A program made the translations under genes and the position numbers. A stretch of DNA of 64,000 bases from a virus. The notes below the pieces were generated by a model. The model made no database searches. It worked only from the letters and a program-made list of their open reading frames with translations, and was not told the origin of the DNA. The stretch covers positions 1 to 64,000 of the IMG/VR virus record IMGVR_UViG_3300033997_000035. One strand, written 5' to 3'. Positions within the stretch are counted from its first letter, which is position 1, and each line of letters begins with the position of its first letter. Below, in pieces: positions 1 through 64,000 of the stretch.

Positions 1-1261
1 GTCTATTCTCTCATCTCACAAGGATAATCAGTTGCTACAAGAGTGTTTCCGTTTAGCATATTCACCAACTGTGCAATTCTACATTAAGAACATCCGTGAC
101 GGATGGCAGCACTTTGAGGAATACCCTTTTGTAACACATGACGTCTTGGATATGCTAACACACCTCAGCACTCGTCAATTCACTGGTAATGCTGCAATGG
201 AACTTCTGGTTGATACCCTATCGGCTATCGATTATCGTGCAGCGGAGGTTGTTTGTCGCATTATTAAGAAGGATTTAAGGTGCGGTGTTGGGCAATCTAC
301 CATCAATAAAGTGTGGAAGGATTTAATCGTAACCCCGCCTCGCAAGGGCGCTGTAAGTATGTCAGAGAAGGCTCTGTCTAAGATTAAATACCCCGCTGCT
401 ATCGAACTGAAGTCGGACGGTAGTTACTGTGCTTCTGTGTGTAGCAGTGATGGTGTGACAATGATGTCACGCAATGGAAATCCTATTACTGGATTAACCC
501 TACTGGAGAGTGAATTGTCTAATCCAGCATTTGAAGGGTTTGCACTAGAAGGTGAGCTTGTGTACGACCTGACTAAAGGGACTCGTGAGTTTGGTAACGG
601 TATTATCGGTAAGGTAATCAAAGGGACTGCCACACAAGAGGAATGTGATGGTGTCTATTACCAAGTCTGGGATTGTATTGACACTAACTATTATCAACCT
701 AAAGGAGAATATCCATTCACCAACACTGAAAGACGTAACCTACTTGAAATTATGATTCAAGAGAGTGGTTGTGAACGTATCAAACTAATTCCTCGCACCA
801 TCGTGAACTCATTTGACGAAGCTAATAGTGTGTTTGAGGGTTATGTTCGTGCTGGATTTGAAGGTGCTATCCTCAAACAACTTAATACTTATTGGGTAGA
901 TAATGGCAAGCCTGTGGATTGTGTCAAAATGAAAAGGAAGGACACTGCTGACTTGGAAATTGTTGGCATGTATGAAGGTGAAGGGAAGGCTGCTGGTAAA
1001 CTTGGTGGATTGCTGCTAGAATCTGATTGTGGTGATATCAAAGTGTCTTGTGGTAGCGGATTTTCCGATGAGCAACGAGAAATTTTTTGGAATGATAAAA
1101 ATATTGTTGGCAAAGTCGTAGAAGTAGAGTATGATTCTATCACACAGGATAAGAAAACTGGGCAACATAGTTTGTTCTTACCTATCTTCAAAGGTATTCG
1201 AGTGGATAAGATGGTTGCCGACACCAAGGTTGAGATTGAGAGTAAACAAAAACTAAAATAA
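1..1261 (+). CDS. ATP-dependent DNA ligase (frame open to the window edge, probably 5'-truncated by the window)
   Basis: ORF 32..1261 has no in-frame stop back to nt 2. Motif I AIELKSDGS (KxDG), motif III FALEGELV, motif IV EGAILK, motif V CVKMKRK. Confidence 0.85.
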   Translation, partial: SILSSHKDNQLLQECFRLAYSPTVQFYIKNIRDGWQHFEEYPFVTHDVLDMLTHLSTRQFTGNAAMELLVDTLSAIDYRAAEVVCRIIKKDLRCGVGQSTINKVWKDLIVTPPRKGAVSMSEKALSKIKYPAAIELKSDGSYCASVCSSDGVTMMSRNGNPITGLTLLESELSNPAFEGFALEGELVYDLTKGTREFGNGIIGKVIKGTATQEECDGVYYQVWDCIDTNYYQPKGEYPFTNTERRNLLEIMIQESGCERIKLIPRTIVNSFDEANSVFEGYVRAGFEGAILKQLNTYWVDNGKPVDCVKMKRKDTADLEIVGMYEGEGKAAGKLGGLLLESDCGDIKVSCGSGFSDEQREIFWNDKNIVGKVVEVEYDSITQDKKTGQHSLFLPIFKGIRVDKMVADTKVEIESKQKLK

Positions 1262-1270
1262 GGAGATGTA

Positions 1271-1420
1271 ATGGAAGTAGTAGATACGAATTTTGAATAC
1301 ACGGGTGCATTATCTGTTGGACTGGTAGACTTGTGTGATTATGAAACATGCCTTACGCACGAAGAATATGTATTAACTGAAGATGTGGATTTTGCAATCA
1401 TTATTAATAACCTAAACTAA
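1271..1420 (+). CDS. hypothetical small acidic protein (49 aa)
   Basis: ATG 5 nt after AGGAG, fills the gap between the ligase gene and the next gene; below the ORF-track cutoff. Confidence 0.4.
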   Translation: MEVVDTNFEYTGALSVGLVDLCDYETCLTHEEYVLTEDVDFAIIINNLN

Positions 1421-1430
1421 GGAGAATATT

Positions 1431-2213
1431 ATGGAGATGAATAATCTCAGAGTTAAACCATTTTACATTCAGCATGAAGATTGGATGACTGATCAAGAAG
1501 TGCAGCGAGTGTTGGATAATGCTGTCAGTGTCGGTGTGACACGTTGTCGTGGTGTGGCGGGTTTAGATAAGGAAGCTGATTACCCATTCACACCTTCAAT
1601 CTGGCGGTATTTCGTGGTAGACGGTGAAAATAATACCCGATGCTTTGACAATGTTGTATATTTCGGAAAAGACGCCGTCCTCCTCACACTAGACCAAGTT
1701 GACGAACACCTAGGGTTGACTAAACCTGAATCTGTTACCAACCTTGTTACCAATACACCAAAATCACTTGCTAATGTGAAATTAGATTGCCGCAAGCCAG
1801 ATGGTAGTATTGATGAGGAATTGTCTCGGGCATTCCAAGAAGCTTGCTTTGAACAAGGTATTGGTTGGGAGGATGAATTTGAAAATATTGAAATTCAGGA
1901 GGGGTGTTATTTCCTATACACTGGACACGAAATGTTGTTATATTCTGATGAGAATGATCGTACAGACTTTGAAGCTGAACCAGAGACGGAAATCAAATTC
2001 ACATATGAACGTAAGCTTGTATGGGATTATGAAATCGTTGCTAAGGAAGAACCCGTTGAACGTAAAGTAGTCACTATTGGTGGCGTTGAATATTACGAGG
2101 ACATGATTGCTCCGATGTTGGAAGATATGCAATCTGCCAAAGTTGTGTCAGGTGATAATGTGGTTTCGCCAATGGCAGGAAGCGGGAACCCGCCAGACAA
2201 AAAGGATAACTAG
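1431..2213 (+). CDS. hypothetical protein
   Basis: 260-aa ORF with AAGGAG RBS upstream, co-directional packing, TAG stop. Confidence 0.6.
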   Translation: MEMNNLRVKPFYIQHEDWMTDQEVQRVLDNAVSVGVTRCRGVAGLDKEADYPFTPSIWRYFVVDGENNTRCFDNVVYFGKDAVLLTLDQVDEHLGLTKPESVTNLVTNTPKSLANVKLDCRKPDGSIDEELSRAFQEACFEQGIGWEDEFENIEIQEGCYFLYTGHEMLLYSDENDRTDFEAEPETEIKFTYERKLVWDYEIVAKEEPVERKVVTIGGVEYYEDMIAPMLEDMQSAKVVSGDNVVSPMAGSGNPPDKKDN

Positions 2214-2215
2214 AA

Positions 2216-2710
2216 ATGTTTATGGTGTTGCCTATAGAAAATTGGGCAATCCTATATAAGTTGTTCATGGTGATGACCGCAGTGTTTCACCCGAATGTCC
2301 AGATACGTAAGTTTTGTATCTGGTTTTCTGCCAGTTGGGTGGTAACGGGATTTACCAAGGCATATTATCTTGATGGTGGTAGTTGGTTCATGATGCAAAC
2401 AGTTCATGAGTTGATTACCATCCTCTTGGTAATTTCCTTCCTAAGCACCATGAAATTAACAAAGGTTATTATCTTAACACAGGCAATATTCTTTGTTGGG
2501 TTGAATACCCTGCAATGGCAGACACTTACGGATTGGTTTATGCCGCCAGATAGATACATTTGGTGGAATATGGTAGGTTTTGAACTTATATTATTTAGTC
2601 TGTGGGGGAGGCATGAAGTGCTTCTGTCAATCAAGAAGCATTGGACATTTGAGAATGTTACTATGGTGTATATCATCACCTTAATTATCCTGCTTGCAGG
2701 GAACTACTAA
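2216..2710 (+). CDS. integral membrane protein (4-5 TM segments)
   Basis: Hydrophobic stretches throughout the 164-aa ORF; tightly packed after the upstream stop. Confidence 0.6.
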   Translation: MFMVLPIENWAILYKLFMVMTAVFHPNVQIRKFCIWFSASWVVTGFTKAYYLDGGSWFMMQTVHELITILLVISFLSTMKLTKVIILTQAIFFVGLNTLQWQTLTDWFMPPDRYIWWNMVGFELILFSLWGRHEVLLSIKKHWTFENVTMVYIITLIILLAGNY

Positions 2711-2721
2711 AAGGAAACAAT

Positions 2722-3240
2722 ATGAAATACTTGATTATAACAGCTCTCCTGTTATGTAGCTTTTCATCCTCAGCTAATTATGTGCTTGAGACTATAGATA
2801 TTGTATCTAAAGATGAAATCTGTGGTGACAGGGTTAAAGTTGGTGATACAATCACTGTTCTAAGTAATGGTGGTGAGTTAAAGGAGGCACACTTAGCTGA
2901 TAAATGTATTCGTGATAAGAAAATTAAGCTTGTTATAATGAAGGCATTATCAGCAGCCAGTTACCTATCCCTATTCAGTGATGACGTGTGTCTATTATCC
3001 AGTAGTGATATTGGAACGCATACACCATACTTAGACCCTAGGAATGTCAAGGTGGATGAAACTCGGGATATTCTTAGGGCGGTATTTATGACACTAGTAG
3101 ATGATGCTAAGATTGAAGCTAAACATTCGTTACAATACGTTGGGTTCATGTTCTTGATTCCATCTACAGAGATGGGCTCTATACCACATGAGATGTTTAT
3201 TGAGATACTTGGTAACAAATACAAAGGAGTGTGCAAATGA
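2722..3240 (+). CDS. secreted/periplasmic hypothetical protein
   Basis: N-terminal signal peptide MKYLIITALLLCSFSSSA; AGGAAA RBS. Confidence 0.6.
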   Translation: MKYLIITALLLCSFSSSANYVLETIDIVSKDEICGDRVKVGDTITVLSNGGELKEAHLADKCIRDKKIKLVIMKALSAASYLSLFSDDVCLLSSSDIGTHTPYLDPRNVKVDETRDILRAVFMTLVDDAKIEAKHSLQYVGFMFLIPSTEMGSIPHEMFIEILGNKYKGVCK

Positions 3241-3569
3241 GTTTATTAGTATACAACTCTCACACAGACTTATGTGCACGATATAAGGAGTTTGACATCA
3301 CAGAGTTGATTACAGACTCCACACCTCCTAAATTTGAAGGGGATGTATCGTTCATACTAGATACTTGTGTGAGATTGAAAGGGTTGAATAAGATTCACTC
3401 TGATAGGTATCGCAGCACTAAAGTGATTGACTTATCTTTAGGTAATGATATAGTGTTCTCACAGTATGACGCTGAGGGATATATTATTGTGACTAAATCT
3501 GTGCACTCGGATACAGTAGATGTTTTATTGAAGCGTTATAGTGTGCATGGTGTGTTGGTGGAGGTGTAA
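3237..3569 (+). CDS. hypothetical protein
   Basis: ATG 7 nt after AGGAG (3225-3229), overlaps the upstream stop (ATGA). Confidence 0.55.
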   Translation: MSLLVYNSHTDLCARYKEFDITELITDSTPPKFEGDVSFILDTCVRLKGLNKIHSDRYRSTKVIDLSLGNDIVFSQYDAEGYIIVTKSVHSDTVDVLLKRYSVHGVLVEV

Positions 3570-3571
3570 TC

Positions 3572-3775
3572 GTGGAAGAAAGAGTAATGATGATTAGCCA
3601 CAATAAAATTCTCAACGAGGAGAAGACATCTGGCCCACACGTTAAGCGTAAAATTGACAAGTGGGTTCAGAGACAAAGGTCTGAGTCTGCCCTCGGATAC
3701 ATAACGTGGAGCACACGTCCTCTCACACCAGAGGAAGAATTGTTACCAACCGCTAGTTATATTTTAGGAGATTGA
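3572..3775 (+). CDS. hypothetical protein
   Basis: GTG start 6 nt after GGAGG; 67-aa ORF. Confidence 0.45.
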   Translation: MEERVMMISHNKILNEEKTSGPHVKRKIDKWVQRQRSESALGYITWSTRPLTPEEELLPTASYILGD

Positions 3776-3776
3776 C

Positions 3777-4091
3777 ATGACACAAATACCAAAACCCCTT
3801 GCAGTGGACGAACTTAAAGTTGGTATGCAAGTATATAACCCTGTAACTCAATGTATGCAGAAGGTAACTGATGTTGTCTCCTATGGAGAGACTACGTTAT
3901 TCTCCTTGGATGGATTGCAACACGGGCTGTATAATGGTGTGTATCGCACAGAGGAAGACCATGCAATCGTCCGTCGATGTAATAAGATGGCTAGGGTTAT
4001 TGGTAATACATTCGAATTCGGCGACATTCCTGCTGGTATTGCAGTCGAGGAGTTGGAAACTATTTGCAATATCCTCGATAAATATACTTGA
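3777..4091 (+). CDS. hypothetical protein
   Basis: 104-aa ORF immediately after the upstream stop. Confidence 0.55.
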   Translation: MTQIPKPLAVDELKVGMQVYNPVTQCMQKVTDVVSYGETTLFSLDGLQHGLYNGVYRTEEDHAIVRRCNKMARVIGNTFEFGDIPAGIAVEELETICNILDKYT

Positions 4092-4116
4092 CATTACAAT
4101 TTAACCACACTAGAAT
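4088..4116 (+). promoter_or_regulatory. sigma70-type promoter TTGACA-N17-TAGAAT
   Basis: TTGACA at 4088-4093, TAGAAT at 4111-4116, about 37 nt upstream of the recombinase start. Confidence 0.6.
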
Positions 4117-4152
4117 ACCTCCATTGATTAAGTTCTTTGGAGGTATTATTTT

Positions 4153-4857
4153 ATGAAGGTTGTAATCTATCGTCGTTTATCTAAAGAAGATAAGGTTAAA
4201 ACCCAGCACGGGTTTGACTCCCAGATGGCAGACATAAATTATTATCTAGCCACGTTACCAAATCATGAAGTTGTGGGGGACTTCTACGAATTCATTTCTG
4301 GTGCTGCCGACAATAAACCAGAATTGCAGAAGGCAATGAAAATTTGCCGTGAACAAAAGGCTATATTAGTTGTTGCCAAACTTGACCGTCTATCTCGTAG
4401 GGTATCACAAATTGCCCAATATATGGAGAGTGATGTCAAGTTTAGAGTGGCTAGAATGCCAAATGCTGAGAACTTACAATTACACATATTTGCGAGTTTG
4501 GCAGAGGCTGAGAGGAAGGATCTTCGTGACAGGACTAAACGTGCATGTGCAGTAGCTAAAGCCAAAGGTATACGTAGTGGTCGTGCATCACCTAATTATG
4601 GAATGAACTCTGGTAATGGACAGAAGGCCGTAGAAAGTGTGCTAAAAGCTCGTAGGGAGCAAGCTAAGGCTAAAACTGAGTATGTTGTGCCACATATACA
4701 CACAGCATTAAAGTATCTTGGTAAGCGCCCTACGCAAGCTAAAGTGGCACAGTTTCTCAATGATGCTAATGTGCCTACGCCTAATGGTAAAAATGTGTGG
4801 ACACAATCTGCTGTGTGTCGTATACTGGATAAACATAACATTAATTTATTTGCGTAG
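4153..4857 (+). CDS. small serine recombinase (resolvase/invertase family)
   Basis: N-terminal VVIYRRLSKED (catalytic Ser context), LVVAKLDRLSRR motif, basic C-terminal DNA-binding region. Confidence 0.75.
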   Translation: MKVVIYRRLSKEDKVKTQHGFDSQMADINYYLATLPNHEVVGDFYEFISGAADNKPELQKAMKICREQKAILVVAKLDRLSRRVSQIAQYMESDVKFRVARMPNAENLQLHIFASLAEAERKDLRDRTKRACAVAKAKGIRSGRASPNYGMNSGNGQKAVESVLKARREQAKAKTEYVVPHIHTALKYLGKRPTQAKVAQFLNDANVPTPNGKNVWTQSAVCRILDKHNINLFA

Positions 4858-4867
4858 GAGAATAACT

Positions 4868-5038
4868 ATGTGGTATCAAATTAGAAAACTGATCGCCAAG
4901 TGGAAGTATCGTAAAGTTCCAGACGACTTATGTGGTTGTGGTGTGATGATGGGTGAACACGGTATAGATTACAGCCATACACCAATAGATATCAAACAAT
5001 ATTACATTGAACAATACGCTAAAGGAGAAAGTAAATGA
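4868..5038 (+). CDS. hypothetical small protein (56 aa)
   Basis: ATG after the AGGAGAATAAC spacer; the long 4718 start in the track overlaps the recombinase gene and is unlikely. Confidence 0.45.
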   Translation: MWYQIRKLIAKWKYRKVPDDLCGCGVMMGEHGIDYSHTPIDIKQYYIEQYAKGESK

Positions 5039-5406
5039 TGGCTAATACAAAATTTAATCGGCAAGCTGGAGTAGGTGCGTTGTTAGGTCTAGGTAGTATT
5101 GCACTATCTTGGTTATTCCCCGAATCTATCGCCCCTGTTGTATACCAGTGGCTTGCTTGGGGTGTTACAGGTATAACCTTAATTGTTGGTATATTTGCTC
5201 TCATTGGTGCACTATGCACCCCTCGTGGAGAATTACCTGTCATTAATATAAAGGAGTTATTGTTGGTGACGCTTTATATAGGATTGCACTACTTTACGAT
5301 GAATAACTTTGGGTATAATTACTTGTTAATTACCTACATAGTTTCAATGACAATTGTGGTGTTAGCACTACTTCTATCTATATTCAGGAAGGGAGGATTA
5401 AAATGA
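5035..5406 (+). CDS. integral membrane protein
   Basis: Four hydrophobic helices; ATGA overlap with the upstream gene. Confidence 0.6.
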   Translation: MMANTKFNRQAGVGALLGLGSIALSWLFPESIAPVVYQWLAWGVTGITLIVGIFALIGALCTPRGELPVINIKELLLVTLYIGLHYFTMNNFGYNYLLITYIVSMTIVVLALLLSIFRKGGLK

Positions 5407-5744
5407 AAACCTTACTCCTGCTAACACTCACAACATTCTCATCCCTAGCATCTGAAACTTGCTACACAGATACCTTCGGAAACACACGTTGTAAGAGTGA
5501 GGGTAAAGTTGTGACAGAATATAAATCCACATCGCGTAATGATGTAGTTGACAACTCACATATTCTTGGTGTAAAGTCTACTACAGAAGGCGATATTAAC
5601 AGAGTTGACACCACTGGGACTACCCGTGATGTGGAAGGTAACAAGTGGAAAACTAATACTATCGGCAATACACATGGTGTCACCAAAGATGGTGAGAAAA
5701 TAGTATGTCATCGTGACACAATTGGTGTGTTACGTTGTAAATAA
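5403..5744 (+). CDS. secreted hypothetical protein
   Basis: Signal peptide MKTLLLLTLTTFSSLAS; ATGA overlap with the upstream gene. Confidence 0.6.
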   Translation: MKTLLLLTLTTFSSLASETCYTDTFGNTRCKSEGKVVTEYKSTSRNDVVDNSHILGVKSTTEGDINRVDTTGTTRDVEGNKWKTNTIGNTHGVTKDGEKIVCHRDTIGVLRCK

Positions 5745-5759
5745 TTAGGAGGAAATAAC

Positions 5760-6245
5760 ATGAGCATAGAAGATAAATACCCCTTTAATATCAATCTAGA
5801 GGATTCTTGGCTCGCCTACGATATTCAGAAATTTAATGAAGTTAGAAATAACTATCAAGTCGCACTACGTGATTTAAACAGTATTGAATGGGAGAAGGAT
5901 AAGCCTGTTGCTGTTAAATCGTTTGTGGTACAGTATGATTGTGCTAACGACCCACATTACTTGGCAGGTTTCTGGAAGGAAATTGCTGATTATATTGACA
6001 GTAAAGAGTCTGACACTTGGGAGTTTTCCAGACTGGAAAACGAGGAGATTGACGTAAACGACGATCATTACGAAGACTACGAAATGTTGACTACCAAGTA
6101 CACAGTTTATGCTACACTGTCAGGGGATAAACCTAATCCAGAAGAAACTGAGGAGTATGGGGCGCAACTAAGTTCGGTAGACCACTACCACAAAGAGTTG
6201 ATGCAGATTAAGGCTCGTTTAGACCGCAAACTTAAAGGAGAATGA
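5760..6245 (+). CDS. hypothetical acidic protein
   Basis: 161-aa ORF with AGGAGG RBS. Confidence 0.6.
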   Translation: MSIEDKYPFNINLEDSWLAYDIQKFNEVRNNYQVALRDLNSIEWEKDKPVAVKSFVVQYDCANDPHYLAGFWKEIADYIDSKESDTWEFSRLENEEIDVNDDHYEDYEMLTTKYTVYATLSGDKPNPEETEEYGAQLSSVDHYHKELMQIKARLDRKLKGE

Positions 6246-6246
6246 T

Positions 6247-7305
6247 ATGAGTCCACAAACACAGAAATTAGAATTAGTGGCCTACCGTAGCAAGAAAGGG
6301 TTGTATTATGCAACCACCAAATGGAACTACCGTAGGGAACGTGAGAGCATCTATAATGTAGACACAGTGAACGGCAAACCTCTAACCAAGAGTGAACATC
6401 GCGATGACTGGTATTTCTTAGAAGGAGAGGACACAATCACGTCCATTAAGAAACGTGTCCACGGTGGCTATGGTGCAGCAGCTTGGGTGCTACGAGATGA
6501 CTCTACTTTCATCGAAGGTGTTATTCCTAAAGTAGTTACACCAGAAGATGCTGATGAAATTAAAGATAGCGACGGGGATTTCTACTTTGGTTCTGGTAGT
6601 AAGTATTACTCCTATCGTGGACTCTACAAACGTGTTCGCGAGGAACTACCTTACGTTTTTGTAGATGTGGAGTTTCAAGTAGACTACAAAGGGACTATTG
6701 AGCATAGCTTGATTGAAAACAATTACAAGGATGCTAAGATTACCTTAATCCAAGGTTCTGGTTGGACAGAGAAACCTACAGAGGCTAAACTATCCGATAT
6801 CACGCATTACTATGAACTAGAGGAGTTGTTGACACCAGATTTGGTTATCCACAATCGTCCTTGCTACATTGGTAGTGATACAACATTTGCTATCGTGCGT
6901 AACCATATCAAGAAGAATATCAACCCCAAGTATGCACGTGTGACTAGCGATTATAATTTCTGTTTCACTGTGAAGAAACGTGTGCAGATTAAGCCCTATG
7001 TTTACAAAACTGAAATTAAGAAAAGTAACGGGCGTAGTTACGCCAAACCACAATTCAAGTCTCAAACTATTGAAGCTAAGGAAGTGGAAATCTTCGAGAT
7101 GTGTCCTAGCAAGAAGTATCAAGACTACACACCAATTGCGGGATTCAAGGGTGAAAACTTGGCTGACTTGGTGGAGAACATTAAGCTATACTTAGACCAT
7201 CTTATGGATGTAATTAATGCACCTGTGCATGAGTGTGAGCATTGTGGTGGTTTGGGTTGCACAATTGAGAAGGTTGAATACATGAATGAACGTGGAGGTA
7301 AATAG
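6247..7305 (+). CDS. hypothetical protein with C-terminal CxxC cluster
   Basis: 352-aa ORF; C-terminal HECEHCGGLGC. Confidence 0.65.
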   Translation: MSPQTQKLELVAYRSKKGLYYATTKWNYRRERESIYNVDTVNGKPLTKSEHRDDWYFLEGEDTITSIKKRVHGGYGAAAWVLRDDSTFIEGVIPKVVTPEDADEIKDSDGDFYFGSGSKYYSYRGLYKRVREELPYVFVDVEFQVDYKGTIEHSLIENNYKDAKITLIQGSGWTEKPTEAKLSDITHYYELEELLTPDLVIHNRPCYIGSDTTFAIVRNHIKKNINPKYARVTSDYNFCFTVKKRVQIKPYVYKTEIKKSNGRSYAKPQFKSQTIEAKEVEIFEMCPSKKYQDYTPIAGFKGENLADLVENIKLYLDHLMDVINAPVHECEHCGGLGCTIEKVEYMNERGGK

Positions 7306-7306
7306 T

Positions 7307-7633
7307 ATGAAAACATTAGCACAATTGCTTATTGAATATAATATCAAACACGGGTATGATGTATCAATGGACGGGTTACGTGAAGCACTATTAGAATGCT
7401 TCCCTACCAAATGGCAAGGTGATTCTATAGAATATCGCTGGCGTGTAGATGAGTCTCGTGTTGTGGAGATTATGGATGGTAACGCACCCAGATACTTCAA
7501 GTTTACGGTGTGTTCCTATTCTGGCGAGAACAGTTGGGAAGATGCAGGGTTCTATTGGCAAACCTTCGATGAGATGGTTGAAGTGGAACCAAAGGAAGTG
7601 AGAAGTATTGTATGGGTAGCTAAAGGAGAATAA
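7307..7633 (+). CDS. hypothetical protein
   Basis: ATG at 7307 directly after the upstream TAG; the earlier in-frame start overlaps the upstream gene. Confidence 0.55.
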   Translation: MKTLAQLLIEYNIKHGYDVSMDGLREALLECFPTKWQGDSIEYRWRVDESRVVEIMDGNAPRYFKFTVCSYSGENSWEDAGFYWQTFDEMVEVEPKEVRSIVWVAKGE

Positions 7634-7634
7634 T

Positions 7635-8117
7635 ATGAAACACAAACATTATGATAAAATTGTTGCTAAAGCTGCCAACATGAATTTGGTAGTATTCTGT
7701 AGGGATGCATATCACGTAGAGGAGGGTTGGTTTGAAACTCATAACCTCCCAATTCAAGATGAGTTTGACTACTACCTCTGCCTCCCACAACATAAGGAAG
7801 CTTGTCTGGCGTGGTTGAATGGTGCCAATATTAATTTTACATCCGATGTTTGGTCTGATGTGGTTGCCGAGGTCAAAGCCCAGTCACTAAAAGAGGGTTT
7901 CCTCTTAGGGTATAAACAGTGTGGTATGGGTATCGACCAAGGTTCAGCACCACAATGCATTCTTAATTTAGGGGATAATTTAGGGGACGCTAGTATGACA
8001 CAAGCACAAAAAGCGGCTTTAAAGAAGTCGGAAGCGTTAAAACGTCTTGGTAAAGCTGGCAATGCAAAACAGTTAGCTGACAACTTGCAACGGACTCTTC
8101 AGACTCTCACAAGGTAA
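7635..8117 (+). CDS. hypothetical protein
   Basis: 160-aa ORF with AGGAG RBS. Confidence 0.55.
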   Translation: MKHKHYDKIVAKAANMNLVVFCRDAYHVEEGWFETHNLPIQDEFDYYLCLPQHKEACLAWLNGANINFTSDVWSDVVAEVKAQSLKEGFLLGYKQCGMGIDQGSAPQCILNLGDNLGDASMTQAQKAALKKSEALKRLGKAGNAKQLADNLQRTLQTLTR

Positions 8118-8241
8118 TTGGGCATAACAACCCATATACTAGGACAGATACTATTATTAGATCCGCAAAACAAGACGATGGTGAATGTTTGAACGAGTAT
8201 GTTGATGACATTATTTATTTACATTGTGGGCAGGAGGTATT

Positions 8242-8430
8242 ATGAAATTTGTAGCAACATACACATCATGTGTTCAGGTCGGGATTGACACCTTTAATGA
8301 TAAGAGTGTTAGTAAAGTTTTTGACTACTCAAAATCAATGCAGGATGTAATGGACTGGTTGGGAAGTATTGGTGTCAAGAACCCTACACTTTCAGATGTT
8401 AGACTATCAGAACTAATGGAGGATTTATGA
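8242..8430 (+). CDS. hypothetical protein
   Basis: ATG 6 nt after GGAGG (8231-8236). Confidence 0.5.
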   Translation: MKFVATYTSCVQVGIDTFNDKSVSKVFDYSKSMQDVMDWLGSIGVKNPTLSDVRLSELMEDL

Positions 8431-8603
8431 CACAATATGTAATGTTCCAATCAACACCAGAGGTGGAGAAGGCTATTATTTATGACCTTACACCAAACAA
8501 GGTGTATGAGGTTGTAGCTGATATTATTCTCGACGATGACGATTGTAGCATAGAAATAATTCCCCAGAATATGATTATCCATGCCCACATCTCGGAGGGG
8601 TAG
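8427..8603 (+). CDS. hypothetical small protein (58 aa)
   Basis: ATGA overlap with the upstream stop; below the ORF-track cutoff. Confidence 0.4.
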   Translation: MTQYVMFQSTPEVEKAIIYDLTPNKVYEVVADIILDDDDCSIEIIPQNMIIHAHISEG

Positions 8604-8659
8604 CACAATGACAATACTGTGATGTAGATGGGAATTTACTTTAATTAACAGGAGGAAAC

Positions 8660-8872
8660 ATGGATAAAATTAAATTAACACAAGAGCAATACAAATATCT
8701 TGGTATCGGTAATGCAGCTAGTATACTACTGAGCATGGAGGATTTCCTCAATGAGCTTGTATCAGCACTAGATGACGATGAGGCTTCAGGATTATGTGAT
8801 GCATTGTTGGATAGAGTGAATACAGTCTATGAGGAAGCGTCTGGTATTGTCCAATTTGATGTGGAAGGTTAA
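8660..8872 (+). CDS. hypothetical acidic protein
   Basis: AGGAGG RBS; 70 aa. Confidence 0.5.
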   Translation: MDKIKLTQEQYKYLGIGNAASILLSMEDFLNELVSALDDDEASGLCDALLDRVNTVYEEASGIVQFDVEG

Positions 8873-8883
8873 TAGGGGAACTT

Positions 8884-9078
8884 ATGGTATACACAACACC
8901 AGATGACTGTAAGAGTGCATTAGGTAAGAGGATGCAATATTGGCGTTCAGAAAGGCCAGATGAGTGGCTGATGGATGAGTTTATTGCTGAAGTGGAAGAT
9001 ATGTATGAGGAGATTAAGAAGCTAGAATTTATGGTTGAGAATGGGTTGGGGTATGAAGACCTCATACAAGATGTTTAA
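8884..9078 (+). CDS. hypothetical protein
   Basis: 64-aa ORF with a GGGGAA RBS-like sequence. Confidence 0.5.
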   Translation: MVYTTPDDCKSALGKRMQYWRSERPDEWLMDEFIAEVEDMYEEIKKLEFMVENGLGYEDLIQDV

Positions 9079-9098
9079 GGTAGATTAAGGAGCTAATT

Positions 9099-9515
9099 AT
9101 GAATTTCGTAGAGTATGTGGAAACAAAGTATAAAGACTACCCAGAGGAGACTTCAATCTCCCTGATTAAAGCTTATTGCAAGTATGCTGCCAGTAATGAC
9201 CACTTGTTATTCGAAGAACACATTAAAGAAAACTTCAACAATGCCTTCGGAGAGGATAAGTGGGATGATTATGTAGAGGCTAAGAAGATTGCAAAGGTAT
9301 TAAGTGGTGAAGCGAAGGAAGTGTTACGTCAAATCGTTAAAAAGCCTACATTCGATGGTGATGTTGTCAGTAAAGCAGGTAAGTCTGAGTTATTCAAACA
9401 CAAACTTATTCTACGCATATGCAACAATAATGAATTTGGGGATAATGCTGCCAATTACCTAGGTTGGTTGGTTTACGAGGAGATAATTAAAAATGAGTGT
9501 ACAATGTATGAATAA
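9099..9515 (+). CDS. hypothetical protein
   Basis: 138-aa ORF with AAGGAG RBS. Confidence 0.55.
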   Translation: MNFVEYVETKYKDYPEETSISLIKAYCKYAASNDHLLFEEHIKENFNNAFGEDKWDDYVEAKKIAKVLSGEAKEVLRQIVKKPTFDGDVVSKAGKSELFKHKLILRICNNNEFGDNAANYLGWLVYEEIIKNECTMYE

Positions 9516-9858
9516 AATAGACCAGTATGTAATCTTAGAGAAGGGTGGGACTTATCACTTTAGCCCTAATCATCCCTCCACTTATGTAGATATCGTAGGT
9601 GGCGTTAATTGTGTGAATGTTATTACCAAAAGTTCATCAGTAAGTACTGACGAAGTATTAAACACATTAGTAGCTGGCTTATGTGACGCTGCATACCGAG
9701 ATGAACAAGCAGATGGACTGGACTTATCTGCTGGGTTGTATGGATTGGCAACAACAGAATGGATTAAGAACATTGCTGCTAAGATACATCACAACAATGT
9801 TCAGATTAAGAAGCTACAAGAGGAATTGACAGCTTTGGGTTATCCTGTAACGATGTAA
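9493..9858 (+). CDS. hypothetical protein
   Basis: 121-aa ORF overlapping the upstream 3' end. Confidence 0.5.
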   Translation: MSVQCMNKIDQYVILEKGGTYHFSPNHPSTYVDIVGGVNCVNVITKSSSVSTDEVLNTLVAGLCDAAYRDEQADGLDLSAGLYGLATTEWIKNIAAKIHHNNVQIKKLQEELTALGYPVTM

Positions 9859-9897
9859 CATACTTAAATTTGTAGTGTCTATTCACACTGCTAACAC

Positions 9898-9929
9898 AAC
9901 CCCCATAGGGGCGATTCTGTGGGGTTTTA
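9898..9929 (+). terminator. candidate intrinsic terminator
   Basis: AACCCC...GGGGTT stem followed by TTTTA. Confidence 0.45.
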
Positions 9930-9948
9930 TCAACAACAAGGAGAAAAC

Positions 9949-10740
9949 ATGACAGATTTTAAGAATGATACTTTATGGCTAATGAAAGGCGATTGCTTAG
10001 AACGGATGAAAGAAATTCCTGACGGTAGTGTAGATATGATTCTTGCGGACGCTCCTTACGGCACGACTGCGTGTAAGTGGGATTCAATTATTCCACTTGA
10101 ACCTATGTGGGAACAGTTGAAGCGTATCATCAAGTATAATGGTGCTATTGTTATGACGGCGAGTCAGCCGTTTACAAGCGTTCTTTCATGTAGCAATTTA
10201 CCAATGCTTAAAGAATCTTTGGTATAGGAAAAGACCACTGCTACAGGTCATTTAAATGCAAAAAGTAAATTTATGAGGGCTCACGAAGATATTTTAGTTT
10301 TTTACTCAAAGCCACCGACTTATAACCCTCAAATGACGCACGGCCATGAAAGAAAAGTTGCGTTAAGAGTTGATAGAGCAGAAAAGCTTTCTGATTGCTA
10401 CGGAAATCAAAAAGGTGAAACTAGCTACGATTCAACATCTAGATATCCAAGAAGCGTTATCAAGACAAGCACTGATAAGCAAAAATCAAAACTACATCCT
10501 ACACAAAAGCCAGTCGCTCTAATGGAATACCTAATTAAGACCTACACTAACGAGGGTGAGACGGTTTTAGATTTTACGGCAGGAAGTTTTACGACAGGTG
10601 TAGCTTGTGTTAATCTTAATCGTAAGTTTATTGGAATAGAGATGGATAAAAGTTATTTCGATATTGGCGTGAACAGAATTAAGGAGCGCATTAAGTGCCT
10701 AGATTTAAAGATAGAACCAACGATAAGCATGGGAGACTAA
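9949..10740 (+). pseudogene. beta-class N6-adenine/N4-cytosine DNA methyltransferase interrupted by an in-frame TAG at 10225-10227
   Basis: Track ORFs 9919..10227 and 10273..10740 are in the same frame. Motif IV DMILADAPYG (DPPY-like) lies in the first half and motif I FTAGSFTTG in the second. The TAG sits where homologues have Trp (..LV*EKTTATG..). Confidence 0.8.
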
Positions 10741-10892
10741 CTGTTATATCTCACGCAGGCAAAGACCATAGGAATAAACATTTATGGCTTTGTTTGTGTG
10801 AGTGCGGAAATGAGAAGGTTGTTGTTTCTGATAATCTGTCCAGTGGAAAGACTAATAGTTGCGGATGCTTAAAGGCTGAGTTTTATAATTGA
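10695..10892 (+). CDS. small Cys-rich (zinc-ribbon-like) protein
   Basis: GRLTVI...WLCLCECG...SCGC pattern; overlaps the methyltransferase 3' end. Confidence 0.45.
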   Translation: MPRFKDRTNDKHGRLTVISHAGKDHRNKHLWLCLCECGNEKVVVSDNLSSGKTNSCGCLKAEFYN

Positions 10893-12650
10893 GTAAAGAG
10901 GGTTTATGAGTTCAATTTCTAAAGCTAGAATCCTCTCTAACACACCCTCCATTTAAACACCCTAGGAAGCTCTATAATGGGCTTCCACTCTACCCTATAC
11001 AAACACACTGCCAATCTATTATCCCCTCTCCTGATGCTTCCTATGAGCTTTAAACAACTATCTAACACATGGGTTAACCTCTAGTTTTATTTTAATTACC
11101 TCTCTAAACCAACATTTCTTATTATTACCCATATTTCACCTCAATTCCTTCCTTAGTGTTGTATAATAAAATACACTGTTCATAATATCAACAACGTGTT
11201 GTACTGTATCGTATCCACAATACAAACATCGCAATAGTGTATTATTGTATTGATACACTACCGTACATAATTGATATGTAAACCAATTCTTTTATATAAA
11301 CATTTTACTTTATATTATAGTTGCCCTAGCAACGCCCTTCTAAGTTTACTCCCAAAACTACCCCACCCCCGCCATAACGGGAAATAAAACATACCCCCTT
11401 TCCTGCAATTTAGCAGGAGAATAATATCATGTGGCATGGTTACATGCAGGATATCAATTTAAAGCTCCATAGAGCTATGCTAATAGACGTTTGCACCAGA
11501 TGTGGTGCGATGGTATTACATTGTCAGAAACATTCATCCTAGTGTGATATAGAGCGTTTGGTGAAGGGATATAAATTTTAGTGATGGTGTAATATTTATC
11601 CCTTCGGGATGGAATTAATATGTCGTCACTTTGTGACGAATTTATACATTTTCGATAGGAATAACACCCCCACCCCCAATTTTTGGGGTGAATATTGATA
11701 CCCCTGTTCCATAGGAACGAGATTGAATTAATGTGGGATATTACTGTCGCTACGTCTGAGGTATTAAGCAAGGCTGCTGCCAGCCTGTCTGATATTCTCT
11801 ATCTTGGTGTAATATCAAGGCCATCGGCCTAAGCCCTCCAATCCCTTGCTGTGCCTGAATTGGCACCAATAACCACACCTTTCATCTTAGATGAGAACCA
11901 TTATCATCTAACCGTTTTCTATACACTCGTATAACCTGATTTAAATAAGAATAATTCTTATTAGTGCCGTGTGCAGGCACAAACATATTACTATTCGATA
12001 ACGATAATCGTTATCACTTAGATTACTATTCAATACTGAATTTATGGTGTAATGATAATGATTATTATTAGTGTTATTATTTAATGTTGTGTCGAGTGAC
12101 GACACGTTAGGATATAAAATGGCTTGCATTGTGCAAGCAAGGCGAAGAGGGAAAAGATTGTTAAGCATTCCTTCGGCATACTTAACAATTCCCCACACTT
12201 ATCACTTCTCTCAACATTATCTAATCTATACGCAACATGCGTATGAAATTTAATCCTATATACCTACGGTATAACTAAGCATTCGTCCATCAGCTTACCA
12301 ACTTTACCCCACACTATTACTCTATGATGCTATGCATCAAACTATTCAATTCATACGCATGATGTGTATAACAATATAACCTTGCATACAATGTATGCCA
12401 TTACTCACTATCGTCTGACATTCTACTCATCACTGAACAATTACCTTATAAGATGCACTCGCATCTAAACAATAATCACTATCATTTGCATTTTGCAAAT
12501 AACATTAGAATTTTGTCATGTTATGACATAGATGGATATAATTTAAAGTTGGCATAGTGCTTGCTAGTGATTAGATTGTTGTGTGATGTGTATTATTTAA
12601 TAGTTGACAATAGTATAAAAGTGTGCCCTTGTTTTATTAGTTTATACAGC

Positions 12651-12728
12651 GACAAAATGTCGTATCGAGCATAATTAAGCAAATCAATAACTTAGTCATT
12701 TCTCGATATGACAAATTGTCGTATTGAG
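12651..12728. promoter_or_regulatory. iteron/operator pair GACAAAWTGTCGTATYGAG
   Basis: Two copies (12651-12669 and 12710-12728, 17/19 identical), 59 bp apart. The second overlaps the -35 of the RHH gene promoter. Confidence 0.5.
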
Positions 12729-12753
12729 TGAGATCAAGAGTTTATGGTAAAAT
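12724..12753 (+). promoter_or_regulatory. promoter TTGAGT-N18-TGgTAAAAT (extended -10)
   Basis: -35 at 12724-12729, -10 at 12748-12753 with TG at 12745-12746. Confidence 0.5.
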
Positions 12754-12800
12754 AGCATATAAACGATAATAGTTATCATTTACTTACAAAGGGCTTTAGG

Positions 12801-13007
12801 ATGCAATTAGACTTAAATTTGCCTAGGCATATGATAGACCAGCTCGATCAATTAAGCGGGGAGGCCCCTCTTAGGTCTTACATTAGGAAGATTTTACAAG
12901 ATCATATTTCTGGTAGCTGTGCTACTGTCCCCAATACTGACACAGGTATTAATACAAATGAAGATAAGAACCAAAGCACTGGACTTAGTAGAAGTTCACA
13001 AGGTTAA
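12801..13007 (+). CDS. ribbon-helix-helix (CopG/Arc-like) DNA-binding protein
   Basis: N-terminal MQLDLNLPRHMIDQLDQL...YIRKILQDH pattern typical of an RHH fold. Confidence 0.5.
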   Translation: MQLDLNLPRHMIDQLDQLSGEAPLRSYIRKILQDHISGSCATVPNTDTGINTNEDKNQSTGLSRSSQG

Positions 13008-13032
13008 CGCTGAAGAGGGGGCGCACTACTTT

Positions 13033-13488
13033 ATGATGCCTCAATACTTAACAAAGATTTCAACGGTAGAAAATAAAGATAATGGCTTGTGTGTTAAGCT
13101 AGATATAGAATGCTGGGCCATATACTCTTACTTATCTGCATATGGCTATGCCCACGGATATAATTCAATCTATCCAAATCAGGATCAGATAGGGATAGAC
13201 TTGGGTATGAATGTTCGTACTGTGCAACGCAAGATAGGGTTACTCAGTGAGGCTGGTTTTGTGTTAGTAACTAGGATGAAACTAGGCGGCAAGAAAGACA
13301 AGAATGTCTACCGCTTAAAAATCCCTAGGATGCTGCCACGGCTTAGGTATTTAGATATTATGGGGAATATTTTAGAAGGTAAACTCTATAAGTTTGATCC
13401 CAGCATATTCCACAAAGAGAAGTCTGCAAAAGGTAAAGATGTTACCTTTGAAATGATCCAAGCACTGAAGGGGCCAGAAACAAACTAG
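13033..13488 (+). CDS. winged-helix replication-initiator-like / HTH protein
   Basis: IYPNQDQIGIDLGMNVRTVQRKIGLLSEAGFVLV HTH motif. The start is chosen after the upstream stop, with GAAGAGGGG upstream. Confidence 0.5.
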   Translation: MMPQYLTKISTVENKDNGLCVKLDIECWAIYSYLSAYGYAHGYNSIYPNQDQIGIDLGMNVRTVQRKIGLLSEAGFVLVTRMKLGGKKDKNVYRLKIPRMLPRLRYLDIMGNILEGKLYKFDPSIFHKEKSAKGKDVTFEMIQALKGPETN

Positions 13489-13521
13489 CCGCCTCCACTA
13501 TCAATGAATTAGTGTAACAAT

Positions 13522-13554
13522 AAAGCCCTTAGAATCACTTCTAAGGGCTTTTTG
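13522..13554. terminator. bidirectional intrinsic terminator
   Basis: AAGCCCTTAGAA-TCAC-TTCTAAGGGCTT flanked by A-run and T-run, between convergent genes. Confidence 0.7.
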
Positions 13555-13568
13555 CTTCATGCTATCGT

Positions 13569-13811
13569 TTACAAACTGTATTCTATCGTTACGTTTGAAC
13601 CCTTGTATTCCATCATTAGTCTGGCCTTGGCTCTATCTGCAATTGCAGCCAGTCCTGTGATGTTTCTCTGTTTGTGGCTAGTGTAGTCTAGCACTTTACC
13701 ATTTTTATTTTTAGCTATCACTTTTAATATTACAAACTGATCGGCTATTAAGTGGCCTGATATTTTGTCAGTTTTAGTAGTGACGGCTTTTAAGATTTCT
13801 TGGAATTTCAT
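13569..13811 (-). CDS. hypothetical protein
   Basis: 80-aa ORF, last gene of a leftward unit. Confidence 0.55.
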   Translation of the reverse strand: MKFQEILKAVTTKTDKISGHLIADQFVILKVIAKNKNGKVLDYTSHKQRNITGLAAIADRAKARLMMEYKGSNVTIEYSL

Positions 13812-13857
13812 GGTCGTGTCCTTAGTTATCGGTGTTTTTAAAAATCTTTATGTGGTG

Positions 13858-13885
13858 AATATAACACGTCTATCACAGGATACAA
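13858..13885 (-). promoter_or_regulatory. leftward promoter TTGTAT-N16-TATATT
   Basis: Read on the minus strand; preceded by the 29-nt repeated upstream element at 13896-13924. Confidence 0.45.
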
Positions 13886-13951
13886 GCGTTATTTTAAATA
13901 AATTCCAATTATTTTCACCTAACAATAAAGCCCTCGAAAGAGGGCTTTATT

Positions 13952-14161
13952 CTATCTTCCACCTAAATTGTCGGGTTGGCTTTTATAGCAATTTGGCAAT
14001 TTTTGCCACTCAGCGTAGAGGTCTTTTAAAGCTAATTTTTTCAATCTTATTATATTGAGCATCCTATCTTCAGAAAGCCTTTCCGTATGATCTTTAATGT
14101 ACCTTATAATGTCTGCCATTTTGTTGTTGTAATCTACTACTAACCAATTGCATGTTTTCAT
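13952..14161 (-). CDS. hypothetical protein
   Basis: 69-aa ORF downstream of the promoter at 14211-14238. Confidence 0.5.
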   Translation of the reverse strand: MKTCNWLVVDYNNKMADIIRYIKDHTERLSEDRMLNIIRLKKLALKDLYAEWQKLPNCYKSQPDNLGGR

Positions 14162-14210
14162 TTTATTCTACCTTCTACCGTTCGCGGCACCATTGCCTTC
14201 CATGTGTTAA

Positions 14211-14238
14211 ATATTAACAGGTTTTCAGCTTGTGTCAA
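14211..14238 (-). promoter_or_regulatory. leftward promoter TTGACA-N16-TAATAT
   Basis: Minus strand -35 at 14238-14233 and -10 at 14216-14211; 29-nt upstream element at 14250-14278. Confidence 0.6.
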
Positions 14239-14467
14239 TACCCTATATAAAATAAATTCCAACTATTTTCACCTAACACAAGGCCGCTTACAATTCACTA
14301 TAAGCGGCTTTCATCCTTCCCTATGCAATCACATTACCTAGCTATAAAAGTCGCTTAGAATGTCTGCTATTGCGTTTAATCTGCTTTCTTTCCAATAGTT
14401 TCCCATGATAGCAGTATTTCTCCTTCACATTCACAAAAGTAGCAGTATACTATATATTCAGTTTGTG

Positions 14468-14569
14468 TCATTTGTCGCAATCTCCCACAGTGGCCACATA
14501 ATTAAACCGCACGGCAAATATCGCTAGCACTACCCAAGTTAAGCCGATGATGATCCAAGATGTTAACAT
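14468..14569 (-). CDS. small membrane protein (33 aa)
   Basis: MLTSWIIIGLTWVVLAIFAV...; AGAGGGGG RBS overlapping the upstream stop. Confidence 0.4.
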   Translation of the reverse strand: MLTSWIIIGLTWVVLAIFAVRFNYVATVGDCDK

Positions 14570-14582
14570 GATTTACCCCCTC

Positions 14583-14738
14583 TTAATCTAACAATTTAGC
14601 ACAATAGCCAGCGTTATAACCTTGAGCGATGCAATCTTTCTCAGCCTTGACACCTGTATGGTAGATAATGGCGGCTGTCAACATACAGATTAACACTAAT
14701 ACCGCTTTGTTACTTTTGAGAATGTTTGGCTTTTTCAT
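14583..14738 (-). CDS. small signal-peptide/membrane protein (51 aa)
   Basis: MKKPNILKSNKAVLVLICMLTAAII...; below the ORF-track cutoff. Confidence 0.4.
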   Translation of the reverse strand: MKKPNILKSNKAVLVLICMLTAAIIYHTGVKAEKDCIAQGYNAGYCAKLLD

Positions 14739-14837
14739 TGGGTATTCCTTCTTTAAACCTTGGCAACATTGCCGCTATTCATTGATTAAGATATTAGCTT
14801 AAGGGCCTGACTATTACAAGCCCTATTTTGAAATTAT

Positions 14838-15071
14838 TTAAATCAAGCTTACACCGCGATTAATACAAGATTGCGCCATATAAAAGCCCATCTCTTTTGG
14901 CATACGTTGGATCGCTGCAAGCATCACCTCTTTAACTTCAGCACGTTTACCATCGTCTAACATTGATTTGATAGTATTATCGCACTCAGTTACACAACGA
15001 CCAATAAAGTATTCGTCACCTTCTTTGATCCAACATGCCAGCTTTTGTAAGTTTGCGTATAATACACTCAT
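14838..15071 (-). CDS. hypothetical protein
   Basis: Internal ATG (MSVLYANL...) is preferred over the TTG start of the track ORF. Confidence 0.45.
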   Translation of the reverse strand: MSVLYANLQKLACWIKEGDEYFIGRCVTECDNTIKSMLDDGKRAEVKEVMLAAIQRMPKEMGFYMAQSCINRGVSLI

Positions 15072-15359
15072 TTCGTCTACCTTTGTTTGTGGTGTTTCGT
15101 TTCGATGTGTAAATAGTAGATCAACTAAATTTAGATTGCAATGGGTAGAATGCAAAATAATTGCAAATATTTTTAAATTATTTATCCCTCCACTAAAACG
15201 CCCTAGAATGCATTTTAAGCGACGATAATTTTAGGCTATACGATTGCATTAATAACTTAAGATAATCGATTGTGGCGTGATTGGCTGCGTTTAACAAGTG
15301 TTATATGCATATACAAGAAAGCCAGCTTGTTAGGCTGGCTTAATATTCACACTTGGTAG

Positions 15360-15782
15360 TCAATCCTCCAAATATTCTTTTTCGATATGCTCTGAAAACT
15401 CTTCTACTGTCATCCAATTAGTAATTTCTCCATACGAATCCACTTTAATTAGCGGCTTAGCTAGTGGATTTTCGAAGTTAATAGTATAACGGTAATCATT
15501 ATACTGGTTCGTATGTTCTGGATGATCTTGAATATATACATTTCCACATTCTACATCATTTTTAGTGATGTTCGACTTGTTCAGTACACAGACTAACATC
15601 GCACACAGATTTGTAGGCCCGTTAAACTGTGCCTTTGAATCAGAATAACCGTTAACATTTTCTTTGGTTATCTGGCTTAAAATTTCCCGCCCCATTGCAT
15701 CTAAGTAACCATCATATTGGCGGTAGATAGTTAATAAAGGGACTTCATTTACTTGGATTTGAACTGTTGCACGTGTGCCCAT
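15360..15782 (-). CDS. hypothetical protein
   Basis: 140-aa ORF with AGGAG RBS. Confidence 0.6.
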   Translation of the reverse strand: MGTRATVQIQVNEVPLLTIYRQYDGYLDAMGREILSQITKENVNGYSDSKAQFNGPTNLCAMLVCVLNKSNITKNDVECGNVYIQDHPEHTNQYNDYRYTINFENPLAKPLIKVDSYGEITNWMTVEEFSEHIEKEYLED

Positions 15783-15811
15783 GTTATCGACTCCTTAATT
15801 TGTAAATTTAA

Positions 15812-15973
15812 TTAACGTTTCAAACTCAATACTTGTCTTGACTTAGTTTCCACCCACCATAAGCCATAAGCTTTAAATGGTGCGGCTAATAGTGTCACCC
15901 CCTCAGCCTTTGCCTTGGCAATAAATTCCCTTGCGGCTTGGCGAGTTGGTTTAGCAGTGATGATCTTGTTCAT
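15812..15973 (-). CDS. hypothetical small basic protein (53 aa)
   Basis: MNKIITAKPTRQAAREFIAKAKAEG...; below the ORF-track cutoff. Confidence 0.4.
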   Translation of the reverse strand: MNKIITAKPTRQAAREFIAKAKAEGVTLLAAPFKAYGLWWVETKSRQVLSLKR

Positions 15974-16050
15974 GGTATATTCCCTTTGTTTAGTTGAATG
16001 TTTGCCTATCTACCACTTAATATAATCTAACTAATTTCACATTGCAAGCA

Positions 16051-16296
16051 TTATTTATTCTTTTTCTTCGGTTTCACTTCAGGCGCTTCAATTGTCCAAA
16101 TGTTAAAGTGATTAATCACCCATTGCCACGCCTCGAAAGCTGTTGCTCTGCTGATCCCCTTGCATGTTCCGTCCACCTTCACTGTGTAACTGGAGTGACC
16201 AGCTAGGCGGCATACTTCAACTTCACAAGTGACAGATTCACCGATTACTTGCCCGATACCTGATTTTTCTGTATTCTTAACTATTAACTTTGACAT
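16051..16296 (-). CDS. hypothetical protein
   Basis: 81-aa ORF. Confidence 0.55.
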   Translation of the reverse strand: MSKLIVKNTEKSGIGQVIGESVTCEVEVCRLAGHSSYTVKVDGTCKGISRATAFEAWQWVINHFNIWTIEAPEVKPKKKNK

Positions 16297-16382
16297 TGCG
16301 TGTCATCCTATTTGGTTTAATAACGTTTAACAATAGCGACTCAAGTTATCCATTAATTAAGTCGCTATAAGCTAAATGCTAT

Positions 16383-16535
16383 CTAGAAATCATAACCCTG
16401 GCTTAATTGCTTGCAAAGTTTGCCCTGTGCTTTGCGTTGTGTTAACTCCTTGCGCTTAAGTTTGCGTTCTAGTTTCAAATTATCCGAGTCTGAAAATTTA
16501 CGAGCTGGTTTGTTGATACGTTCTAAATTTTGCAT
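16383..16535 (-). CDS. hypothetical small basic protein (50 aa)
   Basis: MQNLERINKPARKF...; co-directional with its neighbours, unlike the opposing track ORF 16411..16635. Confidence 0.4.
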   Translation of the reverse strand: MQNLERINKPARKFSDSDNLKLERKLKRKELTQRKAQGKLCKQLSQGYDF

Positions 16536-16554
16536 AGGTTTAATTTCCTTCTTG

Positions 16555-16857
16555 TTAACATACTACAACTTTAACCATTTTGGCCTGTTTGCACCAGTAG
16601 ACCCTCACATTCTTAAAGTCATCGTTTACCATTGAGGCGCTACAGTGTGCCACTTGCAAGCTGTTAATATTTTGTCGCTGCAAGCCATTAACTAGGTTTG
16701 AGGTATGTGTTAACATTCTGGTAAACTCTTCAACGTTACCTTGTCCAGCCTGTTTCGCAAAGTATTCGTAAGCCGAATAGATATTATTGTGCTCACGCAA
16801 TTGGTTTTCGATATCCGCATCGATCTCTTTTTGTAGCCAGTTTGAGAAGAACCCCAT
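16555..16857 (-). CDS. hypothetical protein
   Basis: 100-aa ORF abutting the upstream gene. Confidence 0.55.
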   Translation of the reverse strand: MGFFSNWLQKEIDADIENQLREHNNIYSAYEYFAKQAGQGNVEEFTRMLTHTSNLVNGLQRQNINSLQVAHCSASMVNDDFKNVRVYWCKQAKMVKVVVC

Positions 16858-16858
16858 A

Positions 16859-17221
16859 TTAAGCCACCTTTACTTTTCTAATATTTTGGGCGATAACAGC
16901 CGCTAGGCGATCCCAGTAAAGATTTAATTCTTTGTATAACTTTGTTTCGCTTTCATTACCCGCCAGCAATCCCCAAGATTTTAAACGCTGTTCAATATCA
17001 AAATAAGTAAAATCGCAATTAATCGCCAGCCCTAACAGCCATTCTCGGATCGCATTTTGCGGCCCTGCACGCTTGATCATGTGGTCATATTCTAACTCAA
17101 TACGGCTCTTAACGTGTCCCCAAATTTGATCATTAGTTGGGTTATCTAAGCCGTGATCCTCCTCGGCTAAGCATTCTAAAACGTAGGCTGTAATTGCTGG
17201 CTTAAAGTTTTTACGTGTCAT
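16859..17221 (-). CDS. hypothetical protein
   Basis: 120-aa ORF. Confidence 0.6.
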   Translation of the reverse strand: MTRKNFKPAITAYVLECLAEEDHGLDNPTNDQIWGHVKSRIELEYDHMIKRAGPQNAIREWLLGLAINCDFTYFDIEQRLKSWGLLAGNESETKLYKELNLYWDRLAAVIAQNIRKVKVA

Positions 17222-17316
17222 GATATATTCCTTGGTTTGTGTTTGATTACATTACTAAGCATTGGCGCTTAAACATAGAGCCTACCCTAAAGCCCTATGA
17301 CTTAAAAGTCAACAAA

Positions 17317-17709
17317 TTACTCTTCGTCTTCCTCCTCCTCTTCTTCTAACTCTTCGATTTCCTCTTCTAGTGATTCAATTTCACTTTCCAAGTCTTCGAT
17401 CTCACCTTCTAGATCGGTGTAAGCGTCTAGCCCTGTTACATCAAAACCATCAGCATAATCATTGAGACCACAGCGGTAAAATGTATTATCTTTGTCTTCA
17501 CAGAGTCGGGCAGCACTGCCACAATACCACGGTAAAGCGTCCACCTGTTCGCCGTACATCTCATTCAAGAAATTATCCCAAGCTGAAGTAACTTCATCTT
17601 CAAAGTGAGCTAACGGATCTGCTTCCATGCTTGCCAGTGTGTCTTGCATTTGTTCCAGATCTTCACGCTTAGAAGTTAAAGCCGCTTGCAGTTCTGCTAA
17701 TTTAGTCAT
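17317..17709 (-). CDS. hypothetical coiled-coil protein with poly-acidic C-terminus
   Basis: C-terminal EIEELEEEEEEDEE; GGCATTATTGCC palindrome in the 5' UTR. Confidence 0.6.
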   Translation of the reverse strand: MTKLAELQAALTSKREDLEQMQDTLASMEADPLAHFEDEVTSAWDNFLNEMYGEQVDALPWYCGSAARLCEDKDNTFYRCGLNDYADGFDVTGLDAYTDLEGEIEDLESEIESLEEEIEELEEEEEEDEE

Positions 17710-17781
17710 AATTTATACCCTATTTAATTTGGCATTATTGCCGTTTGTGTGTCGTATTATTGTATAACTTTGGTTAGTGTG

Positions 17782-18030
17782 TCAAGCTTTTATTTTGATC
17801 TTATCGAACTTTTCTTTAAACCATGCCGTAACGTCACTATATCCAGTTTTAGAGTTGCCAAATCTCACCTTGATATTTTCCTTAATCATGCTGTCGGTCC
17901 CTTCCGTTAATTTTTCTCTTACTACCTCAGCGCAGTACTTATCCGCTTGTTTTTTGGTCTTAAAGTTTGCCGTACAGATACCGCCTTCAAAGAAACGAGA
18001 AGGAAAACTTACTAAATACCAGTTTGACAT
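17782..18030 (-). CDS. hypothetical protein
   Basis: ATG at 18030 preceded by AAGGTG. Confidence 0.5.
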   Translation of the reverse strand: MSNWYLVSFPSRFFEGGICTANFKTKKQADKYCAEVVREKLTEGTDSMIKENIKVRFGNSKTGYSDVTAWFKEKFDKIKIKA

Positions 18031-18328
18031 AATAATCACCTTTTAAATTAATATTGTTTAAGCGCTTAGCAATTACTAGCGGGTCTGCCCCTAAAGTCTC
18101 AAAGTCTACAGGTGACAACTCCCCATTATTGAATAGCTTCACGTGCTCTTTTCTGTAACCTGCCACAATAAACGGGCTATTAGTTACCACTATTTCTAAG
18201 TTAGACTTATAGGCAAGTTGATCAACCAAAGATAAACGGTTTTCAGGATATAAATCTTTCTTACCTTCAAGATGTTTGATTGTTAAAGGTAAGAAACCGT
18301 TTATCTTTTGTTTAGTGTATATAACCAT
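17987..18328 (-). CDS. hypothetical protein
   Basis: 113-aa ORF with GGAGG RBS. Confidence 0.5.
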   Translation of the reverse strand: MVIYTKQKINGFLPLTIKHLEGKKDLYPENRLSLVDQLAYKSNLEIVVTNSPFIVAGYRKEHVKLFNNGELSPVDFETLGADPLVIAKRLNNINLKGDYYVKLVFSKFSFSFL

Positions 18329-18340
18329 GCTGCCTCCTTC

Positions 18341-18550
18341 TTAAAACTCAAAATACTTTGATTCCAACACTCGCAGCACTAAGCTTTGCATATCCTCTGG
18401 CAGATAGTGCACCAGATAACCCACACATAACGGGTCTGATACAATGCCGACAGCGATGCGATCACTTAGTAATACTTTAATATTGGCACCGTTAACGATG
18501 GCTTGAGCGTCTTCTTTAGCGGCTGCAATGGCTAATGGTTTGTTTTCCAT
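18341..18550 (-). CDS. hypothetical protein
   Basis: 69-aa ORF; perfect palindrome GGCAATATTGCC 21 nt upstream. Confidence 0.5.
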   Translation of the reverse strand: MENKPLAIAAAKEDAQAIVNGANIKVLLSDRIAVGIVSDPLCVGYLVHYLPEDMQSLVLRVLESKYFEF

Positions 18551-18625
18551 GTTAAACCCTTTTAAGTTATGGCAATATTGCCCGATGTCTGAATGATGGC
18601 ACAGGGCGATCAGGATTGCAAGCCT

Positions 18626-19129
18626 TTATTTAACCTTATCTATGATTTCTAGGTAGCGTCTCACGTCCTTACCATTTGCTTGATGGACAAACTTAAATCT
18701 AGCGTCTTTGATACGGTCATTTGTGCGACTTGTGATCAGCCTTTTAACATTGGTAAGCGGCAAGAACCCGAAACGGACGAAAGATATATCTACACAAGCT
18801 AAGGTATCACCTCTGCCACAATCACTACAAGAAAAACGATCGTCATCTTCCACCCCAAAAGTGACAGACAATAAAGCATCGTTGCGTTGCATAAGGTTTT
18901 CTGTATATTGTCTTTGCTCTATAATTTGATCTAGATCTAGGTCGCCTGAGTCATTAAATACAATCATTTTACGGCTAGTAATAAAGAAATAATCCTTGTG
19001 GCGGTAACGTTTATCGTTTGCCATTGCTTCACCACCTTGGCGGTATAGTTTGCGCTCATCTCTTAAGATCTTTGCGTAAAGTTTTCTGTAATGTTTAACT
19101 AATTTCATTTCTTGGTCATGCGTTAACAT
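18626..19129 (-). CDS. hypothetical protein
   Basis: Start taken at MLTHDQEMK; contains a CSDCGRG motif. Confidence 0.5.
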   Translation of the reverse strand: MLTHDQEMKLVKHYRKLYAKILRDERKLYRQGGEAMANDKRYRHKDYFFITSRKMIVFNDSGDLDLDQIIEQRQYTENLMQRNDALLSVTFGVEDDDRFSCSDCGRGDTLACVDISFVRFGFLPLTNVKRLITSRTNDRIKDARFKFVHQANGKDVRRYLEIIDKVK

Positions 19130-19197
19130 AATCCTAAACCCTGTATTATTTGATAGGTGAAGCATTGCACACTTGCAAAGCGATTGCAAGCTTTAAG

Positions 19198-19677
19198 TTA
19201 AAAATATTTTTCAAGGTGATCGCGGCAATATTGGTTAAAGCTGTGTTCGCAGTCTATAACGTGTTTAACACCGTCAACAGTGATGTGATAGGCTTTCTTG
19301 CGTAGGTCGAACCGTTCGCACAGGCGATCAATTAAAACGCTGTGGTCAGCCTTTGACGGCTCCCAGTCATTATAAAAGTATAGCTTAGCTGTGACAGGTA
19401 ATGCTTCATAATCAAATCGATGATCTGTATTGATATTGATCCCACGTTTGAGGCATTCAGCGGCTAGGGAGTCGTGGCGATTGTGTAGCCATTGCAATTT
19501 ATCTAAAAAGAATAACTCATGACCTGTGCCCATGCGGAAGGTAGCAGGGATGCGTGATTTGTCCAGCTTTGTTTTACCTGAGATGATCTTGTTTGGGATG
19601 CGTAAAAGCTCACGTGTTTCAGCGATCAACCATTCATTAGTGAGGTCTAATGGGTCTATTGTATTGATACGTGTCAT
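19198..19677 (-). CDS. denV: pyrimidine-dimer DNA glycosylase / AP lyase (T4 endonuclease V family)
   Basis: MTRIN..L.NEWLIAETRELLRIP...FRMGTGHELFF.DKL.WL..R...LAAECLKRG.NI aligns along its length with T4 DenV as I recall it. Confidence 0.9.
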   Translation of the reverse strand: MTRINTIDPLDLTNEWLIAETRELLRIPNKIISGKTKLDKSRIPATFRMGTGHELFFLDKLQWLHNRHDSLAAECLKRGININTDHRFDYEALPVTAKLYFYNDWEPSKADHSVLIDRLCERFDLRKKAYHITVDGVKHVIDCEHSFNQYCRDHLEKYF

Positions 19678-19762
19678 AATGTAAAACCTGTATAGTTGAA
19701 TTGCAGCAAGCCTACATTGTGTAAGAGGAAAATGTCAACAAAATAATTTAGTTTAAAATAGA

Positions 19763-19791
19763 TTGACAATGCGAGGAAGGGGGACTATTAT
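19763..19791 (+). promoter_or_regulatory. promoter TTGACA-N17-TATTAT
   Basis: -35 at 19763-19768, -10 at 19786-19791; drives 19836..20036. Confidence 0.6.
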
Positions 19792-19835
19792 TTGTGGCAG
19801 ATAGGAAACATTGACAATTAGAAAAGGCGGAACAC

Positions 19836-20036
19836 ATGGAACAACACGAAGTTAGAGACGAAAACGGGAAGTTAATATTCAAGCTTGACCATACAGTATT
19901 ATTAAACATTGCCGAAAAGTTAGAAAAGAAGTGGCAAGGTAATAAACTTATTATGACTAGCGATCAGGTGTTAGATACTAATTTAGGTAGACTTTATTTG
20001 TGGGAAGGTTATACCATTAAAGTGAGCGTAAGATAA
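19836..20036 (+). CDS. hypothetical protein
   Basis: 66-aa ORF with AAGGCGG RBS; a rightward island inside the leftward early region. Confidence 0.5.
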   Translation: MEQHEVRDENGKLIFKLDHTVLLNIAEKLEKKWQGNKLIMTSDQVLDTNLGRLYLWEGYTIKVSVR

Positions 20037-20050
20037 TCCACAATCCCCGC

Positions 20051-20079
20051 TTGCATTCTATTGTGGGCGGGTTTATAAT
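20051..20079 (+). promoter_or_regulatory. near-consensus promoter TTGCAT-N17-TATAAT
   Basis: -35 at 20051-20056, -10 at 20074-20079; no ORF follows. Confidence 0.7.
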
Positions 20080-20085
20080 GCTTTT

Positions 20086-20222
20086 AAAGCGGTAGCCTGA
20101 GTTAATCGCGCCTCGAATGGCAAAGGGTTGGTAGCTATAAAGTGTGGGCGATTGTTAGCGGATGCTAATGAGAATTATTATCAATTGTAAGTAATAAAAA
20201 TCCCGCACGATTGCGGGATTTT
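20086..20222 (+). ncRNA. candidate sRNA A (about 135 nt), bounded by a promoter and a terminator
   Basis: Consensus promoter, only a 5-codon ORF, and a strong terminator. Nt 20167-20182 are perfectly complementary to candidate sRNA B. Confidence 0.5.
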
Positions 20223-20225
20223 GTT
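20198..20225. terminator. bidirectional intrinsic terminator
   Basis: AAATCCCGCA-CGAT-TGCGGGATTT with T-runs on both strands. Confidence 0.75.
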
Positions 20226-20233
20226 TGTGTTAG

Positions 20234-20497
20234 TTATTTAAGTAATACACCTTTTAACTTACTTTTGCCTTGAATCCCTACTGTATACGGCCACAAAGTG
20301 ATATAATGGCGATCCTTAAACATACTGCAAGTATATGCTATTTTATAGCAATATGATTCAGGCGCTAACGGGTTTTCACTATGATCAATTATGTGTACCG
20401 TTGTTCGCTTTTCGTCCCTTGGGAATCCTGACACCTTACGATCAAATATTTCTAAAACTTCCGACCTTGTTAATGGCTGTGTTTTCATTTTATACAC
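20234..20497 (-). CDS. hypothetical protein
   Basis: 87-aa ORF. Confidence 0.55.
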   Translation of the reverse strand: MYKMKTQPLTRSEVLEIFDRKVSGFPRDEKRTTVHIIDHSENPLAPESYCYKIAYTCSMFKDRHYITLWPYTVGIQGKSKLKGVLLK

Positions 20498-20779
20498 CTA
20501 CTTGAATTTTGAAGACTTGTAAAACTGTTTAGTTGTTGGATTAATCCGTTTTATACTGCGCCAATCCTCTAAATACTGGTCAGAGTTTAAATTATTACTA
20601 TGACAATATTCTTTGATAACATCGCTCAAATTGGCCTTGTTTATATTGTGGTATACTTGCTGATATTTATCGGAGTTTGGATCTGCTATACCCCAATTAT
20701 ATCTATCATAGCAATCGGGATCGTTGTGTGGAGCGTTTGGATATTTCAGTCTAAATTCTGACCACAACATTTTATACAC
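20498..20779 (-). CDS. hypothetical protein
   Basis: 93-aa ORF abutting its neighbours. Confidence 0.55.
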   Translation of the reverse strand: MYKMLWSEFRLKYPNAPHNDPDCYDRYNWGIADPNSDKYQQVYHNINKANLSDVIKEYCHSNNLNSDQYLEDWRSIKRINPTTKQFYKSSKFK

Positions 20780-20957
20780 CTTTAAAGTATTTAGTTAATT
20801 CAACCTTGCCAGCAATATGATCAGGTATATCCTGACACAAGTCAATAACTTTTTGCTGATCTGTTACATTCATTTGTTTATATTCTGCAATTGCTTGGTG
20901 AATAGTGCCACCTTGCCAGCCTTTAACCTTGCAGATAACTTCTAACACTGTTTTCAT
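20772..20957 (-). CDS. hypothetical protein
   Basis: 61-aa ORF with overlapping start and stop. Confidence 0.5.
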   Translation of the reverse strand: MKTVLEVICKVKGWQGGTIHQAIAEYKQMNVTDQQKVIDLCQDIPDHIAGKVELTKYFKGV

Positions 20958-21361
20958 CCCTTAACCTCATATAAGCTATTGATATTAAATAGAGCCGTTA
21001 CGCCTTGAGGCATTCCGTACGGTGTGAATGCATAGCAGAAATGATCGGCTTTAGCCTTGAGATATTTTCCAGCCTCTTTTTGCTCATAACCAAAAATGAT
21101 CCCTTTCGTTTCCTCCCAATAGTTTAATTGGTCACACTCACAAGGTGTTAGTTTGTGGATCACTTTGCCGACCATATGAGAAAACGATAAAATTTCAAGG
21201 TGATTGAATCCGTGCTTGTCTAGCGTCCAAACGGTACAAGGCGCAAGATTGAGGCGCAAATCCGCCACCATACGCAATAAATTTTTGTTGTCTTCACTTT
21301 GCCATTGGCGATCTTTAAACGTGCTGATATCACGGTTTAATGACTCTAAATTGATATTCAT
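20954..21361 (-). CDS. hypothetical protein
   Basis: 135-aa ORF. Confidence 0.55.
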   Translation of the reverse strand: MNINLESLNRDISTFKDRQWQSEDNKNLLRMVADLRLNLAPCTVWTLDKHGFNHLEILSFSHMVGKVIHKLTPCECDQLNYWEETKGIIFGYEQKEAGKYLKAKADHFCYAFTPYGMPQGVTALFNINSLYEVKG

Positions 21362-21363
21362 GT

Positions 21364-21540
21364 TTAAGCCTCTTCTACTGATAAAATTTTAAAGCTGATC
21401 AAGTTTTTATTACTTTCTAGATATTCGGTAAAACCTTCTAAAGCTTTGTATACTGTATCGGCCTTATATTCCCTTTGCAAGAAATTTTCCCCGTTATTAT
21501 AGATATTTTTAACAGCGACCTTGCATATAAAAGTTTTCAT
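21364..21540 (-). CDS. hypothetical small protein (58 aa)
   Basis: MKTFICKVAVKNIYNNGENF...; below the ORF-track cutoff; first gene of the leftward unit. Confidence 0.4.
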   Translation of the reverse strand: MKTFICKVAVKNIYNNGENFLQREYKADTVYKALEGFTEYLESNKNLISFKILSVEEA

Positions 21541-21633
21541 TTGTTGCGCCTCTTTCTATAAGATACAATAAATTCTACACGATAGCGGCCAATTGTCAAC
21601 AACAAAATATTTTAAATTATTTAAGATTATCGC

Positions 21634-21662
21634 TTGCAATTGGGAGGCGCTTTCCTTATACT
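21634..21662 (+). promoter_or_regulatory. promoter TTGCAA-N17-TATACT
   Basis: -35 at 21634-21639, -10 at 21657-21662; no credible ORF follows. Confidence 0.65.
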
Positions 21663-21668
21663 GTTATC

Positions 21669-21820
21669 AACAAATCAGGAAAGCTTCAGCGGTTAGCCAG
21701 TTATCGCGAGTCTTATGAGTTAAGACCAAGGTTTTGCAGGAACCATCCGATCCCGTCATTCAGCAAACGATAATAATTCTCATTCAGCTTTGTGAATCAT
21801 TATTATTTAGATTCACTTTT
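21669..21820 (+). ncRNA. candidate sRNA B (about 150 nt)
   Basis: Promoter plus GTGAATC-N11-GATTCAC-TTTT terminator (21792-21820). Its 5' motif GCGGTTAGCCAGTTATCGCG is shared with sRNA A, and 21769-21784 is complementary to sRNA A. Confidence 0.45.
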
Positions 21821-22062
21821 GCACAATATAATTTCGAGAGTGGAAGTACTTGAATTTCAAACACTTTTCGCTTATACGAAAAACGTAATAGGTACTCCTA
21901 GAATTTCAAATGAATTTGTGAATTATCAATTTTCAATCTATCCCTTTTTATTTTACATTTCAATTAGTTACAAATAATTTTAGCTTTAGTTCTTATTTGC
22001 TAAATTACTAGTGCACTGTTGTTAGTTTCTTAGTATACCACACATCCTTGTGTGCTTTAACC

Positions 22063-22920
22063 CTACATAACTACCCCGTCTTTACCTCGCTCCCCAATAT
22101 ATGGGAAGTTATAAACATTAAAATCTGACGGGTAGTTTTCCCGTAAATAAGTATCATAAGCCTGTGCAGCCAAGATTGCAGTAGGGTAGTATTCTGTAAA
22201 TCGAAAATGTCCATCCCTGAATACCCTAGTCCTGTACTGGTTATTGACGCAGTTTTTCCTGTAATCCACACCAACATACCCAGTAGTGTTGTCAATTGAC
22301 CTACGACAATTTCTAGAGTTTTCTATATGAGATGCCCGTCTCAGGTTGGATACTCTGTTATCTAGTTTATTACCATCGACATGGTCGCCTACGACATCAG
22401 AAGTTGGTAAGTCCTGTATTCCTAAAATCACCCTATGTAATAGGATATGATTATGTGTAGGGTAGTAACATAAATTATTTACATCTAGTCTACGCAAATT
22501 ATCCTTAGACATCGTCGCCTTTATATAATCGTTATGGTCTTTTATCCATAGTATTTTTGAAAGTTCTGGGTAAATGTCTATATCTACGAGCGTGCTATCG
22601 ACAACCTTATATCCTATTTTACTGGTTCCTGATAAAACAGGAATACGTTTAACCATTTTATCATCTGTCGAAGAATCCCATTCGAACATTATTTCATCAA
22701 AGGTCTTACCTATCATACCACCACTTTGCTGCATTAGTTTTACACACCCATAACACAGACCCGCCTTGGCGTATAGTAATCCTAATGTATCTCTGGCATA
22801 TTGGGCACCTTTGTTTGTAAATCTTGGTACGATGTGATCCCACTTACAAACCTTTCCAGTAAAGAAGTAATATAATCCTTTATTCTGAGCATCTTCTCTT
22901 TTTATTACTTTAAATCTCAT
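22063..22920 (-). CDS. free-standing HNH homing endonuclease with AP2 DNA-binding domain
   Basis: HRVILG...GDHVDGNKLDNRVSNLRRASHIENSRN (HNH) followed by TGYVGVDYRK...YRTRVFRDG...AAQAYD (AP2-like). Confidence 0.8.
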   Translation of the reverse strand: MRFKVIKREDAQNKGLYYFFTGKVCKWDHIVPRFTNKGAQYARDTLGLLYAKAGLCYGCVKLMQQSGGMIGKTFDEIMFEWDSSTDDKMVKRIPVLSGTSKIGYKVVDSTLVDIDIYPELSKILWIKDHNDYIKATMSKDNLRRLDVNNLCYYPTHNHILLHRVILGIQDLPTSDVVGDHVDGNKLDNRVSNLRRASHIENSRNCRRSIDNTTGYVGVDYRKNCVNNQYRTRVFRDGHFRFTEYYPTAILAAQAYDTYLRENYPSDFNVYNFPYIGERGKDGVVM

Positions 22921-23047
22921 CCCGCAACCTCTCCAACTCTTCTATGATATTTTCCAAATCTTCTTCTCTTACAAACACACCTACGTTCCCATCTTCATCT
23001 ATCACGATACGATAGATCATTTCTTGAAACATTTTAATTTCAATCAT
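22910..23047 (-). CDS. hypothetical small acidic protein (45 aa)
   Basis: ORF whose stop overlaps the HNH-AP2 start; below the ORF-track cutoff. Confidence 0.35.
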   Translation of the reverse strand: MIEIKMFQEMIYRIVIDEDGNVGVFVREEDLENIIEELERLRDEI

Positions 23048-23336
23048 CTTGCTTCTCCTTTTGTTAGGGTATAAGTAATGATAACATTAGTTACCAACTC
23101 ACTGAAATACTAAAAAGTTATAACATATATTAAAACATTATCAATCACTTCATAGGAAGCATTATAACGCACGATATCACCTTGTAGCTACCATCGTATT
23201 CCAAGTATGAGAAAGCCCCGCAGAATGCTTCCTATGCGTTTTAATGTGCATGTATGGAGGCTTGCGGGGCTGTGGTTTGGTTTACTTGAGGTGAAAATTA
23301 AAAAGTGAAATAGCATTATAATTTTAAGAACTTTTC

Positions 23337-23534
23337 TTAGTCTGAGTTCCTCACCCAAACAGCGTCTTTCTTGTGTGGACAATTACCATCATCTGGACAA
23401 TCAGCACCTACGTCACAATGGGTGTGTGCATTCAACCAACACAAGTATTCATAGTAGTTGCAATCAGGACAGCATCCGTCCTCACATGCGATGCTATTAC
23501 CATTGTCTCGACAATTGTTTACTGGCTTTGTCAT
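23337..23534 (-). CDS. small cysteine-rich protein (11 Cys in 65 aa)
   Basis: CRDNGNSIACEDGCCPDCNYYEYLCWLNAHTHCDVGADCPDDGNCPH. Confidence 0.5.
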   Translation of the reverse strand: MTKPVNNCRDNGNSIACEDGCCPDCNYYEYLCWLNAHTHCDVGADCPDDGNCPHKKDAVWVRNSD

Positions 23535-23542
23535 AAATCTCC

Positions 23543-24871
23543 TTAGAATTTCTTAGCTACTCTACAATTAAAATTACTTCCCAATACTTCAGCCCATGCA
23601 TCATACATAAATCCCTCTAATTGTTTCTCATAATCAAAGCATGTTACCACACTGTCATGGTAGGGTAAGAAAGGTGCATCAATTGCTTTCATCTTACGCA
23701 TTATTCTTAAGAGGATTTCAGAGTCTAAATACTGGAGTTCATCCCATACGCCTCCTGCAATCCTGAAATGACTCTTTGCATAATAGTTGTAACTTTCGAT
23801 AGCACGTATAATGGCTTTAGAATTTGACAGCCCTGTAACACCATAAAACAGGTTAGCCTTGGCAGAAGTCCAATCATCTTCCTTTACGAACTTATTAATA
23901 ATTGAAATATTCTTCTTCCAGAACTTCTTAAACGTGGCCTCTGGTGTCCCTGAGTTTAGCAAGAACATACAGCAAATTTTAATAATTGAACGGATCTTCT
24001 TAGGGTCATCACATTTTATAAGGTGTGATAAATCAACTCCATATGGATCAAAATCTTCTGGTAGTAGTATTTCCTTTTTCTCTGCAATAATAAGTAAGTG
24101 GTTAGACTTGTAATCTAATTCGATAACAGGTTTACCGTCTATGATATACAATGGCCGCTTGCTGCTCTCAAGACACTGTAATCCACCAAAATAAATCCTT
24201 CCGCCCCATCCTATTCTCTCGAAGAATATCCTTTGTAGGTCTACCTTCTTTGGATAGGTGACAAAACGAAAAGAGTGGGTATTTAACCAGTCACTCATCT
24301 CCTTAATCTCTTTGCGGTGCTTACCTATCCCCTGAACATTTTTTAGTTCAACTACAATTTCTTCACCGCCGTCTATCTTGACTGTTTCTCTCACAATAGC
24401 ATGGTCAATCACATAGGAGCTTCCAAACTTGTCCACATGTTCCTGTGGGAAAAGATTTATTAGCTTGTCAGTGAACACTACACAGCTAGACATATGCTCG
24501 CCTGTTTCTCTGTTATTGTAACCAGAGTAGTTTTCAATAAAGCCTTCCTGTTCAAGTTTATCTAACATCTTCATCAATTTATAGTGTGAGATTTTCTTTT
24601 GCTTAGGATGTTCTTTGTTGAATGTGAGATAGTGTTTACTATTTCTTACTAAGTAGAAACCTAGGTCTAATCTTTTCAGTGAATATGTTATACAACAAAG
24701 AAAGAGTTTAATCTCTTCGTTATACCCCTTACCAAAAAGTTTTAGCAGTATATCACATTGACTTTGGAAGATGTGGTGGTAGTTCCTTATCTCCAGATTA
24801 AGATATGTGTTGCCAACTTTTAATCGTAGATGGTCTCTTTCCTCCGCAGTTAGATTCTCTAATATTTTCAT
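23543..24871 (-). CDS. divergent family-A (Pol I / T7-like) nucleotidyltransferase-like protein, 442 aa
   Basis: GGRIYFGGLQCLESSKR resembles TGRLSS..NLQNIP. VIELDYKSNHLLIIAE resembles motif A DYSQIELRxxAH. KIRSIIKICCMFLLNSG is a degenerate motif B. QYLDSEILLRIM resembles QGTAADIIKxAM. LPYHDSVV resembles motif C VHDE/HDS. Confidence 0.45.
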   Translation of the reverse strand: MKILENLTAEERDHLRLKVGNTYLNLEIRNYHHIFQSQCDILLKLFGKGYNEEIKLFLCCITYSLKRLDLGFYLVRNSKHYLTFNKEHPKQKKISHYKLMKMLDKLEQEGFIENYSGYNNRETGEHMSSCVVFTDKLINLFPQEHVDKFGSSYVIDHAIVRETVKIDGGEEIVVELKNVQGIGKHRKEIKEMSDWLNTHSFRFVTYPKKVDLQRIFFERIGWGGRIYFGGLQCLESSKRPLYIIDGKPVIELDYKSNHLLIIAEKKEILLPEDFDPYGVDLSHLIKCDDPKKIRSIIKICCMFLLNSGTPEATFKKFWKKNISIINKFVKEDDWTSAKANLFYGVTGLSNSKAIIRAIESYNYYAKSHFRIAGGVWDELQYLDSEILLRIMRKMKAIDAPFLPYHDSVVTCFDYEKQLEGFMYDAWAEVLGSNFNCRVAKKF

Positions 24872-25039
24872 AACACCCCTGTATCGCTGAAACGTGAGAG
24901 TTTACTGGGATGTCCCAGATAATTTCCCACTATAATCATAAACTTATTTTAATATACTTCTTATTATTGACAGATATACATAAGAATTATGTATAGTTGG
25001 GAGAGTATACCCGTAAGAGAGGAAGGGAGGGAAAAAAAA

Positions 25040-25417
25040 CTACCCTCTATACACTACATCCTCTGGATGGATCAACATACCATTATACTCCTTAACCTTA
25101 CCTGTCATTCCCATAATCTCGATAGAGTATCTTACACAGTGGTAGTAAGTAAACATCAATGGTTCCTTCTTGTATAGGTCTACAAGTTCTAAGAGTGTTA
25201 AGCTATCTATAGCTTTATTGTAGTAACCGCAAACAAGAGGATTATCCTTCTTATCATACTTAGCAATAGCTGACGAGAACATCTTAGCAAAACCATCTTC
25301 ACCATTACTTTTAAATCTACGCTTAATAGCCATTGCTGATGAACGTTTCAACGAACCAGATAATAGCGCATCTAATACGTCTTGTTCTGTTTTATATTTC
25401 ACTTCAAGTCTCCTCAC
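25040..25417 (-). CDS. hypothetical protein
   Basis: 125-aa ORF. Confidence 0.55.
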   Translation of the reverse strand: MRRLEVKYKTEQDVLDALLSGSLKRSSAMAIKRRFKSNGEDGFAKMFSSAIAKYDKKDNPLVCGYYNKAIDSLTLLELVDLYKKEPLMFTYYHCVRYSIEIMGMTGKVKEYNGMLIHPEDVVYRG

Positions 25418-25488
25418 TGGTTACTATGTGTAATAGCGTAACAACCTGTAATAATCATAACATTTAGTAGCGACTTAATCAACGGACA

Positions 25489-25725
25489 TTAGTAATCCTC
25501 TGGATCAATGTACCCCACTTCCTTTAATCCTTCATTAATCTTATGTGTATGGTATTTGATAACCCCTTCTTCCACTTGTTTACTATACTCAGGATCAATA
25601 CCCCTATTCCTTCGAATGATCTCATTAATGTTCCTAATCACCTTACGGTAGCACCCTTCCTTGTCAGCTTTTAGTAAATCTAAAGCCACTTGTTCAGATG
25701 AGATATATTTGTTCTTACGTGCCAT
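25489..25725 (-). CDS. hypothetical protein
   Basis: 78-aa ORF. Confidence 0.55.
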   Translation of the reverse strand: MARKNKYISSEQVALDLLKADKEGCYRKVIRNINEIIRRNRGIDPEYSKQVEEGVIKYHTHKINEGLKEVGYIDPEDY

Positions 25726-25878
25726 TGTCAGCCCTCTAGATGTGAATGTGTAATAATATAGAATTTATATATCTCTTGGATGTATATTACCATACAATTA
25801 CACATAATGCGATATAATTTATTGAATTGTTCTTAATGGTTGGCTCAACACTACAACATGCCTTTGTGCCATCATCCC

Positions 25879-26247
25879 CTAATCCCACCAATCCAACAAT
25901 TGCTTCTTCATCACATCAAACGCATAGTCGATATCAGCTTGTCTGCGTTTGTTCTGATATTTCATGTCAAGTATATGATACTCTTTGTCGCCTGTCAATG
26001 CCTTAAACCGTTTATTTCTACAATCGAACACAGGATTTACATCATCATAATTATCATCACGAATACGTTTGAGGACATTAGCAACAATATTCATATCACG
26101 TCCAGTGGCTTCACTGCGGAGAAGATTCCCATGTTTAGTGTGCATCTTACTTGCATTCTCGATCCACAGGATCATAGCATCTAGAAGAAACCATTGGTCA
26201 TACCACTTGAATTGTTGATGAAACTGTTTGCGGAATTTCTTTTTCAT
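25879..26247 (-). CDS. hypothetical protein
   Basis: 122-aa ORF; the opposing track ORF 25840..26184 is a shadow. Confidence 0.55.
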   Translation of the reverse strand: MKKKFRKQFHQQFKWYDQWFLLDAMILWIENASKMHTKHGNLLRSEATGRDMNIVANVLKRIRDDNYDDVNPVFDCRNKRFKALTGDKEYHILDMKYQNKRRQADIDYAFDVMKKQLLDWWD

Positions 26248-26411
26248 AAACTCTCCTTAATCTTTTCCAATTCACATTCCCACATTTCCATGAACGCAGA
26301 CTGAATATCCTCCAGTGACATATCTGTATCCAAATACTCCTTAATCTTAGCAAGTTTATATCCCTTCCGCCAGCAGAATTTTAGATTGTTGTATAGTGTG
26401 GTGTCAAGCAT
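26244..26411 (-). CDS. hypothetical small protein (55 aa)
   Basis: ATGA overlap with the downstream gene; GGAGGAA RBS. Confidence 0.4.
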   Translation of the reverse strand: MLDTTLYNNLKFCWRKGYKLAKIKEYLDTDMSLEDIQSAFMEMWECELEKIKESL

Positions 26412-26423
26412 TATTGTTCCTCC

Positions 26424-26669
26424 TTAATCTAAATAAACCGTTAAAATTCTTTTATTACTCTCGAATCCATCAAAATATACCTCTCCATAGAAAGCTTCCT
26501 TCATGTGGCCGAATGTAACACCATATCCATTGGATGCCTCATAGTACTCAACTTTTATAGCATCATAACCGAACACACTTTTATTAAGTATATAGTAATT
26601 GTGGTTGTAGTAGCTAAGTAGATTATCGTGGATAGCATCTTTGTTTAGGTCAATTGTTAGTTCCACCAC
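26424..26669 (-). CDS. hypothetical protein
   Basis: GTG start 4 nt after AAAGGAG is preferred over the long overlapping start. Confidence 0.45.
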   Translation of the reverse strand: MVELTIDLNKDAIHDNLLSYYNHNYYILNKSVFGYDAIKVEYYEASNGYGVTFGHMKEAFYGEVYFDGFESNKRILTVYLD

Positions 26670-26934
26670 TAATCTCCTTTTCCACCTTATCAATTCTCTC
26701 CCACATGGTATCTTCACTTATGTCGTCAGACAGGAAGTAATCTACATGATTTAGAACCTTATGACAATAGTTTAGTTCCATAATCACATCCTCAACCGTA
26801 GTCTTCAACCTACCACAATTATTTACGTAGGGGATTAAATATCCATCATTTTCTAGTGCGGATACCAGAATATCCAATTGCTCGGACAAGCTCGCTAGTT
26901 GTCCATCATAGTATCCAAAATACCCACCTGACAT
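26650..26934 (-). CDS. hypothetical protein
   Basis: ATG at 26934 is 7 nt after GAGAGGGGG and directly after the upstream TGA. Confidence 0.5.
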   Translation of the reverse strand: MSGGYFGYYDGQLASLSEQLDILVSALENDGYLIPYVNNCGRLKTTVEDVIMELNYCHKVLNHVDYFLSDDISEDTMWERIDKVEKEISGGTNN

Positions 26935-26935
26935 A

Positions 26936-27574
26936 TCAATACCCCCTCTCAGCGCCCATAGAAACTTCTTCTGGAGGCACAAATTTACCTAATACATAAT
27001 CTGGCCGTCTCTGGTCTGGTTGGACACATACCGCAAGAATTCTCCAACCTTCATGTAGCTTAGACTGCAATACATCTGTGCAGATATCCTCGCACAACAT
27101 AGTCTGGTTGTATTGAGATAGTGCTGCACCACCTGCATGTAAATTACACTTAGTATTGAATGTATTCTCAGATAACCGTTCAAGTTGAGATTGATACTTT
27201 TCCATAATCTGCATCGTCTTAAGAAAATACATTTCCGCTTGGTCTGCACCTGTAGCAACATCTACCTCAATTTCAAAACTCTCTACCACCTTGAAGTGTT
27301 CCTGCCCTACCATTACAAATTTAACCAATTCACTATCCTGCACAGTGACATCACAGTCATCATATTTAGGATAGGTTAATTTGGTGGTTTCTTCATTCTC
27401 AGGGCTAACAAGAGTTAACCAATCTTCATTGGAAATGCATTTAGGTCTAGTCCACTTTGATAGGTAATCACTAAGCTTACCACTCTTCTCAAAGTAGGGT
27501 AATAGGTCTTTGTGCAACTCTTCTTTGAAACCTCCAAGTAGCCTTACTCTATGTAGTCTAGTTTTGGTTAGCAT
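26936..27574 (-). CDS. hypothetical protein
   Basis: 212-aa ORF with GAGGAGG RBS. Confidence 0.6.
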   Translation of the reverse strand: MLTKTRLHRVRLLGGFKEELHKDLLPYFEKSGKLSDYLSKWTRPKCISNEDWLTLVSPENEETTKLTYPKYDDCDVTVQDSELVKFVMVGQEHFKVVESFEIEVDVATGADQAEMYFLKTMQIMEKYQSQLERLSENTFNTKCNLHAGGAALSQYNQTMLCEDICTDVLQSKLHEGWRILAVCVQPDQRRPDYVLGKFVPPEEVSMGAERGY

Positions 27575-27727
27575 TTATACCTCCTCGCTACTAATACATT
27601 CCATTTTAATGAACATGTTGCTGAAAAATTCTAGTGCTTTATCCACATCTTTGCCGCAGTATTGCACATCAAAGAACTCACCACTCTTTAAATGAAACTG
27701 TGCTTCAAATGTGGGTTGTAAGTCAGA

Positions 27728-27910
27728 CTACAAGCTTCGTGGTATATTCTTAATACCTGCAAAATTATACAAGACACGGGTAACATAGTAAAGTTTCTGT
27801 CCGTGTTCGCCTCTTACGCAGGTTTGGTAAGAACACTCTGAACTAGGGTGATTGAAATCATCTTTGAATTTATTCCATCCAAGTTGTGACAGTTTAGTTT
27901 CTATTTTCAT
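27728..27910 (-). CDS. hypothetical protein
   Basis: 60-aa ORF with GGAGGG RBS. Confidence 0.45.
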   Translation of the reverse strand: MKIETKLSQLGWNKFKDDFNHPSSECSYQTCVRGEHGQKLYYVTRVLYNFAGIKNIPRSL

Positions 27911-27920
27911 ACTACCCTCC

Positions 27921-28430
27921 TCAAATCCACATCTGATTTACATCATAATCAGGATTGTTTAAATTGTCAAGCTCATGTAGTGCTCGCATGTGATCCTGTT
28001 GCGCAGAACAGATTTTGTATTCTGCTGCTTCAATTTTAGCTCGCACATGCCGCTTCATCTTCTCACGTGAACGCTCAGCGTCCTTCCTAATGTAGAGACA
28101 TTTGCCCCAATTCTTACTATGGTTGGAATGTAGGCGATTCAATATGTCGCAGTCATCATAATATTTGAGGTCATTTTCATAGCATTCACGATAGTCGTTA
28201 ATGTTACCCATAAGGGACAATAACACAGTATTTTCGTCTAATGTGTAAGAATTGGAACCTTCTCCCATGCTCCAAAATAAGTCCTTGAAGTGTTCTCCAT
28301 CCCATACACACATACAACTCTTACACCAATATGTAAATTCACATTTCTCTGTAGAATCGTCATACTGCCAACGAAAATGGTCACCCTCACGTAATGTATG
28401 TGTTTCAAGTAGCTGTTTTAATGGTTTCAT
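27921..28430 (-). CDS. hypothetical protein
   Basis: ATG at 28430 after GGAGGAG. Confidence 0.55.
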   Translation of the reverse strand: MKPLKQLLETHTLREGDHFRWQYDDSTEKCEFTYWCKSCMCVWDGEHFKDLFWSMGEGSNSYTLDENTVLLSLMGNINDYRECYENDLKYYDDCDILNRLHSNHSKNWGKCLYIRKDAERSREKMKRHVRAKIEAAEYKICSAQQDHMRALHELDNLNNPDYDVNQMWI

Positions 28431-28431
28431 A

Positions 28432-28683
28432 TTACTCCTCCTCTCCATGATAGTGGTTATAATCATAATCATCTTCATACCACCAATCTTCTACATCACT
28501 CCACGCACCACAGCAACACTCCGATGGTTCGTGTGCTGCACAATAACACCCATCTTCCACTTCACCTGTGCCATGACAAATATAGCAATCTTCCCATCCT
28601 ACAACATTCTCTGATGTGTCATCAGCAAGAGAATATATAGGTTCCTTTCCATCTACACAGTGTAAGTTGTAGCAAGGTCTCAT
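28432..28683 (-). CDS. small Cys-rich protein with DnaJ-type CxxCxGxG zinc-finger motif
   Basis: CYICHGTGEVEDGCYCAAHEPSECCCG. Confidence 0.5.
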   Translation of the reverse strand: MRPCYNLHCVDGKEPIYSLADDTSENVVGWEDCYICHGTGEVEDGCYCAAHEPSECCCGAWSDVEDWWYEDDYDYNHYHGEEE

Positions 28684-28726
28684 ATTACTTAACTCCTAAC
28701 ATTCGTTTAGCCATCTTCAACTTCAT

Positions 28727-28945
28727 CTATTCTTCCTCCTTGTTCAGCACTTTGTAGACCTCTTCGAACACTACACTAAGGATAGTTGTAATGATTATGA
28801 ACCCTAACATAGTTAATACACCAATTAAAGGGTTGTCAACTATCAATGCTACTAAAAACGGAAAACATACCAACTCCAGCACAGAGAACTTAGCCTCTGT
28901 AATCTTGTGCCCAATCCATATCAGGGCTTTAAATACTTTATTCAT
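28727..28945 (-). CDS. small membrane protein (2 TM)
   Basis: Hydrophobic segments LELVCFPFLVALIV and LTMLGFIIITTILSVVF. Confidence 0.5.
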   Translation of the reverse strand: MNKVFKALIWIGHKITEAKFSVLELVCFPFLVALIVDNPLIGVLTMLGFIIITTILSVVFEEVYKVLNKEEE

Positions 28946-29083
28946 TTACAAATCCTCCAAATCAAATTTACTCAAATATATCACATTACAGTCTTGATAC
29001 CAATACCACACATGTGTTGCAACAAGTTTTCTGTTATAACAAACCTTGGTATGGTAAGTTAATGTTATATCACCTATATGCAT
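28946..29083 (-). CDS. hypothetical small protein (45 aa)
   Basis: GAGGAAG RBS; the stop abuts the downstream ATG. First gene of the leftward early operon. Confidence 0.4.
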   Translation of the reverse strand: MHIGDITLTYHTKVCYNRKLVATHVWYWYQDCNVIYLSKFDLEDL

Positions 29084-29201
29084 CTCACATCTTCCTCATT
29101 TCCTAATGTCTGCACACATATTATGCAAACCAAACTACCTTGTCAACAAAATGATTCCAATATTGTGAAAATAATTCTTTGAACTTTTCTTATAAGATGT
29201 G

Positions 29202-29230
29202 TTGACATCCTCGTAGTGTGGGAGTACTAT
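29202..29230 (+). promoter_or_regulatory. promoter TTGACA-N17-TACTAT
   Basis: Opens the rightward 29.3-43.2 kb gene block, in the divergent region shared with the leftward operon. Confidence 0.6.
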
Positions 29231-29269
29231 AGGTGCAGATAGGTTGACATCAGACAAAGGAGGCACAAC

Positions 29270-29512
29270 ATGAAAGACTTAGAATATTTGAACACACGTA
29301 TTGACGAGATTTACCAACTCACCGATCCAGAATTTCACAAGGATGATGCGACGGTAGCTGAGAAGTTGTGGTGTATTGAATCTACTGTATCTGGGTTGGA
29401 AATGGCCTGTCAGGATTGGCAAGATATTTTTATGTTTATTAGTAAGAAGTTCAACATTGATTGGATGGAACTTGTCAATGAATACGAACAGAGTAAGAAG
29501 GAGAGAGTGTAA
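29270..29512 (+). CDS. hypothetical protein
   Basis: 80-aa ORF with AAGGAGG RBS. Confidence 0.55.
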   Translation: MKDLEYLNTRIDEIYQLTDPEFHKDDATVAEKLWCIESTVSGLEMACQDWQDIFMFISKKFNIDWMELVNEYEQSKKERV

Positions 29513-29514
29513 CT

Positions 29515-29838
29515 ATGATCATCAACATTAACACCACGCCAAACGCTCTAGAATGCATCCTAAGCCACGTTCTAGATGAGGCAATACGTTCATATACCCA
29601 ACACCATAAAACTCAACACGGAGGCTCCAGAGATGCTTACGCACATGCGTTCAACGTAGCTTACGGTGTGTTACACCATTTGAGTAAATGTGTGGTGAAG
29701 GATTACTTAAGTCGAGATATGCGTCTACAATGGGAGAAGGTGGATGTGTATTACAAACACATTAATAATGTGCAATGTGTTGACACATCGGAATGGGTGT
29801 GGTGTAATAGTCTCAATGACAACAAAGAGGAGAAATAG
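29515..29838 (+). CDS. hypothetical protein
   Basis: 107-aa ORF. Confidence 0.55.
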   Translation: MIININTTPNALECILSHVLDEAIRSYTQHHKTQHGGSRDAYAHAFNVAYGVLHHLSKCVVKDYLSRDMRLQWEKVDVYYKHINNVQCVDTSEWVWCNSLNDNKEEK

Positions 29839-29839
29839 T

Positions 29840-30403
29840 ATGAAGGAATTAACTAAACTTGAAGCAGGCAAGACATATGTGTTTAAGGATGAACTGGCAT
29901 GTATCCTTTGGTCTGACATAGATGAGAATGACTACATAAGAAGCGAGTTTTATGACGATGGTTTTGCCATAGATGAAGTGTATGATGGTGACGGCTATAT
30001 CTGGGATAATTGTATAATCATTGCGGATGAACTAAAATACTTCAAACTTAAAGAGGAGGAAACTATGCACCAGCCTAAACATATTCGCCCAGAGGATGAA
30101 GTGACGATTACAACTACATATGGTGAGTTGGCGGTAGCTCTATACTTCCTAGGGGAAGTGGCGCAGCCTTACGGTCAACAACTCTATAACCAACTTCTTG
30201 AGGTTTTTAACCTAGAGTATGCCGACTTCACCTCCTTAGTTGATGACGAACTCAACTTTTACAGAGTAAAAAGTGAAGTGTATGCAACATTATTCCCAGA
30301 ACCAACTCCTGTGGAATCACCAACACAACGTAAAGTGCGTGATTTACGTGAACAAGCAGAATTATTGTTGGCTAAGGCGAGAGAATTAGAGGAGAGTGTG
30401 TGA
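29840..30403 (+). CDS. hypothetical protein
   Basis: ATG after AAGAGGAG; the longer start in the track overlaps the upstream gene. Confidence 0.55.
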   Translation: MKELTKLEAGKTYVFKDELACILWSDIDENDYIRSEFYDDGFAIDEVYDGDGYIWDNCIIIADELKYFKLKEEETMHQPKHIRPEDEVTITTTYGELAVALYFLGEVAQPYGQQLYNQLLEVFNLEYADFTSLVDDELNFYRVKSEVYATLFPEPTPVESPTQRKVRDLREQAELLLAKARELEESV

Positions 30404-30702
30404 TGAATAAAGCATTAAAACAAAAGTTAAAGTTTTACAACAAGGTGTTACGTATTGCACGTGATAATGATATGTATATGAAAGATGTCATTACTTTATA
30501 CAATACGATCCACACAAGCAAACGCATGTCAAAACTTGAGAAGAAGTATGGGTTGGTGTTTGATTGGGAGAACAAGAGCCACTTTTTAGGTAGAATTTAC
30601 CTAGTTCCATTATGCACAGTCACCAAAGGTAAGAAGGTTAGTTTGAAGAAGTCTCGAAGTATTAATAAAGAACAATACGAAGCTGAAAGTTTAGAGGTTT
30701 AA
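30400..30702 (+). CDS. hypothetical basic protein
   Basis: 100-aa ORF with ATGA overlap. Confidence 0.55.
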   Translation: MMNKALKQKLKFYNKVLRIARDNDMYMKDVITLYNTIHTSKRMSKLEKKYGLVFDWENKSHFLGRIYLVPLCTVTKGKKVSLKKSRSINKEQYEAESLEV

Positions 30703-30705
30703 CCA

Positions 30706-30873
30706 ATGACAGAAACTTCTAAACGTAAACAAGAAATCAATATGCGCCTAGCGTTCCTCGGTGACTATATTCGGGAGTTGACACAGGAACTGGATGTGTC
30801 TAAGATGGAAGTGTTAAAGTTGGTTAGCGAACTTGAGAAATTAGAGAAGGGGGGTAACTATGTTTACAGCTAA
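30706..30873 (+). CDS. hypothetical small coiled-coil protein (55 aa)
   Basis: Below the ORF-track cutoff; fills the gap between neighbours. Confidence 0.4.
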   Translation: MTETSKRKQEINMRLAFLGDYIRELTQELDVSKMEVLKLVSELEKLEKGGNYVYS

Positions 30874-31117
30874 AGATATGTATAAAGCAATACATGATAA
30901 CTCAAACCTAAAGGGTGATATCGTGGATGTGTGGTTGCAGGAGGTTGTGCTGCCAAGTAAACTAAAGGGTGGTTATGAATCCGCCTTTGATTGCCCTGAA
31001 GGATTAACATTGAAAGAAATAGAGGTATTGTTAAAGGTGAGAGGCTTTGATGTGAAAACTTGGAGTGACCATCAGGGAAGTTTTGTTTCAGTAAAAATTC
31101 CACCACAAGGAGAGTAA
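30860..31117 (+). CDS. hypothetical protein
   Basis: 85-aa ORF. Confidence 0.55.
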   Translation: MFTAKDMYKAIHDNSNLKGDIVDVWLQEVVLPSKLKGGYESAFDCPEGLTLKEIEVLLKVRGFDVKTWSDHQGSFVSVKIPPQGE

Positions 31118-31119
31118 TT

Positions 31120-31839
31120 ATGTCAGATACAACTAGCTTAGGTGATCGTATGAAAGAGTACGAGAGGGTTACCACCTCTCAGAAATTAATGTCTCGCACG
31201 CCTATTATCATTCGATTAGACGGTAAAGCTTTTCATACATATACTAAAGGTTGCAAAAAGCCTTATGACAGAGACTTACATGAAGTTCGTCAACACACGT
31301 TGATGTATTTATGCGAGAATATTCAAGGTGTAGTTTTTGGTTACTCTCAGTCGGATGAGCTGTCTCTGGTTTTAAAAGATTGGGACACTTTCCAAACGCA
31401 AGGTTGGTTTGATAACAAACTACAGAAGCTTTGCAGTGTTAGTGCCAGCATGTGCACAGCTTATTGGAATGAGAGGGTATTGACGGTGACCTACGGTTTG
31501 CATAATAAAGTGTCTGACGTGGCTATTTTTGATTCAAGGGTGTTTAACTTACCAAAAGAAGAAGTTGTTAACTATCTAGTTTGGAGACAACAAGATTGGG
31601 AACGTAACAGTGTCCAAATGTTAGCACAGAGTTTATATTCACATAAGGAACTCCAAGGGTTGTCATGTAAGCAACTTGTCACAAAGGTTGAAGAGGAACA
31701 CGATATTGTATGGGGTAATTTACCTACTCACCAGAAACGTGGGGAGTTTTGGATTCGAGGGGAAGGCTTAGTCGATACACCTATCTTCAAGGACTCTAGA
31801 CAAGAGTTAGAACAATTACTATACAAGCAAGGAGAATAA
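31120..31839 (+). CDS. Thg1-like protein (tRNA-His guanylyltransferase family, 3'-5' nucleotidyltransferase)
   Basis: IIRLDGKAFHTY, KPYDRDL, GYSQSDELSLVL and FDSRVFNLP..EVVNYLVWRQQDWERNS match the Thg1 signature blocks (VVRLDGRNFHRF, KPND, YGQSDEYSFVF, FDGRV...YLSWRQ.D...NN). Confidence 0.88.
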   Translation: MSDTTSLGDRMKEYERVTTSQKLMSRTPIIIRLDGKAFHTYTKGCKKPYDRDLHEVRQHTLMYLCENIQGVVFGYSQSDELSLVLKDWDTFQTQGWFDNKLQKLCSVSASMCTAYWNERVLTVTYGLHNKVSDVAIFDSRVFNLPKEEVVNYLVWRQQDWERNSVQMLAQSLYSHKELQGLSCKQLVTKVEEEHDIVWGNLPTHQKRGEFWIRGEGLVDTPIFKDSRQELEQLLYKQGE

Positions 31840-31841
31840 CA

Positions 31842-32018
31842 ATGAATGAGTCAACATTAGTGAAAGTGACATTGGAGTTACCAGCAGAAGTGGTGGCGTA
31901 TTTTGATGATATGGGAGCTGCATGTATTCTGCTTGGCGCTGAGAAAGGTGGGGAAGAACTTATGCGTGGCTTGCTATGGGAACATTATATCAATGAGTGT
32001 GGTGAGGAATACCTATGA
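31842..32018 (+). CDS. hypothetical small protein (58 aa)
   Basis: Below the ORF-track cutoff; AAGGAG RBS. Confidence 0.4.
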   Translation: MNESTLVKVTLELPAEVVAYFDDMGAACILLGAEKGGEELMRGLLWEHYINECGEEYL

Positions 32019-32299
32019 CAACAAAAACAATATCCTTCGCCAAAGATACATTTGATGTAATTGCCACTGTGCAACACACTCGTCCGTATGCAAAATGGAT
32101 TGCTGATAGTGATAATGATTATTATGGAGAGTATGAAATTCTTGACATGATGGTGTTCAATGGCGGAATTCCTGTTGACAAACACAGTGTATCATGGGAA
32201 GATGTGATTCGAGAGTTTGAATTTGTTGTGGAGACACAGCAGGTGGGGTATCAAGAATACTTGGAAGATGACTATTGGGAGGATGAAGATTATGATTAG
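32015..32299 (+). CDS. hypothetical acidic protein
   Basis: 94-aa ORF with ATGA overlap. Confidence 0.55.
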   Translation: MTTKTISFAKDTFDVIATVQHTRPYAKWIADSDNDYYGEYEILDMMVFNGGIPVDKHSVSWEDVIREFEFVVETQQVGYQEYLEDDYWEDEDYD

Positions 32300-32531
32300 T
32301 ATACCAAAACTTCTTGGCTACATTGAGATCATTGATGCAGCAGATACATACTTAGTGGAAGGTAGTCAGCTTCCTGTCTATGTGACAGGTGAACTAGACA
32401 TGTATGTCGCGGATGGGTGTGCAACTGAGCACCCATGCGAACACTCGATTGCTGAGCTACACGAGGATGGCGTAGTGTTTAAGTTTATTACGGATGGTGA
32501 GATTTCCTTACGTAAAACATACCCAATCTAA
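32292..32531 (+). CDS. hypothetical protein
   Basis: ATG at 32292 after GAGGATGAAG. Confidence 0.5.
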   Translation: MISIPKLLGYIEIIDAADTYLVEGSQLPVYVTGELDMYVADGCATEHPCEHSIAELHEDGVVFKFITDGEISLRKTYPI

Positions 32532-32564
32532 CGCAATAGGACGCATACTAAGAGGAGAATTTAT

Positions 32565-32786
32565 ATGTCGGAGGGTTATATTGTCAAAGTGGATAAAGTG
32601 GCTCATTTTGGTGCTGAGGAGCTTATAGCATGGGTGGATACATACTGTCATGATTATAATGATGGGACTGATTTACATCAGCTATTTGCGGATAGATTGC
32701 ACATGTCTAGGATTAGCGCTAAGACTCTGGCACATCGGATTGCGTTTAGTGTAGGTGTAGGGTTGCGGAATTTGGGGCATTGTTGA
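32565..32786 (+). CDS. hypothetical protein
   Basis: 73-aa ORF with AGAGGAG RBS. Confidence 0.5.
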   Translation: MSEGYIVKVDKVAHFGAEELIAWVDTYCHDYNDGTDLHQLFADRLHMSRISAKTLAHRIAFSVGVGLRNLGHC

Positions 32787-32861
32787 GATAGTCACCTTCA
32801 CAAAGCTAATTTGTGAGAGTTGGCTTTATAAAGCATGATAATATAACAGGAGGTATATGTA

Positions 32862-34754
32862 GTGAGTGAAAGAGAAAAGGGTGATTTTATTGGACATTTT
32901 CATTGTGTGGCAAATGAATTTGATAACAAGGACAGTTGCTCTAGTAGTGACGGTTTAGCTATTTACATGAAACTTGACGACTCCGACAATAAATACTTTG
33001 ACGGGTATTGTTGGGTGTGTCATCAAGCATTCCATAGAAATGAGATTAACAACAGTTCATTGGCTACTGAATTAGGTTTAGACCCGAATGGTGTGAGCGT
33101 AAAAGAGTTCACTGTGAAACCTAAAGAACTACCGTTGACAACTGAACATATTCAGGAATTGAAACAGAGTGTTGGGTTCACTGACAAACCATATAGGTCA
33201 TTAAAACCTGAATGGTTGCGACATTTTGGTTTTATGGTAAAGCGCGATTCGAACGGTAATCCGTTGCAGGTATATTATCCAGAGACTGAATCAAACAAAG
33301 TTACTGGGTTTAAAATCAGGGTTATTCCCAAGAACTTCAATAAGATTGGTCGAACTGGTCTGAGTAGTCAACTAGGTGGTCAATTCAGATACAAGTCACC
33401 AACTCGACGATTGTTGATATTAGGTTCTGAAAATGACGGTGTTGCTGCTTGGGGTATGTTAAAAGAATATTATGATGGTAAGGGGTATGGTGATTATGAA
33501 AACGTGCATGTAGTGTGGGGGACTTGTGGTGAAGGTAGTTTGTTTAAACAATGTTCTGCACAATATGATTTCATTGATGGGTATGAAGAAGTTTATATTG
33601 GTATGGATACTGACCATGCTGGTGATGAAGCACTTGCAAAGTGTTTGAAAGTTTTACCTGCTAACAAAGTTAAGATTTGCAAATGGACACTGAAAGACCC
33701 ACATGAAATGCTTGAAAAGGGTAGAACTGGTCAATTTATACGTGACTTCTTCAATGCGAAGGATTTTATTGATAGTGGTATTAAATCTGCCGCTGATGCT
33801 ATTTCAGAAGTTGAAGAGTTTTTAACTGCACCTAAAATCACATTACCTCCATACTTACATAAGTTACAGGAGAATATGAGAGGGGGTATTAAGTCAACTG
33901 GTGCCATTATTAATATCATCGGCGATACATCGATAGGAAAGTCGTTCTTCAGCGATAACTTAGAAATGCATTGGTTCTTCAACAGCCCATTGGTTCCTAC
34001 AATTATCAGCTTAGAACGCACCGCTGGTGAACTACTAACGGACATGTATTCTTTGTATCTGAAAAAGAACTTGACTTGGTTCAAAGATGGACATGACGCT
34101 GTTGAATATTTACATAAGCCCGAAGTAAAGGATTTATGTGAATATCTTGTCTATAATGAGGACGGCAAGAGTCGTTTCTATATCATTGATGAACGCGATG
34201 GTAGTATTACTACACTTAAAAAACAAGTGGATAAGGCTATTAAAAAGTATGGTAGTAAATTGATAGTATTTGACCCACTCACCGATTTCCTTCGATCTTT
34301 AGGTAATGAAGCACAGGAGGAATTCATGATGTATCAGAAGATGATGAAAAAGGATGGTATTGTATTTGTCAACGTATTACATACCCGTAAGCCCCCATCA
34401 TCAAAAGATGGAGATTTTAGAAAAGTTTCCGAGTATGAGGTATTAGGTAGTGGATCATTCATTCAAAGTAGTGATATTAACATTGTACTGAATCGCAATA
34501 AAATGGCTGAAGACCCAATCGAACGTAATACCACTATAGTAGATATGCCTAAATGTCGTGGTGGGGTTACAGGGGAGGCATGTAAACTTTATTATGATCA
34601 AGAAACTCGACAGCAGTATGATTTGGATGATTATTTTTCATCACCTAGGCAACAAAACCCTAATGTTAAAGAAGACGTTGTTAAAAATCCACTTTCTTCA
34701 CCTAATAACATAGTAACAGAGGATGAAAACGGTGTTGTTGAATCAACATTTTAA
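32862..34754 (+). CDS. bifunctional DNA primase-helicase (T7 gp4-like)
   Basis: N-terminal Cys/His zinc motif (HCV...CWVCH), Toprim DTDHAGDEA, Walker A IIGDTSIGKS, Walker B LIVFDPLTD. Confidence 0.8.
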   Translation: MSEREKGDFIGHFHCVANEFDNKDSCSSSDGLAIYMKLDDSDNKYFDGYCWVCHQAFHRNEINNSSLATELGLDPNGVSVKEFTVKPKELPLTTEHIQELKQSVGFTDKPYRSLKPEWLRHFGFMVKRDSNGNPLQVYYPETESNKVTGFKIRVIPKNFNKIGRTGLSSQLGGQFRYKSPTRRLLILGSENDGVAAWGMLKEYYDGKGYGDYENVHVVWGTCGEGSLFKQCSAQYDFIDGYEEVYIGMDTDHAGDEALAKCLKVLPANKVKICKWTLKDPHEMLEKGRTGQFIRDFFNAKDFIDSGIKSAADAISEVEEFLTAPKITLPPYLHKLQENMRGGIKSTGAIINIIGDTSIGKSFFSDNLEMHWFFNSPLVPTIISLERTAGELLTDMYSLYLKKNLTWFKDGHDAVEYLHKPEVKDLCEYLVYNEDGKSRFYIIDERDGSITTLKKQVDKAIKKYGSKLIVFDPLTDFLRSLGNEAQEEFMMYQKMMKKDGIVFVNVLHTRKPPSSKDGDFRKVSEYEVLGSGSFIQSSDINIVLNRNKMAEDPIERNTTIVDMPKCRGGVTGEACKLYYDQETRQQYDLDDYFSSPRQQNPNVKEDVVKNPLSSPNNIVTEDENGVVESTF

Positions 34755-34766
34755 TTGGAGGATTTA

Positions 34767-36962
34767 ATGAAAGATTGGATTTGGGACATCGAGACTTACC
34801 CTAATGTGATAACATTTTGCTTTGCTGACGTTAGTGCTAGGAAGATGAAAGTATTTGAATTGTCTAACCGTAAAGACCAACGCAATGAGTTATTTGAATA
34901 TCTCAGAAATATATACAGGGTTAAAGGAAGGCTAATCGGCTTCAATAGTGTCGGTTTCGATTACCCTGTATTACATAAACTTCTGAATGACCAGACAATG
35001 AGTGCTAACCAAATTTATAAGTATGCCATGAAGGTTATCAGTGCTGAAAATAAATGGGAGCACGTAGTTAGAACCAAAGATGAATTTATCACGCAGGTGG
35101 ATCTATTTAAGATTCACCACTTTGATAATAAAGCAAAAGCTACGTCATTGAAAATGATTGAGTATAATTCTCGTTCAGCTAATATTGAAGATCTACCGTT
35201 CCCAGTAGGTAAAATGTTGTCCGATGTAGAAATTGATGTATTAATCAAATATAATATGCATGACGTTAAAGAAACCTTTAAGTTTTACGAACAAAGTATG
35301 GAACAAATTGAATTCCGTGAGAAGTTGCAGAAAGATTATGGCATGAATGCACTCAATTGGAATGACCCGAAGATCGGTTCTGAATATTTTATCATGGAGC
35401 TTGAAAAATCTGGTATTAAATGTTATGACCAAGCTGGTAAGGTTCGACAAACTAAACGACCTTATATTGATTTGGCGAACTGTATTTTCCCATATATCGA
35501 GTTTGAGCGACCCGAGTTCAAGGCCGTCTTGGAGTGGTTCAAGCAGCAGCGTATTACTGAGACAAAAGGTGTATTCAGTGATATCCTAGAACATGAGTTA
35601 GGTGATGTAGCCAAATATGCTCTCATGGTAACCAAGCAGGAGAAGTTGAAGGATAAACCCACCGAACAACAAATCGCTGAGTTGAAGAAAGTCAAACCTT
35701 TGTGTTGGATTGAAGAACGTGAACTGAAGGCTAAGTTACCTAAGAAAGATGGAGGTGGCTTCAAAAAAGCTTATTATGTGTGTTGGCGAATCGCAGAAAG
35801 TCTAAACGTTGTAATCAATGGTATGTGTTATGTGTTCGGGGTTGGCGGCTTGCATTCGAGTATGGATAAACATGTTGTCGTCTCAGATGATGAATATATC
35901 ATAGAAGACGAGGACGTGAGTTCATATTACCCTAACTTGGCAATCAAAAATCGAGTATTCCCTCAGCATTTAGGTGTGGAATTCTGTGATATTTATGAGT
36001 ATTTGTATAACCTACGTAAGACTTACGATAAAAAGTCAGCAGAAAATGCAATGCTCAAGTTGGCCTTAAACGGGACATATGGTAAGTCTAACGACAAGTT
36101 TAGTTCATTCTATGACCCTAAGTTTACAATGAGCATTACGATTAACGGTCAGTTATCACTGTGCATGTTGGTGGAGAAACTATTAAAGCTTGATGGGTTA
36201 CAAATTATTCAGTGCAACACGGATGGGGTAACATTTAGACGTAAGCGTGAACATGAACAACGTACTTTAGATATTGTAAAGTGGTGGCAAGATACTACTA
36301 AGTTAGAACTTGAGAGATGTGACTACTCTAAGATGGTAATACGTGATGTGAACTCATACATTGCTGTGAAATTGGATGGTAGTTTGAAAAACAAAGGTGC
36401 GTATGAGTGGAAGGATTTACCTCACCATAAAAATCAATCCGCACTTGTTGTAAAAATGGCGGCAGAAGCTTATTTGGTGAACTCCGTAGACCCTGAAGAT
36501 TTCATCCGTAATCACCAGAACTCGTATGATTTCATGTTAAGGGTTAAGGTTCCACGTAGTAGTAAACTTGTGTTAGTTGATGAAAACGGTAACGACCATC
36601 AAATACAGAATATTTCCAGATATTATGTATCTACAAAAGGTGGCGACATGGTGAAAGTTATGCCACCAATTGAACCAACTAAAACAGAACAATTATGGGA
36701 AAATGTTGATGAGATGGATGAGGTCGTGATATCATCAAAATCTGACATTGCTAAGTATGAAAAGAAAGGTTACAAATTCGTTAAGGAGGTTGAAACTGAA
36801 TGCCCAGAACGAAGATTTAATATTGAAGCTGGTTGGAAAACTAAAGTAACCAACGACATTAAACAATTTGACTGGGATATAGATTATGACTATTATATCG
36901 AACGGACTTGGAAACTGATTGATTTTGCTGACGGTGATGACGTTGTAGAATCAGAAGATTAA
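34767..36962 (+). CDS. family-B DNA polymerase with 3'-5' exonuclease domain
   Basis: Exo I WDIETYP, Exo II NSVGFDYPVL, Exo III YNMHDVKE. Pol motif A DVSSYYPNLAI (DxxSLYPS), motif B KLALNGTYGKS (KxxxNSxYG), motif C QCNTDGV (DTD-like). Confidence 0.8.
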   Translation: MKDWIWDIETYPNVITFCFADVSARKMKVFELSNRKDQRNELFEYLRNIYRVKGRLIGFNSVGFDYPVLHKLLNDQTMSANQIYKYAMKVISAENKWEHVVRTKDEFITQVDLFKIHHFDNKAKATSLKMIEYNSRSANIEDLPFPVGKMLSDVEIDVLIKYNMHDVKETFKFYEQSMEQIEFREKLQKDYGMNALNWNDPKIGSEYFIMELEKSGIKCYDQAGKVRQTKRPYIDLANCIFPYIEFERPEFKAVLEWFKQQRITETKGVFSDILEHELGDVAKYALMVTKQEKLKDKPTEQQIAELKKVKPLCWIEERELKAKLPKKDGGGFKKAYYVCWRIAESLNVVINGMCYVFGVGGLHSSMDKHVVVSDDEYIIEDEDVSSYYPNLAIKNRVFPQHLGVEFCDIYEYLYNLRKTYDKKSAENAMLKLALNGTYGKSNDKFSSFYDPKFTMSITINGQLSLCMLVEKLLKLDGLQIIQCNTDGVTFRRKREHEQRTLDIVKWWQDTTKLELERCDYSKMVIRDVNSYIAVKLDGSLKNKGAYEWKDLPHHKNQSALVVKMAAEAYLVNSVDPEDFIRNHQNSYDFMLRVKVPRSSKLVLVDENGNDHQIQNISRYYVSTKGGDMVKVMPPIEPTKTEQLWENVDEMDEVVISSKSDIAKYEKKGYKFVKEVETECPERRFNIEAGWKTKVTNDIKQFDWDIDYDYYIERTWKLIDFADGDDVVESED

Positions 36963-36964
36963 CT

Positions 36965-36994
36965 TTAAACCCTCTTCGGAGGGTTTAATATTTT
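36965..36994 (+). terminator. intrinsic terminator
   Basis: TTAAACCCTC-TTCG-GAGGGTTTAA followed by TATTTT. Confidence 0.7.
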
Positions 36995-37035
36995 ATCTTA
37001 TTATGATATAATATTATATACACAGGAGATATTTT

Positions 37036-37212
37036 ATGTATAGAACTTACGAAGAAATCTTGCAATCTATGATAGATGGTAAAACTACGTCTAGGAATGC
37101 AACACGTTATATTTACAATTACAAGAAACAGAAGAAATACGATCTTGCTGTTATGTGGTTTAGAGCTAAAATTGAATATGAGGAAGATTATGGAAGCGAA
37201 AAAGATACTTAA
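37036..37212 (+). CDS. hypothetical small protein (58 aa)
   Basis: AGGAG RBS; overlaps the start of the endonuclease gene. Confidence 0.4.
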   Translation: MYRTYEEILQSMIDGKTTSRNATRYIYNYKKQKKYDLAVMWFRAKIEYEEDYGSEKDT

Positions 37213-38458
37213 TAAAAGTGCAAAACAGTTACAGTTTATAGGCAGTTCATTTCATAAAGAAGGGTTAGGTGTGTTAACTGTTACAGACTCATACAATAAA
37301 GGTAATAATACTTTATTTTCTGTACACTGCTCTGTTTGTTCAAATGATTGTGAATTATTTCCTGAAAAAGAAATGCTAATAAGTAAGAATAATCTAAATC
37401 AAGGTAAGTACCCATGCAGGTGTTCTTCTGGTTGGAAACCTTCTAATTATCAGTATAAGGTGATGGTGCTGAGGTTCGCAAAACAAAATAAAGATGAGAT
37501 TTTAGATTTTGATGAAAATTCAAATATTAAGGTTCGCACTAAAGGGTTTAAGGATTGGCGTGTGTCCGCAAATGAATATCTGAATGGTAAACGCTCTCTA
37601 GGTGAAGCAATGTCTAATAAGATTACTAATCTAAGAAAACCAGATAACGTATACATAGATAGGTTTATGGGTGGCGGATCTTTCTTGGAAGGTACTAGGT
37701 TTTGGAGGTCTGATAAAAGAGATTCAAGGGGTTATTATTCTTACTGGAACTATATTTGTCCGTTATGCTCGCAAGATGAGTATGTTGAAAATAATCTATG
37801 TAGTGGTATTTTTACAGGAGCACTAAGTACGTTATCTGCTGGAAGTTTAGCCTGTAGGTGCTCTCAGAATTTTAAATGGTCACAGCAGCAAAGAGAGTAT
37901 CAACTTAAGAAGATACTTACTAGCGAGTCCTGCCAATTCACAGGCTGGTGTGGCAAATATTCTGGGGCGTTTTCGAAGTTTAATTGGATATGTAGTAAAG
38001 GTCACGAATGTTCCACTGAAGTTTCCAACTTTATACACCTTATGCACAGATGTAAAACTTGTTCTGAAAGTGTGTTCGGATTTTATCATGAGCGCTCCAA
38101 CGATAATGATTTTCTATACTTATTAAAGTTTTGTAACACTGATGAACTTTTCTATAAAATAGGTAGAACATTTAAACCAAAAGAGAGATTCAAATATTTC
38201 AGTGAATTCTATAACATAGATGTAGTATCTGTAGTAGAAGATTTGCATATCAATGTTTACCAAAAAGAAAAATATTTCAAGAAAGAACTCTCTCTTAGAG
38301 GTTATCATTATACTCCAAAAGAATCATTTGATGGTAGTGCTCAGGAATGTTTCACACAAAATATTCTTAATCATTCTGAAGTGGTTCATATTTTTGGTCT
38401 AAAGGAGTTTGAAAATGATCCAATCAGCCACACTACTAACCTATCTACCTCGCGGTAG
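37190..38458 (+). CDS. free-standing T5orf172/GIY-YIG-like homing endonuclease with repeated Cys-rich N-terminal modules
   Basis: C-terminal FLYLLKFCNTDELFYKIGRTFKPKERFKYF (T5orf172-type motif). The N-terminus has repeated C..C..C[RS]C modules. Located directly downstream of the polymerase terminator. Confidence 0.6.
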   Translation: MEAKKILNKSAKQLQFIGSSFHKEGLGVLTVTDSYNKGNNTLFSVHCSVCSNDCELFPEKEMLISKNNLNQGKYPCRCSSGWKPSNYQYKVMVLRFAKQNKDEILDFDENSNIKVRTKGFKDWRVSANEYLNGKRSLGEAMSNKITNLRKPDNVYIDRFMGGGSFLEGTRFWRSDKRDSRGYYSYWNYICPLCSQDEYVENNLCSGIFTGALSTLSAGSLACRCSQNFKWSQQQREYQLKKILTSESCQFTGWCGKYSGAFSKFNWICSKGHECSTEVSNFIHLMHRCKTCSESVFGFYHERSNDNDFLYLLKFCNTDELFYKIGRTFKPKERFKYFSEFYNIDVVSVVEDLHINVYQKEKYFKKELSLRGYHYTPKESFDGSAQECFTQNILNHSEVVHIFGLKEFENDPISHTTNLSTSR

Positions 38459-38606
38459 CACCTATTTTGTGCTTCATCACGATGTGGATATCAAGTCAGA
38501 CGATGATACTTGGGTGAAAGGTTGTGTATACCAGTGTTTGTCTACCAAACAAGTGTATGTTCGTTCGTATCATTTGTTTTGCGTGGATAATTGGAAATGT
38601 AGTTGA
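38415..38606 (+). CDS. hypothetical protein
   Basis: ATG 7 nt after AAGGAG. Confidence 0.45.
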   Translation: MIQSATLLTYLPRGSTYFVLHHDVDIKSDDDTWVKGCVYQCLSTKQVYVRSYHLFCVDNWKCS

Positions 38607-38632
38607 CACCATCCACTCTCCCACACTATAAT
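38603..38632 (+). promoter_or_regulatory. promoter TTGACA-N18-TATAAT
   Basis: -35 at 38603-38608, -10 at 38627-38632. Confidence 0.55.
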
Positions 38633-38737
38633 CCCTTCAGACATTAACGTTTGAGGGGATTATATTTATCTACCGAATGCCCTTGACAACCCAATTAACG
38701 CTTGATATCTTATAACACACATTAAATTATTGGAGAC

Positions 38738-38941
38738 ATGAATATGACTGAACCTTTATTCAACAAAGGTGATATTGTAAAACATAAACATTTTGATATT
38801 CGAAAACAAATCATCAAGGTGTATGAAGATGATGGTGGTTTCTCATATAGTGTCGGTACTGAAGCTATGCACCATTTTTATACAGAAGATGAACTGGTTT
38901 CAGAGTTTGACAAAGTTGAATTTATTAAACAATCTACTTGA
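38738..38941 (+). CDS. hypothetical protein
   Basis: 67-aa ORF with GGAGA RBS. Confidence 0.5.
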   Translation: MNMTEPLFNKGDIVKHKHFDIRKQIIKVYEDDGGFSYSVGTEAMHHFYTEDELVSEFDKVEFIKQST

Positions 38942-38965
38942 CACCCACACAACCCTTGCTATAAT
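38938..38965 (+). promoter_or_regulatory. promoter TTGACA-N16-TATAAT
   Basis: -35 at 38938-38943, -10 at 38960-38965. Confidence 0.55.
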
Positions 38966-38993
38966 GTGTGTCATAAATTGATTAATTGGAGGA

Positions 38994-39536
38994 ATGAATA
39001 TGTGGATTAAAGAAAGTGATTTGCAACTGAAGATACATGACGCTGAACGGTTGTCGGCCTTTAGGGAGAATATGGGTAAGGATTTTATATTCCCTGAAAT
39101 TTATCGTGGTATGGTTACAGTTCTTACTTGTGGTGCTTGGTTGTTAGACATCTGCTACTCCAATGTAAAGGATTGTGTCTGTGATAATTTATTTTTAGAT
39201 GATAACAACAGCATTGTGATCCCAAAAGGTTTGGATGCTTTGGTTGATTGTTATCATAAAGACTTTACAAGTATCCCGTCATATGGATGTTGTGATTGGT
39301 TCGATGACACAGAGAAGATGATTGATAACTTGTTGAAGTTTTACCCAGAGTTAAATCTCCTCGGTGAAGCCAGTAACATGAAATTCGGGCTACGTTTCAA
39401 TCGTGCAATTGAAGACTTCCGTTTCCATAAGAATGGTGATTATCGTGGTGTGGATGAGGGATTGATCGGAGAACATGTACATGAATCTCCAAAAGATCAA
39501 TACTTACTATTTTCTGTTGTTAAATTGGTAGATTAA
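38994..39536 (+). CDS. hypothetical protein
   Basis: 180-aa ORF with GGAGG RBS. Confidence 0.6.
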   Translation: MNMWIKESDLQLKIHDAERLSAFRENMGKDFIFPEIYRGMVTVLTCGAWLLDICYSNVKDCVCDNLFLDDNNSIVIPKGLDALVDCYHKDFTSIPSYGCCDWFDDTEKMIDNLLKFYPELNLLGEASNMKFGLRFNRAIEDFRFHKNGDYRGVDEGLIGEHVHESPKDQYLLFSVVKLVD

Positions 39537-39548
39537 GGAGGAATGTGA

Positions 39549-39776
39549 ATGTCATTAACACAACTACTTTCATCTTATGATGAAATTAAACTTGCTGTCC
39601 CTAGTTATCGCTTGGGGCAACATATAGTCAACACTATGAATTTAAACACCTCAGTGATTGACATGCCAGTGGACTTGTTTTATATTAAGGATGACAAACG
39701 TGCTTACGAAGTGTTTCTGGTAATGTGTGAGCAATATTGTTGGGATGTGTCAGATTTACCCGTGTTTAATAAATAA
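39549..39776 (+). CDS. hypothetical protein
   Basis: 75-aa ORF with AAGGAGG RBS. Confidence 0.55.
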   Translation: MSLTQLLSSYDEIKLAVPSYRLGQHIVNTMNLNTSVIDMPVDLFYIKDDKRAYEVFLVMCEQYCWDVSDLPVFNK

Positions 39777-39786
39777 GGAGAAATAA

Positions 39787-40074
39787 ATGTATATAGTTTT
39801 CAAACGTTCGGATGTACCTAGAGCACTCATTATCGCTTCCCAGAGCGACCCTGTTGCATGCGGACGATGTTATGCATGTAACACTAACAACCTGTGCGTT
39901 TCGCCATCACAGAGCGTCTCAGTGCTTCTGAAACAGGAGGATGATACGTTCTGGTTACAGGAAGAAGCTAATGGAACATTGTCGATGTTAGTGGGCATGT
40001 TTGGTAAGAGTAAGAACAGGTTGACGCAGCTACTTGAGCGAAACGCAATCCCTTACCGTATCGTTAAGAGTTGA
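39787..40074 (+). CDS. hypothetical protein
   Basis: 95-aa ORF with AAGGAG RBS. Confidence 0.55.
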   Translation: MYIVFKRSDVPRALIIASQSDPVACGRCYACNTNNLCVSPSQSVSVLLKQEDDTFWLQEEANGTLSMLVGMFGKSKNRLTQLLERNAIPYRIVKS

Positions 40075-40078
40075 CGTT

Positions 40079-40414
40079 ATGATAGCTTACAAACTATTCA
40101 GACTAACAAAGGATGGTCAACTAGCACCATTATTTATCAATAGGAAATTACGTGTGCCTGTTGGTGAGTGGCTGGATGCAGAGTGTCATCCAACTAAAGG
40201 ATTTGCCGTCCGACAAGGCTGGCACCTTACTCTACTACCACGTGCACCACACTTGAAGGATGAATTAAAGTCTGGAGAGAAACGTGTATGGTGTGAAGTT
40301 GAATGTGATAACTTTGAATATTTCACTAGACCAGAATCTCAGGGCGGTATGTGGGTGTTAGCCCAACGAATGAAAGTAAACCGTGTATTAACTAAGGAGG
40401 TTAAAAACAGTTAA
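40079..40414 (+). CDS. hypothetical protein
   Basis: ATG at 40079 (MIAYKLFRL...). Confidence 0.5.
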   Translation: MIAYKLFRLTKDGQLAPLFINRKLRVPVGEWLDAECHPTKGFAVRQGWHLTLLPRAPHLKDELKSGEKRVWCEVECDNFEYFTRPESQGGMWVLAQRMKVNRVLTKEVKNS

Positions 40415-40421
40415 TTAAATA

Positions 40422-40451
40422 TTGACAAACATTAACCGTTTAGTTTAAAAT
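40422..40451 (+). promoter_or_regulatory. promoter TTGACA-N18-TAAAAT
   Basis: Immediately upstream of the first tnpB. Confidence 0.55.
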
Positions 40452-40486
40452 GTAGTAACATTGGTTAAATACTATAGGAGGTCGTA

Positions 40487-41587
40487 ATGTTATTATCACA
40501 TAAGGTCGAATTACGACCTTCTAAAGAACAAGAACAATATCTATTACAACTGTGTGGAACCACAAGGCACTTGTGGAATCAACTACTTCACTACTTTAGT
40601 AGTGGTGATGTTAAATGGAATAAGAAGACCGCTAGGGAAAAGATGTACTCTTTAAGGGAAGAATTCCCTTGGTACAATGACTACTCCGCTAACATCGTTA
40701 GATGTTCTATAGATAATCTTGATAATGCTTATAAGAGGTTCTTTAAAACTAAGAAAGGTTACCCTAAGTTTAAGAGTAAACATCAGAAGCGAAGCTTCAA
40801 TATCTATGAATCTCGGAAGTTTTCTGTAGTAGGTAGGGATTTTAGAATAGAGAAATTCAATAATTCTAAGAAATCTAAACCTATTAAGATGAGGGAGAAG
40901 CTACGCTTTGATGGCAAGGTAAAACAAGCTAATGTCTCTTTCCAGAATGGAAAGTGGTTTTGCTCTTTCTTAGTAGAGGTGGAAAACTACAAAAATATCT
41001 CTGGACAACACGGAAGTGTTGGTATTGATTTAGGTATCAAAGATTTAGCTACACTATCTGATGGAACTACGTTCCAAAAGAGTAACAAACTAACTCTAAG
41101 TCTGTATAAATTAGTTAAACTTCAAAAGAAGTTATCTAAGAAAAAGAAAGGTTCTAATCGTTATGCGAAAGCCAAGCTTTCGATTAGTAAGCTTCATTTT
41201 AGAATACGTAAACAACGTGAAGCGTTGCTTCACAATGTAAGCCATACAATTACATCTAAGTATAAAACTATCTGCTTAGAGGATCTGTCTGTTTCGTCTA
41301 TGACGAAGGGTAAGAATAAGAATTTGAATAGAATGATCTTAGATGTAGGTATGTATGGGTTTCGTAGGCAACTGGAGTATAAATCTTTCTTAAGAGGTGT
41401 TGACATCTACTTCGTGGATAGATATTATCCATCAAGTAAGATTCACAACGAATGTGGATTTAAGAACGATAACCTTAAACTAGGAGAATCTTCTTGGAAG
41501 TGTAATAACTGCGGTCAACTTGTTGACCGAGATTTAAATGCCTCTAAGAATATCCTTAAAGAAGGTTTGCGTTTAGCAAACAAGTAA
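40487..41587 (+). CDS. tnpB: TnpB (IS200/IS605-IS607 family OrfB, RNA-guided RuvC nuclease)
   Basis: N-terminal HKVELRPSKEQEQ. RuvC residues VGIDLGIKD, ICLEDLS and VDRDLNASKNI. C-terminal zinc-finger region. Confidence 0.9.
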   Translation: MLLSHKVELRPSKEQEQYLLQLCGTTRHLWNQLLHYFSSGDVKWNKKTAREKMYSLREEFPWYNDYSANIVRCSIDNLDNAYKRFFKTKKGYPKFKSKHQKRSFNIYESRKFSVVGRDFRIEKFNNSKKSKPIKMREKLRFDGKVKQANVSFQNGKWFCSFLVEVENYKNISGQHGSVGIDLGIKDLATLSDGTTFQKSNKLTLSLYKLVKLQKKLSKKKKGSNRYAKAKLSISKLHFRIRKQREALLHNVSHTITSKYKTICLEDLSVSSMTKGKNKNLNRMILDVGMYGFRRQLEYKSFLRGVDIYFVDRYYPSSKIHNECGFKNDNLKLGESSWKCNNCGQLVDRDLNASKNILKEGLRLANK

Positions 41588-41700
41588 AGAATAAAGATGA
41601 GACAGATTTCAGCTCATCTATAAACCCTACGTAGTAGGAGTGTAAGGCTTTGCTTGCAAAGCATCTCTGTTAATAACGTAGATTTGTTAACATTAGTTAA
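41480..41700 (+). ncRNA. candidate omega (right-end) RNA of TnpB copy 1
   Basis: Inferred from TnpB biology. Hairpins in the 3' flank: AGATGAG-N11-CTCATCT, CCTAC-GTA-GTAGG, GCTTTGC-TT-GCAAAGC. Boundaries not determined. Confidence 0.3.
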
Positions 41701-41718
41701 GGATTAGGAGTCGGAAAC

Positions 41719-41901
41719 ATGCAATTTAACTTCTCATTGTTAGATTTAGATATCGATGCACGAACACACACTTATGCGGCTTATTTGTGTAATGTATGGA
41801 GTGTCGATAAGGAAAGTGATACTTCGTTGCTACATGTAGCTTATGATGGTATTGCTAAACGAGTTTATTTGTCTGTGCTAGGATACACACTTCTAGGCTA
41901 G
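41719..41901 (+). CDS. hypothetical protein
   Basis: 60-aa ORF. Its 5' UTR (TAACATTAGTTAA..TAGGAGTCG) is duplicated upstream of tnpB. Confidence 0.45.
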   Translation: MQFNFSLLDLDIDARTHTYAAYLCNVWSVDKESDTSLLHVAYDGIAKRVYLSVLGYTLLG

Positions 41902-41941
41902 ATAATTAAAGAATTCAATTATCTACCTTGATAAATACTCA

Positions 41942-41970
41942 TTGAATTGGTGTAGGATGGGTGGTATAAT
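41942..41970 (+). promoter_or_regulatory. promoter TTGAAT-N17-TATAAT
   Basis: -35 at 41942-41947, -10 at 41965-41970; about 100-nt leader before the SSB-like gene. Confidence 0.55.
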
Positions 41971-42073
41971 TGTCTATCAGGAGAATTATTCCTGAGTGCA
42001 CTACGAGTAACTAGGTAGTGTTTATACATGGTAGCGGAAACGCTGATTTTTAAATAAAGATGAGGTAATATTA

Positions 42074-43219
42074 ATGCAATTTACATTTAACCCAGAAGTT
42101 CCAAAACAATCTCCACGTCCTCAGCAACAACGTGAAAGTAATGTTGATTGGGACAAGGTAAATGAATATCAAGCTAGTGTGCTTGGTATTGGTAAGCACA
42201 GCCTGATTGGTCGGATTGTGCAACTGTATGATTTGGGACTACAAGAACGTCAGGAAAAGTCTATCCCTTGGGATGCTACAAGTGAAAAAGACCACGGGTG
42301 GCGATTAGAGATTAACCCAGAAACTGGACTACAGAAAGATCCTTCTGCTAAAATCGAGATGGGTAAGTATAAGGGTAAAGAACAGGAGATCCTTACTTAC
42401 AAACCAACCGATGTTAGTCAGATGGCAATCGCTGTAGACTTCCCTGAGAAGATGATGAACTTATCCCAGTTCTTCAATCCCGAAGGTGAGCAAGTAGAAA
42501 AACCATTCCGTGATATTATTGGTCAAAATGGTTTTGGTGGTTTCCGAATTGTAGATGGTAATCGTGTGAACGTTATTGCACGTCCATTCAACTTGGCAGA
42601 GACCAACGTCAACCGTAATAAAAAGGATGCACCGTATCATTCTGCATTTGCTAAGAATGGTATGTTGTATGAACTTGCAGATTATTGTGGTGCGTTGGCA
42701 CCAGATGGTAACTTCCATATTGCAGATCTTACCAACCTGATTGGTAAAGTGTGTATGTTCGAAGTGGAAGTGAAGTGGAATGAGTGGAAGGATAAAAAAT
42801 CTGGGGAGACTAAGCGTAAGCTTGAAACTGATATTAAACCATCGGCACGTATGAGTCCTCGTGATGAAGCTTATTACAACTCAGACCTCAAACCCAAACT
42901 TGACGATGATGTATTAGGTGGCCTGTTGTTCCAAGGCGGTAACCGTGAACGAGATTTGAAGGAAGCTCGTGCTATTGTTATCAACACCATGTCATTGGCT
43001 AAGAACTGGAATGAGTCTAAGTTGAAGGCAGAATTAGAAGCTGTTCGTGCAGGTGGACAACAATCACCTTCGCAAACCCCTGTAGAAGCTCCTGAGAAGC
43101 ACGTAGCCGCGAGTTCTCAACCAGCCAATACGATGGTAGCACCGCAGCCTGTTAACTCAGTAGCGAGTGTTTCAGGTGGGTTGGACGAAGGTTGGGATGA
43201 CGATAAATACCCATTCTAA
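42074..43219 (+). CDS. ssDNA-binding-like protein with SSB-type acidic C-terminal tip
   Basis: C-terminus ...GWDDDKYPF resembles the DDDIPF tail of bacterial SSB and the acidic aromatic tail of T7 gp2.5. A Pro/Gln/Ala-rich linker precedes it. Lies in the replication block. Confidence 0.45.
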   Translation: MQFTFNPEVPKQSPRPQQQRESNVDWDKVNEYQASVLGIGKHSLIGRIVQLYDLGLQERQEKSIPWDATSEKDHGWRLEINPETGLQKDPSAKIEMGKYKGKEQEILTYKPTDVSQMAIAVDFPEKMMNLSQFFNPEGEQVEKPFRDIIGQNGFGGFRIVDGNRVNVIARPFNLAETNVNRNKKDAPYHSAFAKNGMLYELADYCGALAPDGNFHIADLTNLIGKVCMFEVEVKWNEWKDKKSGETKRKLETDIKPSARMSPRDEAYYNSDLKPKLDDDVLGGLLFQGGNRERDLKEARAIVINTMSLAKNWNESKLKAELEAVRAGGQQSPSQTPVEAPEKHVAASSQPANTMVAPQPVNSVASVSGGLDEGWDDDKYPF

Positions 43220-43480
43220 GGATGTCGTCAATAAACTTTGTGAATTGCTGGGAAATTAGACGATAAATTCATCGTATTGTCTGACAATCAGCAGGGAAGG
43301 TTACACTATGTAGTGTAACACCCTCCAGAGACTAACCTGATAAGGTGTAGGGGAGATTTCCTCGAAGCGCAAAAGTTGACTTCTGTCAGCCATGATATAG
43401 TCCACCACACGTTAGTGTGATCCCGTTTTAAGATGATATTCACTACTATCAATTACTAAATTGTATATGGTGTAATATGA

Positions 43481-43510
43481 AAAACCCGCCTGAGAAGGCG
43501 GGTTTTGTTT
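43481..43510. terminator. bidirectional intrinsic terminator
   Basis: AACCCGCC-TGAGAA-GGCGGGTT with flanking A-run and T-run, between convergent blocks. Confidence 0.75.
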
Positions 43511-45130
43511 TTAGATAATAGAGTAATCTACTCCACTGAGAATAACCGTATCAGTAGCGGAAGACTTTTCAAGAATCACGTTACCACCAGTTTGTATTAG
43601 CAGACTTTCAGTGCTAAATGTGCCGCCAGTTATGCATACTACTGGAATTCGACACTCTACAACAGGTCTATATCTAACATCTAAGGTTAATATTTTTACT
43701 GGGGTTACTGGAGGGCTTCCTATTTGCCCTGCAAACGCTACTCTAGTTAACGAATGACATCTTATTGATGTGTCATATGCCACCCCTGAATCTGGTGTTA
43801 AAGGTGCTAGGATGGTTTCATCCGAGGTTCGAGGCATTGTTCCACCGAAAACACCGCTGCCATTTCCGGCAAACTTTTTCAGTTTTTGCAATTCGTAGTC
43901 AACGGAAGAATAGATCGCAAACTGACCGTTATTCTCGGCGTTTACATACCCTAACCTCGCAAAACCGTCTAAAGAATATCCATTGCCTGAGCAGTTATCG
44001 CAAAAACCATCGCCAAGATTTACGCCATTGTTATCACCAGCCGCTGCTGTAACCTTAACCCCAGTATATGATCCGCCACCAGCATGCCCTGCGCCGCGGA
44101 TCATATGTGAATCACATTTGAAGCTCAATACACCCGCACCGTCTATAGTAACAGCGTCTTGTTTTGTAAGATAGGAGCTAAAACTACCTACAGAAGCCCT
44201 TAGCGTACTAGCACCAGCCGTGCTAGTACGAAACAGCCAATCACATCCCGGGTCTGCGCAAACTTGAGCAATATGTACGCCATTGACATCAGCGTCATCC
44301 GCCTCAATTAGCGTGCCTGCCCCGTACCCGCCTAGCGCTTGTGCAAGCGTCTGAGATACTTGAGTACCAGTCACAGCGTCATACGAATTAGATTTAAGCA
44401 ATACCCCCGCGAAAAAAGCACCCACACCACGTAATTTACCTACCTGAATTGGGCCACACTTAAGAACTACAGGAGTGTTAGAATATACTCCGCTGATGTT
44501 ATCGACTATACATGGAGGATCCAAACCTTCTAAAAGTACCGCATGGCCTGCCGTGGTTGGCGTTTTGCACATGCCGATGACGTTTAAAAGTGTCCAACCA
44601 GTTAATCTACTCCCAAGTGCTACAGTCCCGTCGGATTTTGCATAGTTACTAACTACAATTGCATCGCTTTCAACAGCTTTACCTTCTGATATAGTGTACG
44701 CACCACAGTCAACACCCAAGTCTACTAGAGCCCCACGCTTAATGTTGTAAGAGTGATACCTTCCTTCTAATATTGTCCCACCAATTAGCCTATCAGCGGT
44801 ATTATCAGGGCACCCAGAGCCAAATATATAAACCCCTTCACGCAAATTAACAGGATCTGGGGATTTGAATCTACCTACGGGTAATTCAATAGCAATGTCC
44901 CCTGTTGTAGATGTTAAAATTTCATCAATTCCAGCATAGGTTGAGACAATCTTTTTGGGGATATTGTCAATAAAATCCTGTACACTTCCACCGTTTGCAT
45001 CCAGCACATTATCTGCATCAACTTTAAAATTCCCTTTCTTTAACTTCTTCCCCTCCCCACCTTGGTCTATCAGGAGTAAATCATTATCCCCGACTATTGT
45101 AGCTTCTACCAAACTATCTATTGTAGCCAT
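43511..45130 (-). CDS. tail spike / receptor-binding protein (beta-helix, pectate-lyase-like)
   Basis: 539 aa, Gly/Ser/Thr-rich repetitive beta-strand composition, N-terminal adaptor-like segment, located beside tail genes. Confidence 0.5.
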   Translation of the reverse strand: MATIDSLVEATIVGDNDLLLIDQGGEGKKLKKGNFKVDADNVLDANGGSVQDFIDNIPKKIVSTYAGIDEILTSTTGDIAIELPVGRFKSPDPVNLREGVYIFGSGCPDNTADRLIGGTILEGRYHSYNIKRGALVDLGVDCGAYTISEGKAVESDAIVVSNYAKSDGTVALGSRLTGWTLLNVIGMCKTPTTAGHAVLLEGLDPPCIVDNISGVYSNTPVVLKCGPIQVGKLRGVGAFFAGVLLKSNSYDAVTGTQVSQTLAQALGGYGAGTLIEADDADVNGVHIAQVCADPGCDWLFRTSTAGASTLRASVGSFSSYLTKQDAVTIDGAGVLSFKCDSHMIRGAGHAGGGSYTGVKVTAAAGDNNGVNLGDGFCDNCSGNGYSLDGFARLGYVNAENNGQFAIYSSVDYELQKLKKFAGNGSGVFGGTMPRTSDETILAPLTPDSGVAYDTSIRCHSLTRVAFAGQIGSPPVTPVKILTLDVRYRPVVECRIPVVCITGGTFSTESLLIQTGGNVILEKSSATDTVILSGVDYSII

Positions 45131-45141
45131 TACTTTTCCTT

Positions 45142-45615
45142 CTAAAAGTGTTTTTCAACTATCCACATAAGTAGTGCAGATAACCCTAATAAATTCTCGC
45201 GTGTATTATGTCTTTCATTAGTTGTTGAGACATAGGAACATAACCCTACTGCTAATATAGTTAGTTCTCTGTAGAAGTAGTTGCTATAACTCAACAATGA
45301 ATATCCGAATACCTTAATGTCGTATTGCAAAGTGCCAAGGATTATACCCATATCTATCCACCATACACCCAGCATCAATAAGAAGAATGCTACCTTACCT
45401 GTAAGCTTTTGACACAATGTGATACATGCTAGATAACATGCAGTGTGTATTAAAAGTAGTGACAGGTTGGCGGCATCTTGTGAATATAAATAGGTTGTGG
45501 TAATGAATGTCAGTAGATATGAGTATAATATGACCCTTGCAACTTTACGTGTAACCGCACAATGACTCCCATCTGCATATAATATTAATACCACTGGGAA
45601 TAATAGTGGGTTCAT
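45142..45615 (-). CDS. integral membrane protein (4-5 TM)
   Basis: Hydrophobic throughout. Confidence 0.55.
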   Translation of the reverse strand: MNPLLFPVVLILYADGSHCAVTRKVARVILYSYLLTFITTTYLYSQDAANLSLLLIHTACYLACITLCQKLTGKVAFFLLMLGVWWIDMGIILGTLQYDIKVFGYSLLSYSNYFYRELTILAVGLCSYVSTTNERHNTRENLLGLSALLMWIVEKHF

Positions 45616-45617
45616 AT

Positions 45618-45875
45618 TTATTTCTTACCTTCTTTTTCAAGTATTAACTTCATGAGAAGATCTTTAATCTCTTTAACGTCTTCTTTGATATTATCTGTAC
45701 TTGCTGCAAGAACCTTAATATCAGCAGACATATCTGACACACGTTTATCTATCTCGACCACACGGTCTTCTGTTTTAACGAAACGTTCATCGATCATACT
45801 CCAACCTTTAATCAACACTGGCACCAATGCTGCCCACAGGTATTTAAACAGTGCCAACACATCTATATTACCCAT
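45618..45875 (-). CDS. membrane-anchored coiled-coil protein (holin/antiholin-like candidate)
   Basis: Start at MGNIDVLALFKYLWAALVPVLIKGW (TM segment), followed by a charged coiled coil. Confidence 0.4.
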   Translation of the reverse strand: MGNIDVLALFKYLWAALVPVLIKGWSMIDERFVKTEDRVVEIDKRVSDMSADIKVLAASTDNIKEDVKEIKDLLMKLILEKEGKK

Positions 45876-45894
45876 GAGGCAGTCCTTATTCTTA

Positions 45895-46113
45895 TTATTG
45901 TTTTTGTTGTTTACACAACCTTTCGTATGTGCTGTCATGGGTCTCAATCTTCTTGGCTAATTCTGAGCTTATTACATCAATATCTTTGTCTGATGGAATG
46001 ATAGGTGTTGCTACTAAACAGTAATCATTTGTTACGCTGACGCAACCTGTCACGAATGTCAATATCAGAAAGAGTATCAATGTGCTCACGGATTTCTTTA
46101 GCTTGCTTTGCAT
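45895..46113 (-). CDS. o-spanin (outer-membrane lipoprotein) candidate
   Basis: MQSKLKKSVSTLILFLILTFVTGC lipobox; GAGGTG RBS 7 nt upstream. The start lies inside the i-spanin gene in another frame. Confidence 0.55.
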   Translation of the reverse strand: MQSKLKKSVSTLILFLILTFVTGCVSVTNDYCLVATPIIPSDKDIDVISSELAKKIETHDSTYERLCKQQKQ

Positions 46114-46231
46114 TATCCAGCACCTCATTTTGAGCTTTAGAAGTTGTGGAGTCCTTTCCACTCTGCTTTCCTTGGAAAAAGGCTGCAATAATAGCAAGGA
46201 TAAATAACCCTAACGCTATTAGGTATTCCAT
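46025..46231 (-). CDS. i-spanin candidate
   Basis: N-terminal TM segment (LIALGLFILAIIAAFF) plus a charged periplasmic domain; overlaps the o-spanin gene. Confidence 0.5.
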   Translation of the reverse strand: MEYLIALGLFILAIIAAFFQGKQSGKDSTTSKAQNEVLDNAKQAKEIREHIDTLSDIDIRDRLRQRNK

Positions 46232-46237
46232 AAAAGT

Positions 46238-46453
46238 TTACTGACCCTTCTTCACATTCCAGACAGATAATTTGTCGAGGATGGCTGACACAACACCTAA
46301 ATATTGTTTAGCTTTAGCGACAAACTCATCGTCTTTGGTAGTGGGAGTAACTGCTGCAAATTTCTCTAGTGCACCGACAACTGTAGTTGCGAAAATTACT
46401 AATGCACCGAAATACATTAATCCATCTTGAAAGTATTGAATCCACATTTCCAT
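46238..46453 (-). CDS. holin-like small membrane protein
   Basis: 71 aa with a TM segment (LMYFGALVIFATTVVGAL); adjacent to the spanins. Confidence 0.4.
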   Translation of the reverse strand: MEMWIQYFQDGLMYFGALVIFATTVVGALEKFAAVTPTTKDDEFVAKAKQYLGVVSAILDKLSVWNVKKGQ

Positions 46454-46484
46454 TTTAATTTACCTTTTGTTGTTTATAAAATTA

Positions 46485-47249
46485 TTAAGCTGTGCGCTTC
46501 CAGAAGTATACACCCAATGATGGTTGACACACGTTGAAGGGTGTACTCGTCCCAGTTGCATCCGTTGAGCGTTGTCCAGACTGACCTGTGATTGGTGTAC
46601 CAGCAATGTCATTGCCTGCAACACCAGTTTCTTGGTCATCATAAGTGGTTAGTGTATGACTGTGGCTTACTAACTCAGCTTGAGTCATTGTGTGCTGATA
46701 CTCACCGAACGTCTGGCCGTCTGTGATTACTTTATTGAAACCATTTGAGTCAGTACCAGTACCTACACCAACAAGTGTTCTACCTTGACCAACTGCTACC
46801 CATGTACCACGCCCTAACAAAGTAGAGGGGTTTGTAGCAACACCTGTCACTGTGTAGATTGTTCCTACTGGGTGCATCCTATCAAAGAAGTCGTTATATA
46901 GTGTATCAATGTCCAGACCTAGGTTAGTCCTTGCAGTAGCTTTGTTAGGAACATCCGCTAGGTTCTGATCTTTACGTAAGTAATCAGTTAATATGATGCC
47001 AAGGTTGGTTCTAGCTACCGCTGCATCATCCACATCACTGAGATTTAATGCTGGAGATAATGTATCATTCTTAGCAACATCAGTTAATAAATTTAACAAT
47101 GTATTGATGTGCTGTGCGTTCACTGGGTTGAGTCTTAACCAACCATTCAACCATAAGTCATCGCCTATTGACAGTTTGTTTGGCGTTAACTCTATTGGGT
47201 CTATTACTGTCTGACTAGCCCAAATCTTCAAATCTTCTCTTGCTGTCAT
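46485..47249 (-). CDS. tail fibre protein with phage tail-collar domain
   Basis: GEYQHTMTQAELVSHSHTL matches the tail-collar signature (..H.LT..E.P.H.H). Confidence 0.65.
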   Translation of the reverse strand: MTAREDLKIWASQTVIDPIELTPNKLSIGDDLWLNGWLRLNPVNAQHINTLLNLLTDVAKNDTLSPALNLSDVDDAAVARTNLGIILTDYLRKDQNLADVPNKATARTNLGLDIDTLYNDFFDRMHPVGTIYTVTGVATNPSTLLGRGTWVAVGQGRTLVGVGTGTDSNGFNKVITDGQTFGEYQHTMTQAELVSHSHTLTTYDDQETGVAGNDIAGTPITGQSGQRSTDATGTSTPFNVCQPSLGVYFWKRTA

Positions 47250-47257
47250 AAGACCCT

Positions 47258-47950
47258 CTAATTTACAATAACCTGTGCTAACAAACCTTCACTTATTCCA
47301 ACTGAAGTTCCAGTAGTTGTAGCCACTTGTAATTGTTCACCATTGACAATCAATGGTTGTAAGATACCACCAGATACTACTTCTATTCCTACCAACCCAG
47401 CCCAATCAAAATAGGCATGTTGTGTATTAGTTTCGTCTCCTGCTAAATTCTGCCAAGAGGGTACAAACCTGTCACCATTAATATTATTTATTAGTGTTAC
47501 ACTAACACCTGCTGGTTTAATCTGGTCAATTAGTTTTGAAAACCCTTCGGTGCTTACACCTTCAGGTATTTCCAACACATTGAAAAACGATGCAGGGAAG
47601 TAGTCGATAATTCTAGAACTAACAGCTCCCGTAAATTGTTTAGTAATATCTATGATTGTATTTGGAGTACCATCTGAACTGTTTGCAGCAATTTTAAGTA
47701 GGAGTGCCGATCGGTATTCTGCGTCAATTCTGCCTTCTCTTGGTTGCCCAACAATCTTCCCTATATAGTCTAACCATTCACCTACAGCTGTCTGGATATT
47801 CTTCTGGTCGGCTATAGATAATGTTGCAACTTCTAACTCTTGTATTTCTTCTAAGAACAACTTGAGTAGTTTATTAAAGTTCTCTTTATCTAAGAAATCA
47901 ATATTCCTACTCAACCCCAATTCTACTTGGTCGATTAATGTAGGTATCAT
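47258..47950 (-). CDS. baseplate wedge protein (gpI/DUF2612-like)
   Basis: Position directly downstream of the J-like gene; 230 aa. Confidence 0.4.
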   Translation of the reverse strand: MIPTLIDQVELGLSRNIDFLDKENFNKLLKLFLEEIQELEVATLSIADQKNIQTAVGEWLDYIGKIVGQPREGRIDAEYRSALLLKIAANSSDGTPNTIIDITKQFTGAVSSRIIDYFPASFFNVLEIPEGVSTEGFSKLIDQIKPAGVSVTLINNINGDRFVPSWQNLAGDETNTQHAYFDWAGLVGIEVVSGGILQPLIVNGEQLQVATTTGTSVGISEGLLAQVIVN

Positions 47951-49395
47951 GTTAGTAAAGGCACCCTGTCAGCTGAGAAGATGAGGTTAGTGACGTTGTT
48001 AACGGGTAGCCGTGTTGTTGACCACACAGGTACATCAGTTGGGTTATTTGTAATTGAAACTTCAATCTTACTAATATACACACCACTTACTTTAGAGTAT
48101 ATATTACCGTAGAATTTAGTAGGTTCAAAATCTTCGCCACGGTAGAATTTATTACCTGTCTCCACAACAGCGGCTTTGATATTGGCCTCGCCATCAGGGA
48201 GAAATTCCTCTTCAGAGTTAATTTGATACGTAACTCTAACCCAAGCATACTTGTTGTCAAACCTAGAGAATTTGACCAACTGTGTGTCACCATTGCGGTC
48301 AATAACTTCAACCGAAACATTACCCCAAGTCTCTATACCAGCAGGCTTAGTCTCCCATACAACACTGGCTATTTGACTATCTAACCCGCCAGCTACATAA
48401 ACCTCGTAACTCTTTGGTGGACGACCATCTAAGTCTGTGGATAATGTTGTATTTTCTACTACATATGCAAATGACACACCCTCTAAATCACTAACAGTAG
48501 TTTCTATGGAAGGTTTAGTGGCAGTACCAGAGGCTTGTTCGTAATCTTCCATACGTTGACGTAATTCTGCGTCAGTTTCTTCTTCTCTACCCACACTCCA
48601 GTCAGTTAGGTTAGTGACTGAGATTATCCCTATGACAGGCTGTATGATTGTAGTAAGTGTCCCTGCGAAGAATTGAATTGCACCTGTCGTTGTGGCACTT
48701 GCCTCTACTAAAGAACTCGCAGATATAAAATTAATACCAACACTGTGGCTAGTTGACAAATTGTTGCTTGACGCCAAGCTGTATACCAGTATCTGCCCTG
48801 TAGCAATAGACCACTCTGCTGTGTATTCAGTTCCTCCACCAACTGCAATAGCATTTGCCAACGACGATGCTACTGTAGCGGCACTTTGACCTATTGCTGC
48901 TGTTCTAGAGTAAGGTGTTCCATTAACTGTAATAGTGTAAGTATTTCCAACCACCACGGACGGCAATGTAAATCTGGATTGGTTACAAGCATTACGGTTT
49001 ATAGTTAGCGCATTATTGGTTAAGACAATTTCTTGGTTAGATGTTGATCTTACTGGTGTAAACTGTGGGACAGTAATATTATTAGCACCAGTAAATAATA
49101 AAGTTCCAGTACTTCCTGATGCCGATAAACGAGTTAATCTAATTAGTCCAGCCAAGTCATCGAGGTACTTACCCTCAGCCTTATCCCTGTTACCTTGGTT
49201 AGCCACGGCAGCAGATAGATCCCATTGGTCTTTTAATCCAGCACCTAGTACACCAAACAATATCCCAATTTTACTATCAGGGGTTACTGGTATTTCAGTA
49301 CCAAAATACTCTGGACTCTTGGCTCTAGTTTGCAAATCACTTATAATTTCTGTGTATAATTTCGGCTCAAAGCCATTTGCTGTAATACCAGCCAT
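47947..49395 (-). CDS. baseplate J-like protein
   Basis: 482 aa; position between the gp25/W-like and wedge genes. Confidence 0.55.
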   Translation of the reverse strand: MAGITANGFEPKLYTEIISDLQTRAKSPEYFGTEIPVTPDSKIGILFGVLGAGLKDQWDLSAAVANQGNRDKAEGKYLDDLAGLIRLTRLSASGSTGTLLFTGANNITVPQFTPVRSTSNQEIVLTNNALTINRNACNQSRFTLPSVVVGNTYTITVNGTPYSRTAAIGQSAATVASSLANAIAVGGGTEYTAEWSIATGQILVYSLASSNNLSTSHSVGINFISASSLVEASATTTGAIQFFAGTLTTIIQPVIGIISVTNLTDWSVGREEETDAELRQRMEDYEQASGTATKPSIETTVSDLEGVSFAYVVENTTLSTDLDGRPPKSYEVYVAGGLDSQIASVVWETKPAGIETWGNVSVEVIDRNGDTQLVKFSRFDNKYAWVRVTYQINSEEEFLPDGEANIKAAVVETGNKFYRGEDFEPTKFYGNIYSKVSGVYISKIEVSITNNPTDVPVWSTTRLPVNNVTNLIFSADRVPLLT

Positions 49396-49407
49396 AAATG
49401 TCCTCTC

Positions 49408-49818
49408 TTAAATATTGAAGGTTACAGAGGGGAACACAATCTCCTCACCATTAGCCACGGCTGAATAGTTATACACAAAGACTCTTGCAACTTCGTCAAA
49501 AGTGTAAGACGATGTTAGTCTCGAAATGAATGGTAGGTCTAATATATACTTATCCAAAGTAGCCTTAACATATTGAGGTGCATTAGGAGACTTATCACCT
49601 AAAAAATACCTCAAGTTTTCAGCCAGTGTTTCATTTGGATTCTTGATATAGGGTAATCCTGCTGTAATATCAGCAAACCATTCAGTTATATTTAAACTCA
49701 GTGCCTGTGCCAATCTCTGTTCCGCTTCGGTGCGGGAATCTGGGGTTAGTTGTAACCCTTTTGAATTGTTCTCACCAAAGTCTAAATCACCAGTCAAAGG
49801 TGACAATAAAAAATCCAT
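49408..49818 (-). CDS. baseplate wedge initiator (gp25/W-like)
   Basis: 136 aa; canonical position after the spike gene. Confidence 0.45.
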   Translation of the reverse strand: MDFLLSPLTGDLDFGENNSKGLQLTPDSRTEAEQRLAQALSLNITEWFADITAGLPYIKNPNETLAENLRYFLGDKSPNAPQYVKATLDKYILDLPFISRLTSSYTFDEVARVFVYNYSAVANGEEIVFPSVTFNI

Positions 49819-49829
49819 AAATTATCACC

Positions 49830-50633
49830 TTATGCAAATGGAGGGACTTGGTTATTATGTGTATGGCCTTCAACTGCAACACCGTTAATGGTCACGGAAC
49901 TCTCTACAACCACATTACCAATTGTCATCGTACCACCAGAACCTGTAAGCGAACTGTATGTGGGTGACTTAGTTCCACCTTTTAACGAAGACATACCTTC
50001 AACTTCAAGTGTTCCACCAACTTTAACATTACCTGTAAACTCACTCTCTGGTGCGTCAATGTATGCCTTAGCACACTTAATGTTCACTTGAGCAGGGGTT
50101 ATAACATCTACGTCTGCATCTGTTTCAAGAGTGTATTTACCTTCTGGGGTAACAGTTAGTGTGGTATTCTTATGCCTGAATATGTAATTCAATTTACTTG
50201 GGCGTTGATTACTAGAACGAGTCCCGAAGCCATGTTCAACCCAGCAGTCACGGATATCGGCAACCATATCAATCGGTTCGTCTACAGCCTGCCCAGAGTT
50301 ATCTAGGAATGTGCTGAGGTTGCGATGTGCCCAGTGTAATGTAACTAAATCCCCGACCTTGATTGGTAGACATATACTTACATCCCCGCCTGCTGGAAGC
50401 TTAACAAACACCTTCTTAATAAGGACGGCCTCAATGATCGCTTCATCCTCGTAAACATCGTTTATAAGCCCCCTAACATCCACGCATTGGAGAGTTTCGT
50501 AGTCGTCAATACCAACTACTACCGCTGGTAATGCGATGTATAGGTCTTCTCTGGTGAAGTCTGTGAGGGACTTCTGGATAAGTTCTCTTGTTGAGAGGAC
50601 GCCAATATCTATCGGTCTTCTTTGTGCTGCCAT
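49830..50633 (-). CDS. baseplate central spike / gpV-like protein
   Basis: Start at MAAQRRPIDIG (TAATG overlap). C-terminal Gly-rich needle repeats GGTLEVEG..SLKGG..SLTGSGG. Confidence 0.5.
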   Translation of the reverse strand: MAAQRRPIDIGVLSTRELIQKSLTDFTREDLYIALPAVVVGIDDYETLQCVDVRGLINDVYEDEAIIEAVLIKKVFVKLPAGGDVSICLPIKVGDLVTLHWAHRNLSTFLDNSGQAVDEPIDMVADIRDCWVEHGFGTRSSNQRPSKLNYIFRHKNTTLTVTPEGKYTLETDADVDVITPAQVNIKCAKAYIDAPESEFTGNVKVGGTLEVEGMSSLKGGTKSPTYSSLTGSGGTMTIGNVVVESSVTINGVAVEGHTHNNQVPPFA

Positions 50634-51676
50634 TACATTGGTTCCCCGCGAACAGTGACACTCCAAGCGTTACCTAGGAAGTCTGCCTCAACTTTAATTG
50701 TAGTGGCCTTATATGTACCAGCAAGTTCCTTGGAGGTTTCAGGAAGTATCGTGAAGAACTGCCCTAACTCAATAGGGATTAAATAGGTGGTAAGTTGAAC
50801 ACCACGTTTAATGTTCTTCTGATTGAAATACTTTTCACCATTCTGTATGATAGGGTCTAATGCTAACACACCTTTGTCTGGAATAGTGAATGTATTTCTA
50901 CCTACTAGAAGATATTCAGGGGTTCCGTTCACAAGTTGGTATGGTTGCAGGTTGTATTTACCATTATAGCGGAAATAAGACACACCATATGACTTACACA
51001 ATCTATCAAACTCTTTTGATAATACACCTTGGAAACTTTTACCCCCATTGATCCTAACTCCGTCTAGATAATCAATAGCCATAGTTCCAATGCTACCAGA
51101 AGGGAACTTAGTGATAAGGTCTTTCATGATCTCACTAACTGGCATACTCTCGTCATACTGCAAGCTGACCTTGGTGTTCTTATGATCAACAAACCCATCT
51201 TTAGCAGTGATGGTGTAAATCATATCCTCACCAACACGTTTAGGTTGAATGTCGTATATATCTCCAGAGTAGTAAAGGTCTAGTGAATTATCAGGTTCAT
51301 ACCCAAGCCACACTTGGATCATGGAGTTTTCTGTATGCAGAATACCAAGTGTATCTTCATTTAGATTGGCTAGTTCAATGGTTGATTTCTCATTCGCTGT
51401 CCCACCAGATGGTGCACCCCTCGTAGTTTCCAGTTTGAAGTAGAACCCACGTTTAGGGTTAGGAGGCAGGTTAGATAGATTAATAATCTTACCAGCAGGA
51501 ATAGTAGTAGCATCCACCTTTACTGTAGTGTCAATTAAAGTCTCAGATTGCTTACCATCGATCCCGAGGACAGGTTTACCTGTTATCACACCAGATTTAT
51601 ACGTGTAACTTTCTATATTTCTCTGTGGAGCACCGATGACAATTTTCATACGGCGTCCGAATGCTGTAACTGCCAT
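50633..51676 (-). CDS. baseplate hub / tail protein (gpD/Mu gp44-like position)
   Basis: 347 aa, between the tape measure-distal genes and the spike gene. Confidence 0.4.
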   Translation of the reverse strand: MAVTAFGRRMKIVIGAPQRNIESYTYKSGVITGKPVLGIDGKQSETLIDTTVKVDATTIPAGKIINLSNLPPNPKRGFYFKLETTRGAPSGGTANEKSTIELANLNEDTLGILHTENSMIQVWLGYEPDNSLDLYYSGDIYDIQPKRVGEDMIYTITAKDGFVDHKNTKVSLQYDESMPVSEIMKDLITKFPSGSIGTMAIDYLDGVRINGGKSFQGVLSKEFDRLCKSYGVSYFRYNGKYNLQPYQLVNGTPEYLLVGRNTFTIPDKGVLALDPIIQNGEKYFNQKNIKRGVQLTTYLIPIELGQFFTILPETSKELAGTYKATTIKVEADFLGNAWSVTVRGEPM

Positions 51677-51760
51677 TTAGCACAATCTCATCGTTACGTC
51701 CATCAATGATTAAGTGTAGCATGATTAGTCTTTTGAATCAATTTACGTAATTGACAGCCA

Positions 51761-51786
51761 ACAAAAAGCCCACAATTAAGTGGGCT
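51761..51786 (-). terminator. intrinsic terminator (minus strand)
   Basis: AGCCCAC-TTAATT-GTGGGCT followed by TTTTTGT on the minus strand. Confidence 0.55.
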
Positions 51787-51790
51787 AATT

Positions 51791-52159
51791 CTAACGCTTA
51801 TTTATACCAAGCTCATCCATTTCAGATTGGGTCAAGTAGAACAAACCCCAGTCCTTACCTTCACCAAAGTTGTCCTTCGTGAGTGTGTTGGACGGGTCGC
51901 CTGTTTTATTAAACACCCAAAAGTCTCCATCTGGTAATCCAAAAGTATTTCTACTGTATCGCCATGTCAGGTTCTGACCATTTTCGCTGATAATACCTAA
52001 GCTTCCAAGGATCAATTCATCATCTGGGGTATATAAGGACACATACCATCCATTACGATTGTTGTAACCTGTGTGCATACGGTAGTTACCAGATTCAATT
52101 TGATAGTCCCTAACTTCGACTACTTGGTAATCCCCAGTACAGTTAAACTCAATAGCCAT
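51791..52159 (-). CDS. tail-associated hypothetical protein
   Basis: 122-aa ORF with ATGA overlap. Confidence 0.5.
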   Translation of the reverse strand: MAIEFNCTGDYQVVEVRDYQIESGNYRMHTGYNNRNGWYVSLYTPDDELILGSLGIISENGQNLTWRYSRNTFGLPDGDFWVFNKTGDPSNTLTKDNFGEGKDWGLFYLTQSEMDELGINKR

Positions 52160-52752
52160 TATCCACCTCCTGTTGGTGTAGTTGTTTCACCAATCTTATT
52201 AGTCTCAATATATTTCTGAGTGAGGTTGTAGCCATCAATCTGAGTCTTAGTTCCAGTTTTAGGGTCAGTAGTTGAAGCCAGAGAACTGCCTGTAGCTGCA
52301 TTAGGCTTCACTGTCACCGCAGTAAGTGTATCCAACTGAGCTTTCATTCCGAAATCTAGTTGCTGAACACCTAGGTTAACTGCAAGAGAGTCCTTTCCCT
52401 CTTTAACGTAATTGAATGATGTTATTACACAGTTTGCGAAGGATGGTACTAATCCATCAGCAGTTCCGTACAGTGTGAACACAACCGCTTCGTCCATACA
52501 CTGGTTTATTAGCTGGACATATTTCTCAGGGGTTTGAGTTTCATTGCGTATCTTAGTGGAGTTGATGGTGCCAACAATGTTGATGTTAGGTAAGTCGGGG
52601 TGATAATGATCACTCACTTTCACCCCACTCTGTAGTGTGTTCATAGTAGTGGAGGCAGAACGCATCACCTCCATACTGCTTGTCACATCTAACATTAACA
52701 ACGTATTACCATCAGCAGCTAAAAAGAATACCACATCTTTTAAAGTTGCCAT
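52159..52752 (-). CDS. tail-associated protein (DNA-circulation/distal tail position)
   Basis: 197 aa, immediately downstream of the tape measure gene. Confidence 0.45.
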   Translation of the reverse strand: MATLKDVVFFLAADGNTLLMLDVTSSMEVMRSASTTMNTLQSGVKVSDHYHPDLPNINIVGTINSTKIRNETQTPEKYVQLINQCMDEAVVFTLYGTADGLVPSFANCVITSFNYVKEGKDSLAVNLGVQQLDFGMKAQLDTLTAVTVKPNAATGSSLASTTDPKTGTKTQIDGYNLTQKYIETNKIGETTTPTGGG

Positions 52753-55700
52753 TAGTTTTGCACCATTTTAATCTCTGATTGAATTGCGTCTTTGATTGAT
52801 GGATTCTGTGCAACAATCTCACCAACTTTCTGACCATCAATATTGACTGTCCCAGTAATGGATAGTTTGTTACCCATGAATTGACCAGCGTTAATAGCAC
52901 TACCCATACCACTTGCAACAAACCCACCAAGGTTACCTTTGCTGAACATATTCATCAATGACATCATCATACTGTCACCAACACTCATGTTTGAAGTATT
53001 GGCAGCACCAAGCATGTGTTGTGCTACGTTGGCACCAGTGTTATTGGCCGCACCTTTACGTGGATCATATAGCAAGCCAATCTTATTCTTACTGAATAGC
53101 AAGTTATCCAATTCCTCAGCCCAGAAAGCCACTTCCTTGATTAAGTCTAGAAGTATTACGAACTGACCTACCAGAGGGAGAGCCTTTAGTGCCTTGCTGC
53201 CGAACAGTTTATAGATGTAGAGTGCAGGGCCAGCCATTGCAACTAAGAAAGCGTAACTGTCTCCTAACCCCTTAGAGATACTATTCAATACCTCGCCTAC
53301 AGATACTAGCATAGGTGTTACCCATTTAACACCATCAGCAATTAAGCTGAACACTGACCCAATTATCTTACCAAGTGCTTCCCACAGTGGCTTGAGCTTA
53401 ACCACTGACTCAGCCATAGCATTGAATAACTCTGTCAAACCCTCACCGAAACCAGACTTGAATATAATATTACCAGCTTCTTGGAATGAGAACATCAATC
53501 TGTTCATTGCAACACGGTTAGATAACATGGCCTTATCCAGACCTCCGTTAGCACGTGCAGCCGCAGACATGTTACGAGCAAAGTGTGGTAATACCTTTTC
53601 AGATATTAGACCACCTTTCATCTGCAAGTCCATCATAGACTTTACAGTGCCGTCTACCGTAAGACCAGCATCCTGAGCAGACTTCGCCATGATTTGTCAT
53701 GTAGTTTAATGTGTTCGTTAAACACACCCATTTAATAGCTATATATTTTCATATATAGGTCGGACTATATCATCACCATTTAAGGTGCTAAACTTTTCGA
53801 TGCCACTTGGTCACCTACACCCTACGGGTTAGTCTCTGGACGAGGGTTGTACCTCGCTGCTGATCACCATATTAAAGGCTTCCAGCAATTAATTCAGTTA
53901 TTCGATATACATTTCTGTATAAAGCCACACAAATTTATGGCATTTGGCAAAACTTCCATTATTGTTTTATACAACCATCGTTAGTGGCTGTCCACCCTTT
54001 CAGGTGGTATCGGACTATATCTTCACATTTAGTATGTGATTACCTTTTCGACACACTTGTGCCTACACTATAAATAGCTAGTCTCTGGAGGATTCCCACC
54101 TGTTAGATGGAGTCATTTTATAATCCTTAGAAATCCATGTCCAAGTTGCACCACATCTTAAGTGTAGCAGTGCATCCTTAGTTATGTTGGTGTGCTTCCT
54201 AATATATTCATTATTCTTCCCATCTTGAATCATTTCACAAACTTTACGAATAAACTGCTCATCATAATCTGAGCCTCGTAGGTGTTTATGAGGTTGACCT
54301 TCAATGGAGTGCAAATTATTTTCGAGACTTGTAACCCATTCTAAATTAGAAACGTGGTCATTTGTCCTATCGAAATCTTTGTGGTTAATTACTAAGCCTT
54401 CTTCGTACGTATCTTGAAGATATGCTAGTCCAACCATTCTTGCACAACGTCGGTGGTAATATTTTCTATTTTTATAAAGATTAACCACCCTGTAACCATC
54501 TATGTTAAGTTGGCTTTTTATTGGATGACCTTTACTGTTAAAAATATTACCGCTCTCGTCTATAGTATAATTTGGAAACTCTTCTATGACTCTCATGTTA
54601 CCTCCTGTTAAGAAGGCAGTGGATATTCCCTGCGAATTACCATCATGCCTTGATATAAGTTTACCATCTTACATCATTTTGAACAAGCATTAAGGCTTCT
54701 CGCAATTAGATAATTTTATAATGGGCAAAGTTTACCCATTTGGAGCTTTAATTCCTCTAGTTAAATCAATGACTTACGTTACCAAGTCACTACATCAAAG
54801 TCTTTAGATGTAACCTACATTACTGTAGGGCTAGACCATATCATAACCTCTCAAGAGGTTTTCACTGTTTCGGCTCTACTTAGAACCTACACCTTATCAG
54901 GTTGGTCTTTGAAGGTTGCCACAAAGTGACCTTCCCTGCTGATTGTCCGTTTAAGGATGTCCCAGCAATTAAATGAATTATTGATAACTGTCACCAGTTA
55001 AAAGGCCAAGGGTTTAGCCGATACGACTCCTTTTGACATCCAATTTGTTAAGTAAATCAATGACTTACTCCGTGTTAAACACGCTCTATGTTACCATAGA
55101 AGTTCAGACTATATCTTAACCTTCAACTGAATGGTCAGGTCATTTACGCTTCGAGGTATAAACCTCTACATCCTTACGGATTAGTCTTTACACGTTCCTC
55201 TTTAGAGGCTTCGCTAGGTATTATCCTGCTAGGACGTCCACCTAATTCATAAATTTAATTATTCGTTATATTTCTATAACGCCAAACAATGATTTATTTG
55301 TTGTAAAGCGTTTACCTGTGGACTATATCTTAATCCCGAAGGATTCCTTATTTTCGAGGAGATTCCCCTACATTCTTACGAATTAGTCTCTGAAGGTGGT
55401 TACCTAGTAACCGTCCATGCTGATTGTCTAATTAGATTTCCCAGCAATTAACAAGGTTTTTCATTAATATTACTATTAAAGGAGCCATAAACGTTTAGCT
55501 CTAGTACTCTCCGCACTACTCAACCCCAGCAAAGTACTCATTTCTGAAACGGCACTGAAGGCTGCCTTCGTATCTTCCAGACTCATCTTCCCTCTGGCCG
55601 ATAACATCTTGGCAAAGTTCTTACCACTGTCTGCCAAACTCAACCCTAGTCGATACGACTCATCCCTGACAAATTGAAAGTTACTACCTGCTTCCTGAGC

Positions 55701-56366
55701 ACTAGAACTTACAGCAAGTAATGTGTTGTTCACACTTTCAAAGTCCTGACCTACACGTGTAATACCCGCTGTCAATCCAGCGACAGCAAACGCACTCACC
55801 ATATTGCCAGCAAATTGCTTACTGGATGCTGTCATACGCTGCATGAGGAAGTTCTGCTTGTTGAGACTACGTTCCTGTTCCTTCATCACACGTAATCGTT
55901 CGCGTTCCTTAGCCACCAATAACCGTACTTCATCTGCTGTTTTAGCTGCTGCTACAGCACGTCTCAACTCCTGTTGTGCAGTGGCATTTACTGACCCAGC
56001 TTGATATGTCCTTAAGTTTAACGAAGACCGACCAAACGTAGTTTGTGCCTGAGATAATCCTGTCTGCCGTCTTGCTTCCATTCGTGCTAGGCGATCCATT
56101 TCCTTCTCACGGGCTTTGACGTGGGCATTTGCTGGTCTTTGTGCTATCCTTTGGAGTTCCTTTTCCTTTTTTATCTGCAAATTATATTCACGATTTAAAT
56201 GGCGCTCTCTTTCCATAGCATGAGCGTTCATCAGTTTCTGCTTTGCTACACTTTGCCTAGCTTCTTTCTGCTCAAAATTGGTCATCATCTTCTGAAACTT
56301 TTCCATCTTCTTGATGGCAGTATCAAAGTCTATACCAATCGTATACTGTACAAGGTTTTCAGCCAT
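52752..56366 (-). CDS. tail tape measure protein, six exons; proposed mature CDS join(56366..55497,55315..55296,55040..55016,54754..54734,53956..53937,53697..52752), 633 aa
   Basis: Track ORFs 55476..56366 (coiled-coil N-terminal half) and 52752..53690 (Gly/Ala/Met-rich C-terminal half) are TMP halves. Predicted splicing adds VNALQQM-MSKGVVSA-ELKLQMG-EVLPNAI-QI in frame. Position is between the frameshifted chaperones and the baseplate genes. Confidence 0.8.
53698..53936 (-). mobile_element. group I intron 5 (239 nt, ORF-less)
   Basis: P1 GCCAU/GUGGC, P10 ACAAAU/AUUUGU contiguous with P1, P2 UAUACA-GAAA-UGUAUA, P3 CUGA/UUAG, P4 UGCUG/CAGCA, P7 CCAGAGACUAA ... AUGAUAUAGUCC, P9 CUAUAUAU-GAAA-AUAUAUAG, omega-G at 53698. 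Confidence 0.8.
53957..54733 (-). mobile_element. group I intron 4 (777 nt) carrying an HNH homing endonuclease ORF
   Basis: P1 AAUGGGU/GCCCAUU (7 bp, U.G at the splice site), P10 GAAGUUU/AAACUUU, P3 AUUAUC/GGUAAU, P4 UGCGA/UCGCA (compensatory). The ORF is inserted before P7 and its stop codon lies inside CCAGAGACUAG. P9 CCACCU-GAAA-GGGUGG. Confidence 0.8.
54078..54596 (-). CDS. intron-encoded HNH homing endonuclease (NUMOD4 + HNH_3 type)
   Basis: FPNYTIDESGNIFN...GYRVVNL (NUMOD4-like) and INHKDFDRTNDHVSNLEWVTSLENNLHS (HNH). AGGAGG RBS 4 nt upstream. Confidence 0.85.
   Translation of the reverse strand: MRVIEEFPNYTIDESGNIFNSKGHPIKSQLNIDGYRVVNLYKNRKYYHRRCARMVGLAYLQDTYEEGLVINHKDFDRTNDHVSNLEWVTSLENNLHSIEGQPHKHLRGSDYDEQFIRKVCEMIQDGKNNEYIRKHTNITKDALLHLRCGATWTWISKDYKMTPSNRWESSRD
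54755..55015 (-). mobile_element. group I intron 3 (261 nt, ORF-less)
   Basis: P1 GGCU/GGCC, P2 UAACUG-GUGA-CAGUUA, P3 UUCA/UGAA, P4 UGCUG/CAGCA, P7 AAAGACCAA ... AUGAUAUGGUCU (compensatory U->C / A->G), P9 CCUACA-GUAA-UGUAGG. The 3' splice site is tentative within a few nt. Confidence 0.7.
55041..55295 (-). mobile_element. group I intron 2 (255 nt, ORF-less)
   Basis: P1 CAAAU/GUUUG, P10 GAUG/CAUU contiguous with P1, P2 GUUAUA-GAAA-UAUAAC, P3 UUUAUG/CGUAAA, P4 UAGGU/ACCUA (compensatory), P7 AAAGACUAA ... AAGAUAUAGUCU, P9 UCUAUG-GUAA-CAUAGA. Confidence 0.75.
55316..55496 (-). mobile_element. group I intron 1 (181 nt, ORF-less, no P9)
   Basis: Follows exon GAGCU. P1 GAGCU/GGCUC with U.G, P10 GUAAACG/CGUUUAU, P2 UUAAUA-GUAA-UAUUAA, P3 CCUU/AAGG, J3/4-P4 UUAAUUGCUGGG, P4' CAGCA, P7 CAGAGACUAA ... 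AAGAUAUAGUCC, omega-G at 55316. Confidence 0.8.
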
Positions 56367-56381
56367 TGTAATACCTCGTTG

Positions 56382-57175
56382 TTATGCTGAATTCTTACCA
56401 TAAGTATTTAAAGCTTTATTTTTTGCTTCTAAGCTCTTATAATCTAATTCGGCAGCTTGTTTTAAGTCATTGTAATAATCTATCAATGACGATAATTCTA
56501 AAAACTCCTCTACACTGTATTCCCATTTGAGTGTGCTTAATGTCTCTGAACAATACTCAGAGTTTGCCACCATAAAAAACCATGAATCTACTTCAAAGTT
56601 CTCCCTCTGTTTGCTGGCATACTCTACTACTTCGTATTGGTGTCGTCTTTCAAATCGTTTACGGAGTTCAGCATTGTGTCTAGCACTTCTTTCATTTTCG
56701 GAGTGAGCAACACCATCAGCTTCTCGATCAAAGTACGAAGTGTAGCGTTGCCCCACAAAAAATCCTTGAAGTTCTCCACGAACAACCAACACAATACTGT
56801 TAAGTAATCACCTTGGTTATCGTCAAAGTAATCTTCAACCTCCTCCATTGTCATTTCTTTATCTTTAACCATCAAGCTACCTAACATCTTACGGCTGATG
56901 TCATCGAAATGATCTTCTGAAATGTGCACTGTTAGCATGTTCAGCATTTTACCAAACATATTAGAATGTGGTTCCAGTAATTGCTCCTCACGATACTGGT
57001 GCTCCATCATAGCATCCATACCACTCCCTAACGCTGGTGTTAACGCTGTGAGCAATTTAAATCCTTCCTTAATACTATCGTAGGTGGCTAGCTTTCTAGC
57101 CTTGTACATGCGTTCTACGCCGTCTGAGCCTATGATTAGCTTACTAATAACTTTCTTGTTATATCTTACTGACAT
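56382..57175 (-). CDS. tail assembly chaperone, -1 frameshift fusion product (GT-like)
   Basis: The zero frame GAT-TTT-TTG contains slippery U UUU UUG. The -1 frame continues as ORF 56382..56792. Canonical position between the tube and tape measure genes. Confidence 0.6.
56627..57175 (-). CDS. tail assembly chaperone (G-like, zero-frame product)
   Basis: Start at MSVRYNKK after AGGAGAAAG. The longer start in the track runs through the tube-gene terminator. Confidence 0.65.
   Translation of the reverse strand: MSVRYNKKVISKLIIGSDGVERMYKARKLATYDSIKEGFKLLTALTPALGSGMDAMMEHQYREEQLLEPHSNMFGKMLNMLTVHISEDHFDDISRKMLGSLMVKDKEMTMEEVEDYFDDNQGDYLTVLCWLFVENFKDFLWGNATLRTLIEKLMVLLTPKMKEVLDTMLNSVNDLKDDTNTK
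56756..56762 (-). promoter_or_regulatory. -1 programmed ribosomal frameshift slippery heptamer TTTTTTG
   Basis: X XXY YYZ in the zero frame of the chaperone ORF, inside the 166-nt overlap of the two ORFs. Confidence 0.6.
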
Positions 57176-57186
57176 ACTTTCTCCTA

Positions 57187-57225
57187 AAATAAAAAGGGAG
57201 GCTCTGACCACAAGCCACGCCTCCC
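57187..57225 (-). terminator. intrinsic terminator / attenuator after the tube gene
   Basis: GGGAGGC-N16-GCCTCCC followed by TTTTTATTTT on the minus strand. Confidence 0.6.
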
Positions 57226-57245
57226 TATCGAACATTAAATTGTAA

Positions 57246-57710
57246 TTACAACCACAAGTTGATTGTTGCTAATACTTTGTTAACATCGCTTGTAGAAATG
57301 AATGATTCACAAGTCCAAGTCCAAGTTAATTCACTCATAGTTCCAGCGAATGTATGGGTTGGCTGTCCAGTGAGGGTAGCATTACGTGCCACGAAGTTTG
57401 CTGAGTTACCAAACAAATCGATACAGTAGAATGTACCTATCTTTGGTCGCACACCACGCTTAGTCTGCTCTGCTGCAATTTCTGCCAGTTTAGCGTTCAA
57501 TGGTGCAGGTTGCTTGAGTGTTAGGGTGATTACAGCACCTTGTGGCGATAGTTTACTAATACCCATCTCACCGTCAGATGACCAGCCAATCTCAGATAAA
57601 TCACCTACTGGTGTAAATTCCAAAAATGCGCCATCACCTACACGACCATGATTGAGGACAATACCCTCCCATGCTGCGTCGATGGATTTTGCTTCGTATA
57701 ATAACGACAT
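57246..57710 (-). CDS. tail tube protein
   Basis: 154 aa, between the sheath and chaperone genes. Confidence 0.6.
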   Translation of the reverse strand: MSLLYEAKSIDAAWEGIVLNHGRVGDGAFLEFTPVGDLSEIGWSSDGEMGISKLSPQGAVITLTLKQPAPLNAKLAEIAAEQTKRGVRPKIGTFYCIDLFGNSANFVARNATLTGQPTHTFAGTMSELTWTWTCESFISTSDVNKVLATINLWL

Positions 57711-57728
57711 TTATTATTGTCCTTCTAA

Positions 57729-59093
57729 TTAAACCAGTTCGGCAGATTCGTAAGTTAAGTTGCCGTTGATGATGATTGTGTTGATTGCGCCAGATAAATA
57801 CCCAGTCCATTTCACATTATCAAGGATACGGTCTACTTTCTCGCTGAATGGAATTTGTGTTAAATAATCTGGTGCTGATGCTGGGATATACCCACTGAGG
57901 AATCCTACGTCTACTGCACGATCTAACACACTATTGATTACACTCAACACTGCTGAAATCTCAGTGAATGCAATCTTGTCACCACGTTGATTTAGTAACA
58001 GGTTGAGAACTGCAACTTCAATTTGGTCATTGAGCCAGTCACTTCCAACTACAATATCAATGTACTCACCACCAACTACCTTACCTTCACGGTAGAATGG
58101 AATCTTACGTTCCTCACCCATCCAGTTACCGTTGCGGTCTTTGATATATCCTTGGAGTTGAGTAGTCAGCTTCTTACCAGTAACTAAGTTTGCTGCAACT
58201 GGTACACCTGCAAGCTGTAAGAACTTATAGTTTACTGCACCAGCTTGGTATACTGAGTTAGCACTAAATGGTGCCATTTCTGGGAACACTGTATCAGCTA
58301 CATGACTCCAATCACACACTGTGCGTAGGTATTTGAGTGCTTTGAGTTCACCAATTAAATCCGTTGCTGGATCGGCGACAGGGGTTAACGTGTCTGCATC
58401 TTTAGTTGAAGTCCAGTAAATCTTGGGCGAATTTCCACCACCAGTAGCTTCAATCTCAGCAGCCATTGCTTTAACGAAGGTATCAGTGTGGTCATTACAC
58501 ATGAAGCAATACCAATCATTATCTTCTTCTTGGATTGCTGCTAGAAGCTCCGCTGCTGTTTCAGTAGTGACATAACTGTCGTCTGAGTTAACAAAGTTTT
58601 TAACTACAACACTATATGTAGCATCAGCAGTAATTTCTAATGTATCACTTACTACAGTCATTGTAGTGTTGGCAGGTTCTAAGAGTTGCCATGCTGTTAC
58701 GATAGATGCTTTTGTTGCTACAGCGGCAGTAAATGTGATTGGAGTTGTTGAAACAACAGCACCTGTTGCATCGTAAACTACGACATTGAAGCTGTAAGTC
58801 TTTCCGATTACTGCATCAGTTGGTGTAACAATAACTTTGTCTGTTTCACGGCGACCAACATACACACGCGATGGTGCTGGGTTTTGACTGAATGCTAGAC
58901 GTAATGCTTTATATGTGTCAGAATCTGACGGGATTGCATCATCATCACGAACTTCATCCCATGAACCATATGAACGAGTGCGTGTGTTAAAATAATTATG
59001 TGCTGCTGCAAACAGTGAGAAATCAAATGAAATCCCAGCAGCAGATGTGGTATTACGAGTAATGCTACTCGATACTGAATCTTGGTATGGCAT
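57729..59093 (-). CDS. contractile tail sheath protein
   Basis: 454 aa, immediately upstream of the tube gene; gene order sheath-tube-chaperones-TMP. Confidence 0.6.
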   Translation of the reverse strand: MPYQDSVSSSITRNTTSAAGISFDFSLFAAAHNYFNTRTRSYGSWDEVRDDDAIPSDSDTYKALRLAFSQNPAPSRVYVGRRETDKVIVTPTDAVIGKTYSFNVVVYDATGAVVSTTPITFTAAVATKASIVTAWQLLEPANTTMTVVSDTLEITADATYSVVVKNFVNSDDSYVTTETAAELLAAIQEEDNDWYCFMCNDHTDTFVKAMAAEIEATGGGNSPKIYWTSTKDADTLTPVADPATDLIGELKALKYLRTVCDWSHVADTVFPEMAPFSANSVYQAGAVNYKFLQLAGVPVAANLVTGKKLTTQLQGYIKDRNGNWMGEERKIPFYREGKVVGGEYIDIVVGSDWLNDQIEVAVLNLLLNQRGDKIAFTEISAVLSVINSVLDRAVDVGFLSGYIPASAPDYLTQIPFSEKVDRILDNVKWTGYLSGAINTIIINGNLTYESAELV

Positions 59094-59113
59094 ATGGCCT
59101 CTTTATAATGGTG

Positions 59114-59773
59114 TTAAGGGACGGAGCTAGTAGTAGAACCTTGGATGATTAATGGATTTGGATCTTGTGCATCCAACTTGATTTCAGCATCCCACTTCAC
59201 TGTATCGAAGCTCAATGCATCGTAATCAATCAGTCTATCAATAGATGAAAGTTTTAGTTGCATTGTGCAGATATCGTGGTAATCTGTAGCTATCAGATCA
59301 GGGGTAGACCTTATAGTATTGATAAACTCTATTGCCGTAAACACTTCTTCGTGTAGACGTTTACGATACTTAGGTAACATTAACCCTTTACGTATCTCAC
59401 GTAGCAAACGATTAGCATTACCCTTATCATCAATTGTTTGAGCAGGTAGGCTCTCAGCACGTAATGAGATATTAAAGTTTGTCACTTTATCTTCATATGG
59501 TGTGGTTACTGTAATCAACGCTGAAGGATTATCAGGGTCTTCAATCTGAACATCCACCAATCCACTGTCGATAGTATACCCGTCATTATCATTACTACCA
59601 TTATAGGTTAGTGTGATAAACGGAAGTGGTGGCTGTATATTCCCATAGTGAGATAGGAACACACTTTTCATCCCACCGCCTTCTGGCATATCTGACAGGT
59701 GTTCTCCAACCATATCTTCAATAATCTCAGCCAACACTATCATCACTTTATGATGGTCAAATTCCCAACTCAT
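59114..59773 (-). CDS. tail completion / neck-proximal structural protein
   Basis: 219 aa, upstream of the sheath gene. Confidence 0.4.
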   Translation of the reverse strand: MSWEFDHHKVMIVLAEIIEDMVGEHLSDMPEGGGMKSVFLSHYGNIQPPLPFITLTYNGSNDNDGYTIDSGLVDVQIEDPDNPSALITVTTPYEDKVTNFNISLRAESLPAQTIDDKGNANRLLREIRKGLMLPKYRKRLHEEVFTAIEFINTIRSTPDLIATDYHDICTMQLKLSSIDRLIDYDALSFDTVKWDAEIKLDAQDPNPLIIQGSTTSSVP

Positions 59774-60162
59774 TTCTGTGCCTCCCTTACTGCAAGGTAT
59801 ACAAATGATGGAAGGATTAGTGTGAATGATGAATTAGCATCCCAATCTTCCTTTGCCATCACCTTAAACCTTGGTGTGTTTGGAAACAGCGTTGGATTTT
59901 GGAATGTGATAAAGTCTGCTTTAGTTTCCGTGCCAGTGAGATTGTTATCTGAGACAAATTCCTTCTCTGTGTAGATAAGAATTGCTTTATCTGATGACAC
60001 ACCAGATGGTAGTATCAAAGAAGTCTCATCCATCTGATATGGTTCAACTAATCCGTTACTTGGTATCACAGTTCGGGGATTTTCCACTGGAACACGGTTG
60101 ACTATTGTGCTACCTGCGTATCGCAACACCCACAGAGGATCGTCTTGTATTAATGTAAACAT
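59770..60162 (-). CDS. tail terminator/completion-like protein
   Basis: 130 aa with ATGA overlap. Confidence 0.4.
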   Translation of the reverse strand: MFTLIQDDPLWVLRYAGSTIVNRVPVENPRTVIPSNGLVEPYQMDETSLILPSGVSSDKAILIYTEKEFVSDNNLTGTETKADFITFQNPTLFPNTPRFKVMAKEDWDANSSFTLILPSFVYLAVREAQK

Positions 60163-60259
60163 AAGTATCCTAGTTGCGTGTCATAGGTAATAATAACATA
60201 ATTCTCATTCACACTCAATGCTTAAGACTAGACTAAGGCAGCAATCTATGTTATGTAGA

Positions 60260-60769
60260 TTATGGTGTGACTAGATGCTGGCCGTTGATTTTGTAGGAGA
60301 GGTTATTTTTTAATGAGGATGTCCACACTAAAGGGTTATTGGGTGGGTTAACACCTGCACGTTCCTTCAACCATTGAGTGAATGCACTGTTAGACTCTAG
60401 CTTACCAGTGTCACCAAATACACCCCTGACTTTAACCACATACCTACCCATCAAGTTCTCCATAATCTGCTGTGCCTTTATCCTAGGTGTCTTAGATTTA
60501 ATGTTTGAGAAGTAAGTCTTCAAGTCCATCTTTAGTTTAATATCCTTATTCAGAGGCTCCCAAATTTCAAAGGTGTCCCCTAACGGGTCTCGTCTAGGTA
60601 TGTTAACTGATGGAGCCGAAAATGAATGTATCGCATACAAATTTGCAAACGATAAACCTGATGGGTGAATACCATTCTCGGCGAAATAGCCGATTTGTGC
60701 AGACTGTTTCTCCAACTGTCTCAATCTTTCTACAAGGTGTGGTATGAAATTTTTCTTTATACGTATCAC
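60260..60769 (-). CDS. head-tail joining / structural hypothetical protein
   Basis: 169 aa, first gene of the leftward structural block within the window. Confidence 0.4.
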   Translation of the reverse strand: MIRIKKNFIPHLVERLRQLEKQSAQIGYFAENGIHPSGLSFANLYAIHSFSAPSVNIPRRDPLGDTFEIWEPLNKDIKLKMDLKTYFSNIKSKTPRIKAQQIMENLMGRYVVKVRGVFGDTGKLESNSAFTQWLKERAGVNPPNNPLVWTSSLKNNLSYKINGQHLVTP

Positions 60770-60836
60770 ATTATTTCTCCTTCTCTCTGTGTTACCAACA
60801 TTTTACCACTTATGCTATTTTAACTCAAAATAGTTG

Positions 60837-60866
60837 TTGACATGCTCACAGATGTTGGATTACTAT
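60837..60866 (+). promoter_or_regulatory. promoter TTGACA-N18-TACTAT
   Basis: Upstream of the Rha-like gene. Confidence 0.55.
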
Positions 60867-60907
60867 TGCCGATAACCAATGTTGGTTATAATTTAAAGGA
60901 GAAATTT

Positions 60908-61546
60908 ATGCAAAATGAAATCACAGTCTTCGGTCTTTTGGATTCTGAGACACAAACGACTACCACATTACTAATGGCTGAAAAGTTCGGCAAGCGTCAT
61001 GCTGATATTTTACGCTCTATTAATAAGCAGGTATTACCTAATATTAGCTCTGATTTTGCTCAGCGCAATTTTGCGTTTACCAAGAAATTCAACGATTTGG
61101 CAAACCGAGATACTGAATACTATAATTTAACAAAGGACGGTTTTTCTATGGTCGCAATGTCGATGACAGGTAAAGAGGCTTATGCTTGGAAGGAAGCTTT
61201 CATTAAGGAGTTCAACCGTCTCGAAGAAGAAAACCGAGTCTTGCAGGGTATCGTTTGGCAGGTCATTAATGGTAAGAACTACCTACCGCAAGAACTCGGT
61301 GCACAGTCTGCTGGTATCGAACGTCCACGCCTATTCATGAAATATTTGAAAGGTCGGGAGCATGTGCTCAAAGCTTTCATGGATAAAAATTACCTTGAAC
61401 ATAAACGTGTTGGCAAGACGCAACAGGATATGGCTTGGAGATGGACTCAGAAAGGCTTTCAATATCTACTACGTAATAGGGATACTTTGAATCAACGTGT
61501 GGTGGAGTTACACCAGCAGGAAAGGTCTGGAGTGATTTCTTTCTAA
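60908..61546 (+). CDS. Rha-family phage regulatory protein / antirepressor-like
   Basis: TTLLMAEKFGKRHADILRSI matches the Rha domain signature. ATG 7 nt after AAGGAG. Confidence 0.7.
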   Translation: MQNEITVFGLLDSETQTTTTLLMAEKFGKRHADILRSINKQVLPNISSDFAQRNFAFTKKFNDLANRDTEYYNLTKDGFSMVAMSMTGKEAYAWKEAFIKEFNRLEEENRVLQGIVWQVINGKNYLPQELGAQSAGIERPRLFMKYLKGREHVLKAFMDKNYLEHKRVGKTQQDMAWRWTQKGFQYLLRNRDTLNQRVVELHQQERSGVISF

Positions 61547-61550
61547 CAAC

Positions 61551-61590
61551 AACCCTCTGGCTCATGTCACGAGGGTTTTATTTTATTTTA
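61551..61590 (+). terminator. intrinsic terminator
   Basis: AACCCTC-N13-GAGGGTT followed by TTATTTTATTTT. Confidence 0.6.
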
Positions 61591-61599
61591 AAATAATAG

Positions 61600-61628
61600 T
61601 TGACACAGTTACCCTTGTGTTCTATGAT
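61600..61628 (+). promoter_or_regulatory. promoter TTGACA-N17-TATGAT
   Basis: -35 at 61600-61605, -10 at 61623-61628. Confidence 0.6.
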
Positions 61629-61804
61629 TAGCTTACTTAATTGATGAAGGAGATAGTTACTATTATTGATTAGAATCCCTCTAAATCTCACCACAATTAA
61701 AGTTCTCACCAAGGTGATACCATCGTAGCCTGTAGTGAAAATAATTAAATGTGGTGCGTTACAGGAGGTTTGGTGATAGTGGTAAATTTGTAGAAATAAA
61801 ATGC

Positions 61805-61833
61805 TTGACACCCTGTGTGTCGTGATATATGAT
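61805..61833 (+). promoter_or_regulatory. promoter TTGACA-N17-TATGAT
   Basis: -35 at 61805-61810, -10 at 61828-61833. Confidence 0.6.
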
Positions 61834-61975
61834 GCACATACTTAATTAACTAGGAGACCAACAATGACTAACACTAAACTACTAAAACTAGAACCTATGG
61901 TTCAAATGATGATCCGACAACGTGTAGATGCTGCTAAGAAATAAATCAACATCTGCAACACTTTATACCAAAGTA

Positions 61976-62004
61976 TTGACACAACTTGATATACGTGGTA
62001 ATAT
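61976..62004 (+). promoter_or_regulatory. promoter TTGACA-N17-TAATAT
   Basis: -35 at 61976-61981, -10 at 61999-62004; drives the tnpA remnant and tnpB. Confidence 0.6.
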
Positions 62005-62032
62005 GTAGTATAACATAGACAAAGGAGGATAT

Positions 62033-62230
62033 ATGTATTCACCAAAGCAATTCGCAGAGAAGATAGGAAAGAGTGTAAAAACCCTTCAACGTTGGGATAA
62101 TGAAGGTATTTTTAAGGCACATCGCACACCGACAAATCGAAGGTATTATACAGAAGAAGACTTGCAGATATATTTAAGCGGGGAGTTTAACAGTGTTATT
62201 AGCACACAAAATAGAGATAAGACCAACTAA
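62033..62230 (+). pseudogene. tnpA: IS607-type TnpA remnant (MerR-like HTH only; serine-recombinase catalytic domain missing)
   Basis: MYSPKQFAEKIGKSVKTLQRWDNEGIFKAHRTPTNRRYYTEEDL is the N-terminal HTH typical of IS607 TnpA. The ORF ends after 65 aa, overlapping the tnpB start. Confidence 0.6.
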
Positions 62231-63287
62231 GGAACAAGAACAATTCTTTGAACAAGCATGTGGGAGTTCTCGCCACCTGTGGAATAACTTAGTTGGACAT
62301 TTTTCCAATAAAGAAAACAAATTTTCTAAGAAGGCTGCAAGAAATTTATATTACAAGAGTCGTGAAGATTTTGAATGGTATAATGGCATCAGTGCTGAAA
62401 TTTTCCAGTCTACTATAGATAATTTAGAATCAGCTTTTAAGGGCTTCTTTAAATCGGGAAAGGGATTTCCTAAGTTTAAAAAGAAAGGGATTAAAGACTC
62501 CTTCCGTATTACACAATCCCTTAAATTTTCTATTATTGGAAGGGAACTTCGTCTTGAGAAGTTTAACAAGACTAAGAACACGAGACCTATCCTATTAAGA
62601 GAAAAGTTGAGATTTACAGGAAAAACTAAACAAGTAACTGTCAGTAAAACAGGCGGGAAGTGGTTTGCTTCGGTATTAGTGGAAGTTGAATCTGGATATA
62701 AACTTAAGCAACCTACATGTAAAAGTGTTGGTGTGGACTTAGGTATTAAAACACTGGTAACTACCTCTGAGGGAGAATCTATAGGTAAATCCAACAAATT
62801 ATCTATACAATTAGGTAAACTAGCTAAATTACAACAAAGACTTGCCAAACAAAAGAAAGGTAGTAATCGTAGAGCGAAAACCAAGCGTAAGATCAGTAAA
62901 CTACATTTCTATGTTGGGCAACAAAGAAAAGCATTGCTACACTGTGTAAGTGATAAACTTACTTCAGCATACAATGTAATATGTATGGAAGACTTAGATG
63001 TCAAAGGTATGATTGAGAAAGGGACTACTTCACTATCTCGGATGGTTTCTGATGTAGGTATGTATGAACTAAAACGACAGTGTATCTACAAGTCTTTCTT
63101 GCGTGGAGGAAGAGTATTATTTGTTGACCAATACTTCCCTTCAAGTAAAATGTGTTCATGTTGCGGTAATATCAAACAAGATTTAAAACTTTCAGATAGA
63201 GTATATACTTGCGATTGTGGTTTATCCATGAACAGGGATTTGAACGCTGCAAGAAATATCTTGATAGAAGGCTTGAAACAATTATAG
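62193..63287 (+). CDS. tnpB: TnpB (second copy, paralogue of 40487..41587)
   Basis: HKIEIRPTKEQEQ. RuvC residues VGVDLGIKT, ICMEDLD and MNRDLNAARNI. Zinc finger CSCCG...CDCG. GTG start. Confidence 0.9.
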   Translation: MLLAHKIEIRPTKEQEQFFEQACGSSRHLWNNLVGHFSNKENKFSKKAARNLYYKSREDFEWYNGISAEIFQSTIDNLESAFKGFFKSGKGFPKFKKKGIKDSFRITQSLKFSIIGRELRLEKFNKTKNTRPILLREKLRFTGKTKQVTVSKTGGKWFASVLVEVESGYKLKQPTCKSVGVDLGIKTLVTTSEGESIGKSNKLSIQLGKLAKLQQRLAKQKKGSNRRAKTKRKISKLHFYVGQQRKALLHCVSDKLTSAYNVICMEDLDVKGMIEKGTTSLSRMVSDVGMYELKRQCIYKSFLRGGRVLFVDQYFPSSKMCSCCGNIKQDLKLSDRVYTCDCGLSMNRDLNAARNILIEGLKQL

Positions 63288-63552
63288 TTGTTTCACAGTG
63301 GCGACAGATAACAGCGTCACTATAAAATGCACACTTAGGTGTGAATATGTTGCACTTGTTGCACATTTAGTTATCTGAGGAAGCTATGGTGAATGAATAT
63401 TTGGTGGCTAATGGGATGATGGAAGCTCCAAGTGTGCAACCGAAGGTTGAGAGTTATACGGTTGATGGGAAGTATGATGATGGGATTTGGAGTGGGAAGT
63501 AGTCTTTACTATAAGATATAATAGTGCTATAATATTCTTAAGGAGGTATAAT

Positions 63553-63777
63553 ATGTTAAAGCAAGAATTAATTTTAGCCTACAAAACTATGATGCAGGAG
63601 AATGGGTGGACATACAAAGAGGTTTGCGATTGGTCCCTCCTCACCCAGACACAACTGAACAATATCCTCAATCATAATGCTCGTAAGGTATCTATTGAGA
63701 AGATGGAGGAAGGTATGAGGAATTTAGGGTTTGTAGTAACCGATGTGTTGTGGGGTGATATTGATGATAAAGCTTAA
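63553..63777 (+). CDS. hypothetical protein (HTH-like)
   Basis: ATG after AAGGAGG; 74 aa. Confidence 0.5.
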   Translation: MLKQELILAYKTMMQENGWTYKEVCDWSLLTQTQLNNILNHNARKVSIEKMEEGMRNLGFVVTDVLWGDIDDKA

Positions 63778-63937
63778 TCACCTACCTGAAAGCGTGATGG
63801 ATTTAGTGATGCAAACTGCAAGGGAGTTTGATATGAAACCTGACCAAGTCATAATTTCCATACTGTCTAATACAACAAAAGAAGAAGCTAAGAGGGCTAT
63901 CGATGAACACAAAAACAGAGCACCAAAAATCCTTTGA
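63764..63937 (+). CDS. hypothetical protein
   Basis: Overlapping start; 57 aa. Confidence 0.4.
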   Translation: MIKLNHLPESVMDLVMQTAREFDMKPDQVIISILSNTTKEEAKRAIDEHKNRAPKIL

Positions 63938-64000
63938 AATTCATACATTTCCAGCTAAAAACTTTCTACAGTGGTATAAATTGGAAACCTGTGAATTATT

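Follow-up and report, generated by a model that had tools for sequence, protein, structure and literature searches.

What kind of element is a gene-free tract of 1.9 kb that is packed with short inverted repeats? The tract in question occupies positions 10893-12800 of a 64,000-nt stretch of viral DNA (IMG/VR record IMGVR_UViG_3300033997_000035, positions 1 to 64,000; the whole of this stretch is referred to as the window). A first-pass annotation had proposed a replication origin, a sink of operator-like sites, a multi-hairpin RNA or hairpin-type promoters as possible roles and had set aside a CRISPR array, tRNAs, and a set of terminators. These exclusions stand, but the context of a genome terminus with a direct terminal repeat (DTR) had been missed. 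Judging from sequence, the tract is probably the genome-end (concatemer-junction) and early-control region of a myophage, the linear genome of which would carry a short DTR. Terminal control regions without genes are an already known kind of region, for which the iss region of phage T5 can be consulted as a comparison. The "hairpins" of the tract are of several kinds, i.e., a cut cassette, operator families, stem-loops located 3' of TGGTGTAAT motifs, and a fast-evolving array (Table 1).

Table 1. Features of the tract and of the adjoining first operon (positions refer to the window; a slash within a motif marks the predicted cut)
Feature	Position	Strand	Remarks
Non-coding flank, right-arm side of predicted repeat	10893-11765	+	G-poor on plus strand, fast-diverging
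Hairpin GGAAGC-N10-GCTTCC	10963-10986	+	Candidate end-of-operon terminator, without T-run
TGGTGTAAT motif (extended -10-like), then hairpin ATCCCttcGGGAT at 11598-11610	11585-11610	+	Repeat family D4
TTAAGCA, predicted left DTR boundary	11764-11770	+	Cut TT/AAGCA between 11765 and 11766
Predicted 397-bp DTR	11766-12162		By homology with relatives
Second TGGTGTAAT motif, then hairpin AGGCCatcGGCCT at 11818-11830	11805-11830	+	Within DTR, family D4
Three Fur-box-like palindromes TGATAAT-N-ATTATCA	11892-11906, 12002-12016, 12053-12067		Motif family
Right cut cassette TTGTT/AAGCA with inverted partner TACTTAACAA	12158-12188		31-bp imperfect palindrome
Beads-on-a-string array of 9 palindromes	12190-12530	+	Arms 6-7, loops 3-4, spacing ~30 or 60 bp
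Best sigma-70-like promoter TTGTCA-18-TATAAT	12513-12542	+	11/12 consensus positions
Control region of first operon	12651-12778	+	Conserved in L041 and L027
Two direct repeats GACAAAWTGTCGTATYGAG	12651-12669, 12710-12728	+	In first-operon control region
Promoter TTGAGT-18-TAAAAT with TG	12724-12753	+	In first-operon control region
Palindrome CGATAATAGTTATCA	12764-12778	+	In first-operon control region; repeat families D1 and D5 there
68-aa ORF, first gene after the tract	12801-13007	+	Homologues at the same position in relatives
Winged-helix DNA-binding protein, 176 aa from ATG 12958	12958-13488	+	Syntenic marker of the tract

All 14 hairpins that had been listed individually were found again at their positions, and their claimed excess was borne out by comparison with shuffled sequence. 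When perfect arms of at least 6 bp and loops of 3-9 nt are counted, the tract contains 20 inverted repeats compared with 4.4 ± 2.2 in 500 dinucleotide shuffles (shuffle maximum 12). For loops of exactly 3 nt the numbers are 11 versus 0.8, and for arms of at least 7 bp combined with loops of 3-4 nt they are 6 versus 0.4. Other 1.9-kb stretches of the window contain 0-5 inverted repeats, barring the regions of a TnpB element (40-43 kb) and a group I intron (53-55 kb). The excess is confined to spacers of 1-5 nt with a peak at 3 nt, and there is none at 0 nt or at 7 nt and above. The reported spacing of about 30 nt holds between neighbors, 12 of 47 gaps pooled from five phages measuring 28-34 bp (null 3.0 ± 1.6), but does not extend to long-range phase coherence, for which a Rayleigh test gave no indication (p about 0.3 in the window). 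Nor are all hairpins different from each other, as had been stated: GATGC-N3/4-GCATC, (C/T)GCA-N3-TGC(G/A), and GATAA..TTATC recur as families. The palindromes at 11401 and 11771, the outer part of that at 11887, and the one at 11944 are imperfect or lost in L041, a close relative.

The tract is indeed free of credible genes. Its longest ORFs (98 and 85 aa) lie on the minus strand and have no Pfam match; the shorter one is of low complexity and, because it differs from its L041 counterpart by 5 amino acid changes in 60 residues despite ~94% DNA identity, shows no sign of protein-level selection. A repeat unit of the CRISPR type is absent, TRF finds nothing at a score of at least 30, and direct-repeat families in the tract comprise just 2-3 short copies each. 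Neither a tRNA nor a tmRNA is present, and the search for Rfam families in the tract returned none, save a chance miRNA match at E = 0.07. A cluster of intrinsic terminators was considered and rejected: sites combining a GC-rich stem with a following T-run number zero on the plus strand, and most of the hairpins have no T-run. On the minus strand there are four such sites (1.4 expected), such that the earlier remark that U-tracts are lacking is not strictly true.

ORF-free tracts upstream of a small ORF and a winged-helix gene are a shared trait of Vibrio and Shewanella myophages of ~130-140 kb and of metagenome relatives. The order of plus-strand genes, 1.5-2.5 kb of gene-free DNA, small ORF, winged-helix gene, and minus-strand genes was seen in S4-7, F88, 1.161.O, VnaP, IBT_VpB-34, R16F, 1/40, L026, and L041; these phages are contractile-tailed (tail sheath). 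The 68-aa product of the small ORF has no match in Pfam or PHROG and, when its sequence is read by eye, looks like a ribbon-helix-helix (RHH) protein. The winged-helix protein matches HTH_36 at E = 7.6e-4, i.e., below the Pfam cutoff, phrog_22534 at 2.6e-17 and, weakly, replication-initiator PHROGs (6.5e-5 to 3e-3); its structure model (pLDDT 47) is too poor for testing. In Vibrio phages, its homologues adjoin tracts of this kind. Among nine tracts tested, the palindrome excess is clear in six (observed versus expected: window, 18 vs. 3.9; 1/40, 17 vs. 4.8; R16F, 17 vs. 4.0; VnaP, 16 vs. 4.3; IBT34, 14 vs. 3.3; S4-7, 13 vs. 4.9) whereas in L026, F88, and 1.161.O it is weak. The excess clusters between -300 and +400 relative to the right cut described below, and the same aligned positions hold different palindromes in the window, L026, 1/40, and S4-7.

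Where the genome ends lie can be read from relatives. In the record of Shewanella phage 1/40, both ends are formed by an exact repeat of 381 bp, the inner boundary of which is CATTGTT/AAGCATTT. For Vibrio phage R16F, fixed termini and a 353-bp DTR were called by PhageTerm (PMC10152775); the junction of the record reads ...AACTTGTT/AAGCATCC, i.e., ACTTGTT/AAGCATCC, and TACTT/AACGT is located exactly 353 bp upstream of it. The physical ends in both phages fall on the same step of a conserved motif, TTGTT/AAGCA. Taken alone, the repeat of 1/40 could be an assembly overlap; it is credible because it coincides with R16F. The window shares this motif with the end-mapped relatives: it is present at 12158-12167 (cut between 12162 and 12163), the inverted partner being at 12179-12188, and a second TTAAGCA lies 397 bp upstream. 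Position 12158 is the sole site of exact TTGTTAAGCA in the 64-kb window; the right cut motif is conserved in all nine related tracts carrying TTGTTAAGCA, which occurs once per related tract, IBT34 excepted. A degenerate copy of the cut motif is found 347-399 bp upstream of TTGTT/AAGCA in the window, L026, 1/40, VnaP, and R16F. In L041 the predicted repeat measures 396 bp, and its left TTAAGCA is a 7-mer island of identity within a stretch that is 47% identical; the right two-thirds of the DTR are 86-94% identical between the two phages. Immediately behind the left cut motif, the window and 1/40 have a GC-rich palindrome (AGGCTGctgcCAGCCT) that L041 lacks there. There is also counter-evidence, as the records of 184E37.1, 1.193.O, and 1.084.O break ~150 bp upstream of the motif. 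For the phage in the window we infer the DTR from relatives sharing 60-70% DNA identity in this region, and which genome end enters the cell first is likewise something that we infer. The terminase would recognize and cut the TTAAGCA sites in replicated concatemers, the repeat being duplicated. The last operon of the right arm would end at 10892 and be followed by a G-poor spacer, the ~397-bp repeat flanked by TT/AAGCA, a run of small palindromes (340 bp) immediately inward of the left end and, finally, promoter and operators of the first operon.

The last plus-strand ORF before the tract encodes an HNH fragment (10695-10892). The flank behind it has a GC skew of -0.41 to -0.55 (10900-11400), shares 43% of its alignment columns with L041 between 10957 and 11360, and contains few palindromes. 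One of them, the hairpin at 10963-10986, has both arms identical in L041 amid diverged DNA, and R16F carries a canonical terminator with GC-stem and T-run at the equivalent place. Exact TGGTGTAAT occurs five times in 64 kb and three times within the tract, in each of these three cases on the plus strand, and two of these copies are conserved in L041. The hairpin ATCCCttcGGGAT is identical in L041, and AGGCCatcGGCCT has the same stem there with a different loop (aat). The third copy of the motif (12045-12053) is overlapped by the Fur-box-like palindrome starting at 12053. The -35 element of the best sigma-70-like promoter falls inside a further hairpin, TGTCATgttATGACA; identity to L041 and L027 is about 90% in this region. 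Once the cell is infected, host RNA polymerase would start rightward from promoters within and beside the repeat.

Some of the palindromes look like operators. Fur-box-like sites with at most two mismatches number 11 in the window (0.77 expected), four of them in the tract, and exact 7-1-7 copies are present in the tracts of 1/40, 1.161.O, and VnaP. Within the window, GATGC-N3/4-GCATC is restricted to the tract (2 sites, 0.07 expected), and it recurs in five tracts. The notion of an operator sink gains ground for a subset only, namely TGATAAT-N-ATTATCA, GATGC-N3-GCATC, and the GACAAAWTGTCGTATYGAG repeats.

The array at 12190-12530 behaves differently from its surroundings. Only 36% of its alignment columns are identical to L041 as opposed to 90-94% in the flanks, i.e., its sequence turns over faster than the neighboring DNA. 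Pairing is maintained by compensatory changes between the window and L041: GCACCA..TGGTGC has become ACACCA..TGGTGT, ATACGCA..TGCGTAT has become AGACGCA..TGCGTCT, and GTGCC..GGCAC is replaced in place by AGACGCAttgTGCGTCT. The linkers contain 6% G (skew -0.60) on the plus strand and, despite sequence turnover, 4-8% G in L026, 1/40, S4-7, and L041. Because the linkers avoid G, only the palindromes would be able to pair. The tracts of R16F, VnaP, and IBT34 contain seven C-GNA-G mini-hairpins each, all on one strand. Compared with R16F, the cut cassette of VnaP is shifted ~110 bp onward in the same hairpin series, and the array is therefore not tightly positioned with respect to the cut.

Could all palindromes be dense double-stranded operators for a few dimeric regulators (RHH-like, winged-helix, host Fur, or others), placed three helical turns apart for cooperative binding? 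The spacing of about 30-33 bp fits, as do the half-site families shared with distant relatives (GATGC in five tracts, GTCAC in three, and TGATAAT-N-ATTATCA), wobble pairs without strand asymmetry, a loop composition close to the tract background, and Fur-like boxes elsewhere in the early region (20169, 21768, 26042, and 28457). Nevertheless, we consider this quite improbable: a single phage has at least eight different half-sites in 400 bp, close relatives swap unrelated palindromes into the same place, and neither the strand-specific depletion of G in the linkers nor the strand bias of the GNA loops in the R16F clade has any meaning for duplex binding.

It is somewhat easier, though still unlikely, to picture the array as a transcribed leader or non-coding RNA, in which rightward transcripts from TGGTGTAAT would contain about 10 hairpins connected by C/A/U linkers and might serve as a Rho-loading insulator at the junction, a stabilizing or anti-backtracking leader of the first operon, or a protein sponge. 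Rho is generally accepted to enter at RNA that is rich in C and poor in G. On the plus strand, G is avoided at unpaired positions (6% in the linkers), a trait kept in L026, 1/40, S4-7, and L041, 3 of about 40 loop nucleotides are G, the RNA fold is more significant for the plus than for the minus strand (z = -4.8 vs. -2.2), and three plus-strand TGGTGTAAT motifs, two of them kept in L041, lie upstream. Against this, G.U wobbles are not strand-asymmetric (15 vs. 13), no Rfam family is matched, some palindromes have spacers of 0-2 nt where closure of an RNA loop would cost pairs, the promoter motif is not clearly retained in L026 or 1/40, and the loops of the R16F clade would read C-TNC-G in such an RNA, the stable GNA form existing only on the opposite DNA strand. 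The multi-hairpin RNA of the first-pass annotation has linkers, fold, and upstream motifs in its favor.

An array devoid of function is very unlikely in our judgment. Palindromes would then accumulate in unconstrained DNA near recombinogenic ends, and template switching at quasi-palindromes would keep the arms complementary and invert spacers. Arm homogenization and spacer inversion are known to result from template switching (PMC8604942). One clear spacer inversion between close relatives (CCCCAAtttTTGGGG to CCCCAAaaaTTGGGG, ttt to aaa, at 11674-11688) fits such a purely mutational origin of perfect palindromes; the array is also hypervariable and rearranged, several palindromes decay in relatives, and enrichment is restricted to short spacers. 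However, the trait persists across Shewanella and Vibrio phage lineages, the G-poor left flank is equally unconstrained and has few palindromes, a spacing of ~30 bp is preferred, and symmetric mutation would not predict the strand-specific, conserved depletion of G in linkers and bias toward TNC/GNA loops.

A replication origin or single-strand initiation zone with the winged-helix protein as initiator is a quite unlikely reading of the tract. Hairpins exposed by melting would keep SSB away and attract the primase-helicase of the phage, in the manner of G4 oric or RSF1010 ssiA/ssiB. A gp4-like helicase is encoded at 32862-34754 (DnaB_C domain; PHROG "DNA primase/helicase"), and the winged-helix protein does weakly match several "replication initiation" PHROGs (6.5e-5 to 3e-3) and HTH_36. 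In the Vibrio phage tracts, the left flank has 4-7 copies of the oriented iteron AAATATC (0.3-0.5 expected), and the seven C-GNA-G mini-hairpins on one strand of each tract of R16F, VnaP, and IBT34 belong to a type that has been described for the priming sites of G4 and ssiA and for N4 promoters (PMC13037366). The window, on the other hand, has only two GNA hairpins and no AAATATC iterons, no part of the tract is less conserved than the candidate priming array, and the protein is short (176 aa) with generic winged-helix matches below family cutoffs. Of the origin proposed earlier, a faint initiator resemblance is what persists, and a cluster of DnaA boxes is found in none of the tracts. AT-rich stretches do occur in the tract (28% GC at 11900-12099).

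The terminal repeat of phage N4 is ~400 bp long, and a repeat of this size with hairpins in the first kilobase resembles N4 geometry. It is nevertheless extremely unlikely that the hairpins serve as promoters of the N4 type, which supercoiling would extrude on the template strand for reading by a hairpin-specific, virion-carried RNA polymerase. In N4 the leftmost DNA, which bears all vRNAP promoters, enters first, and hairpin extrusion requires a C:G-closed 5'G..A3' triloop (PMC4496689). R16F, VnaP, and IBT34 have seven hairpins per tract with this triloop, all on the would-be template strand for rightward transcription. In the window the N4 configuration, a stem of 5-7 bp with the required loop, is limited to the hairpins at 11598-11610 and 12259-12273, 2 of about 20, a conserved -17..+1 block is not visible around the hairpins by eye, and about ten such promoters would crowd 340 bp with no genes behind. 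The phages are contractile-tailed, the text of the R16F paper does not mention "RNA polymerase" (PMC10152775), and the largest ORF in 64 kb (735 aa) encodes DNA polymerase, which leaves no giant RNA polymerase ORF in this stretch for the hairpin promoters proposed earlier.

Within the genome-end region that we favor, the array would act via local hairpins on one strand, either as DNA or as nascent RNA. That it constitutes a new kind of cis-element, a strand-specific string of hairpins in which only pairing, ~30-nt spacing, and absence of unpaired G are conserved, is a tentative and rather unlikely proposition. In concrete terms, it may be an untranslated leader, the hairpins and G-free linkers of which spare host RNA polymerase pauses and backtracking while the enzyme, starting from promoters in the terminal repeat, reels the genome into the cell. 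Alternatively, it may form a zone of single-stranded DNA that excludes SSB and recombinase or resists exonuclease on the 3'-ending strand of the entering end.

For the poorly studied marine Vibrio/Shewanella myophages of ~130-140 kb and for the phage in the window, a testable genome-end map with cut motif, predicted repeat of ~0.4 kb, and promoters and operators of the first operon helps to orient and annotate genomes that are at present opened at arbitrary places. The 340-bp element has an unusual signature, in that structure, spacing, and strand-specific avoidance of G are kept and sequence is discarded; if functional, it bears on how linear phage DNA is protected, transcribed, and brought into the cell in the opening minutes of infection. 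That near-perfect Fur-box-like operators recur is a hint that iron may control early genes in marine phages.

How does the tract compare with known systems? With N4 promoters it shares short stems and 3-nt loops near the entering end and, in the R16F clade, C-GNA-G on the would-be template. The promoters of N4 number three, have a conserved -17..+1 sequence, and are served by a dedicated polymerase of 3,500 aa (PMC4496689); here there are 10-20 hairpins with no visible common flank and without genes behind them, and the window encodes no polymerase of this sort. The mini-hairpins of G4 oric and ssiA/ssiB recur as exact GCGAAGC, GCGGAGC, and GCGTAGC in the tracts of R16F, VnaP, and IBT34, and the minus strand of the window carries CCGAAGG and CCGTAGG at 11598-11610 and 12259-12273, respectively. 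Mini-hairpins of the GCGNAGC type have been described from priming sites and withstand nucleases and SSB (PMC13037366). Unlike ssi elements, which consist of one or two specific hairpins beside iterons, the tract has an array, in the window mostly with loops other than GNA.

The PeSL cassettes of T4-type phages, in which a promoter and a stem-loop flank small early genes, are thought to drive gene shuffling. Similarly, a host-type promoter motif is followed by a stem-loop at 11585-11610 and 11805-11830, and the region is reshuffled between relatives, but no genes lie between the units. The iss region of T5 is, like our tract, a large gene-free stretch at a genome end, a probable one in our case, that is rich in repeats, inverted repeats, and palindromes. 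The terminal repeat of T5, however, comprises ~10 kb and carries genes, whereas the repeat here is about 0.4 kb long. Moreover, the iss region is defined by eight ordered DnaA boxes; the tract has two one-mismatch TTATCCACA sites (0-2 per relative, unclustered) and thus no ordered series of the T5 type. We know of no two-step injection in this phage group.

Phages T7 and T3 have a short exact terminal repeat with fixed ends, inward-reading promoters for host polymerase within the first kilobase, and a palindrome beside the repeat that has been implicated in concatemer processing via a hairpin-ended intermediate. The phages studied here differ from them: they are myophages of about 130-140 kb, their cut motif, TT/AAGCA, is unrelated, and they have a dense, fast-evolving palindrome array with G-depleted linkers, a combination of which we know no description for T7-like phages. 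What the tract has in common with the T7/T3 junction is a short exact repeat with fixed ends, as predicted here, promoters directed inward, and a palindrome adjoining the repeat.

The first-pass annotation described 10893-12800 as an ORF-free array of short hairpins, and a palindrome finder recovered every hairpin that it listed at its coordinates. Counting perfect inverted repeats that have arms of 6 bp or more and 3-9-nt loops, we found 20 in this tract, against 4.4 ± 2.2 (maximum 12) in 500 dinucleotide-preserving shuffles; for loops of exactly 3 nt the figures were 11 and 0.8. The rest of the window contains 0-5 such repeats per 1.9 kb, except at 40-43 kb and 53-55 kb, the regions of a TnpB element and of group I introns, respectively. 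When ten related tracts were pooled, the excess was restricted to spacers of 1-5 nt with a peak at 3 nt (43 vs 6.3), and there was none at a spacer of 0 or of at least 7 nt. The proposed spacing of about 30 nt holds between neighbours, as gaps of 28-34 bp are fourfold over-represented (12 of 47 vs 3.0 ± 1.6 expected, five phages pooled), but it does not build up a long-range phase: nearest-neighbour spacing alone was significant, long-range periodicity was not.

The tract is also free of credible genes. Its longest ORFs (98 and 85 aa, minus strand) are both without a family match, and the 85-aa ORF, which is of low complexity, was rejected as a gene: it is not evolving as coding sequence, because 5 amino acids over 60 residues differ from L041, a closely related metagenome contig, at a DNA identity of about 94%, a substitution pattern of the non-coding type. 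Micro-ORFs following GGAATTAATATG and GAATTAATGTG were discounted, as L041 has a 19-bp deletion that takes away the 3' end and the stop codon of the first. A tRNA/tmRNA search of the tract returned nothing, an Rfam search no family, and the membership test for known RNAs failed. TRF found zero tandem repeats in the tract, which failed the membership tests for CRISPR arrays and terminator clusters as well, so that the earlier exclusion of tRNAs, CRISPR and terminators stands.

Genes in the window include those for a tail sheath, a baseplate protein, a DNA ligase, a family-A DNA polymerase (71% identical to that of Rheinheimera Barba phages) and a protein annotated by PHROG as primase-helicase, which has a DnaB_C helicase domain. 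Among GenBank phages, the sole match to the tract DNA was a stretch of 83 bp near the record ends of the Shewanella phages 1/40 and 1/4. Scans of IMG/VR with DNA patterns and protein queries gave nothing beyond these two phages and chance matches, and the only hit of a metagenome scan was a short contig that is identical to the more distantly related contig L026. To the right of the tract, a winged-helix protein of 176 aa starts at ATG 12958 and has homologues in Vibrio phages of about 130-140 kb; its family profile retrieved only insignificant, generic winged-helix matches from the PDB sequences, and its AlphaFold model is poor (pLDDT 46.6). A 68-aa ORF on the same side looks ribbon-helix-helix-like by eye and has no family match. 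The gene order is kept in all relatives examined, i.e., S4-7, F88, 1.161.O, VnaP, IBT_VpB-34 (IBT34), R16F, 1/40, L026 and L041: plus-strand genes, often with a methyltransferase or homing endonuclease as the last, are followed by 1.5-2.5 kb of gene-free DNA, a small ORF, the winged-helix gene and a long series of small minus-strand genes. Palindromes clearly exceed expectation in the tracts of 1/40 (17 vs 4.8), R16F (17 vs 4.0), VnaP (16 vs 4.3), IBT34 (14 vs 3.3) and S4-7 (13 vs 4.9); in L026, F88 and 1.161.O they are only weakly enriched. About ten related tracts were found in the collections searched, of which L041 alone is close enough for comparison base by base.

At the left edge of the window's tract, a DNA methyltransferase is seemingly in pieces (9919-10227, 10273-10740 and 10695-10892, plus strand), with an N-terminal ORF that weakly resembles methyltransferases, another that matches the N6_N4_Mtase profile at positions 96-219 only and, overlapping it, a third that is a 65-aa piece of an HNH endonuclease. 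Relatives often carry a complete homing endonuclease gene beside the tract, so the junction resembles a mobile-element hot spot.

Two independent phages place a genome end in this DNA. The GenBank record of 1/40 carries an exact 381-bp repeat at both ends, with the inner boundary, in window orientation, at ...AAACATTGTT/AAGCATTTCC and the outer boundary at ...GCCATTA/AGCAACTGG. The record of Vibrio phage R16F, from a different laboratory and a different host, opens at ...CTCAACTTGTT/AAGCATCCTT, the identical step of the cut motif TTGTT/AAGCA. For R16F, PhageTerm reports fixed termini and a direct terminal repeat of 353 bp (PMC10152775), and ...GGTACTT/AACGTGAA lies exactly 353 bp upstream of its junction. 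All related tracts except one contain a single TTGTTAAGCA, and a degenerate copy of the motif is found 347-399 bp upstream of it in the window, L026, 1/40, VnaP and R16F. The 64 kb of the window contain a single TTGTTAAGCA (12158-12167), whose inverted partner is at 12179-12188; a second site, TTAAGCA, lies at 11764-11770. As these two sites match the ends of the relatives, a direct terminal repeat of 397 bp is predicted for the window from its sequence. At the left site, L041 has kept TTAAGCA as an island amid DNA of just 47% identity, and the repeat predicted for it measures 396 bp. The records of 184E37.1, 1.193.O and 1.084.O have their breaks inside the predicted repeat, about 150 bp to the upstream side of the motif (in 184E37.1 with a 55-bp assembler overlap), and were rejected as independent support for the cut site. 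For the phage of the window, we infer by homology that a genome end lies inside the tract, which is probably the terminal, concatemer-junction region of a phage with a short direct terminal repeat and, at the same time, the control region of its first operon.

Features of the tract and its predicted terminal repeat (identities refer to contig L041 unless stated otherwise)
Feature	Position	Remarks
Spacer after the last ORF of the right arm	10893-11765	Plus strand strongly G-poor, skew to -0.55
Hairpin GGAAGC-N10-GCTTCC	10963-10986	Conserved; at start of spacer
TGGTGTAAT, promoter-like motif		Three in tract: one at 11585, two within predicted repeat
Stem-loop downstream of TGGTGTAAT (repeat family D4)		For the motifs at 11585 and 11805
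Predicted terminal repeat	11766-12162	Right two-thirds 86-94% identical
Fur-box-like palindromes TGATAAT-N-ATTATCA		Three in predicted repeat
Right cut cassette	12158-12188	31-bp imperfect palindrome
Hairpin array stressed by the first-pass annotation	12190-12530	Nine palindromes, 6-7-bp arms, neighbours about 30 or 60 bp apart
First-operon control DNA	12513-12800	About 90% conserved in L041 and in L027
Near-consensus sigma-70 promoter TTGTCA-18-TATAAT	in 12513-12800	
Direct repeats GACAAAWTGTCGTATYGAG	in 12513-12800	Two copies
Second promoter	in 12513-12800	Extended -10
Further Fur-like palindrome	in 12513-12800	

The "hairpins" are a mixture of a cut cassette, operator-type palindromes whose families recur in distant relatives, promoter-proximal stem-loops and a fast-evolving array, followed by what is ordinary control DNA of the first operon. 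The spacer is poorly conserved (43% identity to L041 over 10957-11360). Exact copies of TGGTGTAAT number five in the 64 kb. With up to two mismatches, TGATAAT-N-ATTATCA has 11 sites in the window vs 0.77 expected (11892, 12002, 12053, 12764, 20169, 21768, 26042/26045, 28457, 32110 and 40720); four are in the tract and several more in the early-gene region. Shewanella phage 1/40 and the Vibrio phages 1.161.O and VnaP have exact 7-1-7 copies in their tracts. This palindrome could be a host Fur site, placing early genes under iron control, or an operator of a phage repressor. GATGC-N3/4-GCATC is confined to the tract within the window and is present in five tracts overall.

In six relatives, S4-7 (L002), R16F (L030), F88 (L003), 1.161.O (L037), VnaP (L038) and IBT34 (L036), an oriented repeat, AAATATC, lies 550-900 bp left of the cut motif, in the left-hand flank of the predicted terminal repeat (4-7 per tract vs 0.3-0.5 expected, nearly always on one strand); it is a candidate binding array for the small terminase subunit or an initiator, and is absent from the window. 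The left flank of L026 (about 3355-3475) contains, by eye only, LexA-box-like CTGT-N8-ACAG sequences, e.g., CTGTATATATTTACAG.

No other part of the tract is as poorly conserved as the array: in the alignment with L041, which has many indels here, only 36% of columns are identical, against 90-94% in the flanks. L041 also carries hairpins in this region; the modules GATGCtatGCATC, AGATGC..GCATCT, ACGCA..TGCGT and TTTGC..GCAAA are recognisable there in changed order. At the reliably aligned positions, pairing is kept where GTGCCgtgtgcaGGCAC was swapped in place for the unrelated AGACGCAttgTGCGTCT, GCACCA/TGGTGC became ACACCA/TGGTGT, ATACGCA/TGCGTAT became AGACGCA/TGCGTCT and TCGTCAC/GTGACGA became TGTCAC/GTGACA, evidence for covariation that is anecdotal because one of about ten related tracts can be aligned base by base. 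L041 has lost, or has only imperfect versions of, the palindromes at 11401, 11771, 11887 (outer part) and 11944. Just left of the cut, the window and its more distant relatives have different palindromes at aligned positions, namely GTGTCG..CGACAC and GCTTGCA..TGCAAGC in the window, TTGTAC..GTACAA and GATGC..GCATC in L026, GTGCATA..TATGCAC in 1/40 and GTCAC..GTGAC in S4-7. An operator array would fit the recurring palindrome families; maintained pairing with free sequence argues against sequence-specific operators as the whole story, and this explanation ranks fourth of six. One loop is inverted between the window and L041 (CCCCAAtttTTGGGG to CCCCAAaaaTTGGGG), a known footprint of template switching (PMC8604942), as would suit a mutational by-product; we place that explanation fifth, as strand asymmetries argue against a purely neutral origin.

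These asymmetries concern base composition and loops. On the plus strand, the array linkers contain 6% G in the window (skew -0.60), 4% in L026, 5% in S4-7, 7% in L041 and 8% in 1/40, in unrelated sequences; linkers within the predicted repeat of the window show no such skew. The array loops also avoid G, and overall loop base composition is near the tract background. On the plus strand, G-C pairing is therefore possible in the palindromes alone, like beads on a string. Such DNA might be transcribed as a G-poor, hairpin-studded leader acting as a Rho-dependent insulator or elongation aid, which ranks second: RNA folding is more stable than in shuffles at z = -4.8 on the plus and z = -2.2 on the minus strand. 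G.T wobbles show no asymmetry between strands (15 vs 13). In R16F, VnaP and IBT34, nearly all triloops read C-TNC-G on the plus and thus C-GNA-G on the minus strand (seven per tract, compared with 0-1 in the reverse orientation and practically none in 7 kb of flanking DNA), and several are exact GCGAAGC, GCGGAGC or GCGTAGC "mini-hairpins". Motifs of this class are reported to be unusually stable and nuclease-resistant and have been described from the priming sites of G4 and ssiA (PMC13037366) and from N4 promoters (PMC4496689). Priming or origin signals rank third; DnaA boxes are not clustered in the tract or its relatives. The window has just two such hairpins (11598-11610 and 12259-12273) and failed the membership test for N4-type promoters, so that the hairpin promoters once suggested for it come last and are essentially excluded here.

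What the evidence on the array shows is only that pairing, short spacers and spacing are maintained under a strand-specific compositional rule while the primary sequence is free. It does not separate a DNA from an RNA role, because wobbles are unbiased, the RNA fold is better on the plus strand and GNA loops lie on the minus strand; in the Vibrio clade, these loops point to the minus DNA strand. We rank first a structure-forming element of end function, in junction processing, protection or the behaviour of the entering end. Along the hairpin series that they share, the cut cassette of VnaP lies about 110 bp beyond that of R16F; array and cut site are therefore neighbours and not one fixed unit.

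Elsewhere, the window holds three group I intron matches on the minus strand (53740-53946, 54813-55025 and 55084-55301; 68-71 bits, above the Rfam gathering score) within 1.6 kb, with an HNH_3 endonuclease ORF (54078-54596) between them. Two plus-strand TnpB-type ORFs (40487-41587 and 62193-63287; domains OrfB_IS605, Cas12f1-like TNB and HTH_OrfB_IS605) reside in what looks like a lytic myophage. The first coincides with the second palindrome-rich zone of the window (40-43 kb, where 1.9 kb contains 16 inverted repeats), which may include TnpB element ends or guide RNA. A 352-aa protein (6247-7305, plus strand) matches Pfam Gad1, a Gabija anti-defence protein (E = 1.6e-91), and L041 has a homologous ORF. 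Two further plus-strand ORFs are unusual cargo for a phage: 31120-31839 encodes a Thg1-like tRNA-His guanylyltransferase homologue, and 37076-38458 encodes a protein containing three CapR homology domains.

We know of no described counterpart of the G-depleted, hypervariable hairpin array. The closest described analogue of the tract is the iss region of T5-like phages, which is untranslated, rich in palindromes and repeats and situated in the terminal repeat; its defining series of DnaA boxes is absent from the tract, and the T5-like terminal repeat is about 25 times longer than the one predicted here. T7-type phages possess a short exact repeat, fixed ends, host promoters that read inward from within the first kilobase and, close to the junction, a palindrome; the general plan of our tract resembles theirs. 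Given this likeness to T5 and T7 and the failed tests for N4 promoters, CRISPR, terminators and known RNAs, we file the tract as a putative non-coding terminal control region.

Follow-up and report, generated by a model that had tools for sequence, protein, structure and literature searches.

[quoted passage not shown] Iron repressors also act on genes carried by phages, as with stx1 of Shiga-toxin prophages (Fur) and tox of corynephage beta (DtxR), and to our knowledge iron-repressor control of phage DNA has so far been described mostly for temperate phages and their toxin genes. Phages further encode anti-sRNAs, or sponges, with AgvB and AsxR from EHEC prophages as examples. In the sea, growth is limited by iron, which some phage enzymes, ribonucleotide reductase among them, require. 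Vibrio have Fur, and the E. coli Fur-box consensus is GATAATGATAATCATTATC. The Fur box of V. cholerae is a 19-bp palindrome, AATGATAATNATTATCATT (PMC7641913), and a AATGAGAAT half-site variant occurs in the Gram-negative iron box GATAATGAGAATCATTATT (PMC10665472).

Here we examine a 64,000-nucleotide stretch of viral DNA (the window) in which a first-pass annotation described two plus-strand non-coding transcripts, A and B, with perfectly complementary 16-nt cores and read them as an sRNA with its sponge or as an RNA antitoxin-like circuit. Our analysis points elsewhere. The locus probably holds operators for the host Fur protein embedded in a new phage small-RNA-like module, that is, iron-sensing DNA and not an RNA/anti-RNA pair.

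Results

Two non-coding units of one family

The presence of two small non-coding units on the plus strand was borne out: both have promoters of a clade-specific type, a profile HMM matched both, and a covariance model matched A (Table 1). Their prediction as transcription units is well supported for A and moderately supported for B, and on sequence grounds the two are diverged paralogues of one non-coding unit. The HMM was built from the units of GenBank Vibrio phages only, and its matches in the window were exactly two, B at 21657-21767 (E 1.6e-5) and A (E 3.4e-4); the match to B covered its leader, H1 and CCGATCCCGTCATT block. The covariance model, built without the window sequences and with its structure set by hand, matched A at 20088-20141 (29.5 bits, E 2.5e-5) together with the orthologues of A, and missed unit B. 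Neither unit was found to contain a supported ORF, in agreement with the first-pass annotation: no plus-strand ORF of at least 25 aa lies inside A, and the short plus-strand ORFs at B begin 5' of its promoter or are unsupported.

Table 1. Predicted features of units A and B and further Fur-box matches in the window
Feature	Position	Strand	Evidence or remark
Promoter, sigma-70-type, TTGACA-17-TATTAT	19763..19791	+	promoter scan, 11/12 matches, strong
66-aa ORF	19836..20036	+	5' of unit A; variable, non-homologous among relatives
GC-rich hairpin and T-run	20046..20071	+	terminator-like, 3' of 66-aa ORF; overlaps promoter A
Promoter A, GCTTGCAT-N17-TATAAT	20049..20079	+	clade-specific type; kept in L002, L352, L353
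Unit A body	20086..20166	+	covariance-model and HMM matches; 80% identity to L002
Unit A hairpin H1	within 20089-20110	+	loop AGCCnGTTAAT
Unit A hairpin H2, GCC/GGC	20110-20121	+	
Unit A GGTTGGTAGCTATA block	20127-20140	+	
Fur box A (predicted), AATGAGAATTATTATCAAT	20167..20185	.	2 mismatches to AATGATAATNATTATCATT; holds 16-nt core
Intrinsic terminator, strong, bidirectional	20197..20222	.	scan lists both strands; stem visible in fold
Promoter, TTGACA-16-TAGAAT	21572..21599	-	scan, 11/12 matches; divergent from promoter B
Promoter B, GCTTGCAA-N17-TATACT	21632..21662	+	kept in L003, L353, 1.161.O, P018-4, F100
Unit B body	21669..21765	+	HMM match
Unit B 5' leader, CAACAAATCAGGAAAG	in body 21669..21765	+	
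Unit B hairpin H1	within 21689-21708	+	
Unit B hairpin H2, GTCTTA/TAAGAC	21710-21726	+	G-C to A-U change in L353
Unit B GGTT/AACC	21730-21744	+	
Unit B CCGATCCCGTCATT block	21747-21760	+	
Fur box B (predicted), AACGATAATAATTCTCATT	21766..21784	.	2 mismatches to Vibrio consensus; holds complementary core
AT-rich hairpin, weak, 7-bp stem and 11-nt loop	21792..21820	+	unlisted by terminator scan
Further Fur-box matches	12000-12018, 12051-12069, 12468-12486, 12762-12780	.	ORF-poor region

The boundaries of the units were of unequal quality. The promoter proposed for A, TTGCAT-N17-TATAAT at 20051-20079, is present, but its description as a consensus promoter did not hold, as TTGCAT agrees with TTGACA at three of six positions and the scanner does not list it; it is credible only because the layout GCTTGCA[AT]-N17-TATAAT/TATACT recurs in relatives. 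Promoter B (TTGCAA-N17-TATACT) was located at 21634-21662, as proposed, and resembles the product of a deletion joining two promoters of this type, those that flank a 71-aa ORF in L353. The strong terminator claimed for A was found at 20197-20222, where it ends both unit A and a convergent minus-strand operon. A terminator hairpin for B, placed by the first-pass annotation at 21792-21820, was not convincing: the scanner finds none there, and in L353 two substitutions break the stem. Sequence 3' of this hairpin shows high conservation with L353 as far as about 21880.

The promoter at 19763..19791 is divergent from the denV promoter and drives a short plus-strand operon that ends in unit A. PHROG and Pfam searches with the 66-aa ORF of this operon gave no match, and in relatives the same position is likewise taken by some small ORF. 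The arrangement of a hairpin over the promoter recurs with other stem sequences in L226 and L003 and, by eye, in further relatives. On the B side, the minus-strand operon of the divergent promoter encodes ORFs of 58, 135, 61, 93 and 87 aa. The two divergent-promoter regions are themselves related, with 19736-19764 (5' of A) forming a direct repeat of 21600-21628 (5' of B) at 76%.

The shared 5' motif noted previously was recovered at 20089-20110 in A and 21689-21708 in B. The family layout consists of H1, GCGN...NCGC with loop AGCCnGUUAU, followed by H2 and the GGTTGGTAGCTATA block; A has this layout, and the GGTTGGTAGCTATA block is missing from B. In the covariance-model alignment, 93.5% of cells were paired, compared with 76.6% in shuffles and at most 47% in slid controls, and both sides change in five of the eight pairs of the two-hairpin domain (compensatory changes), counts that come from an alignment fitted to the model itself and from only 12 related sequences. 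Single-sequence folding gave energies for A and B no better than those of shuffles (z of -1.3 and -0.5). MAFFT with RNAalifold on nine units yielded no structure because the hairpin arms were misaligned, and a hairpin-finder test of H2 was suggestive only, as random 24-mers fold such hairpins 10 to 50% of the time.

Relatives were reached via small neighbouring proteins and later with the unit of phage P018-4 as the query. In GenBank, the unit was found in no fewer than 38 Vibrio phage (myophage) records, at 84 to 93% identity, the hosts of the identified relatives are all Vibrio, and synteny is kept (a UV-repair gene, a divergent small ORF and then the unit). Some annotators have labelled the unit "hypothetical protein." In phage 1.161.O, the unit has its own terminator and no Fur box, which indicates a separable, sRNA-like gene.

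Other searches returned little. In Rfam, A and B gave only sub-threshold, terminator-driven matches and nine related loci gave none; no tRNA was found. A tRNA-like element and homology to RyhB were rejected, there being no tRNAs and no Rfam family at the gathering threshold. The window contains no complement of the conserved H1 loop or of the B leader. The 2.5-kb region had no nucleotide match among GenBank phages in either near or distant mode. Exact-pattern scans of IMG/VR with the A motif, the 16-mer core, the B leader and GGTTGGTAGCTATA returned nothing or almost entirely chance matches, the informative ones being L078 and a qdvp001 contig only. A scan of IMG/VR with the 135-aa ORF found no relative, and scans with an alignment of the 58-aa ORF found a single locus in each of two collections, IMG/VR and the JGI metagenomes.

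The complementary cores as predicted Fur boxes

The core relationship itself was confirmed. The 16-mer at 20167-20182 (AATGAGAATTATTATC) and that at 21769-21784 are exact reverse complements, and the reported extension of pairing beyond the core was seen in a repeat search as 21 nt at 90% complementarity (20167-20187 with 21764-21784). The chance expectation of 1e-5 given for this is valid for two regions fixed in advance but not window-wide, as dinucleotide-matched random sequences contain a mean of 2.9 exact 16-mer inverted pairs per 64 kb. Such a background would allow a coincidence of two AT-rich 16-mers, yet both arms are kept in relatives and their motif is enriched about 40-fold or more over expectation. 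The 16-nt repeat is not a matter of chance because both arms are Fur boxes, and coincidence is hardly credible. A second Fur-like pair with an exact common 16-mer is present in the window (12053 and 32110).

Each unit carries one copy of this near-palindromic predicted Fur box, in opposite orientations, and each core has two mismatches to AATGATAATNATTATCATT. The window contains seven sites with at most three mismatches against 0.16 expected, and none of 100 shuffles reached seven. At no more than two mismatches, the density was 6.25 per 100 kb compared with 0.05 to 0.09 in 2.0 Mb of unrelated viral loci, which is about 70 to 100 times the density in unrelated viral DNA. Six of the seven sites are non-coding, the one at 32108 lying inside an ORF. 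The box at 12762-12780 occupies approximately positions +2 to +20 of the promoter for a 68-aa ORF and an HTH_36 ORF. No Fur homologue is encoded in the window.

Relatives showed the same association. Perfect or one-mismatch sites occur in L078 (AATGATAATAATTATCATT) and L003 (GATGATAATCATTATCATT), and the unit usually has one to three boxes on its 3' side, as in P018-4, qdvp001, VPMCC14, VnaP, IBT_VpB-34, F100, F88 and 1.187.O. In P018-4, one box (box 2) is overlapped by TTTACA-18-TATCAT, a 10/12 promoter match. The boxes of A and B lie about 80 to 115 nt 3' of the unit promoter, beside the 3' end, an unusual position for an operator. Hexamer pairs over these two boxes are weak (9/12) and not conserved between the clades; the promoter-like TTCACA-18-TATCGT (21796-21767, minus strand) overlaps Fur box B.

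The 16-mer AATGAGAATTATTATC is invariant at ten sites in eight loci, with varying flanks: A and B in the window, L002, L352, L353 (A), L003, L004, L354, L355 and L078. That of box A is unchanged in L002, L352 and L353; that of box B is identical in L003, L004, L354, L355 and L078 and diverged in L353. Such invariance would seem tighter than Fur binding alone needs, and it would suit palindromes that serve as operators of a phage-encoded regulator, with a site that resembles the Fur box and the half-site AATGAGAAT, host Fur being uninvolved. Consistent with this reading are the many small phage ORFs of unknown function nearby and the frequency of G at positions 6/14, nearly that of T (17 versus 21 for the consensus T), in unit-adjacent sites, the consensus of which is biased because the sites were picked for resemblance to the Fur box. 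Against it, a number of sites, both in the window and in relatives, lack the G and differ from the canonical Fur box at no position or at one, and an iron box with the G variant has been described. The analysis turned up no candidate for a DNA-binding protein with specificity for this palindrome, and the known hosts of the clade, all of them Vibrio, have Fur. A phage regulator of this kind is therefore unlikely.

The repeats also bound a 1.6-kb segment (20167-21784) with five small ORFs, and as 16- to 21-bp inverted repeats they could be sites of recombination or the terminal inverted repeats of a cassette that inverts or moves. A DNA invertase/recombinase gene adjoins the unit in GenBank relatives, and the gene content between A and B differs among relatives. 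Nevertheless, all relatives examined had a single orientation, no recombinase adjoins A or B in the window, and the palindrome, besides matching the Fur box, also occurs at many sites that flank no cassette, making an invertible segment very improbable. An R-loop replication origin (a promoter with an AT-rich unwinding element) was rejected, as it leaves the exact Fur-box match unexplained.

Pairing between A and B

In the first-pass annotation, A and B would anneal through the 16- to 19-nt core as a trans-acting sRNA and its anti-sRNA (sponge) or as an RNA antitoxin-like pair. Beyond the exact complementarity, this reading draws on the location of both cores in same-strand regions with conserved promoters, on the unusual invariance of the 16-mer at both positions in relatives and on a predicted 30-nt local duplex of A with B at -25.7 kcal/mol. 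However, local duplexes of the same length were also predicted for A with the boxes at 12051 (-18.7 kcal/mol) and 12762 (-13.7 kcal/mol); as the core is palindromic, any pair of transcripts with a Fur box in each will be complementary. A full-length duplexfold of the two units was uninformative, with shuffled B scoring equally.

Conservation or compensation of the cores in relatives had been set beforehand as a point that could refute pairing. In L353, the B box (GATAACTATTCTCAAC) has four substitutions and the A core is unchanged; hence, nothing was compensated. L352, which has no unit B at the orthologous position, still keeps the A core. At the B position, the stretch from promoter to core differs among relatives by exchange between unrelated sequence types. 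In F100-type phages, which have an array of several boxes, the two cores correspond by alignment to different boxes (A to box 1 and B to box 2 in F100). B also lacks a convincing terminator. Pairing was thus neither specific to A and B nor compensated, and a dedicated sRNA/sponge pair is improbable.

The antitoxin variant likewise found no footing. No toxin families were detected among the neighbouring ORFs, and there were no ToxI-like tandem repeats, the sole match in the search for an array being a 9-nt unit repeated 2.1 times. A type I or type III toxin-antitoxin RNA was rejected on the absence of both a toxin ORF and a tandem array.

Discussion

These observations are best accommodated by a module of three parts that is conserved in a clade of lytic Vibrio myophages, with A and B as its two diverged copies. 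The first part would be the promoter, GCTTGCA(A/T)-N17-TATAAT/TATACT, overlapping the terminator hairpin of a small ORF 5' of the unit. The second would be a unit of about 90 to 110 nt with a 5' domain of two small hairpins, the first with loop AGCCnGUUAU, and the third, at the 3' side, at least one predicted operator for the host Fur protein. The RNA of unit A would be about 140 nt long and end at the terminator at 20197-20222. As the box is near-palindromic, the complementarity of A and B would follow from the presence of the same protein-binding DNA site in both and would not be a selected RNA-RNA interaction.

Host Fur-Fe2+ would bind the boxes on the phage DNA and make transcription through or from them iron dependent. 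Classical repression probably operates at the 12762 box, as well as at homologous boxes of P018-4-like and L003-like phages that overlap good promoters. For the boxes of A and B, a role as relic or roadblock operators is possible, as is a contribution to Fur titration. For the boxes as a whole, an operator role in iron-responsive repression has about an even chance of being correct, and a decoy or titration role is rather doubtful. A further proposal, which we consider doubtful to a somewhat greater degree, is that of an undescribed structured small RNA family coupled to arrays of host-Fur operators that might do more than repress phage genes, through which the phage would control the host iron response by DNA decoys, a transcribed seed or both. 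As decoys, strong boxes numbering at least six to seven in each genome, and more as the genome replicates, could titrate Fur away and relieve the repression of host iron uptake to the phage's advantage. As a seed, which is possible because the site is palindromic, an RNA copy would pair with the Fur-box 5' leaders of host iron-regulon mRNAs and also with the other phage unit.

Should the boxes bind Fur, a clade of marine lytic vibriophages would read or manipulate the iron status of the host via the host's own repressor. The promoter and unit together are a candidate for a new phage small-RNA family, absent from Rfam. The locus also illustrates that perfect complementarity between two intergenic regions can reflect two copies of a palindromic protein-binding site, and in genome scanning such cores should be compared with known operator motifs before RNA-RNA pairing is inferred.

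Compared with the described systems, the phage sites are like Fur boxes in their sequence (two mismatches at both cores and zero to one at other sites in the window or relatives), their dyad symmetry and their non-coding location, and unlike the consensus box in that they often use the AATGAGAAT half-site. The 12762 box and box 2 of P018-4 sit over a promoter or transcription start, as Fur operators do. In contrast to classical operators, those of A and B lie at the 3' end of a non-coding unit and not over its promoter, and in contrast to host Fur operators, all of them are on a lytic phage genome and not in the host iron regulon. RyhB and PrrF offer a parallel in that a small non-coding unit is physically coupled to a predicted Fur box, and in P018-4-like and L003-like relatives the box lies over a promoter from which a short non-coding RNA would be transcribed. 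The phage unit differs from both in being phage encoded and without sequence or structure match to any Rfam family; moreover, with the box 3' of the unit body in the window, the unit itself is not obviously Fur repressed. As with stx1 and tox, a phage genome carries a predicted operator for a host iron repressor, and phage expression would follow host iron; in those temperate phages a single operator lies over a toxin promoter, whereas the lytic myophage clade considered here has multiple boxes, placed next to non-coding units and to early or regulatory regions. Finally, A and B resemble AgvB and AsxR in being phage encoded and short, with their own promoters and complementarity to another RNA, but here the complementarity is that of a predicted protein-binding palindrome, is not specific to A and B and is uncompensated in relatives.

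Results

Units A and B

Comparison of sequences indicated that A and B, two plus-strand non-coding units (see the table), are paralogues of one conserved non-coding unit. The surrounding window originates from a lytic-type myophage; its genes include those for tail sheath and baseplate wedge proteins and for a DNA polymerase, primase-helicase and ligase. A nucleotide search of GenBank phages with the A/B region gave no match. Small proteins encoded nearby tied the region to Vibrio phages P018-4, qdvp001, PWH3a-P1, helene 12B3, 1.161.O and 1.170.O, and metagenome assemblies yielded nearer relatives (loci L002 to L004 and L352 to L357). Distant Vibrio phages also have promoters of the type GCTTGCA(A/T)-N17-TATAAT/TATACT, as well as the CAACAAATCAGGAAA leader, the AGCG..AGCC.GTTAT..CGC motif and the GGTTGGTAGCTATA and CCGATCCCGTCATT blocks. 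The unit was detected in 38 GenBank records at 84 to 93% identity, with the order of UV-repair gene, divergent small variable ORF and unit retained.

A profile HMM trained on seven GenBank units only detected exactly two matches in the window, B (E = 1.6e-5) and A (E = 3.4e-4). A two-hairpin covariance model, built with the window sequences left out, recovered A and its orthologues; B was not recovered in this search. In the covariance-model alignment, paired cells reached 93.5%, compared to 76.6% in shuffles and at most 47% in slid controls, and two-sided changes were present at 5 of 8 pairs of the unit hairpins, but support for the two-hairpin structure is only moderate because the alignment, of only 12 related sequences, had been fitted to the model. 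Single-sequence fold energies of A and B were unremarkable, and no Rfam family matched the unit. In phage 1.161.O, the unit has its own terminator and no box for Fur (the host ferric uptake regulator, an iron repressor), and the unit is hence separable as an sRNA-like gene. Overall, the sRNA-like gene A, about 140 nt long, is well supported, and B is a more diverged copy of the module.

The first-pass annotation had described both units as bounded by promoters and terminators. The common 5' motif and the strong terminator after A were confirmed, and promoter-like sites precede both units. The -35 element of promoter A, described as consensus, fits at only 3 of 6 positions, and this promoter overlaps a terminator-like hairpin trailing a 66-aa ORF. 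The proposed terminator of B was a weak AT-rich hairpin absent from the terminator scanner's list. A perfect TATAAT lies 3' of Fur box B, ahead of an imperfect hairpin with a T-run; this stretch, very similar in L353, could form a further very short transcription unit.

Coordinates of features in the window
Feature	Position	Strand
denV	19198-19677	
Strong promoter of 66-aa ORF upstream of A	19763-19791	
Terminator-like hairpin	20046-20071	
Promoter A	20051-20079	+
Common 5' motif, A	20089-20110	+
Core A (AATGAGAATTATTATC)	20167-20182	+
Terminator A	20197-20222	both
Promoter B	21634-21662	+
Common 5' motif, B	21689-21708	+
Core B	21769-21784	+
TATAAT, hairpin and T-run (TATAAT, 21827-21832)	21827-21880	
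HNH endonuclease	22063-22920	
TnpB/IS605 OrfB-like gene	40487-41587	+
Group I introns (Rfam)	53740-53946; 54813-55025; 55084-55301	-
HNH_3 endonuclease ORF between group I introns	54078-54596	

The core as a predicted Fur box

Matching to the V. cholerae Fur box, AATGATAATNATTATCATT (PMC7641913), identified the core as a predicted Fur box, with two mismatches in each of A and B. Seven sites with three or fewer mismatches were present in the window (0.16 expected), a number reached in 0 of 100 shuffles, and their density was 70- to 100-fold that in 2 Mb of unrelated viral contigs. In a related contig (L078), AATGATAATAATTATCATT adjoins a copy of the core, and one listed iron box of Gram-negative bacteria contains the half-site variant AATGAGAAT (PMC10665472). 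No Fur homologue is encoded within the window.

Four of the seven sites fall in the ORF-poor stretch 12000-12780. One of them (12762-12780) covers approximately positions +2 to +20 relative to the transcription start of a predicted promoter, TTGAGT-18-TAAAAT. Two ORFs follow this promoter, one of 68 aa and one of 189 aa, the latter matching HTH_36 weakly. The four sites are part of a longer stretch poor in ORFs (10900-12800, about 1.9 kb) with numerous GC-rich hairpins, which may have an iron-controlled role in regulation or as an origin. A Fur-box-like site at 32108-32126, AGTGATAATGATTATTATG, is part of a coding ORF of 94 aa and is translated there as DSDNDYYG; the site has an exact 16-mer in common with the non-coding box at 12051 and is probably a coding coincidence.

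One to three Fur boxes were present 3' of the unit in P018-4, qdvp001, VPMCC14, VnaP, IBT_VpB-34, F100, F88 and 1.187.O. In the F100 alignment, box 1 corresponded to the A core and box 2 to the B core, and the two cores therefore descend from separate members of a multi-box array. A promoter-like TTTACA-18-TATCAT (10 of 12 positions matching) overlaps one box of P018-4, and L003 and L354 each have a box flanked by TTGACA and TACAAA. The homologous hexamers of the window are degenerate, and its boxes are overlapped by weak alternatives only. Among P018-4-like phages, about 130 nt of non-coding sequence (L226 1150-1300 and homologous regions of qdvp001, VnaP, VPMCC14 and 10AMN) are 87 to 93% conserved. 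This sequence follows the promoter TTTAC(A/C)-18-TAT(C/T)AT, which a Fur box overlaps, and may give rise to a small Fur-repressed transcript with its start near AGTTGAATGATT.

Proposed pairing of A and B

An sRNA and an anti-sRNA (sponge) annealing through the core had been proposed. The reverse complementarity of the cores is exact, as claimed, and a repeat finder lengthened the inverted match to 21 nt, with 90% complementarity. The chance figure of 1e-5 attached to it takes no account of the search space: in random sequences of matching composition, exact inverted 16-mer pairs numbered 2.9 on average per 64 kb. Relatives argued against such a pair: the unit-B box of L353 (GATAACTATTCTCAAC) has four changes relative to the window while its A core is unaltered, L352 has the A core and no B unit at the orthologous position, and the promoter-to-box sequence at the B position is exchanged among at least three unrelated types. 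Local duplex energies were -25.7 kcal/mol for window A with window B, -17.7 and -23.3 kcal/mol for L353 A with L353 B box 1 and with L353 box 2, and -18.7 and -13.7 kcal/mol for window A with the unrelated Fur boxes at 12051 and 12762. These modelled energies show that the complementarity is generic; the match between A and B arises as a side effect of the palindrome. Some additional constraint is still favoured by one observation: the exact 16-mer is unchanged at ten sites in eight loci, with differing flanks.

Variability around unit B and mobile elements

The promoter B region (21620-21662) resembles a deletion fusion of two CTTGCAAT promoters that in L353 (4590-4930) flank a 71-aa ORF, and repeated -35 elements therefore seem to serve as recombination points. 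At the unit-B position of L353 (4310-4420), L354 (4785-4900) and L003 (6142-6260), the promoter-to-Fur-box parts are unrelated sequences. One replacement is G-rich (AAAGGTTACGAACTGGCAGCGAAAGCGGGGACGGGC...) and another carries a T-loop-like GGAGTTCGAAGG; neither had an Rfam or ARAGORN match. In L352 a TnpB gene (2405-3658) adjoins this position, at the place occupied in the window by the HNH endonuclease ORF, and this location looks like a mobile-nuclease hotspot.

Elsewhere, the window carries a TnpB/IS605 OrfB-like gene with OrfB_IS605 and Cas12f1-like TNB domains. The presence of three group I introns within about 1.6 kb (53740-55301) suggests a gene with several interruptions. At about 43283-43351 (plus strand), stretches of 19 nt and 18 nt match the intron at 54813-55025 exactly in inverted orientation; a fourth intron, or part of one, scoring below the Rfam gathering threshold may lie here.

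Discussion

The feature reported by the first-pass annotation is real sequence, and its interpretation is altered to two duplicated non-coding modules, each with a putative host Fur operator. At the A and B boxes, Fur could repress promoters embedded in the boxes, could act as a roadblock or could be titrated by the boxes as decoys. In lytic vibriophages, the association of Fur boxes with a new, conserved, RNA-like unit appears to be undescribed; literature searches turned up nothing on it.

Follow-up and report, generated by a model that had tools for sequence, protein, structure and literature searches.

The gene at 23543-24871 on the minus strand of the window, i.e. the whole 64-kb stretch of viral DNA analysed here, encodes a minimal polymerase of the family-A (PolA) superfamily, predicted from conserved residues and a structural model to be catalytically intact and free of exonuclease domains, and preceded by an N-terminal module in which a winged-helix DNA-binding domain is most likely present. 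The features of its core (residues ~216-442), namely an Arg-bearing beta-hairpin, a palm and much-reduced fingers with an RxxxK motif (R294, K298), mark it in alignment and model as of the transposon-virus polymerase (TV-Pol) type, and the gene is a fresh variant of this already known kind of polymerase. The reading frame starts with ATG, specifies 442 aa and ends in the stop codon at 23543-23545; the ORF listing confirms both the frame and the translation given in a preliminary description of this DNA, and the assignment of the whole gene draws in addition on PHROG and AF2 results.

Over its full length the protein matches PHROG 4756 (E 2e-65). The family to which it belongs is found in phages of marine Gammaproteobacteria and comprises 8,089 clusters at 50% identity; it is labelled 'unknown function' in PHROGs and is absent from Pfam and NCBIfam. 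Pfam returned no match for the 442-aa protein even at E 10, none of 60 family members matched DNA_pol_A (PF00476) in a Pfam scan at E <= 0.01, and NCBIfam and PADLOC gave the family no polymerase-family or defence assignment. Searches of PDB sequences with phmmer and hmmsearch found no PolA chain and gave chance matches only (e.g. Bcl-2, NLRP4 PYD), whilst a second, broad-profile search of a named protein collection added no further proteins or names. No relative was found in 185,579 species-representative genomes using one short peptide pattern, a weak negative, and tblastn and HMM searches located no second copy of the gene in the 64-kb window.

Conservation was counted across 60 family members with identities down to ~21%. 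The sole invariant columns are G224, R225, R239, D253, K298, H405 and D406, and conservation reaches 90% or more at a further eight positions (Q232, E251, H258, Y277, R294, D383, S384 and S407). All lie in the catalytic core (residues 216-442; 23546-24226, minus strand, as are all features below), supported by Foldseek and hhalign and consisting of the palm and reduced family-A-type fingers. The beta-hairpin motif GWGGRIYFGGLQCLESSKR (residues 221-239; 24155-24211) contains the invariant G224, R225 and R239, together with Q232 (56/60), and the model has strands here at 213-217 and 223-227; by motif order, R225, Q232 and R239 are proposed as the counterparts of Klenow R668, the Gln of 'LQN' and R682. 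Motif A, KPVIELDYKSNHLLIIAE (residues 247-264; 24080-24133), modelled as a strand (247-254) followed by a helix (257-265), carries D253 (60/60) and H258 (57/60). The start of the fingers and motif B, FDPY...KKIRSIIKICCMFLLNSG (residues 274-308; 23948-24052), retains Y277 in 59 members and D275 of FDPY in 31, and its O-helix (290-306 in the model) has the layout R294 xxx K298 ... M302 ... N306, with Arg at 294 in 59/60, Lys at 298 in 60/60, Leu or Met at 302 in 57/60 and Asn at 306 in 53/60. A helix further downstream, LQYLDSEILLRI (residues 379-390; 23702-23737), identified by conservation and by alignment to a T7-type RNAP profile, retains Q380 in 53 members and D383 and S384 in 58 each, and is the putative counterpart of 'QGTAAD' in Pol I and of 786-QDGSH in T7 RNAP. 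Motif C, PFLPYHDSV (residues 400-408; 23648-23674), has H405 and D406 in all members and S407 in 57; hhalign places it in register with H811-D812-S813 of T7 RNAP and H653-D654-E655 of T7 DNAP, its third residue corresponding to the HDS of T7 RNAP as opposed to the HDE of Pol I. D253 and D406 are the predicted metal-binding Asp pair. The five motif strings on which the preliminary description had based its assignment to this superfamily are all present in the translation in the order given, and both Asp residues that it singled out are invariant; with the proposed catalytic residues unvarying across 60 members, the motifs are more than chance look-alikes.

The AF2 model of the 442-aa protein is confident (pLDDT 92, pTM 0.85). 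Every one of the best 50 PDB matches listed by Foldseek is a family-A DNA polymerase, and 45 reach E <= 0.001; probabilities are 0.92-1.0, and TM scores only ~0.3 owing to the difference in size from the solved polymerases; the nearest folds are those of Pol I-type enzymes and Pol theta. A polymerase palm is thus recovered by structure search, and the compact, exonuclease-less enzyme of the preliminary description is supported by the invariant residues, the model and the PDB matches taken together. In BFVD, the matches that follow the family's members are for the most part annotated as PolA DNA polymerases; a few are phage RNAPs. Profile comparisons with T7 enzymes reach less far: against single T7 DNAP or RNAP sequences hhalign aligned motif C alone, non-significantly, and against five-sequence profiles the core scored E 0.61 for T7-type DNAPs and E 9e-4 for T7-type RNAPs, the latter over only 54 columns in the LDS...HDS region.

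The best structural matches (E. coli Pol I Klenow, Taq, Bst, T7 gp5, Pol theta and apicoplast Pol) share with the window protein the order hairpin Arg, motif A Asp, motif B R/K, Q-helix and motif C HD, and the fold-level features of the superfamily, i.e. a palm-fingers fold, a motif A Asp with a motif C His-Asp and a motif B RxxxK, are all found here. They differ in possessing 3'-5' and 5'-3' exonuclease domains, which the window protein lacks (Pfam is empty, and residues 1-212 fold as a module of their own, in agreement with the earlier reading), in fingers that are here cut to ~110 residues with a thumb that appears reduced, and in belonging to profiles (DNA_pol_A, PDB sequences) that the window family does not match. 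Further differences are the changes Glu to His, Phe762 to Leu/Met, Tyr766 to Asn and HDE to HDS, such that Glu710, Phe762 and Tyr766 of canonical Pol I-type enzymes are all missing.

These three replacements concern nucleotide selection. In Pol I, E710 (the steric-gate Glu) and F762 discriminate against ribonucleotides, and in T7 RNAP the O-helix Tyr, Y639, selects them. Matched by ungapped motif spacing (D+5, K+4 and K+8), not by structural superposition, and with T7 RNAP numbering verified on the T7 sequence, the E710 position corresponds to H258, the F762 position to M302, and the position of Pol I Y766 and T7 RNAP Y639 to N306, at the family-wide frequencies given above. The loss of the O-helix Tyr had been noticed in the single sequence; it extends across the family and to the steric-gate Glu and Phe762 as well. 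Since all three residues are replaced family-wide, the product of synthesis may be RNA or mixed.

Residues 1-215 (24227-24871) form a separate module, which in the AF2 model comprises a helical hairpin (33-66), a winged helix (~78-135) and a beta-rich linker. Modelled on their own, residues 1-212 give a pLDDT of 89, and the best 50 Foldseek PDB matches of this model are all winged-helix regulators (PadR, Pex, LmrR, MarR, GntR and Fur), individually weak at E 0.008-0.2, suggesting that residues ~78-135 (24467-24640) are a PadR/MarR-like DNA-binding domain. Stray Pfam and NCBIfam matches among family members are to Cdc6_C, MarR, YjcQ and RepA_IncFII. Mean pairwise identity is 21% in the N-terminal module as against 31% in the core. 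The earlier view that the N-terminal part is an unrelated domain is supported.

TV-Pols were described by Iyer, Abhiman & Aravind in 2008 as genes of mobile elements encoding predicted primase-polymerases, and were proposed to resemble the ancestor of Pol I-type DNAPs and T7-type RNAPs (PMC2579912). Their stated traits are an RRM-like palm with two conserved Asp residues, fingers that follow the first palm strand as an insertion and carry a conserved Asp and RxxxK, a thumb built from two antiparallel coiled-coil helices that precede the hairpin, and an N-terminal domain (TV-PolN) predicted to be all-helical (PMC2579912). In the window family the hairpin is represented by the invariant G224-R225 and its model strands, the palm by the invariant D253 and D406, and the fingers by a retained RxxxK, whereas the fingers Asp (D275), which the window protein has, is kept by only about half of the family. 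The model contains the helical hairpin and a single helix (182-196) before the beta-hairpin, both of them mere candidates for the thumb position. A link to a founding member comes from cyanophage Ma-LMM01, in which a scan of the first 50 kb of the genome, which extends for a further 112 kb, ranked gp030, adjoining two transposase genes, highest against the family HMM. In hhalign the family aligned with that of gp030 at E 6.8e-6 (probability 85%, 171 columns) and the core alone at E 9.9e-6, with the hairpin Arg, both Asp residues, the Lys, the His at D+5 and the Asn at K+8 in register; the last two are thus common to both families. We take gp030 as a TV-Pol because it is the sole matching ORF in that 50 kb and adjoins transposases, and by this gene context it fits the Ma-LMM01 TV-Pol of the 2008 paper, whose text leaves the gene unnamed (PMC2579912).

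The window protein resembles TV-Pols in its minimal family-A-type core devoid of nuclease domains, in its viral occurrence and in having an extra N-terminal domain, as do many members. This module, with its likely winged helix, differs from the predicted all-helical TV-PolN, and it has no detectable relation to the N-terminus of gp030 (hhalign E 0.36). The existing name TV-Pol (PMC2579912), the very large size of the family and the likely winged helix had all been overlooked in the preliminary description.

The genomic setting also differs from that of TV-Pols, which are linked to a D5-like helicase or, in mobile elements, to a resolvase, integrase or transposase (PMC2579912). The window gene has no such linked gene, and neither these genes nor an SSB-like or recombinase partner are conserved beside it in 24 loci compared by all-against-all ORF clustering; an integrase lies three genes upstream of one divergent member only (P0027), and in L033 a TnpB gene is 1.5 kb upstream. 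The gene belongs to the early region of a ~128-kb lytic myovirus which encodes a replicase of its own, a 735-aa protein (34755-36962) that matches PHROG 'DNA polymerase' (E 1e-186) and a PolB-type exonuclease domain (Pfam PF10108), bearing out the separate replicase noted in the preliminary description. This replicase adjoins a primase/helicase. The polymerase-like gene is ~8 kb away from the two, on the opposite strand and surrounded by small early genes, and is an accessory early gene with no place in the replication module. Phages carry between 1 and 3 copies, and the closest complete phage, vB_CoeS_P1, has three paralogues, all of which keep the catalytic residues.

CCPol, an SCCmec enzyme of the PolA-SSB primase type, is the only tested one among the TV-Pols of the 2008 paper (PMC2579912, PMC7581432); it primes only with its DNA-binding partner (MP) bound (Bebel et al. 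2020, PMC7581432), an arrangement that its authors likened to the promoter-binding domains of T7-type RNAPs (PMC7581432). De novo DNA starts upon attachment of a DNA-binding module, as shown for CCPol, provide a functional model for the window protein, but the two differ in several respects. The CCPol partner is a separate small OB-fold protein in an operon with a helicase, neither being conserved at the loci of the window family; the neighbour immediately downstream of the window gene is a 65-aa Cys-rich ORF, itself not conserved beside the gene in other loci, and no helicase is adjacent. CCPol keeps E710 and F762 and uses dNTPs (PMC7581432), in contrast to the His and Leu/Met of the window family; it lacks the TV-Pol N-terminal domain and appears to be Pol I-derived (Rice 2023, PMC10061031). 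Its elements occur in Bacillota, the window family in phages of marine Gammaproteobacteria. ColE2 Rep and plasmid prim-pols are single polypeptides that recognise a DNA site and make the first primer, although they are analogies only, their catalytic folds (AEP-type or other) being unrelated to that of the window protein.

For the function of the protein we infer, with a likelihood that we place slightly short of even, a DNA-targeted, self-initiating, primase-like polymerase. The winged-helix module would hold the enzyme on particular DNA, as the MP subunit does in trans in CCPol-MP and the promoter-binding domain does in cis in T7 RNAP, and the small open core would start a strand de novo on the template and extend it briefly, the product possibly being RNA or mixed. 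Such an activity would be an accessory early function distinct from that of the replicase, and paralogues in one genome would be aimed at different sites. The proposal is made because TV-Pols are predicted primase-polymerases, CCPol primes with a DNA-binding partner and a DNA-binding fold appears fused here, and because the N-terminal module diverges faster than the core whilst the three vB_CoeS_P1 paralogues keep their catalytic residues. Against it, the phage already has a primase/helicase and replicase, and with no helicase, SSB-like partner or recombinase conserved in 24 loci the contextual argument behind the TV-Pol primase prediction is missing. A copy number that ranges from one to three is unusual for an essential replication initiator, the Foldseek matches behind the proposed winged helix are weak, and de novo initiation is not a property readable from sequence.

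An alternative that we consider rather unlikely is a miniature DNA-dependent RNAP, in which the winged helix would read phage promoters, the PolA-type core would transcribe and paralogues would serve different gene classes. T7-like RNAPs and N4 mini-vRNAP belong to the same superfamily and share the HDS motif C and the Met/Leu at K+4 (M635 in T7 RNAP), and the N-terminal DNA-binding domain of T7-like RNAPs, which aids de novo initiation, is a functional analogue of the predicted module fused to this early gene product. The steric-gate Glu of DNAPs is absent, the core is closer to the small T7-type RNAP profile than to its DNAP equivalent, and the annotation of vB_CoeS_P1 includes neither an RNAP nor a sigma factor. 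However, the RNAP-profile match is short and weak, DNA polymerases come first in Foldseek with no RNAP among the best 50 PDB matches, and Pfam RNA_pol (PF00940) does not match the window protein and matches just one of 60 members, weakly (E 0.0046). The Tyr at the T7 RNAP Y639 position, known to be conserved in single-subunit RNAPs, is Asn in most of this family. With 442 aa the protein has half the size of these RNAPs or less (T7 RNAP, 883 aa, is about twice as long) and its fingers are very small, which would leave no room for a specificity loop; nor does the 64-kb window contain a conserved T7-style promoter repeat, i.e. a multi-copy conserved motif of at least 16 nt, although shorter or structural promoters are possible. 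A distinctly unlikely alternative is a DNA repair gap-filling polymerase that acts after phage UV-damage endonucleases and stands in for host Pol I. It is suggested by the Pol I-type and Pol theta folds and by a DenV-type pyrimidine-dimer glycosylase (PHROG 1183, E 2e-42) encoded 3.9 kb downstream in the same strand block, with DenV genes also in L029 (2.3 kb downstream), in the distant locus L025 (0.6 kb downstream) and in vB_CoeS_P1 (6.3 kb from paralogue 2); L033 has instead, 2.3 kb downstream, the gene for UvdE, a UV endonuclease not homologous to DenV. The association nevertheless concerns just 4-5 of ~26 loci, all of them early-gene blocks where chance co-location is not rare, and the genes are neither adjacent nor coupled as in an operon. 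Family-A polymerases of repair and translesion synthesis are known to keep the steric-gate Glu and O-helix Tyr, both of which are replaced here, and a sequence-targeting winged helix and three paralogues would be unexpected for a gap filler.

The neighbourhood could also be read as that of a conflict or selfish accessory gene, either one that supplies a counter-defence decoy or protective nucleic acid, or a TV-Pol mobile-element remnant spreading within phage genomes. The L029 orthologue has a Lar restriction-alleviation gene on one side and a Gad2 anti-Gabija homologue on the other, HNH homing endonuclease and TnpB genes are frequent neighbours, copy number is variable, an integrase is found near the distant member mentioned above and TV-Pols have been described as mobile-element genes (PMC2579912). 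We nonetheless judge this quite improbable: a defence-system library search gave no match, no repeats or recombinase flank the window copy and no mechanism can be derived from the sequence, whilst the early regions of lytic phages carry anti-defence genes anyway, making the neighbourhood weak evidence. A polymerase fold that has lost catalysis and now serves as a DNA-binding regulator would account for the winged-helix module and for the loss of the O-helix Tyr and steric-gate Glu, but appears extremely improbable given that little or no variation is seen in the metal Asp pair, in the Arg/Lys that bind the triphosphate and in the Arg/His that contact the primer, all paralogues included; across a family of >8,000 clusters, such constancy is a signature of selection on catalysis.

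A bolder reading, which we regard as rather unlikely, is that the family is a new class of ~440-aa single-polypeptide enzymes for DNA-templated RNA synthesis (site-specific RNA primases or miniature transcriptases). If true, promoter binding and specificity, the task of a large apparatus in T7-type RNAPs, would fall to the winged helix, and the His / Leu-Met / Asn triad would stand in for the sugar-selection residues of Pol I and T7 RNAP; at about half the length of T7 RNAP these could be the shortest de novo-initiating family-A-type polymerases, widespread in >8,000 clusters and with up to three paralogues per phage. Irrespective of product, the family constitutes a large phage-borne branch of TV-Pol type in which the proposed catalytic residues are kept, three nucleotide-selection residues are uniformly changed and a DNA-binding domain is predicted to be fused. 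The sole assigned enzyme to have been tested, CCPol, is a Pol I derivative according to a later study (PMC10061031) and keeps the DNA-specific residues. An old question, what a minimal family-A core needs for templated synthesis, de novo initiation and the choice between DNA and RNA, is thus made testable, a 440-aa self-targeting polymerase could serve as a tool enzyme, and the annotation of thousands of 'hypothetical' phage proteins could be corrected.

The hairpin tract reported ~11 kb from the gene is present at 11.26-12.53 kb, but its speculated link to the polymerase is rejected as unsupported: 23 related loci have no such tract out to 6 kb from the gene, and the complete vB_CoeS_P1 genome has none despite its three paralogues. 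Immediately upstream of the gene is a 168-bp intergenic gap (24872-25039, minus strand), poorly conserved relative to relatives, in which a consensus scan found sigma-70-like sites no commoner than in shuffled sequence; it contains a weak site of this kind, CTGTCA-16-TAAAAT, and a short 5' hairpin, CTGGGAcaTCCCAG, tentatively indicating that the gene may possibly have a promoter of its own.

The polymerase-like protein is encoded by a 442-aa, ATG-started ORF (23543-24871, minus strand; ORF listing), and when residue positions and coordinates were recomputed from its translation all of the motif strings quoted in the preliminary description were recovered, in the order given there. No Pfam, NCBIfam or PADLOC model matches this protein; PHROG 4756 ('unknown function') matches it over its full length (E 2e-65). 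The AlphaFold2 model, made from 17 sequences, is of very high confidence (pLDDT 92, pTM 0.85) and gave 45 Foldseek matches in the PDB at E <= 0.001, all to family-A DNA polymerases with probability ~1.0, and all 50 PDB matches listed are of this class (Taq, Bst, mycobacterial Pol1, apicoplast Pol and Pol theta). Their TM scores are low (~0.3), as is to be expected when a 230-residue core is matched against polymerase domains of 550 residues. Amongst predicted viral structures, proteins of Aeromonas and Vibrio phages that match over the full length come first (TM 0.65-0.79); of the annotated matches ranked below them, most are PolA DNA polymerases and a few are phage single-subunit RNAPs. The polymerase palm anticipated from sequence is thus found by structure comparison, whereas plain sequence-profile searches with the family do not reach PolA.

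The indexed protein collection contains 27 homologues, and full-length relatives are present in 52 GenBank records of Vibrio, Aeromonas and Pseudoalteromonas phages, whose genomes are mostly of 115-140 kb, plus some of ~90 kb. In an exhaustive profile search (E <= 0.001) the family comprises 8,089 clusters (50% identity), and amongst the 150 best listed almost all are 400-460 aa long and match in full. A scan of species-representative bacterial genomes with one short peptide pattern yielded no relative. Similarity to DNA polymerases had already been spotted by at least two genome annotators: in the records of Pseudomonas phage vB_PsaM_M1 and Rheinheimera phage Barba31A, members are labelled 'DNA polymerase'. 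When 60 members (identity down to ~21%) are aligned, the only invariant columns are G224, R225, R239, D253, K298, H405 and D406, with Q232, E251, H258, Y277, R294, D383, S384 and S407 conserved in at least 90%. These are the residues previously assigned to Pol I motifs, and they include, as invariant positions, the two motif aspartates (D253, D406) on whose conservation that assignment had been made to depend. The family-A-type catalytic centre is intact in a minimal core, which is fused to a separate N-terminal module.

Minimal PolA-like enzymes of the TV-Pol (transposon-virus polymerase) kind have been known since 2008, when Iyer, Abhiman and Aravind defined the family (PMC2579912) by a bi-helical thumb, a beta-hairpin with an invariant Arg, a two-Asp palm, and fingers with Asp and RxxxK. 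Many members carry an extra N-terminal domain, primase-polymerase activity was predicted by the authors on gene context, and one founding member sits in a transposon within cyanophage Ma-LMM01 (PMC2579912). In the first 50 kb of Ma-LMM01 the ORF that our family HMM ranks first encodes gp030, a hypothetical protein of 506 aa, and adjoins two transposase genes. Profile-profile alignment of gp030 and six homologues with the family (E 6.8e-6, probability 85%, 171 columns) places the hairpin Arg, both Asp and the Lys in register, together with two residues specific to both families, His at motif A Asp+5 and Asn at Lys+8. The hairpin Arg, two-Asp palm and RxxxK fingers of TV-Pols are all present in the window protein, and no D5-type helicase, resolvase, integrase or transposase was found around its gene or around 24 relatives. 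From these features and the gp030 profile match, with the contextual hallmarks absent, we file the protein as a putative TV-Pol-like variant, the comparison being made via gp030 alone, which is not named in the text of PMC2579912. Our literature searches found no paper on this large phage branch, nor on its winged-helix N-terminus, uniform change of all three nucleotide-selection residues, multiple paralogues or accessory early-gene context. The most divergent homologue of the first search, P0027 (518 aa), lies on a 23.9-kb contig (k141_79202) that also encodes a phage-type integrase, three genes upstream, and, close by, an Mrr-type restriction nuclease (features at 1941-3128 and 4947-6503), a setting that resembles the mobile elements described for TV-Pols.

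By hhalign the cores of the family and of the gp030 family are related (E 1e-5), and between their N-terminal regions no relationship is detectable (E 0.36). Sequence change is quicker in the N-terminal module than in the core, their mean pairwise identities being 21% and 31%, respectively. A separate model of residues 1-212 (pLDDT 89) has as its best 50 PDB matches exclusively winged-helix DNA-binding regulators (PadR, Pex, LmrR, MarR, GntR, Fur), individually weak at E 0.008-0.2 and probability up to 0.93. Stray Pfam and NCBIfam matches of single family members (Cdc6_C winged helix, MarR, YjcQ, RepA_IncFII) agree with this, and with moderate confidence we assign residues ~78-135 as a predicted winged helix.

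Pol I equivalents were placed in the 60 members by counting residues, without gaps, from the Asp of motif A and the Lys of motif B. The steric gate E710 is replaced by His in 57, F762 by Leu or Met in 57, Y766 by Asn in 53 and E883 by Ser in 57. Because of this Ser, motif C reads HDS, as in T7 RNAP (H811-D812-S813, numbering checked on T7), which also has Met at K+4, where the family has Leu or Met. In contrast CCPol, the SCCmec primase and the sole tested enzyme assigned to TV-Pols, keeps E710 and F762 and uses dNTPs (PMC7581432); a later study describes it as a truncated Pol I derivative without the TV-Pol N-terminal domain (PMC10061031). Over 54 columns, from the LDS helix to motif C, the family aligns with a small T7-type RNAP profile (E 9e-4), and with a T7-type DNAP profile at motif C only (E 0.61); the structure search puts DNA polymerases first. 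The family thus stands at roughly the same distance from T7-type RNAPs and DNA polymerases, and its DNA-versus-RNA sugar specificity cannot be read from sequence.

The gene belongs to an extended series of small genes on the minus strand (about 13.5-30 kb), bounded by a non-coding divergence region (10.9-12.8 kb) and a plus-strand replication block, and is outside the replication module. That block contains a primase/helicase (32862-34754, plus strand) and, as the preliminary description maintained, a separate replicase, a 735-aa DNA polymerase with a PolB-type exonuclease domain (34755-36962, plus strand). The replicase gene is directly followed by that of a 460-aa protein with three CapR-homology stretches (37076-38458, plus strand; Pfam PF21817, E 1e-33; PHROG 'endonuclease'). 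The phage is a myovirus, as shown by the tail sheath and baseplate wedge proteins encoded in the window. An identical polymerase-like protein occurs on a 127.9-kb assembled contig, and the window holds this single copy. Upstream is a 168-bp gap with only weak promoter-like matches. Downstream, beginning 9 bases past the gene, is a 65-aa ORF with 9 Cys and 3 His (23337-23534, minus strand; PHROG 8842, unknown function, E 9e-18). BLAST clustering shows this ORF next to the gene at none of the other loci. It may encode a zinc-binding protein; a Cys-rich domain substitutes for the thumb in one TV-Pol and is free-standing in viruses (PMC2579912). There follow, two genes downstream, a free-standing HNH endonuclease (22063-22920, minus strand; Pfam HNH_3, PHROG 99 and 36769), such genes being frequent near family members at other loci also, and, at 3.9 kb downstream, a UV-repair glycosylase of the DenV type (19198-19677, minus strand). 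The 64-kb window has no tRNA genes; in vB_PsaM_M1, the one ~90-kb relative whose annotation we examined, the polymerase-like gene has tRNA genes 2.5 kb downstream of it.

The reading we prefer, at somewhat short of an even chance, is a DNA-targeted polymerase that would initiate de novo: the N-terminal winged helix would position the polymerase on DNA, and the open, small-fingered core would start synthesis there. It draws on analogy with CCPol, which primes only with its DNA-binding partner MP bound, a dependence its authors liken to the need of T7-type RNAPs for a promoter-binding domain (PMC7581432). Counting against it, the phage already has a regular primase/helicase, the gene lacks the helicase neighbourhood from which TV-Pols were predicted to be primases, and our analysis turned up no DNA target.

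In many ~90-kb contigs the polymerase-like gene heads its unit at a divergent junction. Vibrio phage vB_CoeS_P1 (PV206818.1, 137 kb) carries three full-length paralogues, at 43.8, 76.9 and 121.3 kb (437 aa, L002 12001-13314; 520 aa, L027 19772-21334, minus strand; 436 aa, L028 24295-25605), 23-53% identical to the window protein; all three keep the catalytic residues, and a dead enzyme is scarcely credible. The annotation of this phage shows no RNA polymerase or sigma factor, a point in favour of a miniature transcriptase, which we consider unlikely. In 4-5 of ~26 loci a UV-damage incision enzyme is encoded downstream of a family member, at a distance of 0.6-6.3 kb, as a DenV-type glycosylase in four cases (the window; L029, 13632-14111; L025, 7594-7992; vB_CoeS_P1, 128894-129370) and as the non-homologous UvdE in L033 (11585-12607). 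This proximity could reflect functional linkage or merely a common early-region location, and a role in filling UV-repair gaps seems more doubtful than transcription. In L029, the closest long contig (68% identity), where DenV lies 2.3 kb downstream, a Lar restriction-alleviation gene stands upstream of the orthologue, and one gene downstream of it comes a homologue of the anti-Gabija protein Gad2 (8744-9112 and 11688-12818), which makes these surroundings rich in genes for counter-defence; a conflict-related or selfish function is, in our estimate, slightly less probable again.

The non-coding stretch at 10900-12800 (~1.9 kb), at the divergence of the plus- and minus-strand blocks, contains 17 perfect short hairpins, unrelated to one another in sequence (11264-12529; stems >=6 bp, mostly 3-nt loops), against 1.7 (maximum 8) in shuffled sequence. 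No tRNA or significant Rfam match was found in the stretch, which could be an origin, part of a genome terminus or a region of structured RNA. A partnership of this tract with the polymerase-like gene, on which the preliminary description had speculated, is unsupported: related loci have no hairpin tract near the gene, vB_CoeS_P1 has none anywhere, and nothing links the two. Separately, the coding sequence of a TnpB-type gene (40487-41587, plus strand; Pfam OrfB_IS605, Cas12f1-like TNB, HTH_OrfB_IS605) contains 15 perfect hairpins with 6-7 bp stems and 3-5 nt loops, in all three codon phases, against 1.8 +/- 1.3 (maximum 6) in 300 synonymous-codon shuffles. The hairpin counts of other TnpB genes (L033, Ma-LMM01 gp031), and of other genes in the window, stay at background. 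Three further Vibrio phages carry orthologues of the hairpin-rich gene (L042, L043 and L044; 74-82% DNA identity), with hairpin counts of 15, 9 and 10, and the closest keeps 85 of the 97 stem pairs, with some compensatory changes.
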